Positions 1 through 64,000 of a stretch of DNA of 64,000 bases are shown piece after piece. The translations under genes and the position numbers were made by a program. The stretch is from positions 23 through 64,022 of the IMG/VR virus record IMGVR_UViG_3300019889_000014, one strand, 5' to 3'. Every line of letters begins with the position of its first letter. The first letter of the stretch is position 1. This DNA is from a virus. Its lineage: Duplodnaviria; Caudoviricetes. Under the pieces are notes generated by a model that searched no databases, was not told the origin of the DNA, and was given only the letters and a program-made list of their open reading frames with translations.

Positions 1-15
1 ACAATGGAGAGGGAA

Positions 16-738
16 ATGAGCAAACGCGAGGATCTGCTGCGGCGCATCCGGGCTCTGATGGCAAAAACCACGGAGAACGGCTGCACCGAAGCGGAAGCCG
101 CGATGGCTGCGGCCCACGTCGACCGGTTGATGGGCGAGAACGATGTCGATCTGACGGATCTGGAAGTGCGGGATCAAACCTGTATCCAGATCAAGGTTCC
201 GACCGGCACCGGCAAATGGCATCCGGTCGAACAGGTCGTTGTCGCCGTGGCGAGTTTCACTGATACGAAGGTCTGGAAGACTGAAGGCCGGCTGAACACG
301 GACATCAACTTCTTCGGCCTGGCCACGGATGTCGAGATCGCGGAGTACCTGACCTACCTGTTCCGGCGTGCCTTGGAGCGGGAAACCGCTGCTGTCGGCA
401 TGCTGGACTTCAACTGGCAGCGCATGACGAACCTGCAACGGGCGAATGCCCGCGAGAGCTTCGGCCTCGGCATGGCCAAGCGCCTGTCGGAGCGGCTGAA
501 GGAGCTGAAGTCCAAGCGGGACTGGACCACGGAACACGCGACGGGTCGGTCGCTGATCGTGGTCAAGGGCGCGGTTGTGACGGAGCAATACGCGAAGCTG
601 AACCTGAACCTGACCTACGGCGGGGGCAAGGCAATCCGCGACCCGAACGCCTTCCGGGACGGCCAGAAAGCCGGCGACCGGGTGACGATCCAGCAGGGTG
701 TCGGTGACAGCTACGTGGCGCCCAAGGAAATCGCCTGA
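16..738 (+). CDS. DUF2786-domain phage protein
   Basis: N-terminal LLRRIRALMAKT..GCTEAEA..A motif typical of DUF2786; GGAGAGGG RBS before ATG 16. Confidence 0.75.
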   Translation: MSKREDLLRRIRALMAKTTENGCTEAEAAMAAAHVDRLMGENDVDLTDLEVRDQTCIQIKVPTGTGKWHPVEQVVVAVASFTDTKVWKTEGRLNTDINFFGLATDVEIAEYLTYLFRRALERETAAVGMLDFNWQRMTNLQRANARESFGLGMAKRLSERLKELKSKRDWTTEHATGRSLIVVKGAVVTEQYAKLNLNLTYGGGKAIRDPNAFRDGQKAGDRVTIQQGVGDSYVAPKEIA

Positions 739-740
739 AT

Positions 741-762
741 GGAGGGGGCCGCGGCCCCCTCC
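741..762 (+). other. GC-rich hairpin without U-tract, upstream of hammerhead 1
   Basis: GGAGGGGGCC-GC-GGCCCCCTCC; same stem recurs at 3080-3101. Confidence 0.7.
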
Positions 763-777
763 CCTTCCCCCTCTCCC

Positions 778-829
778 CCCGCCTGATGACGGCCACGGTG
801 ACACCTGGCCGAAACCCCTGGGTCGCGGG
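778..829 (+). ncRNA. Type I hammerhead ribozyme (HH1)
   Basis: Stem I CCCGC/GCGGG, core CUGAUGA 783-789 plus an extra C, stem II GGCCA/UGGCC, GAAA 811-814, short stem III ACC/GGU, GUC site, cleavage predicted after C824. Confidence 0.8.
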
Positions 830-864
830 AAGTCGAAAAACCCGTCTGCACAAGGAGAAAAACG

Positions 865-966
865 ATGTGGGAGACATTGGCCTATGGCCTGCCGATCGTC
901 GGCGCGGTCTGGAGCCTGGCGTACTGCCTGGCCGCCAGGAAGCGCAGCCGGAGGGCGAAGCCGTGA
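865..966 (+). CDS. 33-aa membrane peptide
   Basis: AGGAG RBS; MWETLAYGLPIVGAVWSLAYCLAARKRSRRAKP; TGATG coupling to next gene. Confidence 0.55.
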   Translation: MWETLAYGLPIVGAVWSLAYCLAARKRSRRAKP

Positions 967-1382
967 TGGGCTCGACAAGAAGGCCATGGATCGTTCGCGG
1001 CGAGGCTGACGACAGCGCCGACGCGGACACCAAAGCCCTCGGCATCGAGCCGGCCGAGGAAGGGACCGAGGGTGGGGGCTGGCCCTACTTCCTTCGGGAA
1101 GACCGGGAATTCGAACCCGGCCACGGCCCCCATTGGATCGCGCACGGCATCCAGAACCTGTCCGATGCGCGGCTGCTGTGTCGGCTGGCCAACGCCGAGC
1201 CTGGCCCGGAGTTCGCCAGCTGGGCATTGGCCAAGGCGTACCTGGCCGAGCGGGACTGGCGCTGCATCAACGAAGCGGCGCACCGCTACCGCTCGGCCGA
1301 CAACAAGCGGGAAGCGCGGATCTTCCCGATCACGCTGGGCCGGGCTCTTGTGATTGTGGACCTACCGGTCCCGCACGTGTGA
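966..1382 (+). CDS. hypothetical phage protein
   Basis: ORF coupled by TGATG overlap. Confidence 0.6.
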   Translation: MGSTRRPWIVRGEADDSADADTKALGIEPAEEGTEGGGWPYFLREDREFEPGHGPHWIAHGIQNLSDARLLCRLANAEPGPEFASWALAKAYLAERDWRCINEAAHRYRSADNKREARIFPITLGRALVIVDLPVPHV

Positions 1383-1431
1383 AATCGCGTGAGGGGCGCC
1401 AGCCCGGCGCCCCTCTCTTGGGGAGGGAGCC

Positions 1432-1596
1432 ATGGTTTTCTGTGTCCTGATGTTCCTGATGACGGCTGTTCCGGTCGCCTGCCCCTCTGTCGCGGCGCAG
1501 CCGGTGCCACACCCTGGAGACCCGGTTGCGATAGCGCCGGCCTGCGCGCCTCGGCCCGGCCTGCGGCCTGGAACGCCGCGCCGGGAATGCAAATAA
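1432..1596 (+). CDS. 54-aa peptide with hydrophobic N-terminus
   Basis: GGAGGGAG RBS; MVFCVLMFLMTAVPVACPSVAAQ...; stop directly abuts HH2. Confidence 0.5.
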   Translation: MVFCVLMFLMTAVPVACPSVAAQPVPHPGDPVAIAPACAPRPGLRPGTPRRECK

Positions 1597-1670
1597 CCTC
1601 GCCTGACGAGGCCGCCTGACCAGCGGCCGAAACGGCGCCGTCCGACATCGGATGGCGTCTTCGCGAGAGG
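1597..1670 (+). ncRNA. Type I hammerhead ribozyme (HH2)
   Basis: Stem I CUCGC/GCGAG, core CUGACGA 1603-1609, stem II GGCCGC/GCGGCC, GAAA 1629-1632, 11-bp stem III extension, UUC site, cleavage predicted after C1662. Confidence 0.75.
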
Positions 1671-1725
1671 TCACGACGGCGACAACCGCCGCACACCCTC
1701 TGGCACTGCACGATGGAGAGCAAGG

Positions 1726-1926
1726 ATGAGTTGGAAACCCGAAGTGATCGCGGATGGGTCCGGCCAGTTTGTCGGCAATCAGCTCCGTTTCGCCACCAAG
1801 GAGGAAGCGGAAGCCAATGCCGAGAGCCTGTCCAAGCGCTGGGTTCTGGTCCTGGACTGGCGCGCCACGGAGAGCACCGATCCGGTGAACTACGCCTGGC
1901 GCGACGGCACGCTGGTGTCCCTGTGA
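1726..1926 (+). CDS. small hypothetical phage protein
   Basis: GGAGAG RBS, GC3-rich codon usage. Confidence 0.7.
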   Translation: MSWKPEVIADGSGQFVGNQLRFATKEEAEANAESLSKRWVLVLDWRATESTDPVNYAWRDGTLVSL

Positions 1927-2081
1927 GCCGCCGGACGCGGGTGTCGGCCAGGCGCTACTCGGAGGAACGGGTGCGCATGGCTCTGCGGGAGATGCACGAG
2001 ACCGGCTTCGGGCGCATGTCGCGCTCGGAGCAGGCCGTCATCGTCTCGTATGAGCGGGGGCTGAGCCCATGCCCTACGTGA
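1923..2081 (+). CDS. small hypothetical protein
   Basis: GTGA overlap with upstream stop. Confidence 0.4.
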   Translation: MSRRTRVSARRYSEERVRMALREMHETGFGRMSRSEQAVIVSYERGLSPCPT

Positions 2082-2272
2082 CGCGGCACCATCGGCTCAA
2101 GCGCCCGCAGCTCGAGGCTATCAAAAAGCTCTGGCTGCGAAGCCCTGACGGCGAGACCAGCTACCGGATGTTCCGGAGCCGGTTCTACGACAGCCGGATG
2201 ATGGGCTGCGTCATGGGCCGCTGGTGCGGCATGGACATCGGCATCGAGGCCGATGGCCACACCCACACCTGA
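2069..2272 (+). CDS. small hypothetical phage protein
   Basis: Packed ORF, C-terminal WCGMDIGIEADGHTH. Confidence 0.6.
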   Translation: MPYVTRHHRLKRPQLEAIKKLWLRSPDGETSYRMFRSRFYDSRMMGCVMGRWCGMDIGIEADGHTHT

Positions 2273-2342
2273 CCGACGACGGGCCGGTTCCCGACAGGGG
2301 CCGGCCCGTTCTGTCTGCGATCACAGAACGAGGGGAAATGAG

Positions 2343-3077
2343 ATGACGACGAGAGCAACGTACATCGTCGGCGACATGCTGTTCTACGCGCACCATGACG
2401 GCTATCCGACCGGCGCGGCCGAGCGGTTCGCCCGGATGATCGACGCCTGGTACGTGCCGACCGACAGCCACCTGATGGAGGCCGCGGAGCACCCTGCCGG
2501 TGGCCTGGCCTTCGCGTTCATCCGGGGCAACCTGGATGTGCAGCTGGCCAACAGCCTGAAGGACCACGGCGACGCCGAGTTCGCGTATGTCGTGGGCCAG
2601 CGGGAAAGCGGCAAGATCGAGGTCACGGTCCGGAGCCGGGAGAGCAAGGAACCGGATCGAGGTGAACTGTCCGAGTGGATGGCGCACCAGCAGCGGAACC
2701 TTCGGAATGACCTGGCCACGTACTGGACAGACCACCCGGAGGATCGGCCGAACGACGTGAACGACGGCCGCTATACGATCATGCAGCAAGCGGCGCTCGA
2801 CGCAGCGGAAGCGATCCCGCTGATCGTCCGGATCGAGCGGCGCGAGCATGCCGGAACCGAGCCGCGGATCGTCTATGCGACGATCGACCAAGCGGCCCGG
2901 ATCAAGCACCGGCACGCGGTCGTGGCGAGCCGCATGGGCGAGTTGGCCAGCCCTGATGGCAAGAAGGCCGAGCAGCGGCGCATGCGCGAGGTGTTCCTGG
3001 CGATGCAGGCCGCGATCACCCTGGCCGAGGCTGTCGGTCTGACGGCACCGAAGCTGGAGACCGCCGAAGCGAACTGA
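2343..3077 (+). CDS. hypothetical phage protein (YxHxDGYP motif)
   Basis: GAGGGG RBS; N-terminal MTTRA...FYAHHDGYP. Confidence 0.7.
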   Translation: MTTRATYIVGDMLFYAHHDGYPTGAAERFARMIDAWYVPTDSHLMEAAEHPAGGLAFAFIRGNLDVQLANSLKDHGDAEFAYVVGQRESGKIEVTVRSRESKEPDRGELSEWMAHQQRNLRNDLATYWTDHPEDRPNDVNDGRYTIMQQAALDAAEAIPLIVRIERREHAGTEPRIVYATIDQAARIKHRHAVVASRMGELASPDGKKAEQRRMREVFLAMQAAITLAEAVGLTAPKLETAEAN

Positions 3078-3079
3078 AG

Positions 3080-3101
3080 GGAGGGGGCGAAAGCCCCCTC
3101 C
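3080..3101 (+). other. GC-rich GNRA hairpin without U-tract, upstream of hammerhead 3
   Basis: GGAGGGGGC-GAAA-GCCCCCTCC. Confidence 0.7.
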
Positions 3102-3105
3102 TCCT

Positions 3106-3163
3106 ATCCGCCTGACGAGTGCCTGGTCGGAAGCCAGGACGAAACCGGAAACGGTCGCGGGAT
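3106..3163 (+). ncRNA. Type I hammerhead ribozyme (HH3)
   Basis: Stem I UCCGC/GCGGG, core CUGACGA 3112-3118, stem II GU(G)CCUGG/CCAGGAC, GAAA 3141-3144, stem III ACCG-GAAA-CGGU, GUC site, cleavage predicted after C3156. Confidence 0.88.
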
Positions 3164-3190
3164 CTTCCGCAATGCACAATGGAGAGCACA

Positions 3191-3478
3191 ATGGATTACC
3201 GAATCGAGATCCACCCGGACGGGCGAAAGGTCGAGAAATTCGGCGAAAACGCCAAGGCGCCGACGCTGGAGGAAGCGCAGGCGTTCGTCGGGGGCTGGAT
3301 CGAGATCCAGACCATCCGGCTCGAAGGCCAGTCCGCCCAGATGGTCTTGAACGAGGAGGGCAAGCTGATGGACCTCCCGGTCAACCACCTGGCGACAGCC
3401 CTGTGGCTGGCCCAGGGGCACGCCGACGCGATCGTTGGCCCGGTCCTGCTGCTGACCGGCAAGGCGAGGCTGAAGTGA
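3191..3478 (+). CDS. DUF3846-like protein
   Basis: LEEAQAFVGGWIE...NEEGKLMDLPVN..AT...IVGPVLL pattern. Confidence 0.75.
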   Translation: MDYRIEIHPDGRKVEKFGENAKAPTLEEAQAFVGGWIEIQTIRLEGQSAQMVLNEEGKLMDLPVNHLATALWLAQGHADAIVGPVLLLTGKARLK

Positions 3479-3984
3479 TGGCCCGGCCGAAAGGTCCACC
3501 GGACCTGAAAGCCCTCGCCGACCTTGGCCTGAGCATGGCCGAGCAGACCATGCGGACCAAGGGCAGGCTGAAGCCGAGCCAGATCTATGCGGTCGACGGC
3601 GAAGCGAACCTCTACGTCATCGATTTCGAGATCGAGCAGTCGGCGATCCTGAAGGACATCTCGGCACTGAAACTGCGGGCGTTCTTCAAGGAAAAAAAGG
3701 TGGAGCGGTACGTCTTCGTCACCGAGGTCTGGTATCGCGTCGTCAGGACGAGAACACCGGAGGAAAGGCTCGCCGCCGCCAACAGTGTGCCGCCGTCCCA
3801 GGCGCCGGATCGGATGGAAGCGATCATCGCTGTCGGTCAGGACCGGCAGGGAACGGTCGAGTTGTGCCGGCCGATCCTGCGCACCGAGGGCGGGAAGTAC
3901 CGGGGCCTCGGCGAGCCCGAGACCATGGGGGACGTGTCCGTCGGCCGGTTCGCCAACATGCTGCCACGGGACGCCCTGCAATGA
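3478..3984 (+). CDS. hypothetical protein
   Basis: TGATG coupling, codon usage. Confidence 0.65.
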   Translation: MARPKGPPDLKALADLGLSMAEQTMRTKGRLKPSQIYAVDGEANLYVIDFEIEQSAILKDISALKLRAFFKEKKVERYVFVTEVWYRVVRTRTPEERLAAANSVPPSQAPDRMEAIIAVGQDRQGTVELCRPILRTEGGKYRGLGEPETMGDVSVGRFANMLPRDALQ

Positions 3985-4202
3985 CCGACACCGATCTTGT
4001 CGGGATCATCAACACGAAGCTCAACGAGCTGCTGTCGGCCCTGATCCAGGTCCGCGGGGGCCAGGAGTTCGTGAAGTTCGCGGAGCAGTTGCGCGAGCGG
4101 TCCGCCAAGACGGCTGTGTTTGGCCTGAAGGGCTATCAGAACAGCGTGATCATGGACGCCGTCGCGGACGCAATTGATCCGCCCAACGGAAAGGAAAGCT
4201 GA
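3981..4202 (+). CDS. hypothetical protein
   Basis: ATGA overlap. Confidence 0.55.
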   Translation: MTDTDLVGIINTKLNELLSALIQVRGGQEFVKFAEQLRERSAKTAVFGLKGYQNSVIMDAVADAIDPPNGKES

Positions 4203-4203
4203 C

Positions 4204-4398
4204 ATGAAGAAAATCACCCTCCGAATGGAGGTCGACGACAAGGTCGAGCGGGCCGAGGTCGACAGCCTCTACGACGCCGGCAGCCAGGTGGCGTCGTTCA
4301 TTCGGCACCTGGACCTGGAGAAGCACACCGACGCCGAGATCGGGATCACGGTGACGATCGAAGACAAGCCCGGCACTGGGTCGAGCGGGGAGTTCTAG
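4204..4398 (+). CDS. hypothetical protein
   Basis: AGGA RBS, packed ORF. Confidence 0.55.
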   Translation: MKKITLRMEVDDKVERAEVDSLYDAGSQVASFIRHLDLEKHTDAEIGITVTIEDKPGTGSSGEF

Positions 4399-4499
4399 CC
4401 GAGCGCGCAAGGCCGCCCTGCCGGGAGGAGCAGGACGGCCCTCGCGACCGACTTCTTTGCAGATTTTGCAAACAACGGCCGCACAAGGAGAACTGCACA

Positions 4500-4886
4500 A
4501 TGGCAAGAAGGTCAGAACGAACCGACCTCCTGAACCGGATTCAAACGCCGGTTCTGGTGGAGGACCGCACGGTCTGCAACAGCTCCGGGGTCAGCATTTT
4601 CATGGCTGCCACATCACGCGAAGCTGAAGACCTGGCGTTCCTGATCAACACGGGTGCCGAGACGGTACGGAACTCCGCGCGGCCGGTGCGAATGCAGGCA
4701 GCATTCGTGCCGCGCGACGGCGATGCCGCCCACCGCAGCGGCCACCGGCTGGAGGACAACCCGTTCCCGGTCGACACCCGCGACCACGATCTATGGGACA
4801 GCGACTGGGAGTTCCGGCACGACCATTGCGGGCATAGCGCAGCAGATGCCCCCGGCGGGCGTCTCGACCCGGCGAGGAAGCGATGA
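4500..4886 (+). CDS. hypothetical protein
   Basis: AAGGAG RBS. Confidence 0.6.
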   Translation: MARRSERTDLLNRIQTPVLVEDRTVCNSSGVSIFMAATSREAEDLAFLINTGAETVRNSARPVRMQAAFVPRDGDAAHRSGHRLEDNPFPVDTRDHDLWDSDWEFRHDHCGHSAADAPGGRLDPARKR

Positions 4887-5230
4887 CCGCCCCCTGGCGA
4901 TACCAGCACGTCGGCGCCTACCTGGCCGCCGTGCGCCGGGCGCACGCCGCGCTGGCAGCGGGCAAGCGCATCCGGATGTGGTGGGGCGACTGGGAAGGGG
5001 TCGACCGCGCCGGGTTCCGCAAGGAATTCGTCGCGGCCCTGCACCGGCGCATCACCCGGAAAGTCGAGCCGGACCCGAGGGGCCGGAAAGACAGCCAGGA
5101 ATACCGGACCGGCATGCTGCGGGACAAATACCGCCTGATCGACAGCGCCCGTCGCATCCGGATCTACGAGTTCGAGACCGACGACTGCCGGCGCCGCTTC
5201 GGCGACCGGCTGGCAACCCGTGACGAATAG
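4883..5230 (+). CDS. hypothetical protein
   Basis: ATGA overlap. Confidence 0.6.
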   Translation: MTAPWRYQHVGAYLAAVRRAHAALAAGKRIRMWWGDWEGVDRAGFRKEFVAALHRRITRKVEPDPRGRKDSQEYRTGMLRDKYRLIDSARRIRIYEFETDDCRRRFGDRLATRDE

Positions 5231-5239
5231 GAGGCAACC

Positions 5240-5593
5240 ATGAGCGAAAACGAGGCCGCCATGGACCAGCTGGTTACCAAGCTGGTCCATGAACTGACGG
5301 CGACCATGCACCGCTGGGGTGACGAAGCCGAGGCCGCCGGCATGAACCCTGACGACCTCGGCCCGCTGAACATGGCCGGGCTGATCGAGATGGCCGGGCG
5401 CTTCATCGCCTATGTCGTGGCTCCGACGAGCTACGAGGACGTGAAGGTGAAGTTCGCGGAACGGCTCGACGAAGCCATCGCCCGGCACGCGCCGGACGCC
5501 GCCGCAGCCCTCCGGACGCAGCAGACCATCGAGGGCATGAAAGCCAGATTGGCCGCCAGAATCCGGTCAACGCGGGATGGTGGCACAGAGTGA
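5240..5593 (+). CDS. hypothetical protein
   Basis: GGAGG RBS. Confidence 0.65.
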   Translation: MSENEAAMDQLVTKLVHELTATMHRWGDEAEAAGMNPDDLGPLNMAGLIEMAGRFIAYVVAPTSYEDVKVKFAERLDEAIARHAPDAAAALRTQQTIEGMKARLAARIRSTRDGGTE

Positions 5594-5721
5594 CAGAAAT
5601 CGGCCCCCAAGCCACAACAGCCTGGGGGCCAGTCTAACTGCACAATGGTGGCGCGAGCGCCACGCCGCAATGTCGGCTGCGCATCCGCCGAACACAAGCA
5701 CCAAAAAAGAGGAGAAGGGAA

Positions 5722-6624
5722 ATGACTGTCCTGAATTCGGGCATCTCGTGGTGTACCGGTACACTGAATCTGACGGTCGGCTGCGACAAGGTCTCACCCG
5801 GCTGCGACTTCTGCTATGCGGAAGCCCTGGTCCACAAGCTGTCCAAGACCTTCGGCCCGGAGCCGTTCTCGACGCTGCGGTTCCACCCGCAGCGGCTGCG
5901 CGACCTCCGGAAGTTCAAGCCGTTCTTGGGGCCTGACGGGCTGCTGTGCCCGGCGCTGGTCTTCGTCAACTCGCTGTCGGATTTCTTCCATCCCGGCATC
6001 CCGGACGACTTCATCCACACGGCTCTGGACACGTTCGAGGAACACCCGACAACGATCCTCCAGATCCTGACCAAGCGGCCCGTCAGGGCTCGCGAGGTGA
6101 TCGTGCAGCGCTACAAGGGCCGAGGCGTGCCGGACAACCTGTGGTTCGGAACCTCCGTCGAAGACGATCGCGTGGCCGGGCGCCTGAACATCATGCGCAA
6201 GGCCAAGGACCGGGTCGGGGGCTTCACCCTGTTCGTGTCGATCGAGCCGCTGATCGGCCCGCTCGACCGCGTCGACCTGACCGACGTGGACTGGGTGCTG
6301 ACCGGGGGCGAGTCCGGCAACCACTGCCGGGACATGGACTTCGGCTGGCTGGTGATGGCGCACATGAAAACGCGCCTGGCTGGGGGAGCGCTGCACTTCA
6401 AGCAGTTCGGCCACCCGCGGAACAACCCGCTGGTCCAGGAAGCAATGCGCCATGGCCGCATGTCGGCCACGGCCGCGTTCGACTGGGTGTGCAAACGGGG
6501 CCTCGAGCTGGCTCCCGAGGAGAAGGGTGGGGCGACCTATAACGGCGCCATCATCCGCGAGAAGCCGGCAGCGTATGACCGGGTCAAGGCGAAGCTGAAC
6601 CTGCAGCCGGCGCGGCTGCTGTGA
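5722..6624 (+). CDS. DUF5131 / phage Gp37Gp68 family three-Cys protein
   Basis: GCDKVSPGCDFCYAE, FVNSLSDFFH, QILTKRP, SIEPLIGP, WVLTGGESG, FKQFG motifs. Confidence 0.9.
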   Translation: MTVLNSGISWCTGTLNLTVGCDKVSPGCDFCYAEALVHKLSKTFGPEPFSTLRFHPQRLRDLRKFKPFLGPDGLLCPALVFVNSLSDFFHPGIPDDFIHTALDTFEEHPTTILQILTKRPVRAREVIVQRYKGRGVPDNLWFGTSVEDDRVAGRLNIMRKAKDRVGGFTLFVSIEPLIGPLDRVDLTDVDWVLTGGESGNHCRDMDFGWLVMAHMKTRLAGGALHFKQFGHPRNNPLVQEAMRHGRMSATAAFDWVCKRGLELAPEEKGGATYNGAIIREKPAAYDRVKAKLNLQPARLL

Positions 6625-6637
6625 AAGGAGGACGAGC

Positions 6638-6916
6638 ATGACGATTGACGACGCGATCCGCGAGCACGGCGCCCTCAAGGTCTACCTCGCCTGCGACGGC
6701 GGGCCTGGCTGCCCCGAGCGCATGGTAGCGCTCGGCCTGCCCGAGCCGCAGACCATGGACGATGTGTTCCAGGCGATGAAAGCCGCCTATGCCGCCATGA
6801 CGCCGCAGGAGCAGGCCGAGGAGGACCGGCACGACGACGTTCGCGGCCGATACCTCGCCTCGGCCAGCAAAGCCGGCGTGGGGGCGCCGCGCATGCCACG
6901 AGGGAGAGACCGATGA
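6638..6916 (+). CDS. hypothetical protein
   Basis: AGGAGG RBS. Confidence 0.6.
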   Translation: MTIDDAIREHGALKVYLACDGGPGCPERMVALGLPEPQTMDDVFQAMKAAYAAMTPQEQAEEDRHDDVRGRYLASASKAGVGAPRMPRGRDR

Positions 6917-7293
6917 GGACCGTACCCAATCCCGAAGGCTTGCCGGCCATCGTCGGCCGGCGCATCCGGGAACTGCGAAAGCAGCGGCGCATGAGCCTGG
7001 AGGAGCTTGCGCAAGCCGTCGGCCGCGGCAAGGCCGCCGTCTCGCGCTACGAGCGCGCCGAGATGGCGATGACGCTGGAGATCCTGGCCTCGCTGGCGTC
7101 TGCCCTGAAGACCACGCCGGGCGCCCTGGTGGCCGGCGCGGAGCCGGAGTGCGAGTGCTTCGGCGAGAGCGGCATCTATGCCAGCACGCATGTCCGCGAC
7201 GGCCGCCTGCGCTGCGACCTGTGCGGGCGACCCGTGCGGACAGGCGCCGTCGATGCCATGACCGTTATCAACCGAGGAGGAGTGATCGGATGA
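6913..7293 (+). CDS. XRE-family HTH regulator with C-terminal Cys cluster
   Basis: GRRIRELRKQRRMSLEELAQAVG...VSRYER; CEC...CDLCG. Confidence 0.8.
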   Translation: MRTVPNPEGLPAIVGRRIRELRKQRRMSLEELAQAVGRGKAAVSRYERAEMAMTLEILASLASALKTTPGALVAGAEPECECFGESGIYASTHVRDGRLRCDLCGRPVRTGAVDAMTVINRGGVIG

Positions 7294-7703
7294 GATACAT
7301 TGTCGTGTTCGACAAACGACACGGCTGGGCCGTCGCCCACTGGTGGTCGCAATCGCGGCGACCGGACGCGACGCTCCAGGAGGACGTGACCCCGACGTTC
7401 CTGGTCACCGGCGAATGGTCGGACAGCCATCTCACCGCCGAGAAGGAGGCCGACCGGCTGAACGGCGCAAAGGAGGCTGATCGAGTGACGAACCCGACCT
7501 TTGACGACCTGGAAAACGGGGATCTGTTCCACTGGGTAAGCGCTCGCGGGCCAGGCCGATTCCAGATGGAGAAGATCGACGCGACGCACTATCGGCCGGT
7601 CACGGGGCCGAACGCCCTCGATATGTGTCCTGCCGGATCGATGGGCGACAGCCAGGTGATGCGAGCACGACCAGCTGCGCCCGAGCCGAAGGAGGCGAAG
7701 TGA
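7290..7703 (+). CDS. hypothetical protein
   Basis: GGAGGAG RBS, ATGA overlap. Confidence 0.6.
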   Translation: MRYIVVFDKRHGWAVAHWWSQSRRPDATLQEDVTPTFLVTGEWSDSHLTAEKEADRLNGAKEADRVTNPTFDDLENGDLFHWVSARGPGRFQMEKIDATHYRPVTGPNALDMCPAGSMGDSQVMRARPAAPEPKEAK

Positions 7704-7864
7704 GGAAGCCCACGATCTATGAAGTTCTGGTCACGAAACTCGGCCGCGTGCCGACGCATCGTGAACAGTGCGACGAGGTCGCGCGCATCCTGCGTGAGGC
7801 TCACATTGAGGCAGACCAGGAGCGCGCGGCAAACGGCACCATGCCGCATCAGCGGAAGAGGTAA
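7700..7864 (+). CDS. small hypothetical protein
   Basis: GGAGG RBS, GTGA overlap. Confidence 0.55.
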   Translation: MRKPTIYEVLVTKLGRVPTHREQCDEVARILREAHIEADQERAANGTMPHQRKR

Positions 7865-7871
7865 TCGAGCC

Positions 7872-8072
7872 ATGACAGAGAAGCGCCGTTGGTGGGTCGG
7901 TCTGCACCGGACCCTGCTGCAGACCGCCGAAGTGACCGTCGAGGCCGACACCAAGGAGGAAGCCGAAAAGCTGGCCTTGCAGCAAGCGGCTTCGGGGATA
8001 AGCGCCACTGAATGGATGGAGCCCAGGGTGAAAGAGACCACCGTGAATTACGCCGAGGAAGCGACCGACTGA
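7872..8072 (+). CDS. small hypothetical protein
   Basis: GAGG RBS; VEADTKEEAEKLA motif. Confidence 0.6.
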   Translation: MTEKRRWWVGLHRTLLQTAEVTVEADTKEEAEKLALQQAASGISATEWMEPRVKETTVNYAEEATD

Positions 8073-8396
8073 TCACCGCGGCTGGTCCTGAAACACGGTG
8101 ATGATCCGCCGGAGGTCTTCGTCGTAGACTACGTACCGCATCGAGCCGTTGATGAAGACGGAGCAGGTTAGCCGGCTCCGTCCAAGGTGTTCGATGATCC
8201 CGGCCGTCGACTCTGGTCCAGAAGGTCGACGGCCGGTCTTCTCCTTTCGCCAGCGACGCAGCGCGAGCCGGATCGAAGCCTCGGCCTCGGCACGGGTTGC
8301 CTCATCCAGGTCGATTCCGTGGCGCTGCTGCGCCCGGTCGCTGGCATGCTGTTCCGCCCGATCGCGGGACCGGCGGTCCCGAGGTGCGTCGCTCAG
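8073..8396 (-). CDS. hypothetical protein, start uncertain
   Basis: HASDRAQQRHGIDL...YVVYD...IITV looks protein-like; no ATG/GTG near the upstream stop. Confidence 0.4.
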   Translation of the reverse strand: MSDAPRDRRSRDRAEQHASDRAQQRHGIDLDEATRAEAEASIRLALRRWRKEKTGRRPSGPESTAGIIEHLGRSRLTCSVFINGSMRYVVYDEDLRRIITVFQDQPR

Positions 8397-9043
8397 GAAA
8401 ATTCGCGCTGGAGGACGAGGCCGATGTACCTCATCCCCGCCCCGCTCTTGCCGACGGCCTGCCATCGCCGCTCCACCGTTGCATGCATCCGCCGGGTCAG
8501 GCCGGCGATGCACCGGTTGATGATCTCGTCCGAGCTGCGGGCAACGCCGGTCGCATGCGGGTGCATGCCGGCCAGGTGCGCCATCACCGTTGGCAGCCCG
8601 CGCAGCCGCATGTCGAGGCCGGACCCCTCGGTCAGCACCAGGCCGAGCCGTTCGCCCGGCAGCAAGGGCCGGCGCGCCGCCAGGATCATGCATTGCTCCC
8701 AGGGGGAGCCGTAGGCGTCGAAGTCGAAAATGGTGAACGGCGCCAGGTCGATCGAGCGCAGGACGCGCAGGTTGTCGGCGACGAAGGCAAGCCGGTCGTC
8801 CCGGTAGAACTGGAGATCGCAGCCGACATAGGAGGCGGCGCCCGCCCAGACGGCGTCATGCATCTCCCCTGCCCCGGCGAAGGCGTCGAAGACGTGGGCC
8901 TTGGCCGAGCCGACCAGGTCGAGCACGTTGGCCCGGATCGAGACCTTGGCGGCGCGCGCTGCTGGTGCGCTGTCGGTCTTCCGATCGCGGCGGCCCCGCT
9001 CGCCGGCCTCATTCGACCAGGTCCGTCGCTTGGCCGCCGTCAC
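8393..9043 (-). CDS. SAM-dependent methyltransferase-like protein (TcmP-like)
   Basis: VFDAFAGAG motif I and FDFDAYGSP motif. Confidence 0.6.
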   Translation of the reverse strand: MTAAKRRTWSNEAGERGRRDRKTDSAPAARAAKVSIRANVLDLVGSAKAHVFDAFAGAGEMHDAVWAGAASYVGCDLQFYRDDRLAFVADNLRVLRSIDLAPFTIFDFDAYGSPWEQCMILAARRPLLPGERLGLVLTEGSGLDMRLRGLPTVMAHLAGMHPHATGVARSSDEIINRCIAGLTRRMHATVERRWQAVGKSGAGMRYIGLVLQREFS

Positions 9044-9609
9044 AGCCCGGCCACCGTGCCGAGTTCGACGGTGATGCCCGGCACCTCGCGCATGACGGTC
9101 TTCAGCCGCTGCAGCGCCTCGGCCTGCGACGCCAGGGGGCCGCGCACCGAAACCCAGAACCGGTCCTGAACCTCGGAGGTCTCAACCTCCACGACCGGGA
9201 TTTCGTCGGCAACGGCGTCGTCGAGGAGCGCCTGGGCCTCCTTGTCGTTGAAGCCGACCGCGAGCCAGTCCATTTCGTTGATCTCGCGCAGCAGATCGGC
9301 GACCCGGTCGCCGTCATGGGTCGACAGGTCGGACAGCCGGTTGTCGGCCAGCATGTAGGCATCGGCCGTCTTCTGGTCGGTGTCCCACAGCACCACGTCG
9401 ATATCGGAGAAGCCGGCGCGCTGGGCCGCCTCCAGGATGCCATGGCCGGCGACGACCATGTGATTGGCCGCGCGCACGAGGATGGGTTTGACCTGGTTGA
9501 AGCGCAGCAGCGCTGCGGTCAGGCGCTGCATCTGCGCCTCGTCGTGCCGGCGCGGGTTGCGTGGGTTGGCCAGCAGAGCCGTGAGCGGGAGCCGCGTGGA
9601 CTTGAGCAT
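9040..9609 (-). CDS. ParB/Srx N-terminal domain protein
   Basis: NPRNPRRH...PILV...VVAGHG.LEAA...LADNR. Confidence 0.85.
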   Translation of the reverse strand: MLKSTRLPLTALLANPRNPRRHDEAQMQRLTAALLRFNQVKPILVRAANHMVVAGHGILEAAQRAGFSDIDVVLWDTDQKTADAYMLADNRLSDLSTHDGDRVADLLREINEMDWLAVGFNDKEAQALLDDAVADEIPVVEVETSEVQDRFWVSVRGPLASQAEALQRLKTVMREVPGITVELGTVAGL

Positions 9610-10241
9610 CACGCCTCGCGGGTGTAGGCGCGCCGCAGGGCGCGATCGAGGGCGACCAGGCCGTGTTGGACGTTGAGCAGCATCGTCAGCTCTTGGCCGG
9701 TCCAGCGGGTCGAGAGCAGAAAGCCGGGAAAGACGCCGAACACGGCGATGTCCCGGATCAGGTTCGGCACGTCCAGCATCTTGAACACCCGCTGCCGGCG
9801 CTCCTGCGTGCCCTGGGCGGCCTCGCCGTAGCCGGAGCGGGTTCCGTCCAGCCGGCAGACCGTCGGGCCTGTGGGGACGCGCAGCACCGCCGCGTAGAGC
9901 CAGGCGTAGTGGCACCCGGCATTGTGCTGGTCGAGGTCGATCAGGCGCCGGCCGAACAGGACGCCGAGGGGATAGGTCGACAGCACCGGGTCGGCGAAGC
10001 CCATCATCACGGCGCGCTTGGCCAGCAGCTGGGGCGAAGGCGACGCCGTCACCGTGGGCTGCACCCGATGGGCGAAGCGCCGCAAGGTCTCATAGGGGAT
10101 CTTGAACCGGCGCTGCACCGAGCGCAGCGAAGCCCCCTCGGCCAGGGCCGCCAGGATCTTGTCGCGTTCGGGATGTCGGTCGAGGCCAGGCGACGGGCCG
10201 GGGCGGGTCGTGGGTTCGGCGAGGGCGAGCGCTGTCGACAT
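9609..10241 (-). CDS. hypothetical protein with N-terminal HTH
   Basis: ILAALAEGASLRSVQRRFKIPYETLRR. Confidence 0.55.
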   Translation of the reverse strand: MSTALALAEPTTRPGPSPGLDRHPERDKILAALAEGASLRSVQRRFKIPYETLRRFAHRVQPTVTASPSPQLLAKRAVMMGFADPVLSTYPLGVLFGRRLIDLDQHNAGCHYAWLYAAVLRVPTGPTVCRLDGTRSGYGEAAQGTQERRQRVFKMLDVPNLIRDIAVFGVFPGFLLSTRWTGQELTMLLNVQHGLVALDRALRRAYTREA

Positions 10242-10278
10242 GGCGTGAATGTACCCAGATTGGAGCCAGTCGGCGATG

Positions 10279-10620
10279 GAGTTACAAAAGCCGGGACGGC
10301 GTAACCCCGGTTGTCACCCCCTCCGTAACCCCGGAGCGGCACCTAATAAATAAATAAAATCAATATATTATATTATATATATATAGATAGGGTTACAGGG
10401 TTACAACGATATGCAGGTGTTTATATATATAGGTCTCGTTATCTCTCACACGGTCACTATATATATACCTCCTCGGAAGCTGTAACCCTGTAACCCCTCC
10501 CCCGGAAATTCCATCTAAGGCATTGATTCGTCTAGCAAAAAAGGCGGTTACAGAAGGGGTGACTTTGGGGTTACAAAACCGGGCCGAAGGCCCTGAAACG
10601 GCCCAAAACAGGGGTCACAG
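10279..10620. other. putative replication origin (AT-rich core with GGGTTAC iterons)
   Basis: About ten GGGTTAC/GTAACCC-like repeats in both orientations around TATATA tracts, immediately downstream of the helicase gene. Confidence 0.75.
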
Positions 10621-12432
10621 CAGGTCGAGCGCGGCGTCCAAATCGAGGTGCGTGCCGCGCACCTGGAGCTTGCCCGAGGCGTCATGCGGCTTCGGAAAGC
10701 GCAGCCCGTTCTTCGACGGTTCGGCGAAGGGCAGCCGCTTCAGCTGGGGCGCCCAGTTGTCCGCCCACGGCGTGTCGCGGAAGATCCGCTTCAAGGCGCT
10801 GTGGTCGTTCGCCACCGTGATCACGTGGCTGTCAGCCAGTCCGGGCTCGGCCCGGATGCCGTTCCGGCGCAGTGTCAGGTCGGCGGACTCGGGCGCGATG
10901 ACCTCGGTTTGCGTCTCCCGCGTGACCCGGCCGTTCACGTCCTCGATCTCGGCCCGGTCGATCCTGGTGTCACGGGTGATGCCGGCGGCGATCATCGCCA
11001 GTTCGGCGATGCTGCGGGTGACGTGGCGAAGGTCGCTGGTCTCGACCGTGATCAGCGCCTGCAGCAGGTAGCGCAGGCAACTCTCCTCGTCCCGGTTGTT
11101 CAGCGCCTCCTCGATCTCGGACCATTCCTGCTGCTCGACGAACTGCTTGGCGGTTGCCGGCGTGATGGCCTCGTCGCTGTTCAGCGAATAGGCGCCGGCC
11201 AGGAGGGTGCCGATCTGGTCGCCGAGGCGGCGCTGGCCGAGGTGGACCGTGATGGCGTCGGCGAAAATCGCGGCGTTGGCGCGGATCACCGGGATCATCT
11301 TGACGGATCGGGCCAGGAAGGCGTCGCAGAACGCCGGGGTCAGCAGCGCGTCCATGTCGACGCTGAGCGCGTCCCATTGGCTGCTCGAGCTGCGCCGCTC
11401 GTCCTCGGTGAGGTTCGGTGCCGGCGTCAGCGTGAGGAAGCTGATCCGGCCGCGATCGGCCGCCGCCTTGATGCCGGGATTGATGCTGACCAGGGCGAAG
11501 CAGCTGCGGAGCGTGAACATGCGGGCGATGCCGCCGGTCGAACCCTTCAGCAGCACGCCGGAATCGGACGATGAGGACCGCATCATCTCCAGGATCAATT
11601 GGATGCGCTCCTGGGCGCCCTTGTCGTTGCTCTCGGCCTCGTCGAACAGGATCGGCAAGGCATCGTTGCGCATCTTCTGGCGCAGGCCAGGTTCGGTCGT
11701 CGCGCCCTGGACGTGGACGGCGCTCTGCCCCATCAGCGGCAGCATGAAGCGCATGGCGACCGTCGTCTTGCCGGTGCCGGAACCGCCGGTAACCCAGACG
11801 TGTGGCCGCCAGGCCAGCGCGCCGCAAATCGGGGCAATGGCGCAGAAGCCGGCCAGGAGATAGGCCGAGACCGGCTTCGCCCAGCGCAGGCGCCGCGCCA
11901 GCTTGATGACCTCGCGCGCCTGGGTGACGGGCATGAAGTTGACCGAGGGCGCCTTGATCGCGGCGCCGGCCTCGTAGAGGTAGTAGCTCTCCGCCAGATC
12001 GGCGAGCGGATGGATCTCGCCGTCGATCACGCATTGGTTGCCGAGATGCAGGATCGTCCGGCCGTGGTCGAACCAGGCGCCCCGCCCCCGCACCCGGTCG
12101 GGGTTGTAGACGCCCTGGCCGCGGCACTGGGCCATGAACTGGCTTGCCGCCGCGTCCCAATCGATCTTGGCGGTGCCCTGAGCGGCGTGGCCGAACTGAC
12201 CATGCCAGAAGGACATCGGTGCCATCGACAGCAGGTTCAGCTTGCTGTGGTTCGACGCGGTCAGCTCGTGAACCTGCTTGGTCGACTCCGAATAGTAGAA
12301 GAACACGGCATGGTCATAGCCCAGCGGCCGGACCCGGCGCAGGGAGTTGATGTCGATGACCTTGGCGGAATTCGCGTCCTGCGCTGCGGCCTGGGTTGAT
12401 GCGTCGGGCCCTTTGCGCGGCGTGCGTGCCAT
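10615..12432 (-). CDS. P-loop replicative helicase (primase-helicase type)
   Basis: Walker A GGSGTGKT, Walker B ILFDEAE. Confidence 0.75.
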   Translation of the reverse strand: MARTPRKGPDASTQAAAQDANSAKVIDINSLRRVRPLGYDHAVFFYYSESTKQVHELTASNHSKLNLLSMAPMSFWHGQFGHAAQGTAKIDWDAAASQFMAQCRGQGVYNPDRVRGRGAWFDHGRTILHLGNQCVIDGEIHPLADLAESYYLYEAGAAIKAPSVNFMPVTQAREVIKLARRLRWAKPVSAYLLAGFCAIAPICGALAWRPHVWVTGGSGTGKTTVAMRFMLPLMGQSAVHVQGATTEPGLRQKMRNDALPILFDEAESNDKGAQERIQLILEMMRSSSSDSGVLLKGSTGGIARMFTLRSCFALVSINPGIKAAADRGRISFLTLTPAPNLTEDERRSSSSQWDALSVDMDALLTPAFCDAFLARSVKMIPVIRANAAIFADAITVHLGQRRLGDQIGTLLAGAYSLNSDEAITPATAKQFVEQQEWSEIEEALNNRDEESCLRYLLQALITVETSDLRHVTRSIAELAMIAAGITRDTRIDRAEIEDVNGRVTRETQTEVIAPESADLTLRRNGIRAEPGLADSHVITVANDHSALKRIFRDTPWADNWAPQLKRLPFAEPSKNGLRFPKPHDASGKLQVRGTHLDLDAALDLL

Positions 12433-12449
12433 GGTCGTCTCCCAAAAAA

Positions 12450-13091
12450 TCAGACGCGCGAGGTCGGCCCGTCTCTGGCCTGGTCACGCCGTGAAACTCG
12501 ACCGGAAATTCTACCGGGAGGCGGGACAGCAGGCGTCCCTCTCTCGGGTGGGCGGGTAGCATAGTCTGTACCCAATTTGGGCTCAATGTCGTCGGGGGCC
12601 ACGTAGACGGTCAGGCTCTTGATCAGGGTGGTCCGCCACCAGGGCATCAACGGCACCGCGCCCTCGACGCCCGCGCGTAGGCAGTCCAGCAGCGAGCGGT
12701 AGACGGTCAGCGGCATATTCGTGCGGCAGGCTTCGTCGATGGCCCAGGGGTTGAACCAAGGCGACGCCCCCGACAGGGTGTAGCTCTTGCCGGGCTCGGC
12801 CGTGCGGAACGCCGTCAGGTCGAACAGGTCCGGCGACCAGCACTTCGTGTCGCCCCCGCAGACCGCGAGGATGACCGCCGGGTCGCCGCCCGGCGATGTC
12901 CAGAAGCGGCGCCGCACCGTCTGGATGCGGGCGACGCCGTAATCGATCAGGACCAGGGTTTCGTGAGCGACGCCACGGCGCAGCAGCCAATCCAGGTGGC
13001 GTTCCTTCAGCCGCTCTCGTGCCGCCTGCAGCTCGCGGAGGGCCAGGTCCGCCATCGCCGCCTCGGCGTCATAGGTCGAATCGTTCCGCAA
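12450..13091 (-). CDS. hypothetical replication-module protein
   Basis: Packed between VRR-NUC and helicase genes. Confidence 0.55.
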   Translation of the reverse strand: MRNDSTYDAEAAMADLALRELQAARERLKERHLDWLLRRGVAHETLVLIDYGVARIQTVRRRFWTSPGGDPAVILAVCGGDTKCWSPDLFDLTAFRTAEPGKSYTLSGASPWFNPWAIDEACRTNMPLTVYRSLLDCLRAGVEGAVPLMPWWRTTLIKSLTVYVAPDDIEPKLGTDYATRPPERGTPAVPPPGRISGRVSRRDQARDGPTSRV

Positions 13092-13413
13092 CGTCGTTGT
13101 CCCGTGCGATCAGGTAGAGGCCGCCAACTTCGGTGAAGCGGGCTTGGAACCGCTTCTGCTGAATGCGCTGCTGGCCTCGTTTGGCCTTGGTCTCGATGGA
13201 GAGGGCGCGGCCGATGACGGTGCCGACCATCTCCGGCGTGATCAGCACCGCCTCGACGCCGAGGATGTCGCCGGAGCCGGGGCACCCGAACCGGATGACC
13301 CGTTCCCCGTCCATCGACCGCCCCACGCCGGTGGGGTTGTTCCAGACCATGAGCCGGCGATTGCGGCCGATGCGCAGCAGGAGCTTCGCCTTGACCCTGC
13401 CTTCCGGCGTCAT
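13069..13413 (-). CDS. VRR-NUC domain nuclease
   Basis: G.GDILG...IETKAKRG....QKRF...GG.Y PD-(D/E)xK pattern. Confidence 0.8.
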   Translation of the reverse strand: MTPEGRVKAKLLLRIGRNRRLMVWNNPTGVGRSMDGERVIRFGCPGSGDILGVEAVLITPEMVGTVIGRALSIETKAKRGQQRIQQKRFQARFTEVGGLYLIARDNDVAERFDL

Positions 13414-13426
13414 CGGCCGCGGGCCC

Positions 13427-14245
13427 TCAGACCGAGGACGGCAGCGAGCCGGCCAGCACCGTGATATCGAGCGTCTCGGCGATCTCGCCGACGATGCTGC
13501 CGAAGGCATCGTCCTGGACCCGGTCGGGCCGCACCAGCGCATAGCCGAGGGTCAGGCGCCCCTCATTCAGGCGATAGCGCAGCCGGGCCGTGACCTTGTA
13601 GGTCTCGCTGCCCTCGAACGGCTGCAGGCCGAGGACGAAGGTGTTCGGGATCGCGACCATCCCGGCCCCGGCCCGCGCCGTGTGGTTGTCCTCGAACGTG
13701 AACTGCTGCTCGCCGGTGTCCAGCCGGATGGCCGACTTGAAATTGACGTTGTTCTTGATGTGGAGGGTCTTGGCGATCTCCAGGATGGTGGCACCCTCCG
13801 GCTCGACGATGTCGGGCAGGTTGTCCTCGATGAAGCTGGCGAAATCGGTCTGCCCCATCTGCTGGCCGTTGTACTTGTTCCAGGTCAGCCACGGCTTGGT
13901 CGGCCGCAGATCGAAGGCCGCCCGGTGCTGGTGCCAGCCGGCGATGTCATCGTTGACGCCGTGACCGTCCAGAGCCGCCTCGATCTTGTGGTGCTCGATG
14001 TCGCCGACGACCAGCGAGTCCTCGGTCATATGCCGGCCGACATAGACCGCGAAGCTGGCCGCGTCGTGGAAGGCGAACCTGCCGCGACGCCGCGCCGGAT
14101 GAGCCGCGAAGGGCTCGAAATCGAAAATGTGCTCCTCGGAGCCTGGCGGAATCACCACGGCGACGCCACGACCATTGGGCAGATTGGTGCGCGCCGCGAT
14201 GGCCTGGCCGGCGTCGATCGCGTCCTTGATGTCGTTCTCGCTCAT
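13427..14245 (-). CDS. DUF2303 (YfdQ-like) protein
   Basis: W......QTDFASFIEDN, PFEG, ARLRYR motifs. Confidence 0.85.
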   Translation of the reverse strand: MSENDIKDAIDAGQAIAARTNLPNGRGVAVVIPPGSEEHIFDFEPFAAHPARRRGRFAFHDAASFAVYVGRHMTEDSLVVGDIEHHKIEAALDGHGVNDDIAGWHQHRAAFDLRPTKPWLTWNKYNGQQMGQTDFASFIEDNLPDIVEPEGATILEIAKTLHIKNNVNFKSAIRLDTGEQQFTFEDNHTARAGAGMVAIPNTFVLGLQPFEGSETYKVTARLRYRLNEGRLTLGYALVRPDRVQDDAFGSIVGEIAETLDITVLAGSLPSSV

Positions 14246-14574
14246 TTGGCGGCCTCCTTGGGCTCATTGATGTCCTTGAGCAGCAGTTCCTGCTGGTACG
14301 GGTCTTTGCGGCTCAGGTTGTTGTCGGACGTGACGAAGAAGATCGACGCCGAGCGCTCGCCGGCCGGCGGCTTCATCTTGATCTCGTCCTCGACGATCAC
14401 GGTTCCGGCGGCGACCTTGCCGGCCGGCTTGACCTTGATCCGCAGGACCAGCTCGCCGGCCTTGCCCTGCTCCTCGACCGCAGCGACAAGTTCGTTGAGG
14501 GCATCGGACAACTCGGCATGGGTCTGGCCGTTCCGCTGTTCGGCCAGGAACTGATTGAAAGCCCGTGCGGTCAT
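14242..14574 (-). CDS. conserved phage protein, usual partner of DUF2303
   Basis: LNELVAAVEEQGKAGEL.L.I...IFFVT..NNLSRKDPYQ. Confidence 0.75.
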   Translation of the reverse strand: MTARAFNQFLAEQRNGQTHAELSDALNELVAAVEEQGKAGELVLRIKVKPAGKVAAGTVIVEDEIKMKPPAGERSASIFFVTSDNNLSRKDPYQQELLLKDINEPKEAAK

Positions 14575-14613
14575 CGTCTCCTCCATGTGCAGTGTGGCAA
14601 GGCCGGGACGGCG

Positions 14614-16011
14614 TCAGGCGCCGTACCGGTATCGGGAACGGGCGCGCTGTTTCCCGGCCCAGATGTGCTGCGCCCAGCCCGGCTTGTAGCCGCGGGCGCG
14701 TTCGATCTTCAGAAGGGCAGCCAAGTCCCGCGCACCGGCGAGTTCCCGCTTGCGGGCCGCCTCCTGGGCATCGGGGTCGATCTCGTGCAGGGTTCCGTCG
14801 CCCGCCGTGGGCAGCGCGATCGGCGGGCGGTAGCCGCATTCCGGGCAGGCTTTCAGGCGGCCCTCGAAGATGTGGTAGCACTGGCGGCACTGCTTCACGT
14901 CGATGTCGGCCTCGTCGTCGTTGGCCGTCTTCCGCTGAACCAAGCCGCCTTCAAGGGTCACGTCATCGTCGCGCAGCAGGCCGCCATGCATCTCCCAGGC
15001 GCCGGCATGGTCGAGCATGATGCAGTCGGTCTTGCCGGGGTAAGCCCGCAAGCCGCGACCGCCGGTCTGGACATAGAGGGTGCGCGACTTCGACGGGCGC
15101 CCCTGGATGATGCAGCTGACCGGCGGGAGATCGGTGCCTTCGATCAGGATGCCGACGTTCCACACCACCAGCGGGTCGCCGGCCTTGAGCCGTCCCAGGA
15201 CGATCTTGCGCTGGTCCAGCGGCGTGCTGGCGTCGATGTGGATGGCCTCGATCCCGGCCTCGCAAAAAGCGGCAGCGCAATTTTGCGAGTGGCCGATGTT
15301 GACGGCGAAGCCGATGCTGGGCCGCCCGGCGGCGTGCTTGCGCCAGTGCGTGACCATGTCGCCGATCAGGTCGGCGCGGTTGCAGCGGGCGGCAAGCTCG
15401 TCCTCGACATAGTCGCCGTGGCGGGTGTGGACGCCGGACAGGTCGGGCGAAGACGGCGCGAAGATCCGGGGCCGCACCAGCCAGCCACGTTCGATCAGGT
15501 CGCTGATGCGGGCCATCCGGACCAGGACATCGAACATGTCGGCGAGGCCGCGACCGTCGCCGCGATAGGGCGTGGCCGTGGTGCCGAGCACCCAGGCGTT
15601 GGGATAGGTTTCGACCAGCCGGACATAGCCGGCGCCGAGGGCCCGGTGCGCTTCGTCGATGACGATGAAGTCGAACGGCTGCTCGCCGGCACCGCGCCAG
15701 CGCCAGGTGTCGAGCGACGTGACCTGGACCGCCGCCTCCGGCCGCCAGCGCGGATGCCGGGCCATGATGACGCCGTGGTCGATGCCGTAGTCGTCGAGCC
15801 GTTCGCTGGCCTGGTCGATCAGCTCCCGGCGATGGGCGACGACCATGGACCGCCGCTTCCGCAGCAGGGCGCTCAGGATGATGTAGCAGAAGGCCGTCGT
15901 CTTGCCGGCGCCGGTCGGGGCCGCCAGCAGCACCCGGCGATGCCCGGCGGCATAGGCTGCGCGGGTCTTGGCGATGCCCTCATCCTGATAGTCGCGCAGC
16001 TCGGGCAACAT
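14614..16011 (-). CDS. SF2 DEAD/DEAH helicase with C-terminal Zn ribbon
   Basis: LRDYQ, PTGAGKT, DEAH, TAT, QTGGRGLR, CxxC..CxxC. Confidence 0.9.
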   Translation of the reverse strand: MLPELRDYQDEGIAKTRAAYAAGHRRVLLAAPTGAGKTTAFCYIILSALLRKRRSMVVAHRRELIDQASERLDDYGIDHGVIMARHPRWRPEAAVQVTSLDTWRWRGAGEQPFDFIVIDEAHRALGAGYVRLVETYPNAWVLGTTATPYRGDGRGLADMFDVLVRMARISDLIERGWLVRPRIFAPSSPDLSGVHTRHGDYVEDELAARCNRADLIGDMVTHWRKHAAGRPSIGFAVNIGHSQNCAAAFCEAGIEAIHIDASTPLDQRKIVLGRLKAGDPLVVWNVGILIEGTDLPPVSCIIQGRPSKSRTLYVQTGGRGLRAYPGKTDCIMLDHAGAWEMHGGLLRDDDVTLEGGLVQRKTANDDEADIDVKQCRQCYHIFEGRLKACPECGYRPPIALPTAGDGTLHEIDPDAQEAARKRELAGARDLAALLKIERARGYKPGWAQHIWAGKQRARSRYRYGA

Positions 16012-16220
16012 CAGGCCGCATCCTGCCGGGCCGTATAGAAGTCATTGGCGGTGACCGCCCCGTCGGTCAGGTCGATGATCCTGGCCATGTATCCCGGCGC
16101 CGGGATTCGCTCCCCGCGCAGCCAGCGGTAGACCGTCGTCCGGCGGGATGCCCCGACCTCTCGGCGGAAGCGCTCGACGGAGATTCCGTGCTGGTCGAGG
16201 TAAACCTTCAGGGGGTGCAT
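16011..16220 (-). CDS. Cro-like HTH regulator
   Basis: Short HTH (TVYRWLRGERIP...TDGAVTANDF) divergent from cI-like gene. Confidence 0.8.
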   Translation of the reverse strand: MHPLKVYLDQHGISVERFRREVGASRRTTVYRWLRGERIPAPGYMARIIDLTDGAVTANDFYTARQDAA

Positions 16221-16351
16221 GACCGCAGAATGTATCCAAAACGGGTTCATTCGCAAGTCTGCTGATCGCTAAGGCGGCCCCAAGATTGGCCCTTTTGCAA
16301 AGCGGCCGTTTTGGGCACAATGCAAATAGATAAAATTGAATGGAACTGCAC

Positions 16352-16969
16352 ATGGAAAACCGTATCAAAGAGTGGCGCAAGAACCGTGGCCTGACCGCCG
16401 AACAGCTCGCAACCATGCTCGGCACCGGCCGGTCAACCATCGTGAAGCTGGAAAATGGCCAACGCCGATTCACCACCACATGGATGGAGCGGATCGCGAA
16501 GGAGTTGAAACTCACCCCGGCACAGTTATTATCATCTGATGCACTGAATCCCGTCGACCAGAGGATGGTATCCGCCCCCCTCATCGACTGGTCTTGTGCC
16601 TGGGAGTATGCCGGAACCGTGCCCAAACAACACCCTGCCGGCGCGTGGGAGAAGGCTGAGTTTGTGCCTTATCCACGGGACACGGTGATTGCGCTGGCGA
16701 TAGCCGGCGACGACATGGACCGAATTGCTCCCAAAGGCTCGACCATCATAGTCGACTATGCGGACAAGACTCTCCGTGACGGCGGCTGTTACCTGTTCGC
16801 TGTCGGGAACGAAGTCCGGTTCCGGCGGTATCGCGACTCGGGTGGTCCGCCGCGCTTCGAACCGGCGTCCACCAATGCCGAGCACCAGATTTTCTACCCG
16901 GAAAAGGCACAATCTCTGGCGATTGTCGGTCGGGTGGTGAAGGTCACCATCGATCTCGAACCTCTATGA
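16352..16969 (+). CDS. CI/LexA-like repressor (XRE HTH + degenerate S24 domain)
   Basis: RIKEWRKNRGLTAEQLA..KLENG HTH; GDDM..PKGSTIIVD S24-like region; alternative start 16340. Confidence 0.8.
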   Translation: MENRIKEWRKNRGLTAEQLATMLGTGRSTIVKLENGQRRFTTTWMERIAKELKLTPAQLLSSDALNPVDQRMVSAPLIDWSCAWEYAGTVPKQHPAGAWEKAEFVPYPRDTVIALAIAGDDMDRIAPKGSTIIVDYADKTLRDGGCYLFAVGNEVRFRRYRDSGGPPRFEPASTNAEHQIFYPEKAQSLAIVGRVVKVTIDLEPL

Positions 16970-17005
16970 CGGGATCGTGACGGATCTAAAAGGGGCTCAG
17001 ACCGG

Positions 17006-17035
17006 TTGACGGCTTGTGTCCGTTCTGGGTACAGT
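17006..17035 (+). promoter_or_regulatory. sigma70-like promoter with embedded 19-bp operator
   Basis: TTGACG-18-TACAGT; TGTGTCCGTTCTGGGTACA 17015-17033. Confidence 0.55.
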
Positions 17036-17064
17036 TTCGTCCTCATCTCACGGAGGGCGGACGG

Positions 17065-18039
17065 TTGGCCTCGACCCCGATCAAGGACACGGATCATTGG
17101 CTGACGCTCCGGGCCTGTCACCTGGGCGCCTCCGAAAGCCCGGCCCTGTTCGGCTGCGGGTTCACGACCAAGTTCACCCTGTGGCATCAGAAGGCAGGCA
17201 ACCTCCCACCCACTGATCTCAGCGACAACATCCGCGTTCTCTGCGGGCAGCACCTGGAAGACGGTGTTGCCCATATCCTTGCGAGCCTGCACGGCTGGGA
17301 GTTCGGCCGGCAGATCCGCAAGACCCGGCGCTACCTGACCAGCGACCGGGTCCCCTATCTCGGCGCCTCCCTCGACTACGAGGTCCGCCTGGATGGCGAG
17401 GATTGGGTTCCGCTCGAAACCAAGATCGTCGATTACCTGATCTTCCGCGACGAGTGGATCAAGGACGGTTCGCTGTCCTCAGATCGCGTGCTGACCAATG
17501 TCGAGCCGCCGCCCTCCTACGACCTCCAGGTCCAGCACCAGCTGGCCGTCACCGACGCGCCGCACGGCTATCTCGGCATCCTGGTCGGCGGCAACACGCC
17601 GTACCTGATCCGCCGGCCGCGGCACGACGGCATCATCGCCGCCATCGAGCAGGAGGCCATGGCCTTCAAGCTGTCGCTCGACGAGGGCCGCGAGCCGGCG
17701 CTGGTCGATGGCGACGACATCGAGGCGATCAAGGCGCTGTACGCCAAGGCCGAGCCGGGCGCGGTCGCCGACCTGTCGGCCGACAACGAGCTGCCGGAGA
17801 TGCTGGACAAGTACCTCCGGGCCAGCGCCGCCTCCAAGGAGGCCGAGGACATCTGCAACCTGTTGAAGGCGCAGATCCAACACAAGCTGGGCGACGCGAC
17901 GAGGGCCTATGCCACCGGGTTCAAGATCTCGTGGCCGGCCATCCGCATCGACGAAAAGTTGGTGCCGGCCAAGGTTCAGCCGGCCCGTGCCTATCGCGGG
18001 GGCCTGACGGTCACCCGCCTCAATCAGGAGGCTGCATGA
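17065..18039 (+). CDS. YqaJ-like (lambda exo family) exonuclease
   Basis: WL..R..LGASE, G..LE, ASLD, LETK, QVQHQLAV; TTG start after GGAGG. Confidence 0.88.
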   Translation: MASTPIKDTDHWLTLRACHLGASESPALFGCGFTTKFTLWHQKAGNLPPTDLSDNIRVLCGQHLEDGVAHILASLHGWEFGRQIRKTRRYLTSDRVPYLGASLDYEVRLDGEDWVPLETKIVDYLIFRDEWIKDGSLSSDRVLTNVEPPPSYDLQVQHQLAVTDAPHGYLGILVGGNTPYLIRRPRHDGIIAAIEQEAMAFKLSLDEGREPALVDGDDIEAIKALYAKAEPGAVADLSADNELPEMLDKYLRASAASKEAEDICNLLKAQIQHKLGDATRAYATGFKISWPAIRIDEKLVPAKVQPARAYRGGLTVTRLNQEAA

Positions 18040-19220
18040 ACACCGCCGTCGCACGCCAGGAGAGCCGCACGCTCCATCCCGTGGAGCGTTTCGAGCGCAA
18101 GCTGCAGTTGGCCAAGTCGCAGTTCCAGGCGGCCCTCCTCGGCTCCGAACTCGACCCGGAGCGGTTCATCCGGATTTCGCGGACCGCTGTCCAGCAGAAC
18201 CCGGAGATCCTGGAGTGCGAGGAGGCGTCGATCTTCGGCGCCTTCATGACCGCGGCCCAGCTGCATTTCGAGCCGGACCCGAACATCGCCCATGGCGACG
18301 TGATCGTCCGGAGGCGGAACGGCAAAAAGTATGCCGTCTGGCAGACCCGCTATGGCGGCTTCATCGAACTGGCCTGGCGCTCCGGCGAGTTGATGTCGCT
18401 GCAGGTCCATGTCGTCCATGAGAACGACAATTTCGAGCACGTCCAGGGCCTGAAAGAGGATCTGGTCCATGTGAAGGCCAAGGGCGACCGGGGCGAGTGG
18501 ACGCACGTCTACTGCATCGCGAAGTTCAAGTCCGGTGGCCACCACATCGAGGTCATGAGCAAGGCCGAGGTGCTCGCCATCCGCGACCAGTATTCCGAAG
18601 GCTGGAAGGCGTACAAGGCCAAGAAGATCCAGTCGACTCCCTGGTCGACCGCCGAGACCGAGCAGGCCAAGAAGACCGTGGTGCGCCGCGCCCGGAAATA
18701 CTGGCCGCGTTCGATCAAGGACAACCGCCGCATGATCCAGGCCGACCGGCTGCAGGCCGTCGTCGAGGCTGGCGGCCATGGCCAGATCGAGCACACCGGC
18801 GAGCTGATCTACAGCCTGCCGGATGAGGCCAGCCTGGAGGGTGACGAGCCGACGCGGTCGGAGCCCGAGGCCGAGCAGCAGGAGCCGGCGCAGAGCCGGT
18901 TGGACACCCTCGCCGCCAAGACCCAGGCGAAGAACCAGGCCAAGGCCGAGACCGTCGATCCCGAGACCGGCGAGATCACCGAAGGCGAGACCGGCGGCGA
19001 GGATCTGTTCGGCGGCGGGTTGAACGCCGATGCCTGCGATCGGGTCCGGACTGACTTCGTCAACCTGATCCAGAAGGTGAAGACGGTCGCGCAACTGCAG
19101 AGCGTGATGGAGGCCGACGACAACGTCGACCTGCTGCACCAGCTGCAGGCGGCATCGCCGAGGGATTTCGCCACGGTGATGAAGGCTGTCGATGAGCGGC
19201 GGGCTGCCTTCGCCAAGTGA
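18036..19220 (+). CDS. recT: RecT-family ssDNA annealing protein
   Basis: PERFIR, SIFGAFMTAAQL, YGGFIELAWRSG, KKTVVRRARKYWP. Confidence 0.85.
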   Translation: MNTAVARQESRTLHPVERFERKLQLAKSQFQAALLGSELDPERFIRISRTAVQQNPEILECEEASIFGAFMTAAQLHFEPDPNIAHGDVIVRRRNGKKYAVWQTRYGGFIELAWRSGELMSLQVHVVHENDNFEHVQGLKEDLVHVKAKGDRGEWTHVYCIAKFKSGGHHIEVMSKAEVLAIRDQYSEGWKAYKAKKIQSTPWSTAETEQAKKTVVRRARKYWPRSIKDNRRMIQADRLQAVVEAGGHGQIEHTGELIYSLPDEASLEGDEPTRSEPEAEQQEPAQSRLDTLAAKTQAKNQAKAETVDPETGEITEGETGGEDLFGGGLNADACDRVRTDFVNLIQKVKTVAQLQSVMEADDNVDLLHQLQAASPRDFATVMKAVDERRAAFAK

Positions 19221-19339
19221 CGTACCGGCCCCGCTCGGGAGGAAGTTCCCTTCCGCAGCCACCAGAGCGGGAACGCATGTAAGTCCTCCCCCGGTGAAGG
19301 CCGGCGAGCCGGGGGAGGCGCTATCGCCAGGAGTGCGCG

Positions 19340-19711
19340 ATGGGACGACGGTTCGACGACATCAAGGTTGGGGACCAGCTGGTCGCGAGGCGCCGAGCCG
19401 AGCCGGCGCGTGGGCTGCCGTGCCTCCATTACCTGGTGACCGACCTCTGGTACGACCCGGTGCGGGGCCAGCAGCGCCGGTCCTCCGGCGAGATGGTCGC
19501 CATCCAGACGATCTGGTGGGACGGCACCCTGCGCGGGTCGAAATACGCCCACACGATCCGGGGCCTGGCCCAGGCCGGGCTCCAATTCGCTGACACCGAT
19601 TTCCAGGGCAACGCCCAGGCGCTGACCGAGGCCCTTCACGACGGCTCGGTCATCAGCCTCGGCGCAGCCCGGCGCCGCAAGCACCCGGCGCCCTGGACCA
19701 AGTCTCTCTGA
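19340..19711 (+). CDS. hypothetical protein
   Basis: AGGAG RBS. Confidence 0.6.
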   Translation: MGRRFDDIKVGDQLVARRRAEPARGLPCLHYLVTDLWYDPVRGQQRRSSGEMVAIQTIWWDGTLRGSKYAHTIRGLAQAGLQFADTDFQGNAQALTEALHDGSVISLGAARRRKHPAPWTKSL

Positions 19712-19726
19712 CCATAGGAGCACACC

Positions 19727-19918
19727 ATGGGTGAGATCGCGGATGCCATGCTGAACGGCGTGATGTGTGCGAGCTGCGGCGAGTTGTTCGGCGATGTTCT
19801 CGACGACGGATTCGAGGAGCCCGGATACCCGCGCTACTGCGACGGATGCGAGCCCCCAGGATACCCGCGCAACTCGGACGCCGACGAGCCGCCGAAGCGG
19901 CGCCGGGCGAAGAAGTAG
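19727..19918 (+). CDS. small Cys-rich phage protein
   Basis: MGEIADAMLNG..C..CG...GYPRYC..C. Confidence 0.65.
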   Translation: MGEIADAMLNGVMCASCGELFGDVLDDGFEEPGYPRYCDGCEPPGYPRNSDADEPPKRRRAKK

Positions 19919-19927
19919 GAGGCCGAC

Positions 19928-20167
19928 ATGGACCGCACCCCGAACGCTGAGCGCGTCCGCGCCGGCTGCGCCAGCCTGATGGAGCATTTCACCGCCGAGA
20001 TTCTGAGCGAGCGGCTGACCGACGCCGAAGTTCTCGGCTGCGCAGCGACGGTTCTCGGCATCCTGCTGGCGCACACCGACCTGGAGAATCGCGCCGCCGC
20101 CCGCAAGATGGCCGTCGAGGTCATCGACACCGTCATCAACAGCCGGGATCGGCCGAGGGCGGCATGA
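19928..20167 (+). CDS. hypothetical protein
   Basis: GGAGG RBS. Confidence 0.6.
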   Translation: MDRTPNAERVRAGCASLMEHFTAEILSERLTDAEVLGCAATVLGILLAHTDLENRAAARKMAVEVIDTVINSRDRPRAA

Positions 20168-20243
20168 GGGACGCCGGCAATGTCATCGCCCTGACAGTGC
20201 TGTTCGCGGCCGGCATCGCCCTCGTCCTGTTGGCGCTCAGCCT

Positions 20244-20801
20244 ATGATCAGCACTCACGAAGGCCGCTCCTACACCGTCCGGAGCGAACTGGTCGACGGC
20301 AAGCACCGGGTCGGCTTCTACATGCGCTGCGCCTCCTGCGGCCGGGAGGAGGTGATGCACGCGGACCCGAACTCCCCGCCCGACATCATCGTCAAGAAGT
20401 TCGTCACCAAGGGCTGGCTGGCCAATGTCAGGAACGAGAAGGGCTGCTTCTGCCCGGAGTGCCTGGCGAAGCCGGCGAAGGAGAAACCCGAAGTGCCGGT
20501 GAAAGCGGAGATGCCGCGAGGCCCGACGCACGACCAGTTGAAGCGGATCGCGGAGCATCTGCGCGGGGTCTTCAACGCCGACGACGGCTACTACTTCGAC
20601 GAGCTGAACGACCACAAGGCGGCCGACCAGCTGGGGGTGCCGTGGGGCTGGGTCCGCCAGGTGCGTGAACTGCTCGGCTTCGAGATCAGGGTCGACCCCG
20701 AGATCAAGGCATTGCGGGACGACCTGGCCGCCCTCGCCGAGATGATGCTGACCCTGGAGAAGAAGCTGGACGGTGTCGAAAAGAGGAGGCTCGCATCTTG
20801 A
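20244..20801 (+). CDS. Zn-ribbon-containing hypothetical protein
   Basis: CASC...CPEC plus C-terminal HTH-like region. Confidence 0.65.
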   Translation: MISTHEGRSYTVRSELVDGKHRVGFYMRCASCGREEVMHADPNSPPDIIVKKFVTKGWLANVRNEKGCFCPECLAKPAKEKPEVPVKAEMPRGPTHDQLKRIAEHLRGVFNADDGYYFDELNDHKAADQLGVPWGWVRQVRELLGFEIRVDPEIKALRDDLAALAEMMLTLEKKLDGVEKRRLAS

Positions 20802-20969
20802 TGGGCAATCGAGGCACACGCGGGGGCACGGAGTACGACGTGTTCCACCGCTACAGCCGGTCTCTCTACCACTGGAACCCCGGCACGATCCGCTGGCTCA
20901 AGCGCCAGTTCTGGAAACGGCAGCGGCGCAACAGCCGCCGGACGCTCTCGACCACGGGAGACGCATGAC

Positions 20970-21179
20970 ATGCCCGACGACGAACAGGCCGTGATCGAGG
21001 CCCTTGCCGAAGCCTGGGCATCCATCGACGGGCGAGCGGTGAAGTTCAGGCAGGGCAAGACTGACCAGGCCGTCGAAGACGAGTTCGGCCACTACCAGGG
21101 TTACATGGCCGAAGCTGCCGAATTGATCCGGCGCCTGGAGAAGCGGGGATACACGATTCGAGCCATTGGAGGCGAGTGA
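20970..21179 (+). CDS. hypothetical protein
   Basis: Packed ORF. Confidence 0.5.
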   Translation: MPDDEQAVIEALAEAWASIDGRAVKFRQGKTDQAVEDEFGHYQGYMAEAAELIRRLEKRGYTIRAIGGE

Positions 21180-21568
21180 TGCGCAACCTGCACTTCCTCA
21201 ACCGCTACCGCGACACCAGCGGCCAGGTGCTCCAGATCTGGGACGGTGTCGGCGACCACAGCTGCGGCCTGTTCTTCGTGCCGTCGCCGATCGACGGCGC
21301 GCTGCTGAAAGTCCTCGCCACTGCCGACGGGGGCTGGGATCACGTCTCGGTCAGCCGGCCGACCCGGTGCCCGAACTGGCCGGAGATGGAGCAGGTCAAG
21401 CGGATGTTTTTCCGCGACGACGAGGTCGCCATGCAGCTGCATGTCCCGGTCGCCGACCACATCAACCACCACCCCTACTGCCTGCACCTCTGGCGGCCCC
21501 ACTGGGACTCAATCCCCCGGCCGCCCGCCAGCATGGTCGGGCCCAGCGCCGAGGAGGCTGCGCAATGA
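21176..21568 (+). CDS. conserved phage protein (WDHVSVS motif)
   Basis: GWDHVSVS..RCPNW.EM..VK..FF...H...CLHLW. Confidence 0.75.
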   Translation: MMRNLHFLNRYRDTSGQVLQIWDGVGDHSCGLFFVPSPIDGALLKVLATADGGWDHVSVSRPTRCPNWPEMEQVKRMFFRDDEVAMQLHVPVADHINHHPYCLHLWRPHWDSIPRPPASMVGPSAEEAAQ

Positions 21569-21861
21569 GCATTGTCGATCAGAAGCGTTTCGAGGCGGTG
21601 ATGGACGGCCTGTTCATCGAGATGGTCGACACCATCGAGATCATCCACACGCAGGATCTGCCGATCACAGCTCGAGCTGCGATGGCGACGCATCTGGCCT
21701 CCAACCTGGTGGCCTATGCCACGACCGCGCTGATGGCGGCGGGCTTCTGTGGGTCGTCCAACCAGGCGACCGCACACGTCTGCATGCAGATCGCGGAAAT
21801 GGTCTGCCGGAGCGCCGAGGCGGCCGAGGCCGAGGAGCAGGAGGAGACCAGTGTCCACTGA
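21565..21861 (+). CDS. hypothetical protein
   Basis: ATGA overlap, GGAGG RBS. Confidence 0.55.
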   Translation: MSIVDQKRFEAVMDGLFIEMVDTIEIIHTQDLPITARAAMATHLASNLVAYATTALMAAGFCGSSNQATAHVCMQIAEMVCRSAEAAEAEEQEETSVH

Positions 21862-22090
21862 CGAAGCCATCGTGGAGGAACCGTCGTTGGATGAACTCGC
21901 CGCCGCTGCGATGTCGGGCCAGCCGGCCGAGTGCCGCAGTGTCGTCGCCAGGCTCGGCGGTGGGCGCATCCTGATCGTCTTGCGCCTCCAAGAGGAGGGG
22001 CCGCCGGCCGCGCTGCTGGTGGATGCGGGCCGGGCACGGTTCGTGTCCAAGGCCATCGCCGCGCTGCTGGGGCCGGAGGACGAGGCATGA
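21851..22090 (+). CDS. hypothetical protein
   Basis: GGAG RBS, GTG start. Confidence 0.45.
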   Translation: MSTDEAIVEEPSLDELAAAAMSGQPAECRSVVARLGGGRILIVLRLQEEGPPAALLVDAGRARFVSKAIAALLGPEDEA

Positions 22091-22281
22091 CCGAGCCCAT
22101 GTTCGACGACGACGCCATCCGGCTGGCGACGGAGCGCGCCTGCGGTGCGTTCCACCGCGCCTGGATCGACATGGACCAGGATGCCCGCGAGATCGCCCGG
22201 CAGCACATGCGACCGCGCATCCTCGCCGCCGTCGTCGTGTTCGAGGAGGTCGTTCGCCGGAAGCTGGAGGAAAGTCGATGA
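22087..22281 (+). CDS. hypothetical protein
   Basis: ATGA overlap. Confidence 0.5.
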   Translation: MTEPMFDDDAIRLATERACGAFHRAWIDMDQDAREIARQHMRPRILAAVVVFEEVVRRKLEESR

Positions 22282-22565
22282 TGAACCCTGACAGGATCGA
22301 GGAAGCCGTTGGCGGCGTGTACCAGCTGTCGGACGGCAAGCACTACTTCGTGGAGGGTGCCATGGCGAAGGCGATCACCCGCCGGGTGATGATGACCCTG
22401 CCCGAGATCGATGCCGAGGTTGTCCGGCTGCGGCACACGCTGCTGGCCATCAACAAGGAGATCGACAGCCTGGCCGGTGAGCGGTTCGCCCCGCGCGTCA
22501 TCAGCGCGCTCGCCCGGATCAAGCAGACGAGCCTCAACGCGCTCGGCATCGGGTACGAGGGGTGA
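22278..22565 (+). CDS. hypothetical protein
   Basis: ATGA overlap. Confidence 0.5.
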   Translation: MMNPDRIEEAVGGVYQLSDGKHYFVEGAMAKAITRRVMMTLPEIDAEVVRLRHTLLAINKEIDSLAGERFAPRVISALARIKQTSLNALGIGYEG

Positions 22566-23134
22566 CCTCCGCCTATCCCCTGGTCTGGCCGGACGGCTTC
22601 CCGCGCTCGGCGCAGCGCGAGAAGGGCGGGTTCAAGACCACGCTGCCCAAGGCGTTGGACAACGTCCACCACTCGCTGAGCCTGTTCGGCCATGACTCGG
22701 GCAAGGCGGTGACCAACGTCGTCCTGTCGAGCAACGTGACGCTCGGCGCCTACCGGCCGGCTGACCCCGGCGTCGCCGCCTGGTTCTCGTGGGAGGGCCA
22801 GCAGATCTGCATCCCGGTCGACCGCTATACCACCGTCGAAAGCAACCTCCAGGCCATCCACCACGTGCTGGAGGCCCGGCGGGTCGAGCTGCGGCACGGC
22901 ACCCTCGCCCTCGTCCGCGCCACGTTCCGGGGCTTCGCAGCGCTGCCGGCGCCGACGCCGCGCCGGCCCTGGCCCGACGTGCTGCGGGTGCCGGTCGGAT
23001 CGTCCCGCGAGCAGATCGAGGCCGCGTTCCGGTCCCTGGCGAAAACTGCACACCCCGATGTCGGCGGGTCGACCGACAAGCTGACCGAACTCACACGCGC
23101 CCGAGACGAGGCGCTGCAGGAGGGAAACGCATGA
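22562..23134 (+). CDS. phage protein with C-terminal J-domain
   Basis: AYPLVWP.G N-terminus; IEAAFRSLAKTAHPDVGG (HPD motif). Confidence 0.8.
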   Translation: MTSAYPLVWPDGFPRSAQREKGGFKTTLPKALDNVHHSLSLFGHDSGKAVTNVVLSSNVTLGAYRPADPGVAAWFSWEGQQICIPVDRYTTVESNLQAIHHVLEARRVELRHGTLALVRATFRGFAALPAPTPRRPWPDVLRVPVGSSREQIEAAFRSLAKTAHPDVGGSTDKLTELTRARDEALQEGNA

Positions 23135-23376
23135 CCATCAGGTACGTGCCAGGACGCGGGATCACGGTGGGCACCACCCCGGAGATGACGTTCCAGTCCG
23201 AGGACGGCACCACGCACACCCTTGCCGTGGGCGAGTTCGCCGACATCATCCACCAGGGCCGGAACCTCCGCATCCACTACACGGCGGGTGGCGTCAAGGT
23301 CGAGGAGATCAACCCGAAGGAGGCCGAGTTGAAGCGCACGGCCGCCGCCGTCGCCAAGGTTATGGGGTGGAAGTGA
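23131..23376 (+). CDS. hypothetical protein
   Basis: ATGA overlap. Confidence 0.5.
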   Translation: MTIRYVPGRGITVGTTPEMTFQSEDGTTHTLAVGEFADIIHQGRNLRIHYTAGGVKVEEINPKEAELKRTAAAVAKVMGWK

Positions 23377-24008
23377 CCGACCGCCCCATCACCTTCACGG
23401 CAGAGAACGTCGCTGCCATGCTGGCCGACAGGAAGACGCAGACCCGTCGGTTGGCCTGGCGAGCGATGCCGCGCCTGGTCTCGGCCCAAGGTGCAACCAT
23501 CTGGCAGCGCGTCCGCGTTGGCGACCGATTCTGGGTGCGGGAGCCGTTCTATACCGACGCCTGCCATCTGCTCTATAGGGCGGACTCGACGATCTTCGGC
23601 GACGAAGAGACCAGCGAACCCGCCGCCGATCTGTGGTTCAAGGCCATCGGGCCGGGCTCCCCGACCCGACCCGCCAGATGGCTGCCGAAATGGGCGAGCC
23701 GGTTGATCCTGCCCGTGACCGCCGTCCGGCGCGTCCCGCTCCAGGACATCACCGACGAGGACGCCATCGCCGAGAGTGTGCTGCAGGGCAACCTCGAAGG
23801 TCGAACCGTCTACGCCCACTTCGGCGCCTGGATGATCGACGACAAGGGCGTCTTGCATGTCCGTCTGTCCGCCGTCGCCGACACGCCGCGCCTGGCATAC
23901 TCGAAGCTCTGGAACGAGCTGCACGGGCCGGGCGCCTGGGATCGCAATCCCGAGGTGATGGCGTTCACCTTCACCGTGCAACAGCAGAAGATCGCGGAGG
24001 CAGCATGA
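23373..24008 (+). CDS. ASCH/PUA-like phage protein
   Basis: RPITF...KTQTRR..GDRFWVRE..ASRL...LQDITDEDA..E..W..NP.V. Confidence 0.75.
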   Translation: MTDRPITFTAENVAAMLADRKTQTRRLAWRAMPRLVSAQGATIWQRVRVGDRFWVREPFYTDACHLLYRADSTIFGDEETSEPAADLWFKAIGPGSPTRPARWLPKWASRLILPVTAVRRVPLQDITDEDAIAESVLQGNLEGRTVYAHFGAWMIDDKGVLHVRLSAVADTPRLAYSKLWNELHGPGAWDRNPEVMAFTFTVQQQKIAEAA

Positions 24009-24439
24009 GTTACGTGAGTTACGTCAGGGATGTGGTGGCGGTCGTCAGGCGTCTGGCCGAGGCCAACAAGGTCGAGGCGCCTCTCAACGCCACGGTCGAC
24101 CGGGACCTTCTGGATGTCGTGCTGGCAGCGGCCGAGCGCGCCGAGAAGGCCGAGGAGGAGGCCGAAGCCTGGCACCAGGAGGCCACCAACATGACGCACG
24201 TGGCCTTCGTCGATGCCGGCGCCAACTCGCCGGTGACGTGGCGGGATCGCGCCGAGGAGATCGAGGGTCTGGCCATGGGGCAAGCGTACCAGATCGTCGG
24301 CGCTCTCCTGGCGACGCGGGACGACCCGTCGCGCTGGCCGAGCGAGGCCGAGGAGGAGCGGGTGCTGAACTACCTGTCGGAAGGCAAGTACGACGACGCG
24401 TTCCTGCCGTGGCCGCGCGAGTTGAGGATCGACCAATGA
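24005..24439 (+). CDS. hypothetical protein
   Basis: ATGA overlap. Confidence 0.55.
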   Translation: MSYVSYVRDVVAVVRRLAEANKVEAPLNATVDRDLLDVVLAAAERAEKAEEEAEAWHQEATNMTHVAFVDAGANSPVTWRDRAEEIEGLAMGQAYQIVGALLATRDDPSRWPSEAEEERVLNYLSEGKYDDAFLPWPRELRIDQ

Positions 24440-24642
24440 CCGACGATCAGGAGCAGCCGGGCTTTCACTATTTCCAGTGTCCCGACTGCGGCTTCGACAG
24501 CGTCCAGCCGGCGGACTATGACGGCACCGTCATGTGCCCGCTGTGCGCCAGCGACAGCTACCACAAGGTCGGCATGACCCGCCGCGTGGCGCGGGCTTCC
24601 GACAAACCCGAAGGCCGGGACGCGCGGGAGGAAGCGCCGTGA
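24436..24642 (+). CDS. small Zn-ribbon protein
   Basis: CPDCG...CPLC. Confidence 0.55.
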   Translation: MTDDQEQPGFHYFQCPDCGFDSVQPADYDGTVMCPLCASDSYHKVGMTRRVARASDKPEGRDAREEAP

Positions 24643-25142
24643 ACCGCTCGGCGCGCCCGTTGATCGAACGGTGCTTCGTCCCTGCCCTGTTCGGCCGGGT
24701 CTGCTGGGAGCTTGCCCAAGACCCGGCCAGCAGGAACGACGACGCGAAGGGGTTCCGCACGCTGTTCGGCGACGCGGTCCGCTACGAGCTGCGGGGCATG
24801 TCGAGCGCCGAGCATGAACAACTCTGGCACCAGGTGCGCCGGGTGGTTCATGACGTGCTGCTGCCCCACAGCGGCCGGTCGCTCGCGACGACGTACCGCG
24901 CCGCCATGATGCTGACGCACGGTCTGATTGAGGATGGAGCCTGGTCGGTGCCCGAGGGTGGCCCGTTCGCCGACACCTATGAACACCTGCTGGCTGTGGT
25001 CTACGAGTCCCGCGAGGAGAACGGCGAGATGCTGTTGGCCGTCAAGCGCTCCGCTGAGCGCATGGCCCGCACCATCCGCCGCGACCTGGAGCGACGCGGG
25101 TACTTCGCGGCCCGGCGAGCGAAGATGGAGGAGTCGGCATGA
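24639..25142 (+). CDS. hypothetical protein
   Basis: GTGA overlap. Confidence 0.5.
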   Translation: MNRSARPLIERCFVPALFGRVCWELAQDPASRNDDAKGFRTLFGDAVRYELRGMSSAEHEQLWHQVRRVVHDVLLPHSGRSLATTYRAAMMLTHGLIEDGAWSVPEGGPFADTYEHLLAVVYESREENGEMLLAVKRSAERMARTIRRDLERRGYFAARRAKMEESA

Positions 25143-25432
25143 CCGGACTCTCGACCTTGTTCCTGCTCGGCATCCAATATGGCGGCGCGGCCATCGTCCC
25201 GTTGGAGACGGTTCGGAAAGATTATTTCCCGCATTTGTCGATGGAAAAATTGATCTGGAAATCCAATCGAGGCGAGTTCGATCTGCCGATTGTGTACCTT
25301 GAGAGAAGCGCCAAGACCGCCAAGGGCGTCGCGCTGCAAGACCTCGCCTTCTACCTCGACCGCCAGCGAGACGCCGCCCTGAGCGAATATGAGAAGCTCC
25401 ACGGCCAGCCGTTCGACGCCACCCCCCGCTGA
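25139..25432 (+). CDS. PrtN-family DNA-binding protein, likely excisionase
   Basis: TLFLL..QY...VPLE.V..DYF.HL...SAK..KGV...DLA.YLD; adjacent to attP/int. Confidence 0.8.
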   Translation: MTGLSTLFLLGIQYGGAAIVPLETVRKDYFPHLSMEKLIWKSNRGEFDLPIVYLERSAKTAKGVALQDLAFYLDRQRDAALSEYEKLHGQPFDATPR

Positions 25433-25465
25433 TCCTCCCTAATCCTCCGTTCCCGGCAGCCTCTC

Positions 25466-25715
25466 GCTACATTTTTGCTACATGCTCCAGAAGCAGGCGC
25501 TGAAACCCCAGGTTCAGCGCCATTTTTTTGATCCGCCCCACCAGTCCATCATAGGTGCTGCGCACAACCTGTACCCCGCAGATTTGGCCGATTTCTGCGC
25601 TTTTCCACTTGGCCTCGACATCAAACAACCCTCGTTTGTACCCTATTTGGGTCCTATTCCTTGCCATTCGCCGAGCCATTTGCTACATTTTTTGCTACAC
25701 GAAATCCGTGTAGCA
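25466..25715. mobile_element. attP of dusA-associated integrase (core about 25541-25558, GCTACA arm repeats)
   Basis: Core reverse complement GCACCTATGATGGACTGG encodes APMMDW; GCTACA tandem pairs at 25466-25482 and 25681-25699, inverted copy 25709-25715. Confidence 0.8.
25514..25621 (-). pseudogene. dusA: replacement 5-prime end of dusA
   Basis: MSRPSGKAQKSAKSAGYRLCAAPMMDW then diverges; GAGG RBS. Confidence 0.75.
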
Positions 25716-25736
25716 ATAGGACCGAAACGGACCCAA

Positions 25737-26864
25737 ATGGCATCAATCATGAAACGCAAGCGCAAGGATGGCACCTGGGCTTACCGGGCGCAAATCCGCA
25801 TCATGGTGGACGGGACCGCCGTCTATCAGGAGACCAAGACCTTCGACCGGCAGGCCGCAGCCGTGGGCTGGGCCGACAAACGTGAGGAGGAGCTATCCAA
25901 GCCGGGCGCTTTGGACGAGCAGGAGAAGCGGACCGACCGGACCCTGGCCGAGATCATCAACCAGTACATCACCGATGTCGGCGCCGTGAAGCCGCTGGGC
26001 AAGACGAAGACCCGGTCGCTGAACGCGATCGGCCGCTCTTGGCTGGGCGCCCGCCACGCCTCCACCCTCACGTCGCAGGATTATGTCGACTACGCCAGCC
26101 GCCGCATCAAGGAGGATGGCATCGAGCCGCAGACTGTCGGGAACGACATCTCCTTCATCGGGTCCGTGGTCGGTGTCGCCGAGCCCGCCTGGAAAGATCC
26201 GCTCAGCCATGAGGAGTTGGCCAAGGCCAAGCGGGTGATGAAGAAGATGGGCCTGATCCGCCGCAGCCGGCAGCGCACGCGCCGCCCGACTCTGGAGGAG
26301 CTGGATCTGATCCTGAAGTTCTTCATGGAGCGGCGCAAACCCCGGTCGAACGGGGTGCATATGCCGAAGGTCGTCGTGTTCGCCCTGTTCTCGACGCGCC
26401 GGCTGGGCGAGATCTGCCGCATCACCTGGCCGGATCTGATCCCGGAACGTCAGTCGGTCATCGTCCGCGACATGAAGAATCCGGGCGAGAAGGAGGGCAA
26501 TGACGTGGAGTGCTATTTCCCCGACGAGGCTTGGCGCATCGTGCAGAGCATGGAGCGGCGGGAGGGCGATGACCGCATCTTCCCGTTCCACGAGGACACT
26601 ATCGGACGGGCGTTTACCGATGTTGTCGCGATGTGCGGGATCGAAGACCTCCACTTCCACGATCTCCGGCATGAGGGGGTCAGCCGGCTATTCGAGATGG
26701 ACTGGGATATCCCGCGAGTCTCCAGCGTGTCGGGGCACCGCGATTGGAGTTCGTTGAAGCGCTACACGCACTTGCGCGGCAGAGGCGACAAGTTCACGGG
26801 CTGGCCCTGGTTGGCGAGGGTTCTGGGCAGCAACGTCTTGCCATTCCGAGCCGCTGTCGGCTAG
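25737..26864 (+). CDS. int: tyrosine integrase (dusA-associated family)
   Basis: STRRLGEI, DMKNPG, HFHDLRH, SGH, LKRYTH catalytic motifs. Confidence 0.92.
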   Translation: MASIMKRKRKDGTWAYRAQIRIMVDGTAVYQETKTFDRQAAAVGWADKREEELSKPGALDEQEKRTDRTLAEIINQYITDVGAVKPLGKTKTRSLNAIGRSWLGARHASTLTSQDYVDYASRRIKEDGIEPQTVGNDISFIGSVVGVAEPAWKDPLSHEELAKAKRVMKKMGLIRRSRQRTRRPTLEELDLILKFFMERRKPRSNGVHMPKVVVFALFSTRRLGEICRITWPDLIPERQSVIVRDMKNPGEKEGNDVECYFPDEAWRIVQSMERREGDDRIFPFHEDTIGRAFTDVVAMCGIEDLHFHDLRHEGVSRLFEMDWDIPRVSSVSGHRDWSSLKRYTHLRGRGDKFTGWPWLARVLGSNVLPFRAAVG

Positions 26865-27301
26865 CTACAGTGCCAGTCGCGGTGGAGAGATATCTAAAAT
26901 GCTACGCTTTCTGTCCTGCCGGACGCTCCGACGTTGACCCGGAATCGTGAAATTTTATTGTCAAACGACATTTTTCCGGCCGCCGGGGCTTGCCAAGTCC
27001 CCAAAATGGACACATCGTCAACGGCGGCCGGATCGGGTGGACCCCAAAAAGGGGCCGCCGACCGGCAGGACAGAAGTCGCGGGGGGAGCTTTTCAATCGA
27101 ACATTTTCAGGCACACCATACCCACCACGGGATTCGCGCATGAGGTATCGTCCTTGGCTGGACACGCCGAACTTTGACGTGGTCCACATTCGGAACCGGG
27201 GAGCGCCGGACCGGCATCCCCTTCTCGACTTGTCGCGGGAAGGGGGCACTCCAAGCGCCTCCTCCCGCCCCGGCTTCAACCACAACGGAGGAGGCACTGA
27301 G

Positions 27302-29203
27302 ATGGGCATCAATGGTTCACCCCACGGACCACACGGGCAACCAGGAATAGAGGTCCGAACCTTTCGTCCGCAACCACGGCAGGAAGGCATGACCAGAACG
27401 ACAGACGACGACACCGCTCTCGGCTTGGCCCTGAAAAAGGCTCAGGACAAGAAGGACGAGGAGCGCAAAGCCAAACGGGACGCGAGGCGCCAACAGACAC
27501 AGGACCGCTTGGAAATGCTCCAGGCGAAGTCGGCGCAAGAGCCGAAGCCGAAGAAGCCGGCGCCGCAGCGCCCCGCCTGGGACGGCGACGTTGAAGTCTC
27601 AACACCGCAACTCCAGGCCATCGCGAAGAAGATCGGCGCCCCTGGCACCGAGGAACGCCGCGAGCACATGCGCCGCATTGGCCAGATCGCACGCGACCGG
27701 AAGTCGGGCGACCTCACGGAGGCCGAGCGCAAGGAACGAATGGGCCGGATCGCGAGGGGGGAGAGCCCGAGCGCCCCGCCGTCGCCGCCACAGCGCTACG
27801 TGGAGCCCAAGGCCACGCCCCCGGCTCCCCACGACCCCCGGCTGCTCAACGGCACCCTGGTGCCCTCTGAGCGCGTTGCAGAGCACATCAAGCTGAGCGA
27901 GGCAGCGCCCCAGCCCAAGCCGGTGGTGGAGCGCCCGCTGCAGGAGTCGTCCTTCCCGGTAGGCTGGGCCGAGATCCTGGAGAACGGCAGCCCGACCGCG
28001 ATCCTGGCCACCCGGCAATACTCCCAGCTGAACGACGATGAGAAGGCCGCTTACCACCGCGCCAAGGGCAGGTACATGGAGGCGATCACAGCCGAGGCCG
28101 GCGTCCGCCACCGGCCCCGCCGCCCCCGGATGGCGCTCGACCTCATGTCGCCGTTGGGGCGGACGATCACGACGCTGCGCCTGGAGCGCGCCTGGACCCT
28201 GGCCGAACTGTCGAAGGCGTCGTCGGTGCCGGTGGCCTTCGTCTCGAAGATGCTGAACAAGCGCGCCGACAGCGTCCCGGATGACTATTTGGCGAAGCTC
28301 GCCAGTGCGTTCGGCATCGACGTGCGCGACCTGACGCATCCGGCCAAGCCGAAGGTGCGGGGCAATCGCGATATGACCCCGCCCGAGCGTCTGGCCTTCC
28401 TGATGGGCCGCGCCCATCTCGGCGTTGCTGCGCTCTGTCGATTGGCCGGCCTGAGCCCGTCGACCGTCCAGGCCGCGCTCAAGGGCACCCGGCCGATGTC
28501 GACCTGGACCGCCAAGAAGCTCGCCCCGATCCTGAAGACCTATCCCGCCAAGCTGATGTCGATCCCCACCACCACTGAGGCCACCCCGGAACCGCAGCTC
28601 GAGGACGAGATTGCCGAGGCCGCGGCGCCGGCCCCCGAGTCCGAGGCCGAGGAGCCGACTGTCTCGACCCTCGGTGCCAACATCCGCCGCCTGGCTCAGT
28701 CGATGGGCTTGAGCGATAGGAAGGTGGGACAGAAGGCCGGTCTGTGGCCTTCCGTCGTCCACGACATCCGCCACCGGCCGGGGCGCACGCCGAGCCACGC
28801 CACGCTGGTGAAGTTGGCGACCGCGCTGGACACTACGGTTGAGGGGTTGCTTGGCGAGCAGCCTGAGCCGGCCAGCGTCCCCGGATCGAGCATGGTCGTC
28901 ATCGCCGACACCGCCTATGGCGAGATCGTCGAGGCCGAGGCCGTCACGTTCCTGCCGCGGATCGAGATCGAGAAGGGAGTCCCCGCCCCCTCCTCCTTCA
29001 AGCTCAGGCACGAAATGTACCGGTTCGACGAGTTGGTGAAGGGCGACAGCATCGTGGCCGAAGTGCCTTACGGCATCGAGTGGGGGGTCTTCTACAACCG
29101 CTTCTCGGTCATGGTCGCCAACGCCCAGCACAGGACTCAGCATTTGTATCACTACGAGGCCGCGCACGACCGGAGCCATATCCGGCTCTGGCGCATGCTG
29201 TGA
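27302..29203 (+). CDS. large protein with three XRE HTH domains
   Basis: LRLERAWTLAELSK, LGVAALCRLAGLS, IRRLAQSMGLS..TLVKLATALD; start uncertain (27302 or 27389). Confidence 0.7.
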   Translation: MGINGSPHGPHGQPGIEVRTFRPQPRQEGMTRTTDDDTALGLALKKAQDKKDEERKAKRDARRQQTQDRLEMLQAKSAQEPKPKKPAPQRPAWDGDVEVSTPQLQAIAKKIGAPGTEERREHMRRIGQIARDRKSGDLTEAERKERMGRIARGESPSAPPSPPQRYVEPKATPPAPHDPRLLNGTLVPSERVAEHIKLSEAAPQPKPVVERPLQESSFPVGWAEILENGSPTAILATRQYSQLNDDEKAAYHRAKGRYMEAITAEAGVRHRPRRPRMALDLMSPLGRTITTLRLERAWTLAELSKASSVPVAFVSKMLNKRADSVPDDYLAKLASAFGIDVRDLTHPAKPKVRGNRDMTPPERLAFLMGRAHLGVAALCRLAGLSPSTVQAALKGTRPMSTWTAKKLAPILKTYPAKLMSIPTTTEATPEPQLEDEIAEAAAPAPESEAEEPTVSTLGANIRRLAQSMGLSDRKVGQKAGLWPSVVHDIRHRPGRTPSHATLVKLATALDTTVEGLLGEQPEPASVPGSSMVVIADTAYGEIVEAEAVTFLPRIEIEKGVPAPSSFKLRHEMYRFDELVKGDSIVAEVPYGIEWGVFYNRFSVMVANAQHRTQHLYHYEAAHDRSHIRLWRML

Positions 29204-29213
29204 GGGGGCGGCG

Positions 29214-29555
29214 ATGAACGATGTCCCGCGCCGCATCCGGATCATGACGAACTGCCCGAACTGTGGCGGCACGTCGGACGCCGATCCGGAGTTCGTGAAG
29301 GCTCTGGTCAACGCTGGCAAGCTCCGGGATGCCGAGGTTCACATCATCCGAGCCGAGGCCGCGTATCGGCGGCAACGCCGGCTGCGGAGCGGGACGATCA
29401 TCTCCTTTGCCATCCTCGCCGGTGTGTCCGTGGCCAATGCCGGCTGGCTCTGGTTCAACCCGAGGCCGGTCGACCCGGCCGAACTGGTCGTCGCCAACAT
29501 GATCATCGCGGTCGCGGCCTACTGCGCCGCCTACATTGCGTGGACCTGGAAATGA
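29214..29555 (+). CDS. membrane protein with N-terminal CxxC
   Basis: CPNCG plus two hydrophobic helices. Confidence 0.55.
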   Translation: MNDVPRRIRIMTNCPNCGGTSDADPEFVKALVNAGKLRDAEVHIIRAEAAYRRQRRLRSGTIISFAILAGVSVANAGWLWFNPRPVDPAELVVANMIIAVAAYCAAYIAWTWK

Positions 29556-29773
29556 GCAAGTGGCTGCTGTGGTCGAATGAACGCCGCGCGTTCTGGCGCC
29601 GCGGTGGAGGCGTCACCCGCGATGTTGCCGAGGCATCGCGCTTCACCTTCGATATGGCCGCCACAGTTTGCGCCGCAGCAGCGCAGGCCGACGAACCGCT
29701 GATCAACATCGACGGGCACGAGATGCCGTGGCACGTGCCGATCGCCGCGCCGGAGGAGGAAGCCGATGGATGA
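29552..29773 (+). CDS. small hypothetical phage protein
   Basis: WLLWSNE..AFW..GG.T..V..A.RF. Confidence 0.55.
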   Translation: MSKWLLWSNERRAFWRRGGGVTRDVAEASRFTFDMAATVCAAAAQADEPLINIDGHEMPWHVPIAAPEEEADG

Positions 29774-29932
29774 GACAGAGACGACGGAAGCGCTGGACAT
29801 TGCCTGGCAGGCCGGCGCCGAGGCCATGCGGGATCGCATCGCCAGGCTGCTGTGGCTCGCCAACCAAGATGAGATCGCCACTGCGGTGCAACACACCCCC
29901 ATCCCCAAACCGGGCCAGGCTCTGGACCCGCC

Positions 29933-30133
29933 ATGATGAAGGACGAGGTTCTTGCCGCGCTGGATGCGACCATCGAGCAGCTGGAGGCCCATGGCTGGAA
30001 GGTCCACGGCTTCGCGCTGGCCAGGGGGGAGGATCTGGTCCTCCTCCGTGGCGATGGCGTGGTCGAGTACGTGGGATCTGAACCGTGGCCGCCCGAAGTG
30101 CTGGCCATCATGAAACAAGGGGAGGCGAAGTGA
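29933..30133 (+). CDS. hypothetical protein
   Basis: Packed ORF. Confidence 0.5.
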   Translation: MMKDEVLAALDATIEQLEAHGWKVHGFALARGEDLVLLRGDGVVEYVGSEPWPPEVLAIMKQGEAK

Positions 30134-30333
30134 TGGATTTCGAGGAACGCTTGATGAATCTGATCGACGCCTGGGTCGCAGTCGGCGGCGATATGGATGA
30201 AGTGATCTCGGCGCTGGAACTGCGCCTGATGGCGCTCAAGGAGGAGCAGATGACCGAACTGCGCGCCGAGGTCTCCTACCGAAAGCTGGTCGCCGAGGCT
30301 CTGGTCAAGCGCTCTGAAGGTGGCAAGCCGTGA
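30133..30333 (+). CDS. hypothetical protein
   Basis: GGAGG RBS, TGATG overlap. Confidence 0.55.
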   Translation: MDFEERLMNLIDAWVAVGGDMDEVISALELRLMALKEEQMTELRAEVSYRKLVAEALVKRSEGGKP

Positions 30334-30707
30334 CCGACCCGACCCCGAACCCGGTCTTCGCCCGCAAGCTGGCCGACCTGGTCGAACTGGGCTACCGCCG
30401 CTCCGGCGTGCTGCTGTCGCTGCCGGGCACCGAGCCGGAGCAGCTCGTCGGCATCACCGAGTTCGGCAAGGTCGCGTGGTGGCCGACTTCGGCGCCCAAG
30501 CCCGATGACATGGTCGCCGCGCTGATGGAATGGGTCGCCCGCGAGGACAAGAGCCTGATCGGTGCCATTCAGCACATGGGGATGGCGGTTGGGACGATCC
30601 TGAAGATGCAGCAGGAAATCCGCAACCTGAGCGCCGATGTCGCGCACCACAAGCTCGTGGCCGACAGGCTGCTGGAGCGCGACTATCGGGGGAAGCAGGA
30701 GGAATGA
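30330..30707 (+). CDS. hypothetical protein
   Basis: GTGA overlap. Confidence 0.55.
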   Translation: MTDPTPNPVFARKLADLVELGYRRSGVLLSLPGTEPEQLVGITEFGKVAWWPTSAPKPDDMVAALMEWVAREDKSLIGAIQHMGMAVGTILKMQQEIRNLSADVAHHKLVADRLLERDYRGKQEE

Positions 30708-30928
30708 GCGAGACCTGCAACTGCCCGTCCTGCGGCGCGGCCGGCGCGACCGTCTCAATCCGGCAGCAGGAGTTCGACTACCGGGTGCGCGGGCACGATA
30801 CCGTGACCCTGACCGTCCGGCTTCCGGTCATGATCTGCGAAGCCTGCCGCGAGATGTTCACAGATTGGCGCGCCGACGAGATCCGCGACGCCGCGGTTCG
30901 TGCTGATCGGCTGCGGAGGGGCCTGTAA
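30704..30928 (+). CDS. YgiT/MqsA-type zinc finger protein (no HTH)
   Basis: CPSCG...VRLPVMICEACREMF. Confidence 0.6.
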   Translation: MSETCNCPSCGAAGATVSIRQQEFDYRVRGHDTVTLTVRLPVMICEACREMFTDWRADEIRDAAVRADRLRRGL

Positions 30929-31482
30929 TGGCTGACATCAAAATGCTGCGGGAGATGATCTCCGAGGCGGCGAACGCCCCGATCGACAAGTCCGACTGGG
31001 GCGACGGTCCTTGGCAGACCGAACCGGACACGGCTTTTTGGATCGACGAGCCGACCGGCTTCCCCTGCCATGCCATGCGTCACGTCTATTTTGGCTGCTG
31101 GTGCGGCTACCTGGGCCTGCCGCCGAAGCACCCGTGGTACAGCCTCAAGCGGCGCCACATCCCGCTGATCGGCCCGCGCGTGGTCAACGCTGACGGGTTC
31201 GCTCCCATCGAGCGCGGCACCAAGCCGGTCTACCGCTGGCTCGGCTTCGACTGCATGCACGGTGGCGTTGAAGGTGATTTCGCGCCCGGCATGTGGGCGA
31301 CGACGAAGGCCGCGATGCCGCATTGGGATTCGGACTATCTCGGCACGTACCGCACGCTCGATTGGGTCAAGGAGGGCCTGCAATTCATGGCCGCCCAGGC
31401 GAACGCGCCCGAGGAGTGGCAGGAGATCCGGCGCCGCCTGCAGGCTGCCGGGCTGTGGATCGACACCGAGGGGACCGAATGA
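30928..31482 (+). CDS. conserved hypothetical phage protein
   Basis: WCGYLG.P..HP...WLGFDCMH motif. Confidence 0.7.
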   Translation: MADIKMLREMISEAANAPIDKSDWGDGPWQTEPDTAFWIDEPTGFPCHAMRHVYFGCWCGYLGLPPKHPWYSLKRRHIPLIGPRVVNADGFAPIERGTKPVYRWLGFDCMHGGVEGDFAPGMWATTKAAMPHWDSDYLGTYRTLDWVKEGLQFMAAQANAPEEWQEIRRRLQAAGLWIDTEGTE

Positions 31483-31682
31483 TGGCCGAATTCTGCAATC
31501 AATGCGCCGCTGAGCTGGGCTTCCCGTCCGATTTCGTCGGGGTGACCAGCGAGGAAGCCTGGGCCGCTGGGCGCCCCGCTGTCGTGCTGTGCGAGGGCTG
31601 TGGCCCGATCCAGGTCGACCCGCAGGGCAACTGCGTGTCCGAGAACTGCGAAGGGCGGCACCGGCTGGAGGAGCCGCTATGA
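31479..31682 (+). CDS. small Cys-rich protein
   Basis: FCNQC...LCEGCG...GNC. Confidence 0.6.
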   Translation: MMAEFCNQCAAELGFPSDFVGVTSEEAWAAGRPAVVLCEGCGPIQVDPQGNCVSENCEGRHRLEEPL

Positions 31683-32251
31683 AGATCCCTGTGAAGCTCC
31701 GGGATGCGCGCAAGGACACGATGGCGGAAGCTGAACGGAGCCTTGCCCAGTTCGTCGCCGCTGGCCGGCATGACGAAGCGACGATGCTGCTGGCGTCGAT
31801 CAGGGAAGCCGTCGTGCCCTGCGGCACTTGCACCGCCTGCTGCCGGAGCCCGGTCGAGGTCCGGCCGGACTGCGGCGATAACCTGGCCGACTACGAAACC
31901 GGCATTTACGTGGACACCAGCGCGCCCAACGCGCCGGCCATGGTCACGCTGCTGCAAAAGCCGGATGGTGCCTGCTATGCCCTCAAGGGCGGCCGGTGCT
32001 CGATCTGGAACAAGCGTCCGTACATCTGTCGGCAGTTCGATTGCCGCAAGATCTTCGCCATGCACACCAAGGAGCAGCGGCGCGATCTGGTGAATAAGAA
32101 ATATTTCCACAAGGCCGTGATCGACGCTGGCAAGAAGCGCCTGCACACCCTGGAGAACGCTGATGAACTACGGGCCGCGGCGACCAGACTCAACTATGGC
32201 GCCCGAGGGATGGAATACATGGAGCAGAGCCGCGGGGTGAAGAAGCCGTGA
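31679..32251 (+). CDS. YkgJ-family CxxCxxCC (Zn/Fe chelating) protein
   Basis: CGTCTACC...CYAL..RCSIW..RP..CRQFDC. Confidence 0.8.
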   Translation: MKIPVKLRDARKDTMAEAERSLAQFVAAGRHDEATMLLASIREAVVPCGTCTACCRSPVEVRPDCGDNLADYETGIYVDTSAPNAPAMVTLLQKPDGACYALKGGRCSIWNKRPYICRQFDCRKIFAMHTKEQRRDLVNKKYFHKAVIDAGKKRLHTLENADELRAAATRLNYGARGMEYMEQSRGVKKP

Positions 32252-32502
32252 TCGATTCGCCGTCAACGCCGCGCTTGATGCACATTCTGATCGACACCGA
32301 ATCTGATGTGTTCGAGGAGACGGTGGCCATCCTGCGCGAGCACTTCACCTTGAGCGTTGGGCAAGCCGTCAACATTGCCGGAACCTACGGCCTTGAAGTC
32401 GAGATAACGGGTCACGGCCTCGTCACTCTGCGCCGGCTGTTCGGTGACCGCCTGCATGAGGCGCCCTGGACGGCGCCGAAGATGGAGGAGCGGAAGCCAT
32501 GA
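32248..32502 (+). CDS. hypothetical protein
   Basis: GTGA overlap. Confidence 0.45.
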   Translation: MIDSPSTPRLMHILIDTESDVFEETVAILREHFTLSVGQAVNIAGTYGLEVEITGHGLVTLRRLFGDRLHEAPWTAPKMEERKP

Positions 32503-32744
32503 AGCAGATCGACAGCGTCTGGCTGGCCGTCGCCGAGCATCCCGACGAAGACATTGAGGGGATATGCGCCGTCCAGATCGGCGACGAGTGGATGCCGCTG
32601 ATCGCGGCCGACCCCGAGCGCCTGGAGTTCATCCGAGAGAAGGCTGCCGCCGTTGCCGCGATATCGGGTAAGCGGGTGAAGATCATCCGCCTGACCCAAC
32701 GCGAGGAAGTCGAGATGTTCGACGGCCGGGGGGCGAAGCCATGA
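32499..32744 (+). CDS. hypothetical protein
   Basis: ATGA overlap. Confidence 0.6.
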   Translation: MKQIDSVWLAVAEHPDEDIEGICAVQIGDEWMPLIAADPERLEFIREKAAAVAAISGKRVKIIRLTQREEVEMFDGRGAKP

Positions 32745-32817
32745 CCGAGCGCGAGAGGTGGATGGCGGTGCTGTTCATCGCCTGGTTCGTCTTCATGACG
32801 GTGCTGGTGCTGTCCTG

Positions 32818-33099
32818 ATGGCCAAGACCTTCGGCGACCTGGGGCTGCGCCCACGGGAACTCCAGGTGATCAAATGGTGCCTCTGGGCGCTGACCCAGGT
32901 CGAGAACGGGCACTACCTGTGCTCGCCCGGCCAGATCGCATCGGCCAAGCGGCTCGTTGCCAAGGGTTTCATCACCGACGTGACCAGCGGGGCAGGGTTC
33001 ATACCGCGCGTTCGCGGCGATGGCAGCGACGGGTGGTACGTGGTGAAGCTGACCGAGGAGAACATGGAGACCATGCGAAAGGAGGCGCCGAAGGCATGA
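32818..33099 (+). CDS. hypothetical protein
   Basis: Packed ORF. Confidence 0.5.
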   Translation: MAKTFGDLGLRPRELQVIKWCLWALTQVENGHYLCSPGQIASAKRLVAKGFITDVTSGAGFIPRVRGDGSDGWYVVKLTEENMETMRKEAPKA

Positions 33100-33434
33100 C
33101 GACCGAGGGGCCTCGATACAGCTACGTCCAAGGCATGAACCGAGCGGTCTACATCCTGGACGGCAAGCAGGCTATCGCCTGTGTCTATCGTGACCCGCAG
33201 ACTGGCGAGGTTGGACAGGTTCGACGTGCCGACATGATCGTGACCATGCTTAACCGGCTTGCTCTGTTCGCCGCGCCTCCGGAAGGCACCATGGACCGCT
33301 TCGCCGAAGCCATCGGCGAGATGCTCGGCCAGTTCCGCGCCGTGGGCATGACCAAGGAGGCCATGGCCGAGGCGCTGGGCTTCGAGCTGGACGCCATCGC
33401 ACATGAGATCGAAGCCGAGGAGGGAGAGTCATGA
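33096..33434 (+). CDS. hypothetical protein
   Basis: ATGA overlap, GGAGG RBS. Confidence 0.55.
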   Translation: MTTEGPRYSYVQGMNRAVYILDGKQAIACVYRDPQTGEVGQVRRADMIVTMLNRLALFAAPPEGTMDRFAEAIGEMLGQFRAVGMTKEAMAEALGFELDAIAHEIEAEEGES

Positions 33435-33883
33435 CCGACGACCTGATCTGGAGCGCGAACCGGGTCCGCGAGCTGCTGCAGCGGATTCACGGATACCTGG
33501 ACGAGGAGGAGGCTGCGAAGCCGCCCCTTGGTCACCAGACGTACCACCCGCGCCACCCGACGACGATGCTGGCCGAGGCCGAGGACGTGATCGAAGACCT
33601 GGCCCTGCGCGCCGGGCTGTGGCCGCCGCCGCGCACCGTCCGCAAGACCGACTGGGACAAGGTCGAGGCGACGACCGAGGAGGAGATCGAACGCCAGATC
33701 AAGGAGGACGGCACCGAGCCGGAGTCGATGTTCCCTGACTGGTCACCAGAGAAGCACGTCGAGGCGGCGGCCCACCCGTCGATCACGTGCCCGAAATGCG
33801 GCCTGACCTCCTACAATCTGAACGACATCAAGCACCGGTTCTGCGCACGGTGCGGTTTCCATCAGGATTTCGAGCCAGGATAG
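33431..33883 (+). CDS. hypothetical protein with C-terminal Zn ribbon
   Basis: SITCPKCG.TSYN..D....FC.RC. Confidence 0.6.
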   Translation: MTDDLIWSANRVRELLQRIHGYLDEEEAAKPPLGHQTYHPRHPTTMLAEAEDVIEDLALRAGLWPPPRTVRKTDWDKVEATTEEEIERQIKEDGTEPESMFPDWSPEKHVEAAAHPSITCPKCGLTSYNLNDIKHRFCARCGFHQDFEPG

Positions 33884-33887
33884 CCGG

Positions 33888-34619
33888 ATGCGCAGATACA
33901 CCTATGCCATCGCCGACCTGCACGGACGAGCCGACCTCCTGGAGGAGGCGCTTGCCTCCATCGAAGCGCACGCGCCGTGGCCGAGCAAGGTCGTCTTCCT
34001 GGGCGACTACATCGACCGTGGCCCCAGCAGCCGCCAGATCATCGAGCGCCTGATGGGGGAGCCGCCGGCCGGCTGGACCTGGATTTGCATCAAGGGGAAT
34101 CACGAGGACATGGTGCGCCTGGTCCTGCGCGGCCAGGCCGACCTCGACTGGTGGATCGGCAATGGCGGCCGGCAGACGCTGGAGTCGTATGGGCACGAGC
34201 CGGGCGAGGAGTTGGACGCGACCATCATCCCGATCGCGCACCGGCACTGGCTCTACCATCTCCCGACGCTGCACATCGATAAGCATCGGGTCTTCGTCCA
34301 TGCCGGCGTCGATCCGATGGTCCCGCTTGGCCAGCAGGACGAGTTGACGCTGCTGTGGAGGCTCTACAACGACGACGACGAGCGCGGCCACGGCAGCCGG
34401 CATGTCGTGCATGGGCATCACCAGTTCGCTCACGGCCCACTCCTCATGAAGGGCCGCAGCAACCTGGACACCTATGCCTGGCTGACGGGCCGGATCGTGG
34501 TCGCCGTTTTCGACGACGATGTCCCCGGCGGTCCCGTGGACCTCATCGTGATCGTCGGCGACCCGCACCCGGCGCGGGACATGACCGCGCTGTTGGAGTG
34601 CGAACCAGAGGAGACGTGA
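33888..34619 (+). CDS. Ser/Thr protein phosphatase (metallophosphoesterase)
   Basis: DLHG, GDYIDRG, GNHE, VHAG, VHGH motifs. Confidence 0.9.
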   Translation: MRRYTYAIADLHGRADLLEEALASIEAHAPWPSKVVFLGDYIDRGPSSRQIIERLMGEPPAGWTWICIKGNHEDMVRLVLRGQADLDWWIGNGGRQTLESYGHEPGEELDATIIPIAHRHWLYHLPTLHIDKHRVFVHAGVDPMVPLGQQDELTLLWRLYNDDDERGHGSRHVVHGHHQFAHGPLLMKGRSNLDTYAWLTGRIVVAVFDDDVPGGPVDLIVIVGDPHPARDMTALLECEPEET

Positions 34620-34837
34620 TGACCAGCGCTGAAGACCCGCTATTCGTTCGGCAGCTCGAGGCTCAACTTTTCGCCTGCAAGACCACGGGCGAACGGACTG
34701 TGCTCTTGATGGCCTGGGTTACGGCTGGCGCCACGACGCTGGCCAACGAGAAGGGCCGCGCGTACACGCAGGTTCTCTTGAACAACCTGGCCGAATACAT
34801 CGCCGACACCAGCCAGAATCCGGACTGGCCGACCTGA
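34616..34837 (+). CDS. hypothetical protein
   Basis: GTGA overlap. Confidence 0.5.
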   Translation: MMTSAEDPLFVRQLEAQLFACKTTGERTVLLMAWVTAGATTLANEKGRAYTQVLLNNLAEYIADTSQNPDWPT

Positions 34838-34853
34838 GCCACGGGAGATCGAC

Positions 34854-35135
34854 ATGCACACCAAGGACATCCTCGCCGCCGAACTGCGCAAGGCCGGCCT
34901 GAACGAAATGGCCGATCGCGCGGCGACCGGCTACTACCACGACTTCCTGTCGCCCCTGGCCGCGCCCTGCATGCAGTTGGCCGCCGACCTGGCTGATGCA
35001 GGCACGCCCGAGGCCATGGCCCTGCGCGCCCGGCATCTGAACGGCGAGTTCGATGCGACGATGGAGGAGTCGGAGGAGTGGGCCGCCGGTGCGGAGGGCC
35101 AGGCTGCGTTTGAAAGTCTGCTGCGGAAGGGGTAG
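34854..35135 (+). CDS. conserved hypothetical phage protein
   Basis: GGAG RBS; GYYHDFLS...NGEFDAT.EES. Confidence 0.65.
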   Translation: MHTKDILAAELRKAGLNEMADRAATGYYHDFLSPLAAPCMQLAADLADAGTPEAMALRARHLNGEFDATMEESEEWAAGAEGQAAFESLLRKG

Positions 35136-35143
35136 GATCTGCC

Positions 35144-35220
35144 AGCAGGATGGCGCAGCCCGGTAGCGCGTCAGGCTCATAACCTGAAGGTCAGCGGTTC
35201 GAATCCGCTTCCTGCCTCCA
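35144..35220 (+). tRNA. tRNA-fMet(CAT)
   Basis: Cloverleaf, mismatched 1:72 pair, alphaproteobacterial-type TCAGG-CTCATAA-CCTGA arm, encoded CCA. Confidence 0.85.
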
Positions 35221-35302
35221 GCCCGGTTGGCGGAATGGTAGACGCAGGCCCCTCAAGACGGCCCGCTTTGGCGTGGGAGTTCAAGTCTCTCACCGGGCAC
35301 CA
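35221..35302 (+). tRNA. tRNA-Leu(CAA)
   Basis: GCCCGGT/ACCGGGC acceptor, loop CTCAAGA, variable arm, ACCA; C.C mismatch at base of anticodon stem. Confidence 0.85.
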
Positions 35303-35442
35303 GTTTTCGAGATGGGGTGCGCCGCAAGGCGCCGAGGAACCGGAGATAGCCGCGCCACCATGGCACTGACGCGGCGAAGGCAGCCGGGCCGAAGTGGGCA
35401 CAGCCCAGCCCCGAGATGCTGCGGCACCGATCTCTCGGCGTC

Positions 35443-35514
35443 CGCGCCGGGACGGGATTTGAACCCAGCGTACTCGGCATAAAGAGCCTAGGCGAAACCG
35501 CTTGCCTACCCGGC
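35443..35514 (-). pseudogene. degenerate tRNA-like element on opposite strand
   Basis: GCCGGG/CCCGGC acceptor-like stem, GGC/GCC D stem, GGGTTCAAATCCC T arm; weak anticodon arm, no CCA. Confidence 0.4.
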
Positions 35515-35625
35515 AACGGAGTGCTTTTCACACCCGCAGCATCTGGCATTGTAGCATCTGCGGTGCTATACGGCCGCTATGACCTACGCTCTGCGATACC
35601 GATCGAGTCGGTCCACCTTCTGATT

Positions 35626-35714
35626 GGAAGGGTGGCAGAGCGGTAATGCGTCAGCTTGCTAAGCTGTAGCCGGGGCCAGTCCCTGCGGGAGTTCGATCCT
35701 CCCCCCTTCCGCCA
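35626..35714 (+). tRNA. tRNA-Ser(GCT)
   Basis: GGAAGGG/CCCTTCC acceptor, TTGCTAA loop, long variable arm, GCCA. Confidence 0.9.
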
Positions 35715-35716
35715 AT

Positions 35717-35803
35717 GGAGGGCGCTGCCGGAATGGCTGGCAACTGGTCTTGAAAACCAGGGTGACGCTTGCGTTAGGGGTTCGATCCCTCCGCCCTCCT
35801 CCA
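35717..35803 (+). tRNA. tRNA-Ser(TGA), atypical
   Basis: GGAGGGC/GCCCTCC acceptor, CTGGT-CTTGAAA-ACCAG; G8C9 and U73 are non-standard. Confidence 0.75.
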
Positions 35804-35812
35804 TCTCCCGTT

Positions 35813-35901
35813 GGGCGCCTTTCCCCTCACCGGGCTGTAAACCCGGCGCGTCGTCCGAGAGGGGTTGGCCGCGTGAGGTTCAAATCCTCGGGCGCCCACC
35901 A
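35813..35901 (+). tRNA. tRNA-Tyr(GTA)-like RNA lacking the D-arm
   Basis: GGGCGCC/GGCGCCC acceptor, 10-nt linker, CCGGG-CTGTAAA-CCCGG, 27-nt variable region, TGAGG-TTCAAAT-CCTCG, ACCA. Confidence 0.75.
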
Positions 35902-36291
35902 TATACTGCGGTCGCCGCAGCGGCGTGGGAGCACCACGCGACGTTGCCGCCAGGGGACGCCCTGGCTCGCCCGCCAGCCGCCTTGTTGGCCGGGGTATAT
36001 AAGTTGGGAGGCCGGGGGGAGCGAGATCCGGATGCTTTGCCCCCACACCCCTGTCCGGAGTAGCGACCGGCCTGTGGCTCTTGTATGGTGTGCTCGCCGT
36101 GGCGGCGTGGGAAGCAGACACGCGGCTCCAGGCGTGGCGGCCCAGACGCGCTCCGAGGCGGTGACGAAGCCCGAAGCCTGTCCACCCTGGCACCAGGGTG
36201 TCAAAATATCGGAAAATGGGCCTTGCCGGCGTAGCGCCCGGCCCGCGGCACACGAATTGGAGTCTAAATAGAATCCAATAAGAATCCCATT

Positions 36292-36307
36292 TTAACCCGC
36301 TATTAAC
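36292..36307. promoter_or_regulatory. CtrA box
   Basis: TTAA-CCCGCTA-TTAAC matches TTAA-N7-TTAAC. Confidence 0.55.
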
Positions 36308-36540
36308 CCGGTTAAAACGGCTTGCGGTGACGGACCCGATACGGGTACATTCTCGGTGGCCCTCGGATGGTCTGGCCCCTTCTGCAACGTCCCCCCAAAT
36401 CGCCGTTGCGGCTCCCAAGACCAGATCGCCGGGGGCGCCCTATCCCGGCGGTTGCGCCAGCAGCAGGTACGTCGGCCCTCAACCGGCCTCCGTATCTTTC
36501 CCAGCGCAGCCGCCGGGGCCAGCCCCCCTCCCCCACCCCG

Positions 36541-36732
36541 TCAGCTCGGCTTGTTGGCCGGCGCCCAGTACACCACGACGAAGCCGAGAACGGCGTTCGC
36601 CAGGCCGACAATCACGTATCCCCACCAGGGCATCTCGACCGTGGGTGGGACGATGATGGCCGTGGTGCCGACTCCGCCAACGCCGGCAGCGACCGCCCCG
36701 GCAATGGCCTTGCTGATCTTGGCGAGGTCCAT
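36541..36732 (-). CDS. putative holin
   Basis: 63 aa, two hydrophobic segments, near endolysin. Confidence 0.6.
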   Translation of the reverse strand: MDLAKISKAIAGAVAAGVGGVGTTAIIVPPTVEMPWWGYVIVGLANAVLGFVVVYWAPANKPS

Positions 36733-36734
36733 GA

Positions 36735-36920
36735 TCAGGTCTCCTTGATCTCGACGCTGCGGCTGCTGTGGATGCCGGTCGTCACCTCCTCGCCGCCGGC
36801 CAGTTCGGCGACCAGGGTGGTGACGGGCTCGCCGCCGTCCGGCGTGTCGACCGTGTAGACAGCGGCCTTGCGCTCATAGCCTTCGCCGTTGGTGTTCTTC
36901 ACCGTGATCTGGATGGTCAT
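36735..36920 (-). CDS. hypothetical protein
   Basis: AGGAG RBS. Confidence 0.55.
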   Translation of the reverse strand: MTIQITVKNTNGEGYERKAAVYTVDTPDGGEPVTTLVAELAGGEEVTTGIHSSRSVEIKET

Positions 36921-36923
36921 CGT

Positions 36924-37733
36924 CTATCTCCTGGGAGGCGTCGGCGCTTCCAGCAGCAGCGCCGCACGGGTGATGGGGCCTGCGATCCCGTCGGGGGTCA
37001 GGCCGTGGTCCTGCTGGAATGAGCGAATGGCTGCGGTGGTCTTCGGCCCCGGCCAGCCGTCAACCACGACGGGATAGCCGGCGAGCCCGAGCAGCGCCTG
37101 GATTTCGCAGACGGCGCCGCGCTGCACGCCCGAGAACACGTCGCGGGCCTGGCCGAGCTGGAGCGTGTAGGCCGCCAGCAGCTTGGTCTCGTACTTGTTG
37201 CGGAGGTAGGCCGGGCCGTTGTAGCGCCTGGCGAATTCCTTGAAGTCCTTCCGGCGCAAGGCGCCGACCAGGCCGGCCGAGCGGATGAAACGTGCGAAGG
37301 CGTGGATCTGCTCGTCCTCGCCCTCGCACATGTCGGCGACATAGGCTTCGATCGTCTCGTACCCGGCGAGGACGAAGTTGAACCCCATGATCTGGCCGAG
37401 GCCCCAGCTGCAGCTCTGCATGGCGGTGACCGGGCTCAGGTCCATGGCGAGGGCCAGCCGCTCATACTCGGCGGCGCCGCCCTCGTAGCCGCCGGCTGTC
37501 GGGCCTGAGATTTCCGGGGCGACCTGGTCGTACCGGCCGCTGGTCAGCCTGTGGAAGACATGGCGCTCGAACAGGATCTTGGGCCGTCCATCCGCCAGGA
37601 AGCCTTTGCCGGCCGCCTCGACCGTCACCACGGCCCGGACCACAGCTTCCTCGCATTCCAGGTCGTTGGCGATTTCGGCATAGATCGTCGCCGAGCGCGG
37701 CAGGGCCGCCCCCTCGAAACCGTCAGGGATCAT
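36924..37733 (-). CDS. endolysin: N-acetylmuramidase (DUF3380) + C-terminal PG-binding domain
   Basis: VEAAG.GF, ILFERH, SWGLGQIMGFN, FARRYNGP; DGWPGPKT..AIRSFQ..GL..DGIAG. Confidence 0.9.
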   Translation of the reverse strand: MIPDGFEGAALPRSATIYAEIANDLECEEAVVRAVVTVEAAGKGFLADGRPKILFERHVFHRLTSGRYDQVAPEISGPTAGGYEGGAAEYERLALAMDLSPVTAMQSCSWGLGQIMGFNFVLAGYETIEAYVADMCEGEDEQIHAFARFIRSAGLVGALRRKDFKEFARRYNGPAYLRNKYETKLLAAYTLQLGQARDVFSGVQRGAVCEIQALLGLAGYPVVVDGWPGPKTTAAIRSFQQDHGLTPDGIAGPITRAALLLEAPTPPRR

Positions 37734-37760
37734 CGGTGTCTCGTCGTCAGGGGTTGCGGG

Positions 37761-38129
37761 CTACCGCTGCCCGAGAATCCACAGCAAAACCATGGTGCCG
37801 GTGACCATGAAGGCCGCGACCAGGTAGGCGGCCACGCGCCGCCACAGGGACCACGATTCCCCGGCGAGGCTGCGCCGGGTTTCGTCCAGTTCTCGGAACG
37901 TGTCGAACGCCTTGGTTGTCTGCGCATCGCGCGCGACCGCCTGGTCGGCAAGGCGCTGCACCGCGAGGTTCAAGGTGTGCAGTTCCGTGGCGACCTTGGC
38001 GACCGAGCCGTTGATGGCCTCGAAATGCTTGTCGTGGCCGAGCAGCCGCGCCGCGATCGTGGCCGCAATCTCGCCCTCCTCCCGGCCCCGCTCGTAATCC
38101 GCGTTCTTGGGTCCGACGGGATCGGTCAT
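37761..38129 (-). CDS. coiled-coil protein with C-terminal TM helix (lysis cassette)
   Basis: Hydrophobic C-terminus. Confidence 0.6.
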   Translation of the reverse strand: MTDPVGPKNADYERGREEGEIAATIAARLLGHDKHFEAINGSVAKVATELHTLNLAVQRLADQAVARDAQTTKAFDTFRELDETRRSLAGESWSLWRRVAAYLVAAFMVTGTMVLLWILGQR

Positions 38130-38133
38130 GGCG

Positions 38134-38673
38134 TTATTCCTGAACGGGGATGACGGTGACCGGCAGGCTGCCGCTGCTCCACACCTTGAGGTCGGGCATC
38201 TCGAAGGCGATGGTCGGCGTGGCGGTTTCGATCGCCACGAATTGCTGGAACGGCCAGCACCAGTTCCTGGGGATCGTCGTCAGCTTGATCCTGCCGCCGA
38301 GCGTCGCCGGGATCTGGACCAGGCTGGTCCGGCTGACATAGGTCGTACCGATCCGAGAGTCGCGCAGTGCTGGCGGGTCAACGTCCGGATCAATGATGAC
38401 GGTCGGCAGCTGGATGATGCCCCCGACCTGGCCTTCGACGGTTCGGACGAGTTCGCCAGGGCAGTAGCGCCGCCGTGTGACGACCCATTGAAGGGTGAGA
38501 ATGCGGGTCGCCGGGTCAAAGGCGCCGGCCTCCAGCCGCTCATAGACCACCGGCGGCGTGCGATCGGCCATCGCCAGCAGGATCAAGGCCGCGATGGCAA
38601 CCAGCGGCCAGCCGATCATGATGACCATCCACCAGATCGGCTCGCGGTACCACGGGCTGCGCGTCACCCTCAT
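38134..38673 (-). CDS. membrane-anchored protein (lysis cassette)
   Basis: N-terminal TM helix. Confidence 0.6.
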   Translation of the reverse strand: MRVTRSPWYREPIWWMVIMIGWPLVAIAALILLAMADRTPPVVYERLEAGAFDPATRILTLQWVVTRRRYCPGELVRTVEGQVGGIIQLPTVIIDPDVDPPALRDSRIGTTYVSRTSLVQIPATLGGRIKLTTIPRNWCWPFQQFVAIETATPTIAFEMPDLKVWSSGSLPVTVIPVQE

Positions 38674-38675
38674 GA

Positions 38676-38972
38676 TCAGGCACCCCGCTTGATGATCATG
38701 TTCCACATGGTCAAGACGAACGCGCCGATGCCGCTGGAGCCGATGATGCCCAGCAGCCAGACGGCCGGCCGCAACTGCTCCTTGGTGGCGCAGGCCGACA
38801 CGTCCTGGCGAAGGTCGGCGATGTCGGTCTTGATCTGGGCCGTGCCGATGCGGCTCTCGGTTTCCAGGATCGTGACGCGCCGGCTCAGTTCCTGCAGCTC
38901 ACGCACCACGTCCCGAAATTCAGACTGGTCGCTCGCCCGGCGCATCGGCCGGTCGTCGTCGCGGTCAGGCAT
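38676..38972 (-). CDS. coiled-coil protein with C-terminal TM helix
   Basis: Hydrophobic C-terminus. Confidence 0.6.
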   Translation of the reverse strand: MPDRDDDRPMRRASDQSEFRDVVRELQELSRRVTILETESRIGTAQIKTDIADLRQDVSACATKEQLRPAVWLLGIIGSSGIGAFVLTMWNMIIKRGA

Positions 38973-38988
38973 CGCCGTTATCCGTCCT

Positions 38989-39798
38989 TCACCGGCCCCG
39001 CGCCGCCCGAACCTGGTCTGCAGCCGCGGCCATGGAGAAGCAGTCGGCGTTGGTCAGGACACGGTCGTAGAGTGCGATGCACTCGACCATCAGGTCCGCC
39101 TCGGCGAAGACGGTCGAGGGCGAGCCGGCAACCAGCTTCATGGTCGCGTCAACGACCGCACCGGAGTTGGTGATCATGCCGGTGGTGTTGATGGTCGCGC
39201 TGTAACTCGCGATCTGCACCCCCGCCTGGTAGCCCCGAACCTGCAGGCTGGTGCCGGTCAGCGACGCGAACCACGAGGCCGCTTCGGTGTACTGATAGGT
39301 CGCAGCCGCCGAGAGGCTGGCGGGCGCCTGCTGGGCAGAATTGATCGTGTAGCGGAAGTTCGGGCTGATGGGGTCGGCCGAGGTCGGAAGCGTCGCGCCC
39401 TTGGTCGCGTAAACCGTGAACCCGCGCGCCGTGTACTGGTCGGCCGCCATGAGCGGCGAAACCCAGGTCGTCACGCTGTCGTGGCTGGTCGGGATGTCCA
39501 CCGTCAGGTGGACCATGAAGGTGAACGGCAACGTCAGGTCGACAACGTCTGCGGTCGGCAGGTACGTGTTGCCGCGCAGCCGGACGCCGCCGTTGGTCAG
39601 CAGGGTTCCCGCGCTGTGGCCGCTCGCGCCGGCAACAATCGCCGTGGTGGCGGTGGCCGAGCCATAGTTGGCGATCGACGCGAGGGTGTCCGACCCGTCG
39701 ATGAAGTGCAGATGAATGAGGCCAGCGGTCGAGAATCCGCGCGGCCCGTCGAGCGGCAGGGACGTGTCGTCCGAAGCCGCAGCGCCGATGATCTTCAT
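38989..39798 (-). CDS. tail-associated beta-sandwich protein
   Basis: ATGA overlap with spike gene; IALYDRVLT C-terminal motif resembles LamG/ConA folds. Confidence 0.55.
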   Translation of the reverse strand: MKIIGAAASDDTSLPLDGPRGFSTAGLIHLHFIDGSDTLASIANYGSATATTAIVAGASGHSAGTLLTNGGVRLRGNTYLPTADVVDLTLPFTFMVHLTVDIPTSHDSVTTWVSPLMAADQYTARGFTVYATKGATLPTSADPISPNFRYTINSAQQAPASLSAAATYQYTEAASWFASLTGTSLQVRGYQAGVQIASYSATINTTGMITNSGAVVDATMKLVAGSPSTVFAEADLMVECIALYDRVLTNADCFSMAAAADQVRAARGR

Positions 39799-42158
39799 GC
39801 TCCGATGACCTCCAAGTCCTGGAATGCGTTGAGCGGGTTCGGCAGCGGGTAATGCGTCCCGACCCGGCCGACGCTGTAAGTGCTGTCCAGGAACGTCAGC
39901 GGGGACTTGGCGCTGTCGCTGTCGAAGACGTTCCCGTAAGCGACGGTGCGGGCGATCGCGACCGAGTTGCCGACGAGGAAGGCCGTCGCCGGGGTGACGG
40001 TGGAGCCGAACTCGGCGGTGACGTTCTCGCCGGTGATGACGGTCTGGCTGCCGGTGTAGGCGACCGTGCGGCCGATCCAGGTTTTCGGCGTCCCGCTCGT
40101 CATGTTGAGCACGAGGAAACAGCCCTCGTTGAGGTGCTGCTGGATCTGGGAGCGGATGTCGCCCGCGAAGGCCAGTTCCTTCGACGCCCTGCCATTCGGC
40201 AGCGTGGCCCCGTCCCGCCAGTCCGCGACCGGCAGGCTGAGCGCCTTCTGATCCCGGAGCCTCGCGCACTCGACCTTGGCGCCGGCCGGAACCGCCGACG
40301 CCAACTTCAGCCTGATGGTGTCGGTGTCCACCACGGTCACGCCGGTCACCGCCGGGCCTTGGACCTGTGCAGTGCCGGAGCCCGTCATGCACCGGAAGCC
40401 GGCGTAGCAGAACGGCGCGGTGTTCAGCGGCCAGAACGTCGTGTCGAGCCGAATGGGCGGACACGGCACGTTGAAGACCACGTCGATCTCGTCGGTCGAG
40501 ACCTTGCGGGCCAGGATCGCCCGCAAGGAGACGTTCTGGTCGCGGCGGACGAGGAAGCGGTACATGTTCTTGCCGGCCAGCGACCCCCACCACCTCTCGC
40601 CGTCCGCCGCCAGGTGAACCTCGCTGCCGTGAACCACGAGGCCGCCGGACGTGTAGCTGCTGTTCTTGCCGGACGGGACGAAATAGGTCGGGCCAACCGG
40701 GACGATTTTGTCCGGGCTGGTCGCCGCCGCCACCATCTGAGCCTGGCCGACGATGGTGCCGCCGGTCTGGTAGACGAACACCGGAAGGCGTCCAGCCTGG
40801 CCAGTGATGACGCGGGCATCGGCGTCGTAGTCGTCCGCAAGCTGAGTGAAAGCTGCCGCCCACGCCGGAATGAAGTCGGCATAGGCCATGGGGCTGTCGG
40901 CGTCGTTGAACTTGAGGTCGTTGTCCGCCTCGCCCTGGAGGAAGACCATGCCCAGCTCGGCGAAGGTCTTGCCGTTGGCGACCGCATAGGCTTTCGCCCG
41001 GCGGATGTCGTCGATCATGGTGTCGTAATACAGGCCGGTCGGATCGTTCTGATGGGCCTTGTCGAGTTCGTACAGGCGTCGCCCGCCGCGGCCCGCGAAC
41101 GAGATAAGGATCTCCGGGCCGGAGTCTCGGCTCACGCCGCTGTTCGGCCCCACCAGCTGGTCGCGCAGTGCCGCCACGATGGCCGAGGCAGCCGTCTCGC
41201 CAACGGCGCCGTCCTGGGCCTCGTGCAGATCCACAACCTCGAATTCCGACGCCGGTCGGGCCAGCGGAGTGAGCGCATAGGCGTCCAGTTTCCAGGTCCG
41301 GACGCTGCGGATGAACATGCGGCCACGGTGCCCGGTCGGGCTCGTGGTCAGCGGCGGCAGGGACTCCGACCCCTCCCCCAGCGACTGGCCGTAGAGCGTG
41401 ATGTGCAGCACGTCGGCCGCCAGGGGGTTCGCGGCACCGCTCGACGCGGCGAAGGGGTTCACGTCCTTGGTTCCGGACGCCGACAGCCGGAACTTCACCC
41501 GGCCATTGGAGGTCAGCACCTCGTGCAGGATGTCCGGTTCGCTGGTCGGCATGATCTGGACGCGGTTGTCGGCCAGACCGATCCGCATGCCCTTGAACAG
41601 GTTCAGATAGCTGTCATCGCTGAACCCGCCGAGCGACCGCCCCGTCCCCGACGCAAACCGCAGGATCATCCGGAGGCCGTCGATGAACTCGATCAGGTTC
41701 GGGATGATCTTCTCGGCGATCGGCGCGAAAGCATCGACTTCCACGTCCAGGGCTTCGACCTGGTCGAGGAGGGCGTCATACTTGCTATCGGCGATCTTCA
41801 CCCAATGGTCGCCCGGCCCGGCCGGGTCGTACCGCCATTCGCCGTTGATGTTGCCGCCGACATCGGAGGGGTCGTCGGTGACCCGCCGGATCGTGCCCGT
41901 GGGCGGCACGGTCGGGGCAGCCGCCACCATGCCCGACTTGGTCGCAAAGCCGAGCACGCCCGAGGCCGCCGCCTCCTGCAGCTCGTTCAGGTAGGCCGTC
42001 AACAGGACCGAGGACGTATCGCTCCTGGTAACGTGCATCTGCACGGCCAGCTGGTCCGCGAGCACAGCCGAGAGGATGTTGACGCTGACGCCGGCATCGA
42101 GCGCCCGAATGCGGTCAACAACGGTGGCAAGCGGGAGATCGGTTTCCCGGATCGACAT
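39795..42158 (-). CDS. tail spike with SGNH/sialate O-acetylesterase-like domain
   Basis: YGQSL, GRGG, FLQGEAD, EVHL blocks. Confidence 0.7.
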   Translation of the reverse strand: MSIRETDLPLATVVDRIRALDAGVSVNILSAVLADQLAVQMHVTRSDTSSVLLTAYLNELQEAAASGVLGFATKSGMVAAAPTVPPTGTIRRVTDDPSDVGGNINGEWRYDPAGPGDHWVKIADSKYDALLDQVEALDVEVDAFAPIAEKIIPNLIEFIDGLRMILRFASGTGRSLGGFSDDSYLNLFKGMRIGLADNRVQIMPTSEPDILHEVLTSNGRVKFRLSASGTKDVNPFAASSGAANPLAADVLHITLYGQSLGEGSESLPPLTTSPTGHRGRMFIRSVRTWKLDAYALTPLARPASEFEVVDLHEAQDGAVGETAASAIVAALRDQLVGPNSGVSRDSGPEILISFAGRGGRRLYELDKAHQNDPTGLYYDTMIDDIRRAKAYAVANGKTFAELGMVFLQGEADNDLKFNDADSPMAYADFIPAWAAAFTQLADDYDADARVITGQAGRLPVFVYQTGGTIVGQAQMVAAATSPDKIVPVGPTYFVPSGKNSSYTSGGLVVHGSEVHLAADGERWWGSLAGKNMYRFLVRRDQNVSLRAILARKVSTDEIDVVFNVPCPPIRLDTTFWPLNTAPFCYAGFRCMTGSGTAQVQGPAVTGVTVVDTDTIRLKLASAVPAGAKVECARLRDQKALSLPVADWRDGATLPNGRASKELAFAGDIRSQIQQHLNEGCFLVLNMTSGTPKTWIGRTVAYTGSQTVITGENVTAEFGSTVTPATAFLVGNSVAIARTVAYGNVFDSDSAKSPLTFLDSTYSVGRVGTHYPLPNPLNAFQDLEVIGA

Positions 42159-42176
42159 GCTCGGTTCTCCGCTGGC

Positions 42177-45100
42177 TCAGGTGAGGGTGGTCCAGCCGGA
42201 CTTGGCCTGGATCACGGTGTTCGAGGGCTTCGCCGTGCCCCACTTCACTTGCTCGACGACCCCGTTCAGCGGCGGGGTGACCGCGAGGCTGACGGTGATC
42301 TTCACGGGCGTGGTGGTCGGGACCGCGCCGGCCACGTCGGTGACCGTCGCCAGGCCGTTGGCGCTGAAGCCAAAATCGCCGGCCTTGTAGCCGTAGATGC
42401 CCGAGGTCATGTTCGTGGCCGTCACCGCCTGGGACGCCAGGCCGGTGGCCGCGGCCCCGACCTGGGTCAGGCCGCGCATGGCCGTGGTCGTGGTGAACTG
42501 GATCAGATTCCCATCGCTGATGGTCGTCTGGATCGACCCCACGACGATGCCGCTGTTGGTCGTCCCGACCGCCACCTTGGCGCGGGCTCCGAAGTACCCT
42601 TCGGTCGAGTTGAAATCGACGCCGGCCGTGTGCTGGATCAGCGGCGCGCTGCGGGACGCGGTCGCCGCGTTGGTGATGATCGGAGCGGTGTCGAACGCCC
42701 CGTTCTCGAACTGATTCAAGATGAAGTAGATGTCGGCCCCGGCCGGCGCCGCGATGCGCATCTGCTCGCCGATGGCCGCCGCCGTGCGGCTGCCGCCCAC
42801 GCGGACATACGGCGTTGAGGCACCGAAGCTGACCGCCGTGGCGCCGCCGATCTCGATGCGCCCGGCCGAGCCGCGATAGACAATGGAGCCGCGGCAGGCA
42901 CCGACGGCGGCGATGGTGCCGCTGATCGTGGCGAAGGCGTCGGCGACGCCGGCAGAGTTGTTCAGCCGGTAGACGAAACCGTTGATCGTGGTGGCCGTCA
43001 GCAAGGCGCCCAGGGTCGTGCCGGCGCCCATCGCGGCGCTGTCGTCCACCCTGGTCAGCGTGGCCGCCGCATCACCGCTCAGCGTCATGCCGGTCAGGTC
43101 GGTGGGGTTCGCATTCCTGTTCGAATTGCGGTTGGTGCGGTTTTCCCACAGCTCGAGGCCACGATCGCAGACCGGGGCCGCGTTGGCGGCGATGGGATGC
43201 AGCGTGCCATCAGCGTTGGTGACGATCTGCGCCGAGGTCGTGATGATGTCGAAGATGCCGGCCAGGGTTGAGCCGACCCCGTTCAAGCGGTAGTTGCCGC
43301 CCTTGAAATCGGCGTGGATGCTGGCATCCGGGTCGTACCAGACGACGGTCAGCGTGATCGCGCTGGAGTCCACCGAGGTCTGCCCCGAGATGGTCTGCCG
43401 CGCCGTGATGCTGCGGGCACCGCCCGCCAGGCTGGCCAGGGTCGCCGTCCAGTTGCCAGACCCATCCGCCGAGACGGTCGTGTTGAGCACGCCATCGGCA
43501 TAGACGCCGACCGAGGCCGAGGCCGTGGAGGTGCCCGCGACGACGGGGTTCGTGTTGCCGATCGTCGCCGAACTGGTCGAGATTGCCGGGGCCACCGGGA
43601 TGATGTTCAGCGTCAGCGTGGTGCTGGCCGGCGAGGTGTGCGCCGCCGTGTCGGTCTGCTTGGCCGTGATGGCGTAGGAGCCGATCGCCAGGGCCGTCAG
43701 ATCCACGGTCCAGGCGCCGCCAGTGACGGTGACCGGCGCCGCCGCAGGTGTGCTGCCAGCGCGGAAGACTTGCAAGGAACACCCGGTCTCGCCCGTGCCG
43801 TTGATGGTCGGCGTCGTGTCCGTGGTGGACAGCGGCGACGAGGTGCTGATGACCGGCGCCGAGGGCGTGACCGTGTCCACCGTGACCGTGATCGGCGCGC
43901 TCGGATCGCTCGGCTGGCCGGCCCCGTCATAGGCAATCGCCGTGATCGTGTACGTGGCGTCCAGCAGGGTCGGCAGCGTCAGTGACCAGGCGCCGAGAAC
44001 AACCGCCGCCGTGCCCTGGTCGACGCTGTTGGCGAAGACATGGATGGTCGTGGTCGGGTCCGCCGTGCCCGCGATGGTGGGCGTGTTGTCGCTGGTGATC
44101 TGCGACAGCGTCGTGATGATCGGCGGGTTCGGCGCGACGCCGCCCGGCAGATCGATCACGACCAGGAGCGGCGTGCCCTCGATCAGGGTCGAATTGACCG
44201 AGACGATGCCGAACGTGTACGTGCCGGCGACCTGGGGGATGGTCGTCTCCAGCGGCGAGCTGGAGAGCGTGCCGGTGTGCAGCGGCGTCAGATCGGCCCA
44301 GGCGTGGCCCGCACCGATGCCGAGCTTGTAGCGGATGCGGTAGCCGAGCAGATCGGGCGGCGGGCCGTCGGCCTCCGGGTCGCTGACCACCCAGTGGTAC
44401 TGCCGGGTCTTCGACGCCAGCTGGACATAGGTGAAGGAGTCGATCGTCGGCGGCGGCACCGTGCGGACCTGCACCACGTGCTCAAACGGCGGCGAGGTCC
44501 AGGCCGAAGCGATGCCGTCGCGGCTCAGGGCCCGCGCCCGGATCTCGATCAGATCCTCGAACACGTAGCCCTGGAGGGCGACGCTGTTGACGCCGCCGAC
44601 CAGGTTCTCCGTCTGCCATTGCGTCGTGCCCTGGTAGCGGTGCTGGATCTGGAACGACGCGGTCGGGACCGGCCCCCCCTGCCCTGCCGCGACGCCGACC
44701 GTGACCGGCGAATAGACCGAGCCGTCGTCGGCGACGACTTGCTGCGAATTGCCGGAGCTGACGGCGATAATCTGCGGCACCGCCGGCACCGTGTCGTCGG
44801 GATAGGGCGTCCGCGGCACCCAGACCGGCACGTCGATGTCGTCCGCCTCCTCGATGTAGGGCATGGCCTCATCGACGGCGGTCACCTTCGCGAGGTGGTC
44901 TTCTGTCGGCTCGATCGCCTTGACGACCAGGCGGTGGGTCTCGAAATTCACCAGGCCGAACATCCAGAGGTCGCCGACCGAGGGCGACGCTCCGGCGCCG
45001 GTCAGGGTGAGGGTCGTGAACCGGCCCGCCAGGCTCTCGACATCCCGCACCAGCGTGGACCCGTCCGGCCGGCGGAAGCGGATGACGTAGCTGGCCACCC

Positions 45101-47114
45101 CATCCATTTCGGCGAAGTCGTCCAGCAGGATCACGGCGCCGTCGACCGCCTTCACCCGCCCCGCAGCGATGCCCCAGCGGGTGACATTGGACTGGACCAG
45201 GGTCAGGTCACCACGGTTGACCCGCAGGCTCTCCCAGGCTGTCGAGAAGGAATACGTATCCGCCCGCGCCTGCAGCTCGCGGAACCGGCGCTGGCCCTCC
45301 GTCCAGACCTTGCCCGCGTCGGTGACGCCTCGGAACTCGATGGTCTCGAAGTTGGTCGCCAGTTCCGGCGTCACGCCCTCGCGGTAGATGATCCGCTCGT
45401 CCTGCCCCCAATCGAACTCTCGGTCGACGAACCGGCAGCGCCAGGCGTCCGGGATCTCGCGATACGTCCGCTCGACCTGGAAATCCCAGGAGTTGCGGTC
45501 GGTGAAGTGATCGGCGGCGACGGCTTGCGCCCGATCCTGGATCACGCTCCACTTGCCGTTCGGCCGCGCCGGGTTCGCCCGCCCGACCGTGGCGATATCG
45601 GTCAGGGTCTCCAGCACCGAAGACTGGGCATCCCGGACCATGTTGAACTCCAGCCCCTTGGCGAGGCAGGCGCCATGCCAATCCTGGAGCGTCACGAGGT
45701 CGATCTGGCTGTCCATGCGGGGCAGCGCATTGGCCGGGTGCTGGAGCGTGTACCGGTAGAGCGACGCGGGATTGGAGGTCTCGACATCGTCCACCCAAGC
45801 CGAGCCGTTCCAATCCTTGCAGCGCGACGTGCAGATGGCCGTCAGGTTGTCGATGATGCCGTTCAGCTGGCCCTGGGCCTTGATCCGCAGCGCCAACAGG
45901 GCCAGCGGCTTGGCGAAGGTGAACGGCACCTCGTGACGGATGGTCCGGAGCGCCGTCCAGATCTGGGATTGGGTTTCGCTGTCGTCGTTGGTGCAGCGCA
46001 GGCGAACGTCATACTGGCCGCGAGTGACCGACCAAACCTTGCCAATCCGGAAGGGATCTTGCTTCTTTTCTTCAATATCAAAGGTTCCGAAGTGAATCCA
46101 GTCAATCGCGCCGACTTCGCGGTACTCGACTTCAATAACCGACGAGGTTACTTTCGGCTTTCCTTTGGAACTGAACTTGACGAGACCTTGCGGATAGGTC
46201 CAATCGATACTGATCTCGTCGCAATCGGGGTCGGTGCGCTGGACAACAAACGGGTCGCCTTCTGGCATCTCGATGGACAGGGACTGTTCGAGAACCTGGC
46301 CGGGGTAGAGCGTGATCGGCGCGTCACCTGGCAGGCCCTCGCGCAGCTCCATCTGCACGTCGTCGTAGTCGGCCAGGAGCGTGTTGCCGATCCGGATGTC
46401 CTCGATCCGGATCGGGCCATAGCCGAACACGAAAAGCTGGCGGAGCCACTGGTCGTTGCCCGAGGCTTCCGTGTAGGACCGGGCCGCATAGAGCGGCGCG
46501 AAGCGATGCCGGCCGAGCATGACCGGGATGGCGCCCCAAGGCGACGCTGAGTTCCGGCCGCCGCCGATCGAATAGGTCGTGCTCGGCTGCCGGGTCGAGA
46601 GGCTGGGCGCGCTGATCGGGATCAGCGCGTTGAGCAGCAGGTTGCCGGCAAAGGCGAGGCCGGCGGTGATCAGCGCCGTGGTCGCCGCCAGGGTCGCAGC
46701 AGCAGCAGCAGAGGCCGTGCCGGCGGCAACCGCCGCTGCCGTCAGCGGCAGCAGCGCGCCGGCCAGGTACGGCGCCGCAAAGGCCACCGCGACCACGATG
46801 GCGATGCCGATCAGGATGCGGCCGATATTGCCCTGCGGCACCAGGATGAAATCGACAGTGACGCCGGCCTTGGGCTTGACCAGGTGCCAGAGGTGCGACG
46901 GCACTTCATGCTGGCCGATCCGCGCCGAACCATGGCTCCGCAGGATCGGGTCGATGGTGTCGCCGTAGGCCATGGCGACCAGCTCGGCGAGCGTCTTGCC
47001 GACCGGCGCCATGATCTCGACGCGATCGAGCACCAGCGGCGACCGGCGCGAGATGACACGGATACGGGGGTCGATCGCCTCGGAGAGGTCGATCCGGAAA
47101 TCGCCGTCGGGCAT
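42177..47114 (-). CDS. tip attachment/host specificity protein (J-like) with Ig-like repeats
   Basis: IPVMLGRHRFAP, SNPA..Y, central J-like region; TPTI.GT..W Big-type repeats. Confidence 0.85.
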   Translation of the reverse strand: MPDGDFRIDLSEAIDPRIRVISRRSPLVLDRVEIMAPVGKTLAELVAMAYGDTIDPILRSHGSARIGQHEVPSHLWHLVKPKAGVTVDFILVPQGNIGRILIGIAIVVAVAFAAPYLAGALLPLTAAAVAAGTASAAAAATLAATTALITAGLAFAGNLLLNALIPISAPSLSTRQPSTTYSIGGGRNSASPWGAIPVMLGRHRFAPLYAARSYTEASGNDQWLRQLFVFGYGPIRIEDIRIGNTLLADYDDVQMELREGLPGDAPITLYPGQVLEQSLSIEMPEGDPFVVQRTDPDCDEISIDWTYPQGLVKFSSKGKPKVTSSVIEVEYREVGAIDWIHFGTFDIEEKKQDPFRIGKVWSVTRGQYDVRLRCTNDDSETQSQIWTALRTIRHEVPFTFAKPLALLALRIKAQGQLNGIIDNLTAICTSRCKDWNGSAWVDDVETSNPASLYRYTLQHPANALPRMDSQIDLVTLQDWHGACLAKGLEFNMVRDAQSSVLETLTDIATVGRANPARPNGKWSVIQDRAQAVAADHFTDRNSWDFQVERTYREIPDAWRCRFVDREFDWGQDERIIYREGVTPELATNFETIEFRGVTDAGKVWTEGQRRFRELQARADTYSFSTAWESLRVNRGDLTLVQSNVTRWGIAAGRVKAVDGAVILLDDFAEMDGVASYVIRFRRPDGSTLVRDVESLAGRFTTLTLTGAGASPSVGDLWMFGLVNFETHRLVVKAIEPTEDHLAKVTAVDEAMPYIEEADDIDVPVWVPRTPYPDDTVPAVPQIIAVSSGNSQQVVADDGSVYSPVTVGVAAGQGGPVPTASFQIQHRYQGTTQWQTENLVGGVNSVALQGYVFEDLIEIRARALSRDGIASAWTSPPFEHVVQVRTVPPPTIDSFTYVQLASKTRQYHWVVSDPEADGPPPDLLGYRIRYKLGIGAGHAWADLTPLHTGTLSSSPLETTIPQVAGTYTFGIVSVNSTLIEGTPLLVVIDLPGGVAPNPPIITTLSQITSDNTPTIAGTADPTTTIHVFANSVDQGTAAVVLGAWSLTLPTLLDATYTITAIAYDGAGQPSDPSAPITVTVDTVTPSAPVISTSSPLSTTDTTPTINGTGETGCSLQVFRAGSTPAAAPVTVTGGAWTVDLTALAIGSYAITAKQTDTAAHTSPASTTLTLNIIPVAPAISTSSATIGNTNPVVAGTSTASASVGVYADGVLNTTVSADGSGNWTATLASLAGGARSITARQTISGQTSVDSSAITLTVVWYDPDASIHADFKGGNYRLNGVGSTLAGIFDIITTSAQIVTNADGTLHPIAANAAPVCDRGLELWENRTNRNSNRNANPTDLTGMTLSGDAAATLTRVDDSAAMGAGTTLGALLTATTINGFVYRLNNSAGVADAFATISGTIAAVGACRGSIVYRGSAGRIEIGGATAVSFGASTPYVRVGGSRTAAAIGEQMRIAAPAGADIYFILNQFENGAFDTAPIITNAATASRSAPLIQHTAGVDFNSTEGYFGARAKVAVGTTNSGIVVGSIQTTISDGNLIQFTTTTAMRGLTQVGAAATGLASQAVTATNMTSGIYGYKAGDFGFSANGLATVTDVAGAVPTTTPVKITVSLAVTPPLNGVVEQVKWGTAKPSNTVIQAKSGWTTLT

Positions 47115-47521
47115 CAGGCTTCGATCAGCCGATAGAACCCGACGACGCGCAGCCGGAACTCAGGGTCCGTCCAGCGCTGGACGCGGGACGTGCTGTCGGC
47201 TTCGATGTGCAGCATCCGGCCGGGCGCCACGACCAGGCCGACATGGACCGGCCTGGTCCCCTCGCGCAGCAGGATGAAATCCCAGGGCAGCACGTCCGGC
47301 TCGGCGACCGGCGCGAACATCGCCTCGATCTCGGCGTCGATCGCGCGCTGGATCGCGACCCGGTCGAGGACGTTCGTGTAGTCGTGGTGGAAGCTCTGGA
47401 GCAGGATGGCGCGCTTCTCGGCGTATGCGAGCCGGCACAGCCCCCAGCAGTCCACACCCTTCCGGTCCCTGCCCTTTTCCATCCAGGGCAAGCCGAGGTA
47501 GTCGTCCGACCAGTGCGCCAT
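47114..47521 (-). CDS. NlpC/P60 tail tip protein
   Basis: YLGLPW..GRD..GVDCWGL...HVG. Confidence 0.88.
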   Translation of the reverse strand: MAHWSDDYLGLPWMEKGRDRKGVDCWGLCRLAYAEKRAILLQSFHHDYTNVLDRVAIQRAIDAEIEAMFAPVAEPDVLPWDFILLREGTRPVHVGLVVAPGRMLHIEADSTSRVQRWTDPEFRLRVVGFYRLIEA

Positions 47522-48045
47522 CAGAACAGCGTCGGGAAGGCGCCAGGGGTGAAGGTGCCAGCCGGGAACGGCTCGGTCGCGAAATTGTCCATCGCCAGGT
47601 CGATCTGGACGATCTCCGCGTTGAACGTGGCCTTGGTCGTCTGAAGGTCATCCCAGGCGACCTCGACGATATCGGGCGTGGACGACAGGACGCATTCGAT
47701 CAGGACGAATGCCGGCGTCGGCACCAGCTGGAGCAGATCACTCACCCGATGCACGTCCTCCTGGAGTCCTTCAATTGAGATGTTGTCGAGCACCAGGCGC
47801 GCACGCGGCGCCGCCTGGTCCTGGTCGTCGGGCATCACGGCGCTGACCGGGATGAAGACGAATTGGTTGCCGCGGCTCACGGTGCCGTAGATCAACGGGT
47901 CTTCGGACAAGCGCTGCGTCGGGTCCGTCGAGATGCGGATCGGCTCGACCAGCGACGGGTGCGTGAAGGTGATCAGCACCACCAAGACCTTGTCGCTCTC
48001 CTGCGCGAAGATCGCTTCGCGCAGGGTGATCGACAGCGTCCTCAC
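47521..48045 (-). CDS. DUF1833-like minor tail protein
   Basis: LITFTHP, LVLDNI, EPFPAGTFTP..FP.LF. Confidence 0.8.
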   Translation of the reverse strand: MRTLSITLREAIFAQESDKVLVVLITFTHPSLVEPIRISTDPTQRLSEDPLIYGTVSRGNQFVFIPVSAVMPDDQDQAAPRARLVLDNISIEGLQEDVHRVSDLLQLVPTPAFVLIECVLSSTPDIVEVAWDDLQTTKATFNAEIVQIDLAMDNFATEPFPAGTFTPGAFPTLF

Positions 48046-48467
48046 GGCATCCCCTCCAGGCTCATCGCAGCCTGGAAGACGACGGGTCCGTTCGCCGTGT
48101 AGGTCGGCGGCTCGACCATCCGGACGATGATCTTGTAGCCGGTGACGATCTCTTCCCCGGTCTCGGTCGTGATGTCCTCGCCGATCAGGGTCGTCAGGGT
48201 CGTCTCACCCTCGCGCGGGTGCGGGAACCAGAACGGCCACAGGCCGCCGTCCAAGGTCTCCATGAAGAAGTCGTCGAGGATGTGGAGTTGCCAGCCCTGC
48301 AGCATCACGTTCGCCGTGAACGGCCGGACCCCGCCGCTGGTGTATTTGCGGAGGATGGCCGGGCCCTTCTGCGGCTGCGACCGGAGGATGTTGTTGGGCG
48401 GCTTTTCCGAATAGCCGTCGACCAACACCCTCTGAGGGAGGGTGAGCGGCCAGGTCATGGTTGGCAT
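48042..48467 (-). CDS. distal tail protein
   Basis: WP.TLPQ, GP...R, F..TLDGG..PF.FPHP; directly after TMP. Confidence 0.75.
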   Translation of the reverse strand: MPTMTWPLTLPQRVLVDGYSEKPPNNILRSQPQKGPAILRKYTSGGVRPFTANVMLQGWQLHILDDFFMETLDGGLWPFWFPHPREGETTLTTLIGEDITTETGEEIVTGYKIIVRMVEPPTYTANGPVVFQAAMSLEGMP

Positions 48468-51400
48468 CAGCGTCCCCGGAGAGCCGGCGTCGCGCCGTAG
48501 GTCTGTTGCATGCTCTTGGCCATCGGCGAGCCACGCCGACCAAGTTCGGACGCAGCGGCGTTGCCGATAACCGCGACGATGTCGACGCCGCCGGACGAGT
48601 TGCGGGTCTCCTGCTGCCGGACCTCGGAACCGGTGTGGTTCTCGACCGTGAAGTTGTTGACCACAGGCTGAGCCGCTGAGCCGGGGCTGTTCCCGTTCGC
48701 GGCGTTGTCCCGGTGCCGCGGATCGCGCCGGGTCAGGATCTCCTCGCCGCGCAGGACGACCGCCGCCATCTCGTCGCCGGCCAGGCCGCCGTTGTGGTAG
48801 CGCGGCGCGTTCGCGAACAGCGACATCGGCAGGTTCCGGTGCCGCGCCGACTGCCCGACGATGCCGCCAGCGTGGTAGTAGGCGGCGTCGGACGAGCCGA
48901 TATAGGGCGAGGTGCTGGTGCCGATTGTGCCGGACGAGGCCCCGCCACCGATCAGTGACCCGAAGAACTGCCCGACGGCGCTGAAGAAGCCGCCACCGCC
49001 ACCGGCGCCACCCATCTCCTTGGACACCGCCTGGATGCCCTGAAGGATCGCCGACAGGACGCTGCCGAAGCCGGAGACGAAGATGTTCGACGACGCGGCC
49101 ATGCCGTTGGCCAGGCGCCCCAGCACGCCGCCGAACGTATCGCTGAAGGTGTTGGCGTTGGCCGCGATCTTGGTGGTCGCATCCGCCATCGTGTCGGCAC
49201 CGGCGCCGCCGAGGGGGGCGCTGGTGCCGATGCTGCCGTTGATCGGCGCGTCCGGCCGGTTCGGGATCATCGAGCCCGGAACGCTCTCCATGTTGACGGT
49301 GGCCGACCCGATCGACAGGGTCGCCGTCCCGACCGTGGCGGTGATCCCGTTCGACAGGGCCTTGGACAGGTCGATGTTGCCGTTGGCTGCCGTGATGTCG
49401 TTGGCGGGCTTGACCGGCTCCTTCGGCTTGTTCCCCATGATGTCGCCGAGGATGCCGCCGATATCGGACACGGTCGGGTCGTTGCCGCCGAACAGCGAAT
49501 TCTTCAAGGGATTGAGGATCGTGAACTTGATCAAGGCCTGCATGACCTCGGACAGCACGCCCTCGGTGATCGACTGGAAGTTGATCGCCGCCGACTCGCC
49601 CTTGGTGAAGGCTTCGGTGATCGACTCTCCGATCCGGTCGAACGCCTGTTCGAACACCCCGGAGATGGCGGCAGCCGCCGCCTTCTGGCGTTCCAGCGCG
49701 GCGTTCACGCGCTCGGCGCCCTCGACCTGGGTCCGGAAGCTCTCCGCGATCTTGGCGGCATCGGGGATGCCCTGGTCCTGCAGCTGGTTCCGGATCTCCA
49801 GCAGCCGGATTTCGGTGTTGATCGCCGACTGCCGGTCGCCCACCGTCGAAAGCTCGAGCTGGGCTCGCTCGGTGTCGCGCTGCAGGCCCTCGCGGATCTG
49901 CATGGCCTGGGACGCAGCAACGTTGGCGTCCTTCAGGTCATAGGTCGTGTTGACCAGCGCCGTCAGTTCCGCCCGCTGGGCCGGGGTGATCTTCTTGCCC
50001 TGCAGATCGGAGACGGCGTTGTACCGCTCGGTCGCCCGCTCGGCCGCCGCGACCGCGCCGGCACCCTCCTGGTAGGCCGTCGCCAAGCGCTGCTGGGCCT
50101 TCAGCTGGTCCATCAGGTTGCGCTTGAGTTCGGGGAACGGGTCCGCCTTGGCCTTCGCGTCCGGGTCTTCGCCGCCAACCTGCAAGCCATACGGCCGAGG
50201 GAGCGGGATCGGCGGGAAGCTGCCGTCGATCATCTGCGGCGTGCCGACGTTCTCGGGCCGTTTCGCGAAGGCGTTGGCGGGGTCGCTGCGGCGCGATTCC
50301 AGCGCAGCGGCGCGCATGATCCCGGCCCACACGTCGCTGAAATAGGTGCCGAGGGCGTCGATCCATTTGACGAGCGGGTCGTAGACGACGCGCTTCGCCC
50401 AATCCGTGGCGATCTGGGCGCCGTCCTTCAGCATGGCGGTGACTTCGCCGACATAGTCCTTGTTGAGGTCTTCTCCGGCCGCCTTCCACGCCTCCAGGAT
50501 GGTCGCATTGGCCTCGGCGAGCGGCTTCGTCAGATCGGGCGGCTTGATGTTCGCAATCGCGGTCCCAAGCTGCGTAATGGCCGTGATCGGGTCGGACCAG
50601 TCCTGACTCGTGAGGGCTTTCGCGAGTTCCGCCAACGGGCGGCTCAGCTCGTCGTAGATGCCCTTGCCGAAGGCGCCCAGCGCCGCGAGGCCGCCAAGCA
50701 TCAGGTCGATGCCGGCCATGAACAGGCCGACGATCGTGTTGACCACTGACTTGGTGTTGTCGGTGATGGCCTTGCCGGTCGCGGTCCAGATTCCACCGAT
50801 CTTGTTGCCGAGATCGGTCCAGGATTGCAGCAGGTAGTCGATCAGCTCCTGCGTCCGCTGGACTTCCGCCTTCTGCTCCGCCGAGAGGCTATTCGAGAAC
50901 CCAGCCGGCAGGGCACCTCCGCCGCCGGACATCGCGTTCGCGGCCTGCGTCCGCAGCTTCGCTTGGGCCGCCCCGACCCCAGGATAGCGCGGCTCCTCGC
51001 CCATCAGGGTGCCGGTAAAGCTCGGGTCGCCAGGCGCGCGCCGGGGCGCCACGAAGATGGCGAGCATATCGCGCAGGTTCGTCTCGGCGCCGGCCGACTC
51101 GATCTTGATCTTGGCCAGCTTGTCCGAAATCTCGTCGAGGATGGCGGTCGCACCGGAGGCGACGCGCGGCATCACCTTTTCCCAGTGCTCGAACCCGTCC
51201 GACAGCTCGTACAGCGCCACGCCCAGAGCGACGGCCACGCGCAGCAGCGTGTAGAACACGTTCGCCGACATCGCGGTGTTCAAGGCGATGATGGCGAGCC
51301 GCAGATCGTTGACGAACCGCACCAGGCGCAGCGCCAACATGATCTTCATGATGCCGATGACCAGGTCGAGGTTCCTGCCCATCCAGAGCGCGGCATCGGC

Positions 51401-52282
51401 CGCCATCCGGATGCCGACCGCGAGGGCTTCGGCAAACTTCACCCCGGCCTGGAACGCCTCCGGCGACTCCAGCAGATCCGCCAAGCTGTTGACCGTGTTC
51501 GCCAGGGTCATGGTCGCCCCGGCCGCCTGGCTGACCGTGCCGACATAGCGCAGCATGGCATTGTGGACGACGACCATGGCGCCATCGACGGTCAGCGGCA
51601 GCAGCTTGAATTCCTCGTCGATCTGCTTGCTGACCGCGAGCAGGGTCGTGGCGAGGGTGCGCGAGCTGAGCCGGCCTTCGGCGGCCATCTTGTAGAGTTC
51701 GTCGCGGGTGATGCCGAGCTTCTCGGTCAGGGCGATGGCGATGCGCGGCATGTTCTCCAGCACCGACCGGAATTCATCGCCGCGCAGCGTGCCGGACGCC
51801 AGAGCCTGGGATAGCTGCAGCACGCCGCCCCGGACCTCGGACGCCGCCGCGCCGCCAATCACGAGGGCTTTGTTCACCGTCTCGGTGATCCGGAGCATCT
51901 GCTCCTGGCTGAGCTTCAGTTCCTTGGTGTTCTGGGCGAGCCGGACGTACAGCTGAGCCGTGCCCTCCAGGCCGGAGCGGCTGCGCTGGGCGACCTGGTA
52001 CAGCCGCTCCTGAACGGCAATCGCCTCCTCGTGCGAGGCGGTGACCAGGTTGATGCGGCCCTGCATCCGCGCCCACGCGTCGGCGTATTGGATCAGCTTG
52101 ACGGTCCCGAGCGCCGCAGCGAGGCTCAGGATCGCGCCGGTCAGGCCGCCAAAGGCACGGGTAGACCGGATCGCCTGGGCCTCGGCCCGACCGCCCGTCC
52201 GCGTCAGGTTGTCAAGACGACCCTCCGCTTCCCCCAGCGCCGTGGTGTTGACGAGGATGTCGAGGCGGGCGACTTCCGCCAT
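48467..52282 (-). CDS. tape measure protein
   Basis: QLSQALASG.LRGDEF.SV.E tape-measure domain; 1271 aa, Ala-rich; YHAGG motif. Confidence 0.92.
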   Translation of the reverse strand: MAEVARLDILVNTTALGEAEGRLDNLTRTGGRAEAQAIRSTRAFGGLTGAILSLAAALGTVKLIQYADAWARMQGRINLVTASHEEAIAVQERLYQVAQRSRSGLEGTAQLYVRLAQNTKELKLSQEQMLRITETVNKALVIGGAAASEVRGGVLQLSQALASGTLRGDEFRSVLENMPRIAIALTEKLGITRDELYKMAAEGRLSSRTLATTLLAVSKQIDEEFKLLPLTVDGAMVVVHNAMLRYVGTVSQAAGATMTLANTVNSLADLLESPEAFQAGVKFAEALAVGIRMAADAALWMGRNLDLVIGIMKIMLALRLVRFVNDLRLAIIALNTAMSANVFYTLLRVAVALGVALYELSDGFEHWEKVMPRVASGATAILDEISDKLAKIKIESAGAETNLRDMLAIFVAPRRAPGDPSFTGTLMGEEPRYPGVGAAQAKLRTQAANAMSGGGGALPAGFSNSLSAEQKAEVQRTQELIDYLLQSWTDLGNKIGGIWTATGKAITDNTKSVVNTIVGLFMAGIDLMLGGLAALGAFGKGIYDELSRPLAELAKALTSQDWSDPITAITQLGTAIANIKPPDLTKPLAEANATILEAWKAAGEDLNKDYVGEVTAMLKDGAQIATDWAKRVVYDPLVKWIDALGTYFSDVWAGIMRAAALESRRSDPANAFAKRPENVGTPQMIDGSFPPIPLPRPYGLQVGGEDPDAKAKADPFPELKRNLMDQLKAQQRLATAYQEGAGAVAAAERATERYNAVSDLQGKKITPAQRAELTALVNTTYDLKDANVAASQAMQIREGLQRDTERAQLELSTVGDRQSAINTEIRLLEIRNQLQDQGIPDAAKIAESFRTQVEGAERVNAALERQKAAAAAISGVFEQAFDRIGESITEAFTKGESAAINFQSITEGVLSEVMQALIKFTILNPLKNSLFGGNDPTVSDIGGILGDIMGNKPKEPVKPANDITAANGNIDLSKALSNGITATVGTATLSIGSATVNMESVPGSMIPNRPDAPINGSIGTSAPLGGAGADTMADATTKIAANANTFSDTFGGVLGRLANGMAASSNIFVSGFGSVLSAILQGIQAVSKEMGGAGGGGGFFSAVGQFFGSLIGGGASSGTIGTSTSPYIGSSDAAYYHAGGIVGQSARHRNLPMSLFANAPRYHNGGLAGDEMAAVVLRGEEILTRRDPRHRDNAANGNSPGSAAQPVVNNFTVENHTGSEVRQQETRNSSGGVDIVAVIGNAAASELGRRGSPMAKSMQQTYGATPALRGR

Positions 52283-52655
52283 CAGTCTTCCCCGCCGCCT
52301 GAGTCTGCAGCCATGCCAGATCCAGCCGCTTGATCGCCTCGATCTCCCATGGCTGCAGCCGGATGCCGGTTAGCCGGGCCCATGCTTCCAGGTCCGCGAG
52401 GATGAGAGGTGACGGTCCGAAGCCGCCCGAGCCGCGCCATTCGTGCAGGCTGAGGAACCAGCCATAGACCCGCTCGCCGCCGTAAGGGATCGGCACCGCC
52501 TCCAGGTCGGGCAGAGACCGGCCGGTTTGGCGCAGATACTTTTCGAGGTGCGCCCGGCGCGTGTTGCCGTCTGGAGTTGCGACATGAAGGCGGAATTCAC
52601 GGACGGCGAAGTCGACCAGTTCATCGGTCAGATCGGCGCGGACGGCTTCAAAAAA
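52212..52655 (-). CDS. tail assembly chaperone C-terminal part, reached by -1 frameshift
   Basis: WF.SL...R..GGFGP.PL...D..AW..L...PWE...I..LD; open frame from slippery AAATTTTTTG. Confidence 0.7.
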   Translation of the reverse strand, partial: FFEAVRADLTDELVDFAVREFRLHVATPDGNTRRAHLEKYLRQTGRSLPDLEAVPIPYGGERVYGWFLSLHEWRGSGGFGPSPLILADLEAWARLTGIRLQPWEIEAIKRLDLAWLQTQAAGKTDGGSRPPRHPRQHHGAGGSGGSS

Positions 52656-53047
52656 TTTGACCGGGCCATGAAGAAGCCGAACGCCTGTTCAAAGGTCCAG
52701 GGCGCCCGTTCGAACAACTCCTTGACGGCTTCGACCGAATACTCGATCAGGCCGTCGTCGCCCGGAACGTTGTCCAGTTCGACGATGACTTTTGCCATCA
52801 TGTCCTTGTAGACAGCGGTCTCGAATTCGAGGTTGCGGCGCTGACGGTTCCGGAGCTTGCCCGCCTCGATCTTCTCGGCCGCCTTCTGCTGCAGCTTCTG
52901 AGCCTTCTCGCCATCGGCGCCGAGGATCTTGAACCGGATGGGCTTGCCGTTGTGGGTCAGATCTTCGCCGTTCGTCGGATGCTCAAGCGGCATCCACACG
53001 CCCTCGTCGGACAGGGTGACGGTATCAATGTCATAGATGCTGGTCAT
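52628..53047 (-). CDS. tail assembly chaperone
   Basis: Between tail tube and TMP genes; ends RSNFL. Confidence 0.75.
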   Translation of the reverse strand: MTSIYDIDTVTLSDEGVWMPLEHPTNGEDLTHNGKPIRFKILGADGEKAQKLQQKAAEKIEAGKLRNRQRRNLEFETAVYKDMMAKVIVELDNVPGDDGLIEYSVEAVKELFERAPWTFEQAFGFFMARSNFLKPSAPI

Positions 53048-53193
53048 TCCAACCTCGTCAGGAGGGTTGTGGCGGCGCGGAGAGGTGGGCGGCGCAGTGC
53101 CGCCTGACCCGGTGCCGCGCCGCCCTGGCCGCTCGCGAGAACGGCCACCCGCCACGGTCGCGCCCCGCAGCGGATCGCGTTGTCGAGCCAGGC

Positions 53194-54144
53194 TCAGGTG
53201 CCCGTGCGCTCGATGGTCATGGTGGTGTCATCGGTCTCGTCGTAGATCGCCCGGAACGGGGCGTTGATCTCGATCGGGCCGGACTGCGGCGGGTCCATGT
53301 CGCCGGCATTGATCTTCACGCGGTTGAAGGCGAAGCCCATGAAATCGGTGCCGTTCAGGTCGTCGAGCCGCAGCCGGATCTCCACTTCGGTCTCGTTGAA
53401 GAAGGCCGAGTAGACCGGGCTGTCGTCCTCCAGGAAGGCCGTCAAGGTGCCCTCCACCACCGCCCTGCCCTCGAACACGTCCGGGCTGAACTTCGACCCG
53501 ACGACCGGCACGACCGACCGGTTGTTGTTGATCGTCAGCTGGATGCCGGTGACCACGCCGATCGCCGTTCCCTCGAACAGCAACTCGCCCTCGAAGGACG
53601 AGAACGGGTCATGCGACGGCGCCGCAGCCGGGACGCCGAGCGTCGTGTTGAGCATGTCGGTGAAGGACATCCCGACGAAATCCATGGTGCCGCCGACCAT
53701 GCCCTCCGGCGGGATGTTCAGCTGAATGCGGTTGACGGCGCAGCCGCGCAGGATCTGGTAGCGGGCAATGTCGGTGAACCGGCGCTCGAACGAGAAGGTC
53801 TGCACGTCGGCCGCGCCGAGCTTCAGCACCTGGGTTGCCCCGGTGAAGATCGGCGTCACGCCGGCCGCCGCCCAGGCGCCAGCCAGGCCGCCCTCCAGCA
53901 TGTCGTCGAAGGCGCCATGGCTCAATTCAAAGCCGAACGAGCCCTGCACCTGGTTGAAGCCGTGCCGGAAACTGACGGTCTGACGGTCCGGGCGAACCTC
54001 CTGGGATTCGAACGTGTTCTTGGCGCCGTTCAGGTTGCGGGTGGTGACCCGAAGGGCCTTCATGCTGGGCGTGACCGGGGTGACGCCTCGCGTCACCTCG
54101 GCGACGTAGCTGGTGCCGACCTTGGCGCCGGAAGCGATGGACAT
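53194..54144 (-). CDS. major tail tube protein
   Basis: YVAEVTRGVTP, ESQEVRPDRQ, FSFERRFTD. Confidence 0.85.
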   Translation of the reverse strand: MSIASGAKVGTSYVAEVTRGVTPVTPSMKALRVTTRNLNGAKNTFESQEVRPDRQTVSFRHGFNQVQGSFGFELSHGAFDDMLEGGLAGAWAAAGVTPIFTGATQVLKLGAADVQTFSFERRFTDIARYQILRGCAVNRIQLNIPPEGMVGGTMDFVGMSFTDMLNTTLGVPAAAPSHDPFSSFEGELLFEGTAIGVVTGIQLTINNNRSVVPVVGSKFSPDVFEGRAVVEGTLTAFLEDDSPVYSAFFNETEVEIRLRLDDLNGTDFMGFAFNRVKINAGDMDPPQSGPIEINAPFRAIYDETDDTTMTIERTGT

Positions 54145-54163
54145 CGCCTATCCTCCAAATGCA

Positions 54164-54188
54164 AAAGGCCCGCCAAAAAGGCGGGCCC
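54164..54188 (-). terminator. possible intrinsic terminator
   Basis: GGCCCGCC-N5-GGCGGGCC followed by TTTT on the minus strand. Confidence 0.5.
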
Positions 54189-54212
54189 CTGGGCAGCCGG
54201 CGTTGCGGCCGA

Positions 54213-54626
54213 CTATGGGTAGCTGTGGGCTCGGTATCCGACCGACACGGGCACGGCGTACCAGTCGACGCCGGGGATGGCGGGGTGGTCCTCCGCGTAG
54301 TCGATCTCGATGTTCAGACCGCCCGAGTGCAGCACGGTGCCCGGCCGGAAGTGGGCAATCACCGCATCGGCGATGACGTTGGCCGGGCCGGCGCCGGGCG
54401 GGTCTTGCTCGGTGCCGGGGATGTTGACGCTGACCTGGTAGATGCCGAGGTGGCGGACCATCAGCGGTTCAAGCGACGTGATCACGCGGCTCGACGCCGG
54501 CAGCAGCGCTGACCGGAGCCAGGGCGTGTTCCGGTTCGGCACGAAGATGATGTTCTCCCAGGCGACGTTGCTGGCCTGGAAGGTTTTCAGATGGCCGTCG
54601 AGGGCGGCCTGGATTGATCCCCTCAT
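54213..54626 (-). CDS. tail terminator-like protein
   Basis: VAWEN..F.P, GIYQVSV, AD....HF..G. Confidence 0.75.
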   Translation of the reverse strand: MRGSIQAALDGHLKTFQASNVAWENIIFVPNRNTPWLRSALLPASSRVITSLEPLMVRHLGIYQVSVNIPGTEQDPPGAGPANVIADAVIAHFRPGTVLHSGGLNIEIDYAEDHPAIPGVDWYAVPVSVGYRAHSYP

Positions 54627-55054
54627 CGCGTCTGGCGGAGGATTCCCAACCCGAGGGCGTTGTATTGGCCGGCAACTTCACGAACGGACAGCCGCGCCAT
54701 GCCGTGCAGCGCCTGCTGGGAATGACCAAATTCGAGCGCTTCGATGTAGGGGAGGCTGTTGCAGAGGTAGGCCACATGGCCGGCCTTCATCTTCGAGACC
54801 AGCGCCGTGATCGCGGCGATGGTCTCCTGGCCGTCTGGGGACTTCTTCTCCCAGTCGAAGCCGTCGCGGCCGGCACCGAAACTCGGCAGCCAATTGCCGC
54901 GAGCGCGTCCGGTGTCAACCGGGGTGCGCAAGACCACCTTGACGAACACCTCCAAGGTGATCTTGCGTGCAATCAAGGTCAGGCTGAGCTTGGTCCTCTC
55001 CGCGAAACGGGTCAGGTCCAGAGTGAAGCTCTGGCCCCGAGGGTGGAGTGCCAT
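54623..55054 (-). CDS. HK97 gp10-like tail completion protein
   Basis: TPVDTGRARGNW, N.LPY...LEFGHSQQA. Confidence 0.85.
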   Translation of the reverse strand: MALHPRGQSFTLDLTRFAERTKLSLTLIARKITLEVFVKVVLRTPVDTGRARGNWLPSFGAGRDGFDWEKKSPDGQETIAAITALVSKMKAGHVAYLCNSLPYIEALEFGHSQQALHGMARLSVREVAGQYNALGLGILRQTR

Positions 55055-55060
55055 TTGCTC

Positions 55061-55252
55061 TCAGTGCAGCCGGATCAGACCCGGCTCAAGCGCATAGGAA
55101 GACACGTCGACGCGGGCCCAGGACTTACCGTCCATAGGCTCGGCCAAGTAGATCAAAGCGTGCTTCGGCCTGCCGTTCTTGTCGGCCGTCACATTCGTGA
55201 TGACACCACCATGCTCGCCGTCGAGCACGACGCGGTCTCCAACGGCTATCAT
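55061..55252 (-). CDS. small hypothetical protein
   Basis: Packed ORF. Confidence 0.45.
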   Translation of the reverse strand: MIAVGDRVVLDGEHGGVITNVTADKNGRPKHALIYLAEPMDGKSWARVDVSSYALEPGLIRLH

Positions 55253-55617
55253 CGGATGACCAATTCCCATGCGAAGGCACCTCCCGAGCTAATATCGTTT
55301 ACAAGAATTATGTCGTATGTCCGGCCACTGACTCCGAGGCGGTCTGTCGGCTCCGGGGCAACGGTCAGATCAAAAGCATAGGCATATTGGTCGGACGGCT
55401 GCACCTCCAGATTTCCGGAGTACCGGCCGGTAGATATGGGGGCTGACGAGATCACGACTCGGCAGGGGTAGTCGGTGACGGTCCTGCCAGCGGTCTGCGT
55501 CATAGGATCATATGTCCCGGCAACGACTCGGGAGACCGTTGCAGGACGAACAAAATCACCGAATTTTGGCAGGAATGTTTCGATTTTGTTGCGAAAATAG
55601 GCTTGCGTAATAGGCAT
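55249..55617 (-). CDS. head closure protein
   Basis: GTYDP.T motif and synteny. Confidence 0.65.
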   Translation of the reverse strand: MPITQAYFRNKIETFLPKFGDFVRPATVSRVVAGTYDPMTQTAGRTVTDYPCRVVISSAPISTGRYSGNLEVQPSDQYAYAFDLTVAPEPTDRLGVSGRTYDIILVNDISSGGAFAWELVIR

Positions 55618-56214
55618 CTATGCCCGCTCCAGGTGCAGGATAGCCGCGCCGTCTCCGGCACCGCCCAGCAGGTACGGCCGGAGCTTCAATTCCAGCTTCG
55701 GGAACCGGGTCGTCTGGTCGCGGATGGTGCCCTCGTTGTCGGTGTAGACGATGGCGCTCTCCAGCGGCCCGACGACGATCTTCTCCGACTTCACCCGGCC
55801 GGGGCCGACCGGGTCGAGCGGCGGCAGCAGCGGGTCGACCGCGCCGGTCGCCGACAGGGCGATGATCGCCGTGGCCTCGCGCACCGGGATCGGGACCAGG
55901 TCCGAGGGGATCACGATGCCGGACGACTTGGTGATGATGTTCCAGTATTCGGGCTGGTCGCCCTCGATCACGACGTAGCGGCGCGGCCAGTCCAGAGCCT
56001 GGATCGCCGGCCAGGTGCGCTGGCCCTGCCACTTGCCGTTGAACATCTCGCCGATGTAGGCCGTGGCCCGCCGCAGCGCGATTTCCTTGGTCTCGGTCGT
56101 GTAGCCGACCCAGGCCGAATTGCCGAATTTCAGGTGGTATGAGTCCGCATCGGCCACGCTGATGTAGCTCTCGGCGTTGGCCTTGCCGGTGCCGTCCTCG
56201 ACGATCAGCGCCAT
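55618..56214 (-). CDS. head-tail adaptor (DnaT-like family)
   Basis: MALIVEDGTG..NAESY.SVADA, QALDWPR. Confidence 0.85.
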   Translation of the reverse strand: MALIVEDGTGKANAESYISVADADSYHLKFGNSAWVGYTTETKEIALRRATAYIGEMFNGKWQGQRTWPAIQALDWPRRYVVIEGDQPEYWNIITKSSGIVIPSDLVPIPVREATAIIALSATGAVDPLLPPLDPVGPGRVKSEKIVVGPLESAIVYTDNEGTIRDQTTRFPKLELKLRPYLLGGAGDGAAILHLERA

Positions 56215-56217
56215 GGT

Positions 56218-56430
56218 TCAGGCCCTGTTCGCTTCAACCCGGCCGAGGAGGTCGACCAGCGTCATGCCCTTGGTCACCGTGATCCGGGCGCACATCGGGC
56301 AGACCTGGCCGTCTGGGCACTTCTCCCAGTCGCCACGGCAGACCGTCAGGATGTCGCCCGGATCGGCGCCGACCAGCGCATAGGCCAGAGCGTCCTCCCG
56401 CGTGGGGAAGACGCTCGTGTCCAGGTCCAT
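56218..56430 (-). CDS. small hypothetical protein
   Basis: Packed ORF with Cys cluster. Confidence 0.5.
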   Translation of the reverse strand: MDLDTSVFPTREDALAYALVGADPGDILTVCRGDWEKCPDGQVCPMCARITVTKGMTLVDLLGRVEANRA

Positions 56431-56431
56431 G

Positions 56432-56755
56432 TCAGCTTCGGGTCGTGCGGTTCGCGTTCCGCGCGGCTTCGTCGGCCTTGGCCTTCGCGTCCGCCCTCGC
56501 CTGAACCTCGGCCCTGGTCTTGTCCTCGCCGGACGCCTTCTCCTTGGCCGCCTTCTCAGCCGCCTCGGTCTCGGCCTTCTCGGCAGCTTCCTGCTGCGCC
56601 ACCTGGGCCTTGGCCGCCTCGACCTGGTCGTCCGTGGTCAGGAAGTTGGCGTCCTTGTAGCCCCGCATCCGAGCGTTGGCCTCGGCCGGCGAGCCGGCTT
56701 CAACCACGATCAGCCGGCCCGAGATGTCGTGGAGCGTCATGAGATTGGGCATCAC
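56432..56755 (-). CDS. Ala/Lys/Glu-rich hypothetical virion protein
   Basis: GGAG RBS, follows capsid gene. Confidence 0.55.
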   Translation of the reverse strand: MMPNLMTLHDISGRLIVVEAGSPAEANARMRGYKDANFLTTDDQVEAAKAQVAQQEAAEKAETEAAEKAAKEKASGEDKTRAEVQARADAKAKADEAARNANRTTRS

Positions 56756-56812
56756 CCGTCTCCTCTGGAATCAACAAAACCCGCCGCAGCACCAGGCTGC
56801 GGCGGGTCCGGA

Positions 56813-57928
56813 TCAGTCGTCGATCTTCACGCCGAGGCGCGGGTCGATCGCCTTCGCACCGACCAGGAGGTCGAGCGAGATGGTGTCGACCTTGGAGTTC
56901 ACGTCGTAGCCCTGCACGACGCGGATGCCCATGCCGTTGCCGCGGATGTAGCCGGCGCTGGCCGCACCCTGCGGCAGTTCCAGCGGGACCACAGCCAGGG
57001 CGAAGGCGTTCGGGTGGAACGCGATGGCCGAGGTGCCGGAGCCGGCGCCAAAGGTGATCGCCGCACCATCGGCGAAGCCGCCGGCCGGCGCCTGCGGCGC
57101 GAACGCCACAACCGCCACGGCGCCGGTGCCGTCGACCGTGTACGTGTTGGTCACGGTGAAGGTGCCGACCACGCCGGCCACCGTGAACGCCGTGCCATTC
57201 GGCAGCAGGCCGGCCGCAGTGGCGCCGTCGATCGCCATGGCCTGGGCGCCGGCCGCGACCGCGCCGTTGATGGCGGGCACGCCGCCCGGCCCGACCGCCT
57301 TGCCGATGTTCTGGCTCATGTACCAGTCGATGCCCATGATGTGGCCCAGCGAGGCGTTGCGCAGGGCCTGGCCGCCATCAGCGCGGGTCGCGGCGTTGTG
57401 GACGGCGTCGATGCCCATCATCGCGGCCTTGATCTTCGGGCTGACGATGGAGTTGCGCGGGGCCACCGGCACCCGGTTCTCGTTCAGCGCCAGGTCGATC
57501 AGCGCCAGGTCGTTCAGCGTGGTCATGCCGGCCACGGTGACGATGCTGGTCAGCTGGGTCGCCTTCGACAGCAGGTAGCGGTCGACGCCCTCGGCAATGG
57601 CCAGCATCGCCGGCTGGACCAGCTGGGTGGAGAAATCTTCCAGCTCGAGGGTCCACTGCTTCGAGGTGACCTGGAAGGTCACGTCGAAATGCTTCTCCAG
57701 CACCAGCGGGATGCCGGTCTCCTGCGCGTTCTGGATGACGACCGCGCCGGTGAATTCCTGGGCGGTGAAGGTCGCCGGCTTGCGCACGGTGATGGTATCG
57801 CCGACCTTGGCGCCGGTGAATTCGGTGACGTAGTCCCGATACACCAGCTGTGCGGCCACGAGGTTGCTCTGGAGCACCATCAGCGCTTCCTGCGCAATGA
57901 TGCTCGGCGTCAGAAAGACGTTGGGCAT
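56813..57928 (-). CDS. major capsid protein (P22 coat-like)
   Basis: N.FLTP.IIA.EAL..L, GDTITVRKP, FHPNAFAL, SLDLLVG. Confidence 0.88.
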   Translation of the reverse strand: MPNVFLTPSIIAQEALMVLQSNLVAAQLVYRDYVTEFTGAKVGDTITVRKPATFTAQEFTGAVVIQNAQETGIPLVLEKHFDVTFQVTSKQWTLELEDFSTQLVQPAMLAIAEGVDRYLLSKATQLTSIVTVAGMTTLNDLALIDLALNENRVPVAPRNSIVSPKIKAAMMGIDAVHNAATRADGGQALRNASLGHIMGIDWYMSQNIGKAVGPGGVPAINGAVAAGAQAMAIDGATAAGLLPNGTAFTVAGVVGTFTVTNTYTVDGTGAVAVVAFAPQAPAGGFADGAAITFGAGSGTSAIAFHPNAFALAVVPLELPQGAASAGYIRGNGMGIRVVQGYDVNSKVDTISLDLLVGAKAIDPRLGVKIDD

Positions 57929-57999
57929 GTCGGAACTCCAGGGGAAGGAGGGATGGGCCGGGTCTCAAGCGCCGGGGCCATCCCCACTCCCGGCAGCAG

Positions 58000-58785
58000 C
58001 TACCGCGACTGCGCTCCCCTGGACTCCCGCCACTTCGCGTATTCGACGGGGTTCATTTTCGCGACCTGATCCGGCGTGACAGAGCCGCGCTGGCCGCCGC
58101 CATCGGTGCCGCCGCCACCCTTGGGTGCGGGCCACCAATGCGGTGCCTTCTCGCGCATGCTGGTCAGCCATTCCTCCAGCGTCATCGGGCCATCAGCGCC
58201 GACGCTGTCGTCCTTCGGGTACGGCTTGCCCTCCTTCACGGTGAAGGCGACACGACCACGGAAGACGGCGTCGTCTACGGCTGACGGAAGCAGGCCGAGA
58301 TCGGCTGCGGCTTTGCGCAGGCCGCCATCAAGAACAAGTACGGAGATCTGCTCGGCCAGGCCGGAGATTTCCTTGTCCTTGGCGGCAACGGTCTCGGACA
58401 GCTTCGTTTTCTCGCGGGAGAATCCATCCTGGAGGGACTTCGTCTTCTTGTTGACGTAGCCCTCGATGTCACCCTTCGCGAGGAGCTTGGAGTCCTCGTC
58501 CTTCTCCATCCGCTCGACGAGCGACCGGACGGTTTCGGGATCAACGTCTCCAAACTTGCCCAGCGCCTCGCGCGCCGTCTTGACCTCGCCGAGCAGTTCG
58601 TCGCGCTTGGCGGCGAGCGGCTTGGTCGCATTCTCGACGGCGGCGCGGACCAGCGCCTGAATCTCTGGATTGTTCGGATCGAGTTTCGGAGCCGGGTCGC
58701 CGCCGCCGCCTCCTGTGCCGCCGCCTCCGGCGGGGTCATCAGCGGGCGCAAGCAGTTGCAGGCTCAATGGGGAGCGTAGGTACAC
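58000..58785 (-). CDS. scaffolding protein
   Basis: Coiled-coil, L..KRDELL.E, APHWW..GGG; directly before capsid gene. Confidence 0.8.
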   Translation of the reverse strand: MYLRSPLSLQLLAPADDPAGGGGTGGGGGDPAPKLDPNNPEIQALVRAAVENATKPLAAKRDELLGEVKTAREALGKFGDVDPETVRSLVERMEKDEDSKLLAKGDIEGYVNKKTKSLQDGFSREKTKLSETVAAKDKEISGLAEQISVLVLDGGLRKAAADLGLLPSAVDDAVFRGRVAFTVKEGKPYPKDDSVGADGPMTLEEWLTSMREKAPHWWPAPKGGGGTDGGGQRGSVTPDQVAKMNPVEYAKWRESRGAQSR

Positions 58786-59023
58786 AGCCGTCCTCTGGTC
58801 GGTTGTGGGCGCCTGAAAGGCAGCTCTGCTGCGGGTTTCAGGCCGAAATTGGACCCCAGAAATGCGAAACGCCCGACACCGCCTCTGGCGGCCGGGCGTA
58901 TCTCCGGAAGTACAACGTGACCCGAGTTAGACCCAAATTGGGTACAAAGTCAACAATCCTGCCCCAGGTCTTGTGTCCCGGAACTGTAATCGGGCAGGCT
59001 ATGGGGCAACCAAGGGGGACGTG

Positions 59024-59476
59024 ATGGGATTCAAGTACCTGCCAGGCCAGAATATCGTCGATGACGACGCCGAGCTGCTGGTCAACACCGTGAATTGCGT
59101 CGGGGTCATGGGCAAGGGTGTCGCCCTCGCTTTCAAGACCCGCTGGCCGGGGATCATGGCGCCGTACAAGGCCGAGTGCCGGATGGGCCTTCGTCCCGGC
59201 GCCTGCCCAATCCATCGCCTCCCCGGCGGCCGGCATTGGGCCGCCCTTGCCACCAAGGATCACTGGCGCGACCCGAGCCGCATCGAATGGGTTGGCGCCG
59301 GCCTCGCCGTTCTGGCCGGCAGCGCCAAGGTCATGGGCATCAAATCCATCGCCCTGCCCCCGCCAGGCTGCGGCAACGGTGGGCTCGACTGGCGCCAGGT
59401 CGAGCCCATCGTGCTCGCGGTCTTGTCCGGCTTCGATGTCCGGATCTATGCCGAGCCGGCTACCGCAGCAGGGTGA
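59024..59476 (+). CDS. macrodomain ADP-ribosylglycohydrolase (DarG-like)
   Basis: VNTVNCVGVMGKGVALAFK, TKDHW..PS, SIALPP.GCGNGGLDW. Confidence 0.85.
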   Translation: MGFKYLPGQNIVDDDAELLVNTVNCVGVMGKGVALAFKTRWPGIMAPYKAECRMGLRPGACPIHRLPGGRHWAALATKDHWRDPSRIEWVGAGLAVLAGSAKVMGIKSIALPPPGCGNGGLDWRQVEPIVLAVLSGFDVRIYAEPATAAG

Positions 59477-59642
59477 CGCCCGGCAGCAGGCTCAGCAGGT
59501 AGAGCAGCAGCACGATGATGACCAGGACCATGATCGCGGTCTTGATCCATTGGTCGATCGGCAGGGTTCGGACCAGCCACATGATCAGGCCGGCGATGAT
59601 CAGGATGACGATGAGGTTGATCAGCAAGGCAACCGGGAACAT
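59460..59642 (-). CDS. small two-helix membrane protein
   Basis: LINLIVILIIAGLIMWLV..LP...K..IMVLVII; GGAG RBS. Confidence 0.7.
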   Translation of the reverse strand: MFPVALLINLIVILIIAGLIMWLVRTLPIDQWIKTAIMVLVIIVLLLYLLSLLPGVTLLR

Positions 59643-59658
59643 TCTCAGTCTCCACCGA

Positions 59659-59694
59659 GGGGTTACGGGACGGGTTACGCGGGGGGTTACGGGA
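59659..59694. repeat. three GGGTTAC repeats at 12-bp spacing
   Basis: GGGTTAC at 59660, 59672, 59684. Confidence 0.7.
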
Positions 59695-60131
59695 TGGTTT
59701 GCGGACACGAGGTCGTGACCGAGGTCGCCGCGCTGATGCGGCGGCTGGACGAGGTCATCGTCGAGGCTGAGGCCGACGCCGAACGTGGTGAGCGTCGCCT
59801 GGTCGTCCGGCGCGAGATCCGCACCGATCACGTCCGGCTCTATGTCCGTGTTGGCCTGCGCGGCGTACCCGATTCCCGGTACGCGGCCCGAGCGCTGAGC
59901 CTGGTCGACATCACCATCGACGAGGACTACCGAAGCCGCGGCATCCTGCACCTGACCATGGCCTGGCTGGAGCAGCGGCGGGTGTTCGACGGGATCTACA
60001 TCGAGAATGTCTTCAACGACCGGCTGGTCGCGTTTCTGCAGCGCCGGGGCTACCAGTCGTTTCCGGCATCCGTGGCGCCGATCGCCGGGTCGTGGTGGCG
60101 CCGGCATCCGCCTACAACCCCGCCCGCTTGA
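59694..60131 (+). CDS. GNAT-like acetyltransferase
   Basis: ITIDEDYRSRGI (motif A), ENVFN..L..FL.RRGY; start uncertain. Confidence 0.6.
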   Translation: MVCGHEVVTEVAALMRRLDEVIVEAEADAERGERRLVVRREIRTDHVRLYVRVGLRGVPDSRYAARALSLVDITIDEDYRSRGILHLTMAWLEQRRVFDGIYIENVFNDRLVAFLQRRGYQSFPASVAPIAGSWWRRHPPTTPPA

Positions 60132-61233
60132 ACGCATCGGCTTCACGGGCGCGCAGCTGGTCGAGCGTGTATTCCTTCCCCGAATAGTCGACGAAACTGT
60201 CCATCGACAGCTTGCCGTCCAGGTACAGCTTGGCCCTGGTCGGCCCGAGGACTTCGCGGACGAAATCGACCGGCTGGGTTCGCAGCCAGTCGTTGTAGGA
60301 CAGGTCGCCCGGCACCTGCGTGATCAGCCTGTCGCGCTGGTCCTTCGGGATCTTCGACACCGGGACCGTCGCCCGCACTGCGGGCCGCTCGCCCGGCCCG
60401 ATCTCCGGGATGTCGAGGCCGAGTTCCCGCCAGGTCTTCAGGACCGGGACCGTGGTCGACCGGCAGCGCCGATGGGCCGGCGGCCGAGGTCCGTGGCCGA
60501 GCGGGTAGATCTTGCCGTCGCGCGACCGGCACACCGCCGAGGTCCGGCCGTCCAGGGTCGACACCCAGCGGACGGCTTTGATCAGGTCGGCGTTCTCGCG
60601 GTAGACCAGTTCCCGCGCCGACGACGCGACGCCGTTGACCGCCGTCCGGACCAGGTTCTCGACTTCGCTGTAGGTCCGGTTCAGCCCCTCCTCTCGGATG
60701 CGCCGGATGATCTGCGGCGTGGTCTCGCCGGTGACGTAGCCTTCCCGGATCGCGGCGATGACGCGGGCGCCCTCGGCGTCCGTCATGGCGTTGATCTCGT
60801 CGCGCAGCAGCCGCCCGATGAACGGCCGGTTCGACACCGCCGCCCGCAGCTGGGCCGGCGCCACCATCGCCACGTCGAGGACGATGCCGAACCCGGTCGC
60901 AAGCTGGGCCGCCTGGAACGTGCCCTCATAGGCCGCCAGGTCGCGCAGCGCCGCCGTCAGGTCGCCGTTGAGAACGTCACGGGTCGACTTCTGGAGAGCC
61001 TGGATCTCCTCGCGCAGCGCCTGCAGCCGCTGGGTCGTCCAGTTCGGCGTCGGGATCTCGGCCGCATCCCTCGCCGTCAGGGCTTCGAGGCGGGCGCGGA
61101 TTTGGCTCGCGAGGCGACTGTCGGCGGCGTGTAGCAGCTTCAGGACGCGCCGGAGCGTGCCGGCGCTGTACCGGAGCAGGTACACCATGTGGCGGGCGGC
61201 CACGTCGATCGCCAGCGCCTCTTGCGGCGTCAT
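60112..61233 (-). CDS. head morphogenesis protein (SPP1 gp7/Mu F family)
   Basis: LVRTA, STLDGRTS.VCRSRDG, PPAH.RCRST. Confidence 0.9.
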   Translation of the reverse strand: MTPQEALAIDVAARHMVYLLRYSAGTLRRVLKLLHAADSRLASQIRARLEALTARDAAEIPTPNWTTQRLQALREEIQALQKSTRDVLNGDLTAALRDLAAYEGTFQAAQLATGFGIVLDVAMVAPAQLRAAVSNRPFIGRLLRDEINAMTDAEGARVIAAIREGYVTGETTPQIIRRIREEGLNRTYSEVENLVRTAVNGVASSARELVYRENADLIKAVRWVSTLDGRTSAVCRSRDGKIYPLGHGPRPPAHRRCRSTTVPVLKTWRELGLDIPEIGPGERPAVRATVPVSKIPKDQRDRLITQVPGDLSYNDWLRTQPVDFVREVLGPTRAKLYLDGKLSMDSFVDYSGKEYTLDQLRAREADAFKRAGL

Positions 61234-61236
61234 GGA

Positions 61237-62715
61237 TCACGCTCCGGCCGCCGGCTGCGCGGGCTCTGCCGGCGCCGCCGGGTCGCCGCCGTCCAGGAGC
61301 GCCGCCTCCTCCATCGCCTGGTCGAACTCGGCCTGGAGGGTTTCCGCCTCCATGACCGGATCGAAGCCGTCCGCCAGGAAGCCGCGGCGCATCAGCTCGG
61401 CGAAGAACGTCTCCCGGCTGATCTCGCGGGCACGGCGCATCGCCAGGATCTGGTCGATGTCCTTGCCCTCCTCCTCGGTCAGGTCGAAATCCTTGAAGAT
61501 GTCGACCGAACCGCCGGCCTCGTACTTGCCGCCGAGCCACATCGAGGTGAAGCCCAGTCCCGCCTCGGTCTGGTCGGACAGCTTGGTGACCATCAGGCCC
61601 AGCTGGCTGCGCTGGCTGGCCGCGTCGATCTCGGACGCCGTCGCGGTGATCGACGTGATGCGCGGGCGCAGCAGCTCGAGGCCGAGGACCGCCATCCGAT
61701 CTTCGATCGCCAACAGGTCTTCCTTGCCGGCGTTGATCGCGGCGCCCTGGTGCTCGACGAAGCTGATCTTCGCCTGCGGGTCCGACGACCGGATCATCCG
61801 GGTCGGCCCGATCTCGACCGCCTGGATGTCGTCCTCGGTGAAGCCGGCCGCGAACAGGATCGGCACCCGCGCAATCGACAGGATGCAGCGCTGGTCGGAC
61901 GAGGACTGCCAGTGCTCGACGTTGAGCCAGGCCAGCTCCATCAGCGGCGGCTCACCGATCAGCGGATCGCTCGACGAGCCGTACACCGTCGAGCACAGCG
62001 GCACGACGCCGAGCGACGACGGCGCCTCGGAATAGAGCGACCACACGTCGTCGGAGGACTTGCGCCAGACCTGGACCCGGTAGGGCTCGACCACCCGCAC
62101 CTGGTGGATGACCTCCTCGCCGAACGGGCCGTTGTCCTCGCGGACGCATTCCCGGTAGCGGATCTGGGTCAGCCTGGGCGAGCCGTCGCCCTCGGCCCAG
62201 CGCCAGCCGATCAGGTCACGCGGATGGATATGCACCCAGTACGGCCGGGCTCCCTCCCGCTCCGCATCGGCCAGGGTCGCCCCCTCCCCGAGCTGGGGAT
62301 AGCTGACCAGGAAATGCGAGGCGCCGTGCGAGCACAGCGTCCGGAACTGCCGGGCCATGAACACGGAGAGGTTGTTGCCTCGCCGGTCGATGTTCTCGGC
62401 CAGGGCCGTGATGTTCGCCGGCACGTCCGGCCCCGACGTGATCGACCGCTGGAACGGCCGGGCCGCCACCGCATTGACGGTGCGCTTGTAGGCCGCGAAC
62501 AGGAACGTCGACTTCAGCCGCCGGGCGAAGGCACTGGCCGCCTCCTTCGGGAACGGCGGCAAATAGATCTCGGCCGCGGCACGCATCGCTTTCGTGCCGC
62601 CAAGCAAGGCGTCGATCATCTCCCAGTCTTCGCAGGCGTCGGTATATGCCTGGATCGGCGTGTTCACGTCGTCGTGTTCGGGATTCAACCGATCGGACAC
62701 GGTCGTCGGGGGCAT
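61237..62715 (-). CDS. portal protein (DUF4055)
   Basis: LLGGT.AMR....YLP....E...RL; PPL.ELA.LN..HWQ..SD. Confidence 0.88.
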   Translation of the reverse strand: MPPTTVSDRLNPEHDDVNTPIQAYTDACEDWEMIDALLGGTKAMRAAAEIYLPPFPKEAASAFARRLKSTFLFAAYKRTVNAVAARPFQRSITSGPDVPANITALAENIDRRGNNLSVFMARQFRTLCSHGASHFLVSYPQLGEGATLADAEREGARPYWVHIHPRDLIGWRWAEGDGSPRLTQIRYRECVREDNGPFGEEVIHQVRVVEPYRVQVWRKSSDDVWSLYSEAPSSLGVVPLCSTVYGSSSDPLIGEPPLMELAWLNVEHWQSSSDQRCILSIARVPILFAAGFTEDDIQAVEIGPTRMIRSSDPQAKISFVEHQGAAINAGKEDLLAIEDRMAVLGLELLRPRITSITATASEIDAASQRSQLGLMVTKLSDQTEAGLGFTSMWLGGKYEAGGSVDIFKDFDLTEEEGKDIDQILAMRRAREISRETFFAELMRRGFLADGFDPVMEAETLQAEFDQAMEEAALLDGGDPAAPAEPAQPAAGA

Positions 62716-62777
62716 GTCTGTTCTCAATCGAGGCGAGAACACGGGCGCGAACCGGGTCCAGGCGGGTTGATGACGTG

Positions 62778-63311
62778 TCAGGTTGCTTTCAGGGGCGATT
62801 CCTTCGGCAGGAGGGACCGGTGGATGATGGCCCAGCCGCGGGTTGAGCCCGGAGACCACCAGGACGGAACCTCGGCATAGACGAACCGGGCATCTTCGGG
62901 CGCCGGGTCGTCGCTATAGGGGTGTGTGACCAAGACGGAGTTGTGCCAGCTGCCGCATCCCTTGGTCCCGGCCCGGCGAAACCAGAACAGATGATCGATT
63001 CCTGGCGACAGATCCGGCCAGCGCATCTTGTCGGGTTTGCCCGAAACCTGCGGGCCGTAAGGGTTGGTGAACCGCCACAAATCCAGAAATGACGAGCTGA
63101 TGTACCTCCACTCGCCGCCCAGCAAGGCCGGGAGCCCAGTCTCGCAGAATATCTCGACGGCCCGGACGCGGGCCTCCTCTTCCTGCCGGAAGAATCCTTG
63201 CCATTCAGGGTCTTGAGTGGACGGCGTCCGGGCTCCGAGGAGCTGCTGATGCTGCGCCCACCGTATCTCCGTCAGGATCGGTGCCATCTCAGGGATTTCG
63301 AGCATCGGCAT
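62778..63311 (-). CDS. hypothetical protein inserted between terL and portal
   Basis: AGGAG RBS; lower GC. Confidence 0.55.
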   Translation of the reverse strand: MPMLEIPEMAPILTEIRWAQHQQLLGARTPSTQDPEWQGFFRQEEEARVRAVEIFCETGLPALLGGEWRYISSSFLDLWRFTNPYGPQVSGKPDKMRWPDLSPGIDHLFWFRRAGTKGCGSWHNSVLVTHPYSDDPAPEDARFVYAEVPSWWSPGSTRGWAIIHRSLLPKESPLKAT

Positions 63312-63319
63312 CGGTCTCC

Positions 63320-64000
63320 TCAGAAGGGCATGGACAGGGTTGCCGTCCGGCTGACGTTCGAGGTCAGCAGGTAGCGGGTGTCGTCCGCCGCGTGATCCTC
63401 GGCGTCCGTGTCAATATCGTCGGGTTTTTTCAAGTCCCGTTGCAGGACTGGGACAGTCCTGATCCAGTGTTCGCAGGTATCGAACACGTACAGGCCCGGC
63501 AATTCCAAGTAACGGTCGATGGAATTACTGAGACGTTCCCGCATCAGAGCCCAGCCAGGCACGCGGGAATTGTCCGCCCGGTTGAACACCATGACATGGC
63601 CGGCCTTGCGGGCGCCGTCCCGCATCTGGTCGTAGATCGACGGGCCGCCCTCGGTGCGGTAGATCGACGGGTCCGCGACGCAGCCCGACCACTGCTTGCC
63701 GTAGCTGCGCTGGGCGATGCCGGCGCCGAGCAGCGCGTTATCCAGGCGCAGGCCGACATTCGGCTTGATCCCGCCGCGCTCGTCCTCCTGGCACGTGTAC
63801 CACTCGGACACCCGGATCGTGCTGCCGCGCGGAAAGTACCCGCCGTCCGGCGCCTCGGTGCCATCCGAAATCGCCCAGATCCCCAGGCTCGCCGGCTTCG
63901 CCGAGCCCCAGTCGAACGACCGCCGGAGCCGCCAGGTCTTCGGGATCTGGAACGGCTTCAGCACATGCCGCTGCGGGTTCCAAACGTCGTCGAAGAACCC
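63320..64000 (-). CDS. terL: terminase large subunit, C-terminal part (truncated by window)
   Basis: SFDWG, ADPSI, EDHAADDTRY nuclease motifs. Confidence 0.88.
   Translation of the reverse strand, partial: GFFDDVWNPQRHVLKPFQIPKTWRLRRSFDWGSAKPASLGIWAISDGTEAPDGGYFPRGSTIRVSEWYTCQEDERGGIKPNVGLRLDNALLGAGIAQRSYGKQWSGCVADPSIYRTEGGPSIYDQMRDGARKAGHVMVFNRADNSRVPGWALMRERLSNSIDRYLELPGLYVFDTCEHWIRTVPVLQRDLKKPDDIDTDAEDHAADDTRYLLTSNVSRTATLSMPF

What the first reader, a model, noticed from the sequence alone, without database searches (positions are those of the whole stretch)
739..3190. Serial hammerhead ribozymes partition the early-gene operon into cassettes
Seen: three intergenic sense-strand elements (778-829, 1597-1670, 3106-3163) each carry the full hammerhead core CUGANGA...GAAA...UH. 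Their helices differ in sequence but keep pairing. Each follows a stop codon, and the predicted cut lies 40, 63 and 34 nt before the next ATG, just ahead of a shared TGCAC..GGAG RBS motif. Known: hammerheads have been reported in phage intergenic DNA, and cleavage leaves 5-prime OH and 2,3-cyclic phosphate ends. Inference: the phage self-processes one polycistronic early transcript into uniform mRNA modules, a natural RiboJ-like insulator array. The window begins with the tail of the same RBS motif (ACAATGGAGA), so more units may lie upstream.
Basis: partly seen in the sequence, partly recalled or inferred. Interest (0 to 1): 0.9.

Follow-up and report, generated by a model that had tools for sequence, protein, structure and literature searches.

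The report
Three hammerhead ribozymes between phage genes
Three well-formed self-cutting hammerhead RNAs sit between genes of an uncultured soil phage and probably chop one long message into shorter ones, an arrangement described for prophages in 2011, so this is a small, ordinary example.

Summary
Three plus-strand intergenic elements (778-829, 1598-1667, 3106-3163) have the type I hammerhead core and three helices. Predicted cuts lie after C824, C1662 and C3156, which is 40, 63 and 34 nt before the next ATG.

- **Chance:** a helix-aware descriptor finds exactly these 3 loci in the 64-kb record. None of 300 dinucleotide shuffles gave 3.
- **Conservation:** a 75-79% identical metagenome relative, L117, keeps all three at the same junctions, with intact cores and changed but still pairing helices.
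- **Class:** they belong to a widespread phage class with a loop II/3'-tail pseudoknot and strong covariation. Rfam's cut-offs miss this class.
- **Weakest copy:** E1 has an extra C after A9, a change that crippled a viroid hammerhead.
- **Not supported:** L117 has no unit upstream of gene A. The 'RBS motif' also occurs in leaders without ribozymes.

Cleavage and its effect on expression were not tested. No RNA data exist. Clustered hammerheads flanking prophage genes were published in 2011 (PMC3088659). This scan has already noted far larger arrays on other DNA. Verdict: real, a new member of a known kind, low interest.

The parts
741..762 (+). GC-rich hairpin after the stop codon of gene A (9 bp, loop CGCG), followed by a C/U-rich spacer at 763-777
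   Evidence: Fold. The L117 orthologue has the same stem and a UUCG loop. It is not a general feature of the ribozyme class.
778..829 (+). E1, a type I hammerhead. Stem I 778-782/825-829; core CUGAUGA 783-789; extra C790; stem II 791-795/806-810; G12-A14 811-813; stem III 814-816/821-823; C17 = 824. Predicted cut 824|825.
   Evidence: R1 scores it 46.6 bits. Orthologue at L117 1101-1162, 51.7 bits.
832..835 (+). E1 tail GUCG, which can pair with UGAC 799-802 of loop II (a weak 4-bp pseudoknot including one G.U)
   Evidence: The L117 orthologue has a 5-bp UGACG/CGUCA pairing.
1598..1667 (+). E2, a type I hammerhead. Stem I 1598-1602/1663-1667; core CUGACGA 1603-1609; stem II 1610-1615/1623-1628; GAAA 1629-1632; long stem III 1632-1644/1649-1661 with a C1633.U1660 mismatch; C17 = 1662. 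Predicted cut 1662|1663.
   Evidence: z = -3.26. R1 scores it 38.7 bits. The orthologue at L117 1492-1569 has an unrelated stem III sequence that still pairs.
1669..1673 (+). E2 tail GGUCA, complementary to UGACC 1617-1621 of loop II (5-bp pseudoknot)
   Evidence: Kept in L117. It covaries with the E1' pair UGACG/CGUCA.
1677..1691 (+). Leader hairpin CGGCG-ACAAC-CGCCG in the 3' cleavage product of E2
   Evidence: fold of 1597-1725. L117 has the same stem with loop AAAAU after both E1' and E2'.
3079..3102 (+). GC-rich hairpin after the stop codon of gene G (10 bp, GAAA loop)
   Evidence: Conserved in L117.
3106..3163 (+). E3, a type I hammerhead. Stem I 3106-3111/3157-3163 with bulged G3161; core CUGACGA 3112-3118; stem II 3119-3126/3134-3140 with bulged G3121; GAAA 3141-3144; stem III 3144-3147/3152-3155 with a GAAA tetraloop; C17 = 3156. 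Predicted cut 3156|3157.
   Evidence: Rfam RF00163 at 23.5 bits. R1 at 39.8 bits. 55 of 58 nt identical in L117, against 77% and 66% for the flanking genes.
3164..3169 (+). E3 tail CUUCCG, complementary to CGGAAG 3128-3133 of loop II (6-bp pseudoknot). It overlaps CCGC 3167-3170, which can instead pair with GCGG 3157-3160 after cleavage.
   Evidence: Identical in L117.
847..867 (+). Leader motif UGCACAAGGAGA and the ATG of gene B (865)
1707..1728 (+). Leader motif UGCACGAUGGAGAG and the ATG of gene D (1726)
3173..3193 (+). Leader motif UGCACAAUGGAGAG, repeated as GCACAAUGGAU, containing the ATG of gene H (3191)

Best explanation
The three elements are genuine type I hammerhead self-cleaving ribozymes, with stem I open and stems II and III closed by loops. 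They belong to a widespread phage subclass in which loop II pairs with the few nucleotides just 3' of stem I (a pseudoknot).

They are transcribed as part of the plus-strand gene block. Each would fold as soon as its 3' strand of stem I leaves the polymerase and cut itself after C824, C1662 and C3156. That splits the message into four parts: gene A; genes B and C, perhaps with the 54-aa ORF; genes D to G; and gene H onward.

Each upstream piece would end in the compact ribozyme body with a 2',3'-cyclic phosphate. For A and G a strong GC hairpin precedes that body. Each downstream piece would start with a 5'-hydroxyl and a short structured leader 34-63 nt before the start codon.

**Shown here, by computation only:** the motifs, their helices and pseudoknots, their conservation with compensatory changes in a relative, and their class membership.

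**Inferred:** that they cut in vivo; that E1 cuts at all, given its extra C; and that cutting sets separate stability or translation for each block.
For: **Specificity.**
- The descriptor finds exactly 3 loci in the record. None of 300 shuffles gave 3.
- All three are intergenic and on the coding strand.
- MFE folds of the 3 elements and their 3 L117 orthologues all give the three-way junction.

**Database and model scores.**
- E3 matches Rfam Hammerhead_1 end to end at 23.5 bits.
- Model R1, built from 56 hammerheads of other viral contigs, scores E1 at 46.6, E3 at 39.8 and E2 at 38.7 bits. The next hit in the window scores 17.5 bits and lacks the core.

**Relative L117 (75-79% nucleotide identity).** It has orthologues at the same three junctions, scoring 51.7, 38.2 and 37.0 bits.
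- E1 stem II changes from A-U to G-C.
- E2 stem III is replaced by an unrelated sequence that still pairs.
- The E2 cut-site base changes from C to A, which is allowed (H17).
- E3 is 55 of 58 nt identical, while its flanking genes are 77% and 66% identical.

**Pseudoknot.** The partners covary: UGACC/GGUCA in E2, UGACG/CGUCA in E1', and CGGAAG/CUUCCG in E3.

**Class alignment.** In 100 matches, 94.2% of cells are paired, 12 of 14 pairs change on both sides, and 0 of 500 shuffles reach this.

**Literature.** Clustered prophage hammerheads cleaved in vitro in about 2-kb polycistronic constructs. The A. tumefaciens triple also cleaved in E. coli (PMC3088659, passages).
Against: **No experimental support.** No RNA data for this sequence could be found.

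**Rfam.** No element reaches Rfam's gathering score. E1 and E2 are not reported by Rfam even at E up to 10.

**R1 is partly circular.** Its seed sequences were fetched with a pattern taken from the window's own elements.

**Flaws in individual elements.**
- E1 has an extra C between A9 and G10.1. In the CChMVd(+) hammerhead, a C at that place had 'major detrimental effects' (PMC3705267, passage). The C can also pair with G12 and lock the core.
- E2 has a C.U mismatch one pair from the core.

**Fold energies.** E1 and E3 are no more stable than shuffles (z = -0.71 and -0.08).

**More distant relatives lack the ribozymes.** The tested set was L001 and L002 (gene A, 39% identity) and L118-L127 (gene G, 34-67% identity in the best segment). 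Rfam and the descriptor found none in L001 or L002. The descriptor found none in L118-L125. R1 found none in L001, L002 or L118-L125, and none in L126 or L127. The ribozymes are therefore not tied to these genes.

**Transcription unit.** That the block is one transcript is assumed. No promoter-like site was found in 1-12000, and terminator-like hairpins are no more frequent than chance: 10 against 7.2 expected.
Confidence: 0.75

Rival explanations
1. The hammerheads cut, but as regulated or deliberately slow elements rather than constitutive insulators. Cutting efficiency would differ between sites and set different decay rates or translation for each block. Efficiency would depend on E1's extra C, E2's mismatch, and competition between stem I plus the pseudoknot and a local hairpin in the leader.
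For: - E1 and E2 deviate next to the core.
- The first nucleotides of each 3' product can pair with a downstream segment instead of stem I. Examples are GCGG 3157-3160 with CCGC 3167-3170, and GCGGG 825-829 with CCCGU 841-845.
- In the class, 71% of 115 ribozymes have such a helix of at least 4 bp within 20 nt, against 51% in an upstream control. None of 100 shuffled sets reached the observed mean.
- Perreault et al. raise regulated cleavage for slower phage variants (PMC3088659, discussion passage).
Against: The enrichment of the alternative hairpin is modest, and it disappears at spans of 30 and 70 nt. No ligand or protein partner is indicated. E3 is a textbook fast-looking hammerhead with a 6-bp pseudoknot.
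Confidence: 0.15
2. The elements are selfish or decaying repeats, copies of one hammerhead-plus-leader module that spread between gene junctions. They have no role in phage gene expression, and some no longer cut.
For: - The modules are paralogous: window 1600-1718 aligns to L117 1105-1206 at 71%.
- E1 has a probably damaging insertion.
- More distant relatives of the flanking genes lack the elements.
- The genes between E1 and E2 differ between the two phages.
Against: All three cores are intact in both phages despite 21-25% overall divergence. Helix changes are compensatory. E3 is far better conserved than its flanking genes (94.8% against 77% and 66%). The class as a whole shows strong covariation.
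Confidence: 0.07
3. The matches are chance occurrences of a short consensus in GC-rich DNA.
For: The bare core pattern occurs 6 times against 4.04 expected. With two irregularities allowed per helix, the descriptor picks up 4 more loose hits on the minus strand.
Against: None of 300 shuffles gave 3 helix-supported loci. The three share strand, intergenic position and orthologues in L117. R1 lists none of the 4 loose minus-strand hits at E up to 10.
Confidence: 0.01

Closest known systems
Clustered hammerhead ribozymes flanking genes or short gene blocks in prophages (Perreault et al. 2011, PMC3088659; passages read, supplements not seen)
   Same: Several hammerheads lie within a few kb, co-oriented with phage genes and flanking single genes or short blocks of varying identity. 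A pseudoknot links the stem I and stem II regions. The proposed role is processing of long phage transcripts. Tandem sets from A. tumefaciens, Azorhizobium and C. scindens cleaved in vitro.
   Different: This is a different phage, from a soil metagenome, with different flanking genes (DUF2786/DUF7168, DUF3846 and unknowns). Two of the three copies are preceded by a strong GC hairpin. E1 carries an extra C after A9. Nothing has been tested here. I could not see their supplementary alignments, so I cannot say whether this exact subclass is in them.
Rfam RF00163 Hammerhead_1 (type I)
   Same: Same core, same topology with stem I open. E3 aligns over all 45 model positions.
   Different: E3 scores 23.5 bits against the gathering score of 34. 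E1 and E2 are not reported. Across 15 ribozyme-rich loci (14 viral contigs plus the metagenome relative L117) there were 0 matches at the gathering score. Stems II and III are longer than in the model, and the subclass has a pseudoknot and often an extra pyrimidine after A9.
CChMVd (+) hammerhead with an extra nucleotide between A9 and G10.1 (De la Pena and Flores 2001, as summarised in PMC3705267; passage read)
   Same: E1 has one extra nucleotide at the same place. 30 of 56 class members in alignment A4 have an extra U there.
   Different: In CChMVd the natural extra base is A. U raised the rate 3-4-fold, and C or G were strongly detrimental. E1 has C, and its L117 orthologue has no extra base.
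RiboJ, a synthetic ribozyme insulator
   Same: A hammerhead placed before an RBS gives the downstream mRNA a defined 5' end. A hairpin follows the cut site in E2 and in E1' of L117.
   Different: As I recall it, RiboJ is an engineered satellite-RNA hammerhead used behind promoters. These elements are natural type I ribozymes between genes, with leaders that are not uniform.
HHphage of haloviruses HF1/HF2 (PMC3088659, discussion passage)
   Same: A hammerhead lies just upstream of the first gene of an early polycistronic phage transcript. The mapped 5' end lies within 3 nt of the cut site.
   Different: It is a single copy with a variant core, in an archaeal virus, 13 nt from the start codon.

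Membership tests
Hammerhead ribozyme, type I | Core C3 U4 G5 A6 N7 G8 A9 contiguous with stem II | tested here: met
   CUGAUGA at 783, CUGACGA at 1603 and CUGACGA at 3112. E2 and E3 run straight into G10.1. E1 has an extra C790 before stem II, so it meets this only with a one-nucleotide insertion.
Hammerhead ribozyme, type I | G12 A13 A14, the A15.1-U16.1 pair, and H17 (not G) at the cut site | tested here: met
   GAAA at 811, 1629 and 3141. U823 C824, U1661 C1662, U3155 C3156.
Hammerhead ribozyme, type I | Three helices around the core, with stem I open and stems II and III closed by loops | tested here: met
   The descriptor gives pair counts (stem I, II, III) of 5, 5, 3 for E1; 6, 7, 12 for E2; and 6, 8, 4 for E3. 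MFE folds agree.
Hammerhead ribozyme, type I | No mispair directly next to the core (criterion of Perreault et al. 2011, methods passage) | tested here: inconclusive
   Met for E2 and E3. E1 has either an inserted C or a C10.1/C11.1 mispair. The authors tested hits of this kind when they occurred in prophage context.
Hammerhead ribozyme, type I | Tertiary contact between the stem I and stem II regions | tested here: met
   Loop II pairs with the 3' tail: 5 bp in E2, 6 bp in E3, and 4 bp with a G.U in E1. In the class the mean is 3.92 bp against 3.57 for permuted partners, and 0 of 200 permutations reach the observed value.
Hammerhead ribozyme, type I | Helices kept by compensatory change in relatives | tested here: met
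   L117 orthologues. Class alignment A5: 12 of 14 pairs change on both sides, and 0 of 500 shuffles reach this. A5 was fitted to the model's structure, which favours pairing.
Hammerhead ribozyme, type I | Site-specific Mg-dependent self-cleavage giving 2',3'-cyclic phosphate and 5'-OH ends | not testable with these tools
   No RNA run was available. An in vitro assay is needed.
Rfam RF00163 Hammerhead_1 | Score at or above the gathering cut-off of 34 bits | tested here: not met
   E3 scores 23.5 bits. E1 and E2 give no match at E up to 10. The same holds for other members of this phage class, so I read this as a limit of the model.
Clustered prophage hammerheads (Perreault et al. 2011) | Several hammerheads close together, flanking genes or short gene blocks in phage DNA, co-oriented with them | tested here: met
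   Three elements lie within 2.4 kb on the coding strand of a viral record, with blocks of 1, 2-3 and 4 genes between cuts.

The most novel reading that the evidence does not exclude
The ribozyme-bounded RNA between the E1 and E2 cuts (825-1662, genes B and C) could be joined end to end into a coding circular RNA.

Its 5' end (GCGGG..GUCG) can dock into the E2 body almost as well as E2's own substrate strand. Stem I would form with one G.U pair, and the pseudoknot would be the 4-bp UGAC/GUCG. The same holds in L117. So a hammerhead-catalysed or RtcB-type ligation is sterically conceivable.

A milder version is that the released 5' ends refold into +1 hairpins. These would make cleavage irreversible and protect the new 5' end.
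Probability: 0.04. Interest if true: 0.7.

Novelty: new member of a known kind. Interest (0 to 1): 0.2.

Why it matters
If the ribozymes cut, this phage sets the ends of its mRNAs with RNA catalysts and not with host RNases. That is one more natural case for studying how 5'-OH and cyclic-phosphate ends affect bacterial mRNA stability and translation.

The practical point is annotation. This whole phage subclass has a long stem II or III, a loop II/tail pseudoknot, and often an extra pyrimidine after A9. It falls below Rfam's cut-offs, so such ribozymes go unannotated in viral metagenomes.

The biology itself was described in 2011. Much larger arrays are already on record in this scan, so this instance adds little.

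Tried and rejected
**Searches and tests that added nothing or led nowhere.**
- Rfam at gathering score on the window gave only tRNAs. In E-value mode, no other ribozyme family appeared at E up to 1.
- blastn of 1-8000 against GenBank phages gave no match.
- Gene G against viral contigs gave no relative. An exact 34-nt stretch of E3 against viral contigs gave 0 hits.
- Relatives of gene A (L001, L002) and distant relatives of gene G (L118-L127) carry no hammerhead.
- Expression: no RNA holder was listed. The three listed runs are soil-metagenome DNA, and one may be the source sample.

**Ideas tested and set aside.**
- The upstream GC hairpin as a general part of the module: rejected. 16% of 105 class members have a stem of at least 7 bp within 50 nt upstream, against 13% and 16% in the two control windows.
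- A +1 hairpin in the 3' product as a class feature: only a modest signal at a span of 20 nt, and none at 30 or 70 nt.
- The C/U-rich spacer as an anti-Shine-Dalgarno sequence that cleavage would release: seen only in the MFE fold of the E1 spacer. Not pursued.
- A fourth ribozyme upstream of the record's start: the homologous region of L117 has none.
- The MAFFT alignment A1 of the three elements alone was structurally inconsistent and was not used for a model.

**Limits on what I could see.**
- The supplements of PMC3088659 (figures S1-S6 and the alignments) were not seen. They may already contain this subclass.

**Rows dropped.**
- Of the 58 unique descriptor hits with short stems, 2 were left out of A4 as probable false hits: L039:1505-1567 and L093:2958-3021.
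- Only 96 of the 113 pattern loci were given, because of the limit of 100 sources.


Full report
**Setting.** The window is all but the first 22 nt of a 64,022-nt linear viral record with 66% G+C. CheckV estimates it at 84% complete. The only runs that hold the sequence are soil-metagenome DNA. Plus-strand genes fill roughly 1-8070. My gene calls are:
- A: 16-738 (DUF2786 + DUF7168)
- B: 865-966 (33 aa, hydrophobic)
- C: 966-1382
- a doubtful 54-aa ORF: 1432-1596
- D: 1726-1926
- E: 1977-2081
- F: 2069-2272
- G: 2343-3077
- H: 3191-3478 (DUF3846)
- I: 3478-3984

These rest. Nothing shows that these genes are 'early'.

**The observation.** E1, E2 and E3 each have CUGANGA, then a hairpin, then GAAA, then a second hairpin ending in U-C. 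A 5-7 nt strand follows that pairs with the nucleotides just before CUGA. That is a type I hammerhead, with stem I open.

The predicted cuts lie after C824, C1662 and C3156, which is 40, 63 and 34 nt before the ATGs at 865, 1726 and 3191. E2 has two possible registers. I prefer the cut after C1662, because it gives GUC-like U-C|GCG as in E1 and E3 and a better stem I.

**Is it more than chance?**
- The bare core pattern is not: 6 matches against 4.04 expected.
- I wrote a descriptor requiring at least 4 pairs in stem I, 4 in stem II and 3 in stem III, with one irregularity allowed per helix. It finds exactly these three loci on both strands of the record.
- In 300 dinucleotide-preserving shuffles, 261 gave 0 loci, 38 gave 1, 1 gave 2 and none gave 3.
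- With two irregularities allowed, four more loose hits appear on the minus strand. The covariance model described below lists none of them at E up to 10.
- All three elements and their three orthologues fold by minimum free energy into the three-way junction with the core unpaired.
- Their energies are not exceptional for this G+C content, except E2 (z = -0.71, -3.26 and -0.08 for E1, E2 and E3).

**Databases.** Rfam at its gathering scores reports only three tRNAs. In E-value mode, E3 matches Hammerhead_1 (RF00163) over all 45 positions at 23.5 bits, below the cut-off of 34. E1 and E2 are not reported.

I read this as a weakness of the model for this kind of phage hammerhead. Fifteen loci rich in such elements, including the relative L117, gave 0 matches at gathering score.

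**A close relative.** Homologues of gene G led to L117, a 5,807-nt metagenome contig that is 75-79% identical over 1-834 and 1595-3984. It has hammerheads at the same three junctions.
- **E1':** it lacks the extra C. Its stem II reads GGCCGC/GCGGCC where the window has GGCCA/UGGCC, an A-U to G-C change. It has a 5-bp stem III.
- **E2':** it keeps the core, with N7 changed from C to U and the cut-site base from C to A, both allowed. Its stem III sequence is unrelated to the window's and still forms 7 or more pairs.
- **E3':** 55 of 58 nt are identical, while the flanking genes G and H are 77.1% and 65.8% identical.

Proteins A, B, D, E, F, G, H and I are conserved. C and the 54-aa ORF are replaced by an unrelated 63-aa Cys-rich protein, whose stop codon is the UGA of the E2' CUGA box. 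Homology breaks just after E1 and resumes exactly at E2.

**A widespread class.** Of the 115 loci scanned (these 113 plus L001 and L002), 87 hold at least one descriptor-positive hammerhead, and L001 and L002 hold none. Up to 7 lie on one strand of a single locus (L075).

I aligned 56 unique short-stemmed examples (A4) and built model R1.
- With filters off, R1 gives E1 46.6 bits, E3 39.8 and E2 38.7. The next hit scores 17.5 bits and lacks the core.
- The L117 orthologues score 51.7, 38.2 and 37.0 bits.
- These scores are partly circular, because the seeds were found with a pattern from the window itself.
- Over 100 sources, R1 found 100 matches at E up to 1e-4. Among the 69 sources with a match, 54 have 1, 7 have 2, 5 have 3, and one each has 4, 6 and 7.
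- On that alignment 94.2% of cells pair and 12 of 14 pairs change on both sides. None of 500 shuffles reaches this, and sliding the partner by one column drops pairing to 35-42%. The alignment was fitted to the structure, which favours it.

**Tertiary contact.** Loop II is complementary to the nucleotides just 3' of stem I. The pairs are UGACC/GGUCA in E2 and E2', UGACG/CGUCA in E1', CGGAAG/CUUCCG in E3 and E3', and only UGAC/GUCG in E1. The change from E2 to E1' is compensatory.

In the class, the mean longest pairing is 3.92 against 3.57 for permuted partners, and 0 of 200 permutations reach the observed value. Perreault et al. describe such pseudoknots in about 40% of hammerheads and show that they are needed for fast cleavage (PMC3088659, passages).

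**Weak points of single elements.**
- **E1.** It has C790 between A9 and the first stem II pair. In A4, 30 of 56 sequences have an extra U there, and none has C. In the CChMVd(+) hammerhead, an extra U raised the rate 3-4-fold, while C or G were strongly detrimental (PMC3705267, passage). The C can also pair with G12, as the MFE fold shows. E1 may therefore cut poorly.
- **E2.** It has a C.U mismatch at the second pair of stem III. Its orthologue has U-A there.

**Surroundings.**
- Strong GC hairpins follow the stops of genes A (741-762) and G (3079-3102) and are kept in L117. Such hairpins are not a class feature.
- The leaders after the cuts differ. E1 and E3 can fold their first nucleotides onto CCCGU or CCGC a few nucleotides downstream. 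E2 has an inner hairpin at 1677-1691.
- A +1 hairpin is modestly enriched in the class at short range only.
- The motif (C)UGCACRAUGGAG is shared by the leaders of A, D and H. B has a one-base-shorter form.
- The same motif also precedes gene K (4481-4502) and occurs at 5638-5650, where there is no ribozyme. It is a translation-start context of this gene block and is not part of the ribozyme module.
- Upstream of the gene A homologue, L117 has a hairpin and a leader but no hammerhead. The guess of further units upstream is not supported there.

**Mechanism.** The most likely course is co-transcriptional self-cleavage at the three sites. It would give RNAs for A, for B-C, for D-G and for H onward.
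- The upstream pieces would end in a compact structure with a 2',3'-cyclic phosphate.
- The downstream pieces would begin with a 5'-OH.
- Hammerhead chemistry gives these ends (established knowledge; also stated in PMC8782182, abstract).
- The idea that such ends slow 3' exonucleases and 5'-monophosphate-dependent RNases is my inference from general knowledge of bacterial mRNA decay. It was not tested here.

**What is known.** Perreault et al. [quoted passage not shown] They propose processing of long phage transcripts. They show cleavage for three tandem sets in vitro and for the A. tumefaciens triple in E. coli (PMC3088659, passages).

Type II hammerheads near phage-like genes were shown to cut in vivo in Desulfovibrio (PMC8782182, abstract and passages).

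This scan has already noted phage hammerhead arrays in at least 111 other genomes, some with 10-33 copies. Those are unchecked AI notes, and I use them only to judge how common the arrangement is.

Another first-stage note on this same stretch proposes circular RNAs. I checked only that the E1 product's 5' end could dock into E2, with one G.U pair and a 4-bp pseudoknot. I rate that reading unlikely.

**Verdict.** These are real type I hammerheads, conserved and belonging to a known class in a known arrangement. This instance is small (three copies), and one copy is possibly impaired. It is a new member of a known kind, of low interest. The useful by-product is that Rfam's cut-offs miss the subclass.

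Noticed in passing
window 835-1594 versus L117 1161-1490: The genes between the first two ribozymes differ between the two phages. Gene C and a 54-aa ORF in the window correspond to an unrelated 63-aa Cys-rich protein in L117. Nucleotide homology stops just after E1 and resumes exactly at E2, so the ribozyme modules coincide with a mosaic junction.
   Followed up: partly
L117 1494-1502: In the relative, the upstream gene runs through stem I of the second ribozyme. It uses the UGA of the CUGA core box as its stop codon.
   Followed up: partly
L004-L116 (IMG/VR loci), e.g. L075 5676-10574, L045 203-3670, L101 687-3337: The same type I hammerhead subclass occurs in many viral contigs, with up to 7 copies on one strand of a locus. 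Rfam at gathering score reports none in the 14 such loci tested.
   Followed up: partly
alignment A4, column 15: 30 of 56 phage hammerheads have an extra U between A9 and stem II. In a viroid hammerhead, the same insertion raised the cleavage rate.
   Followed up: partly
window 4481-4502 and 5638-5650: The leader motif (C)UGCACAAUGG recurs before gene K and in the gap before the DUF5131-like gene (5722-6624), with no ribozyme nearby. At 3174-3197 it forms a 12-nt tandem repeat (GCACAATGGAGA / GCACAATGGATT).
   Followed up: partly
window 4405-4470: A GC hairpin followed by a U-rich stretch lies between genes J and K. It is a possible intrinsic terminator inside the plus-strand block, which would split the supposed single operon.
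   Followed up: no
window 35144-35898: A tRNA cluster: three tRNAs above Rfam's cut-off, plus two sub-threshold tRNA-Sec-like matches at 35717-35799 and 35812-35898.
   Followed up: no
L126, L127: The nearest genomic relatives of gene G (46-51% identity over the N-terminal part) lie in Rhodobacteraceae genomes (Aliiroseovarius, Sulfitobacter). This hints at an alphaproteobacterial host range for this gene family. No hammerhead lies near them.
   Followed up: no
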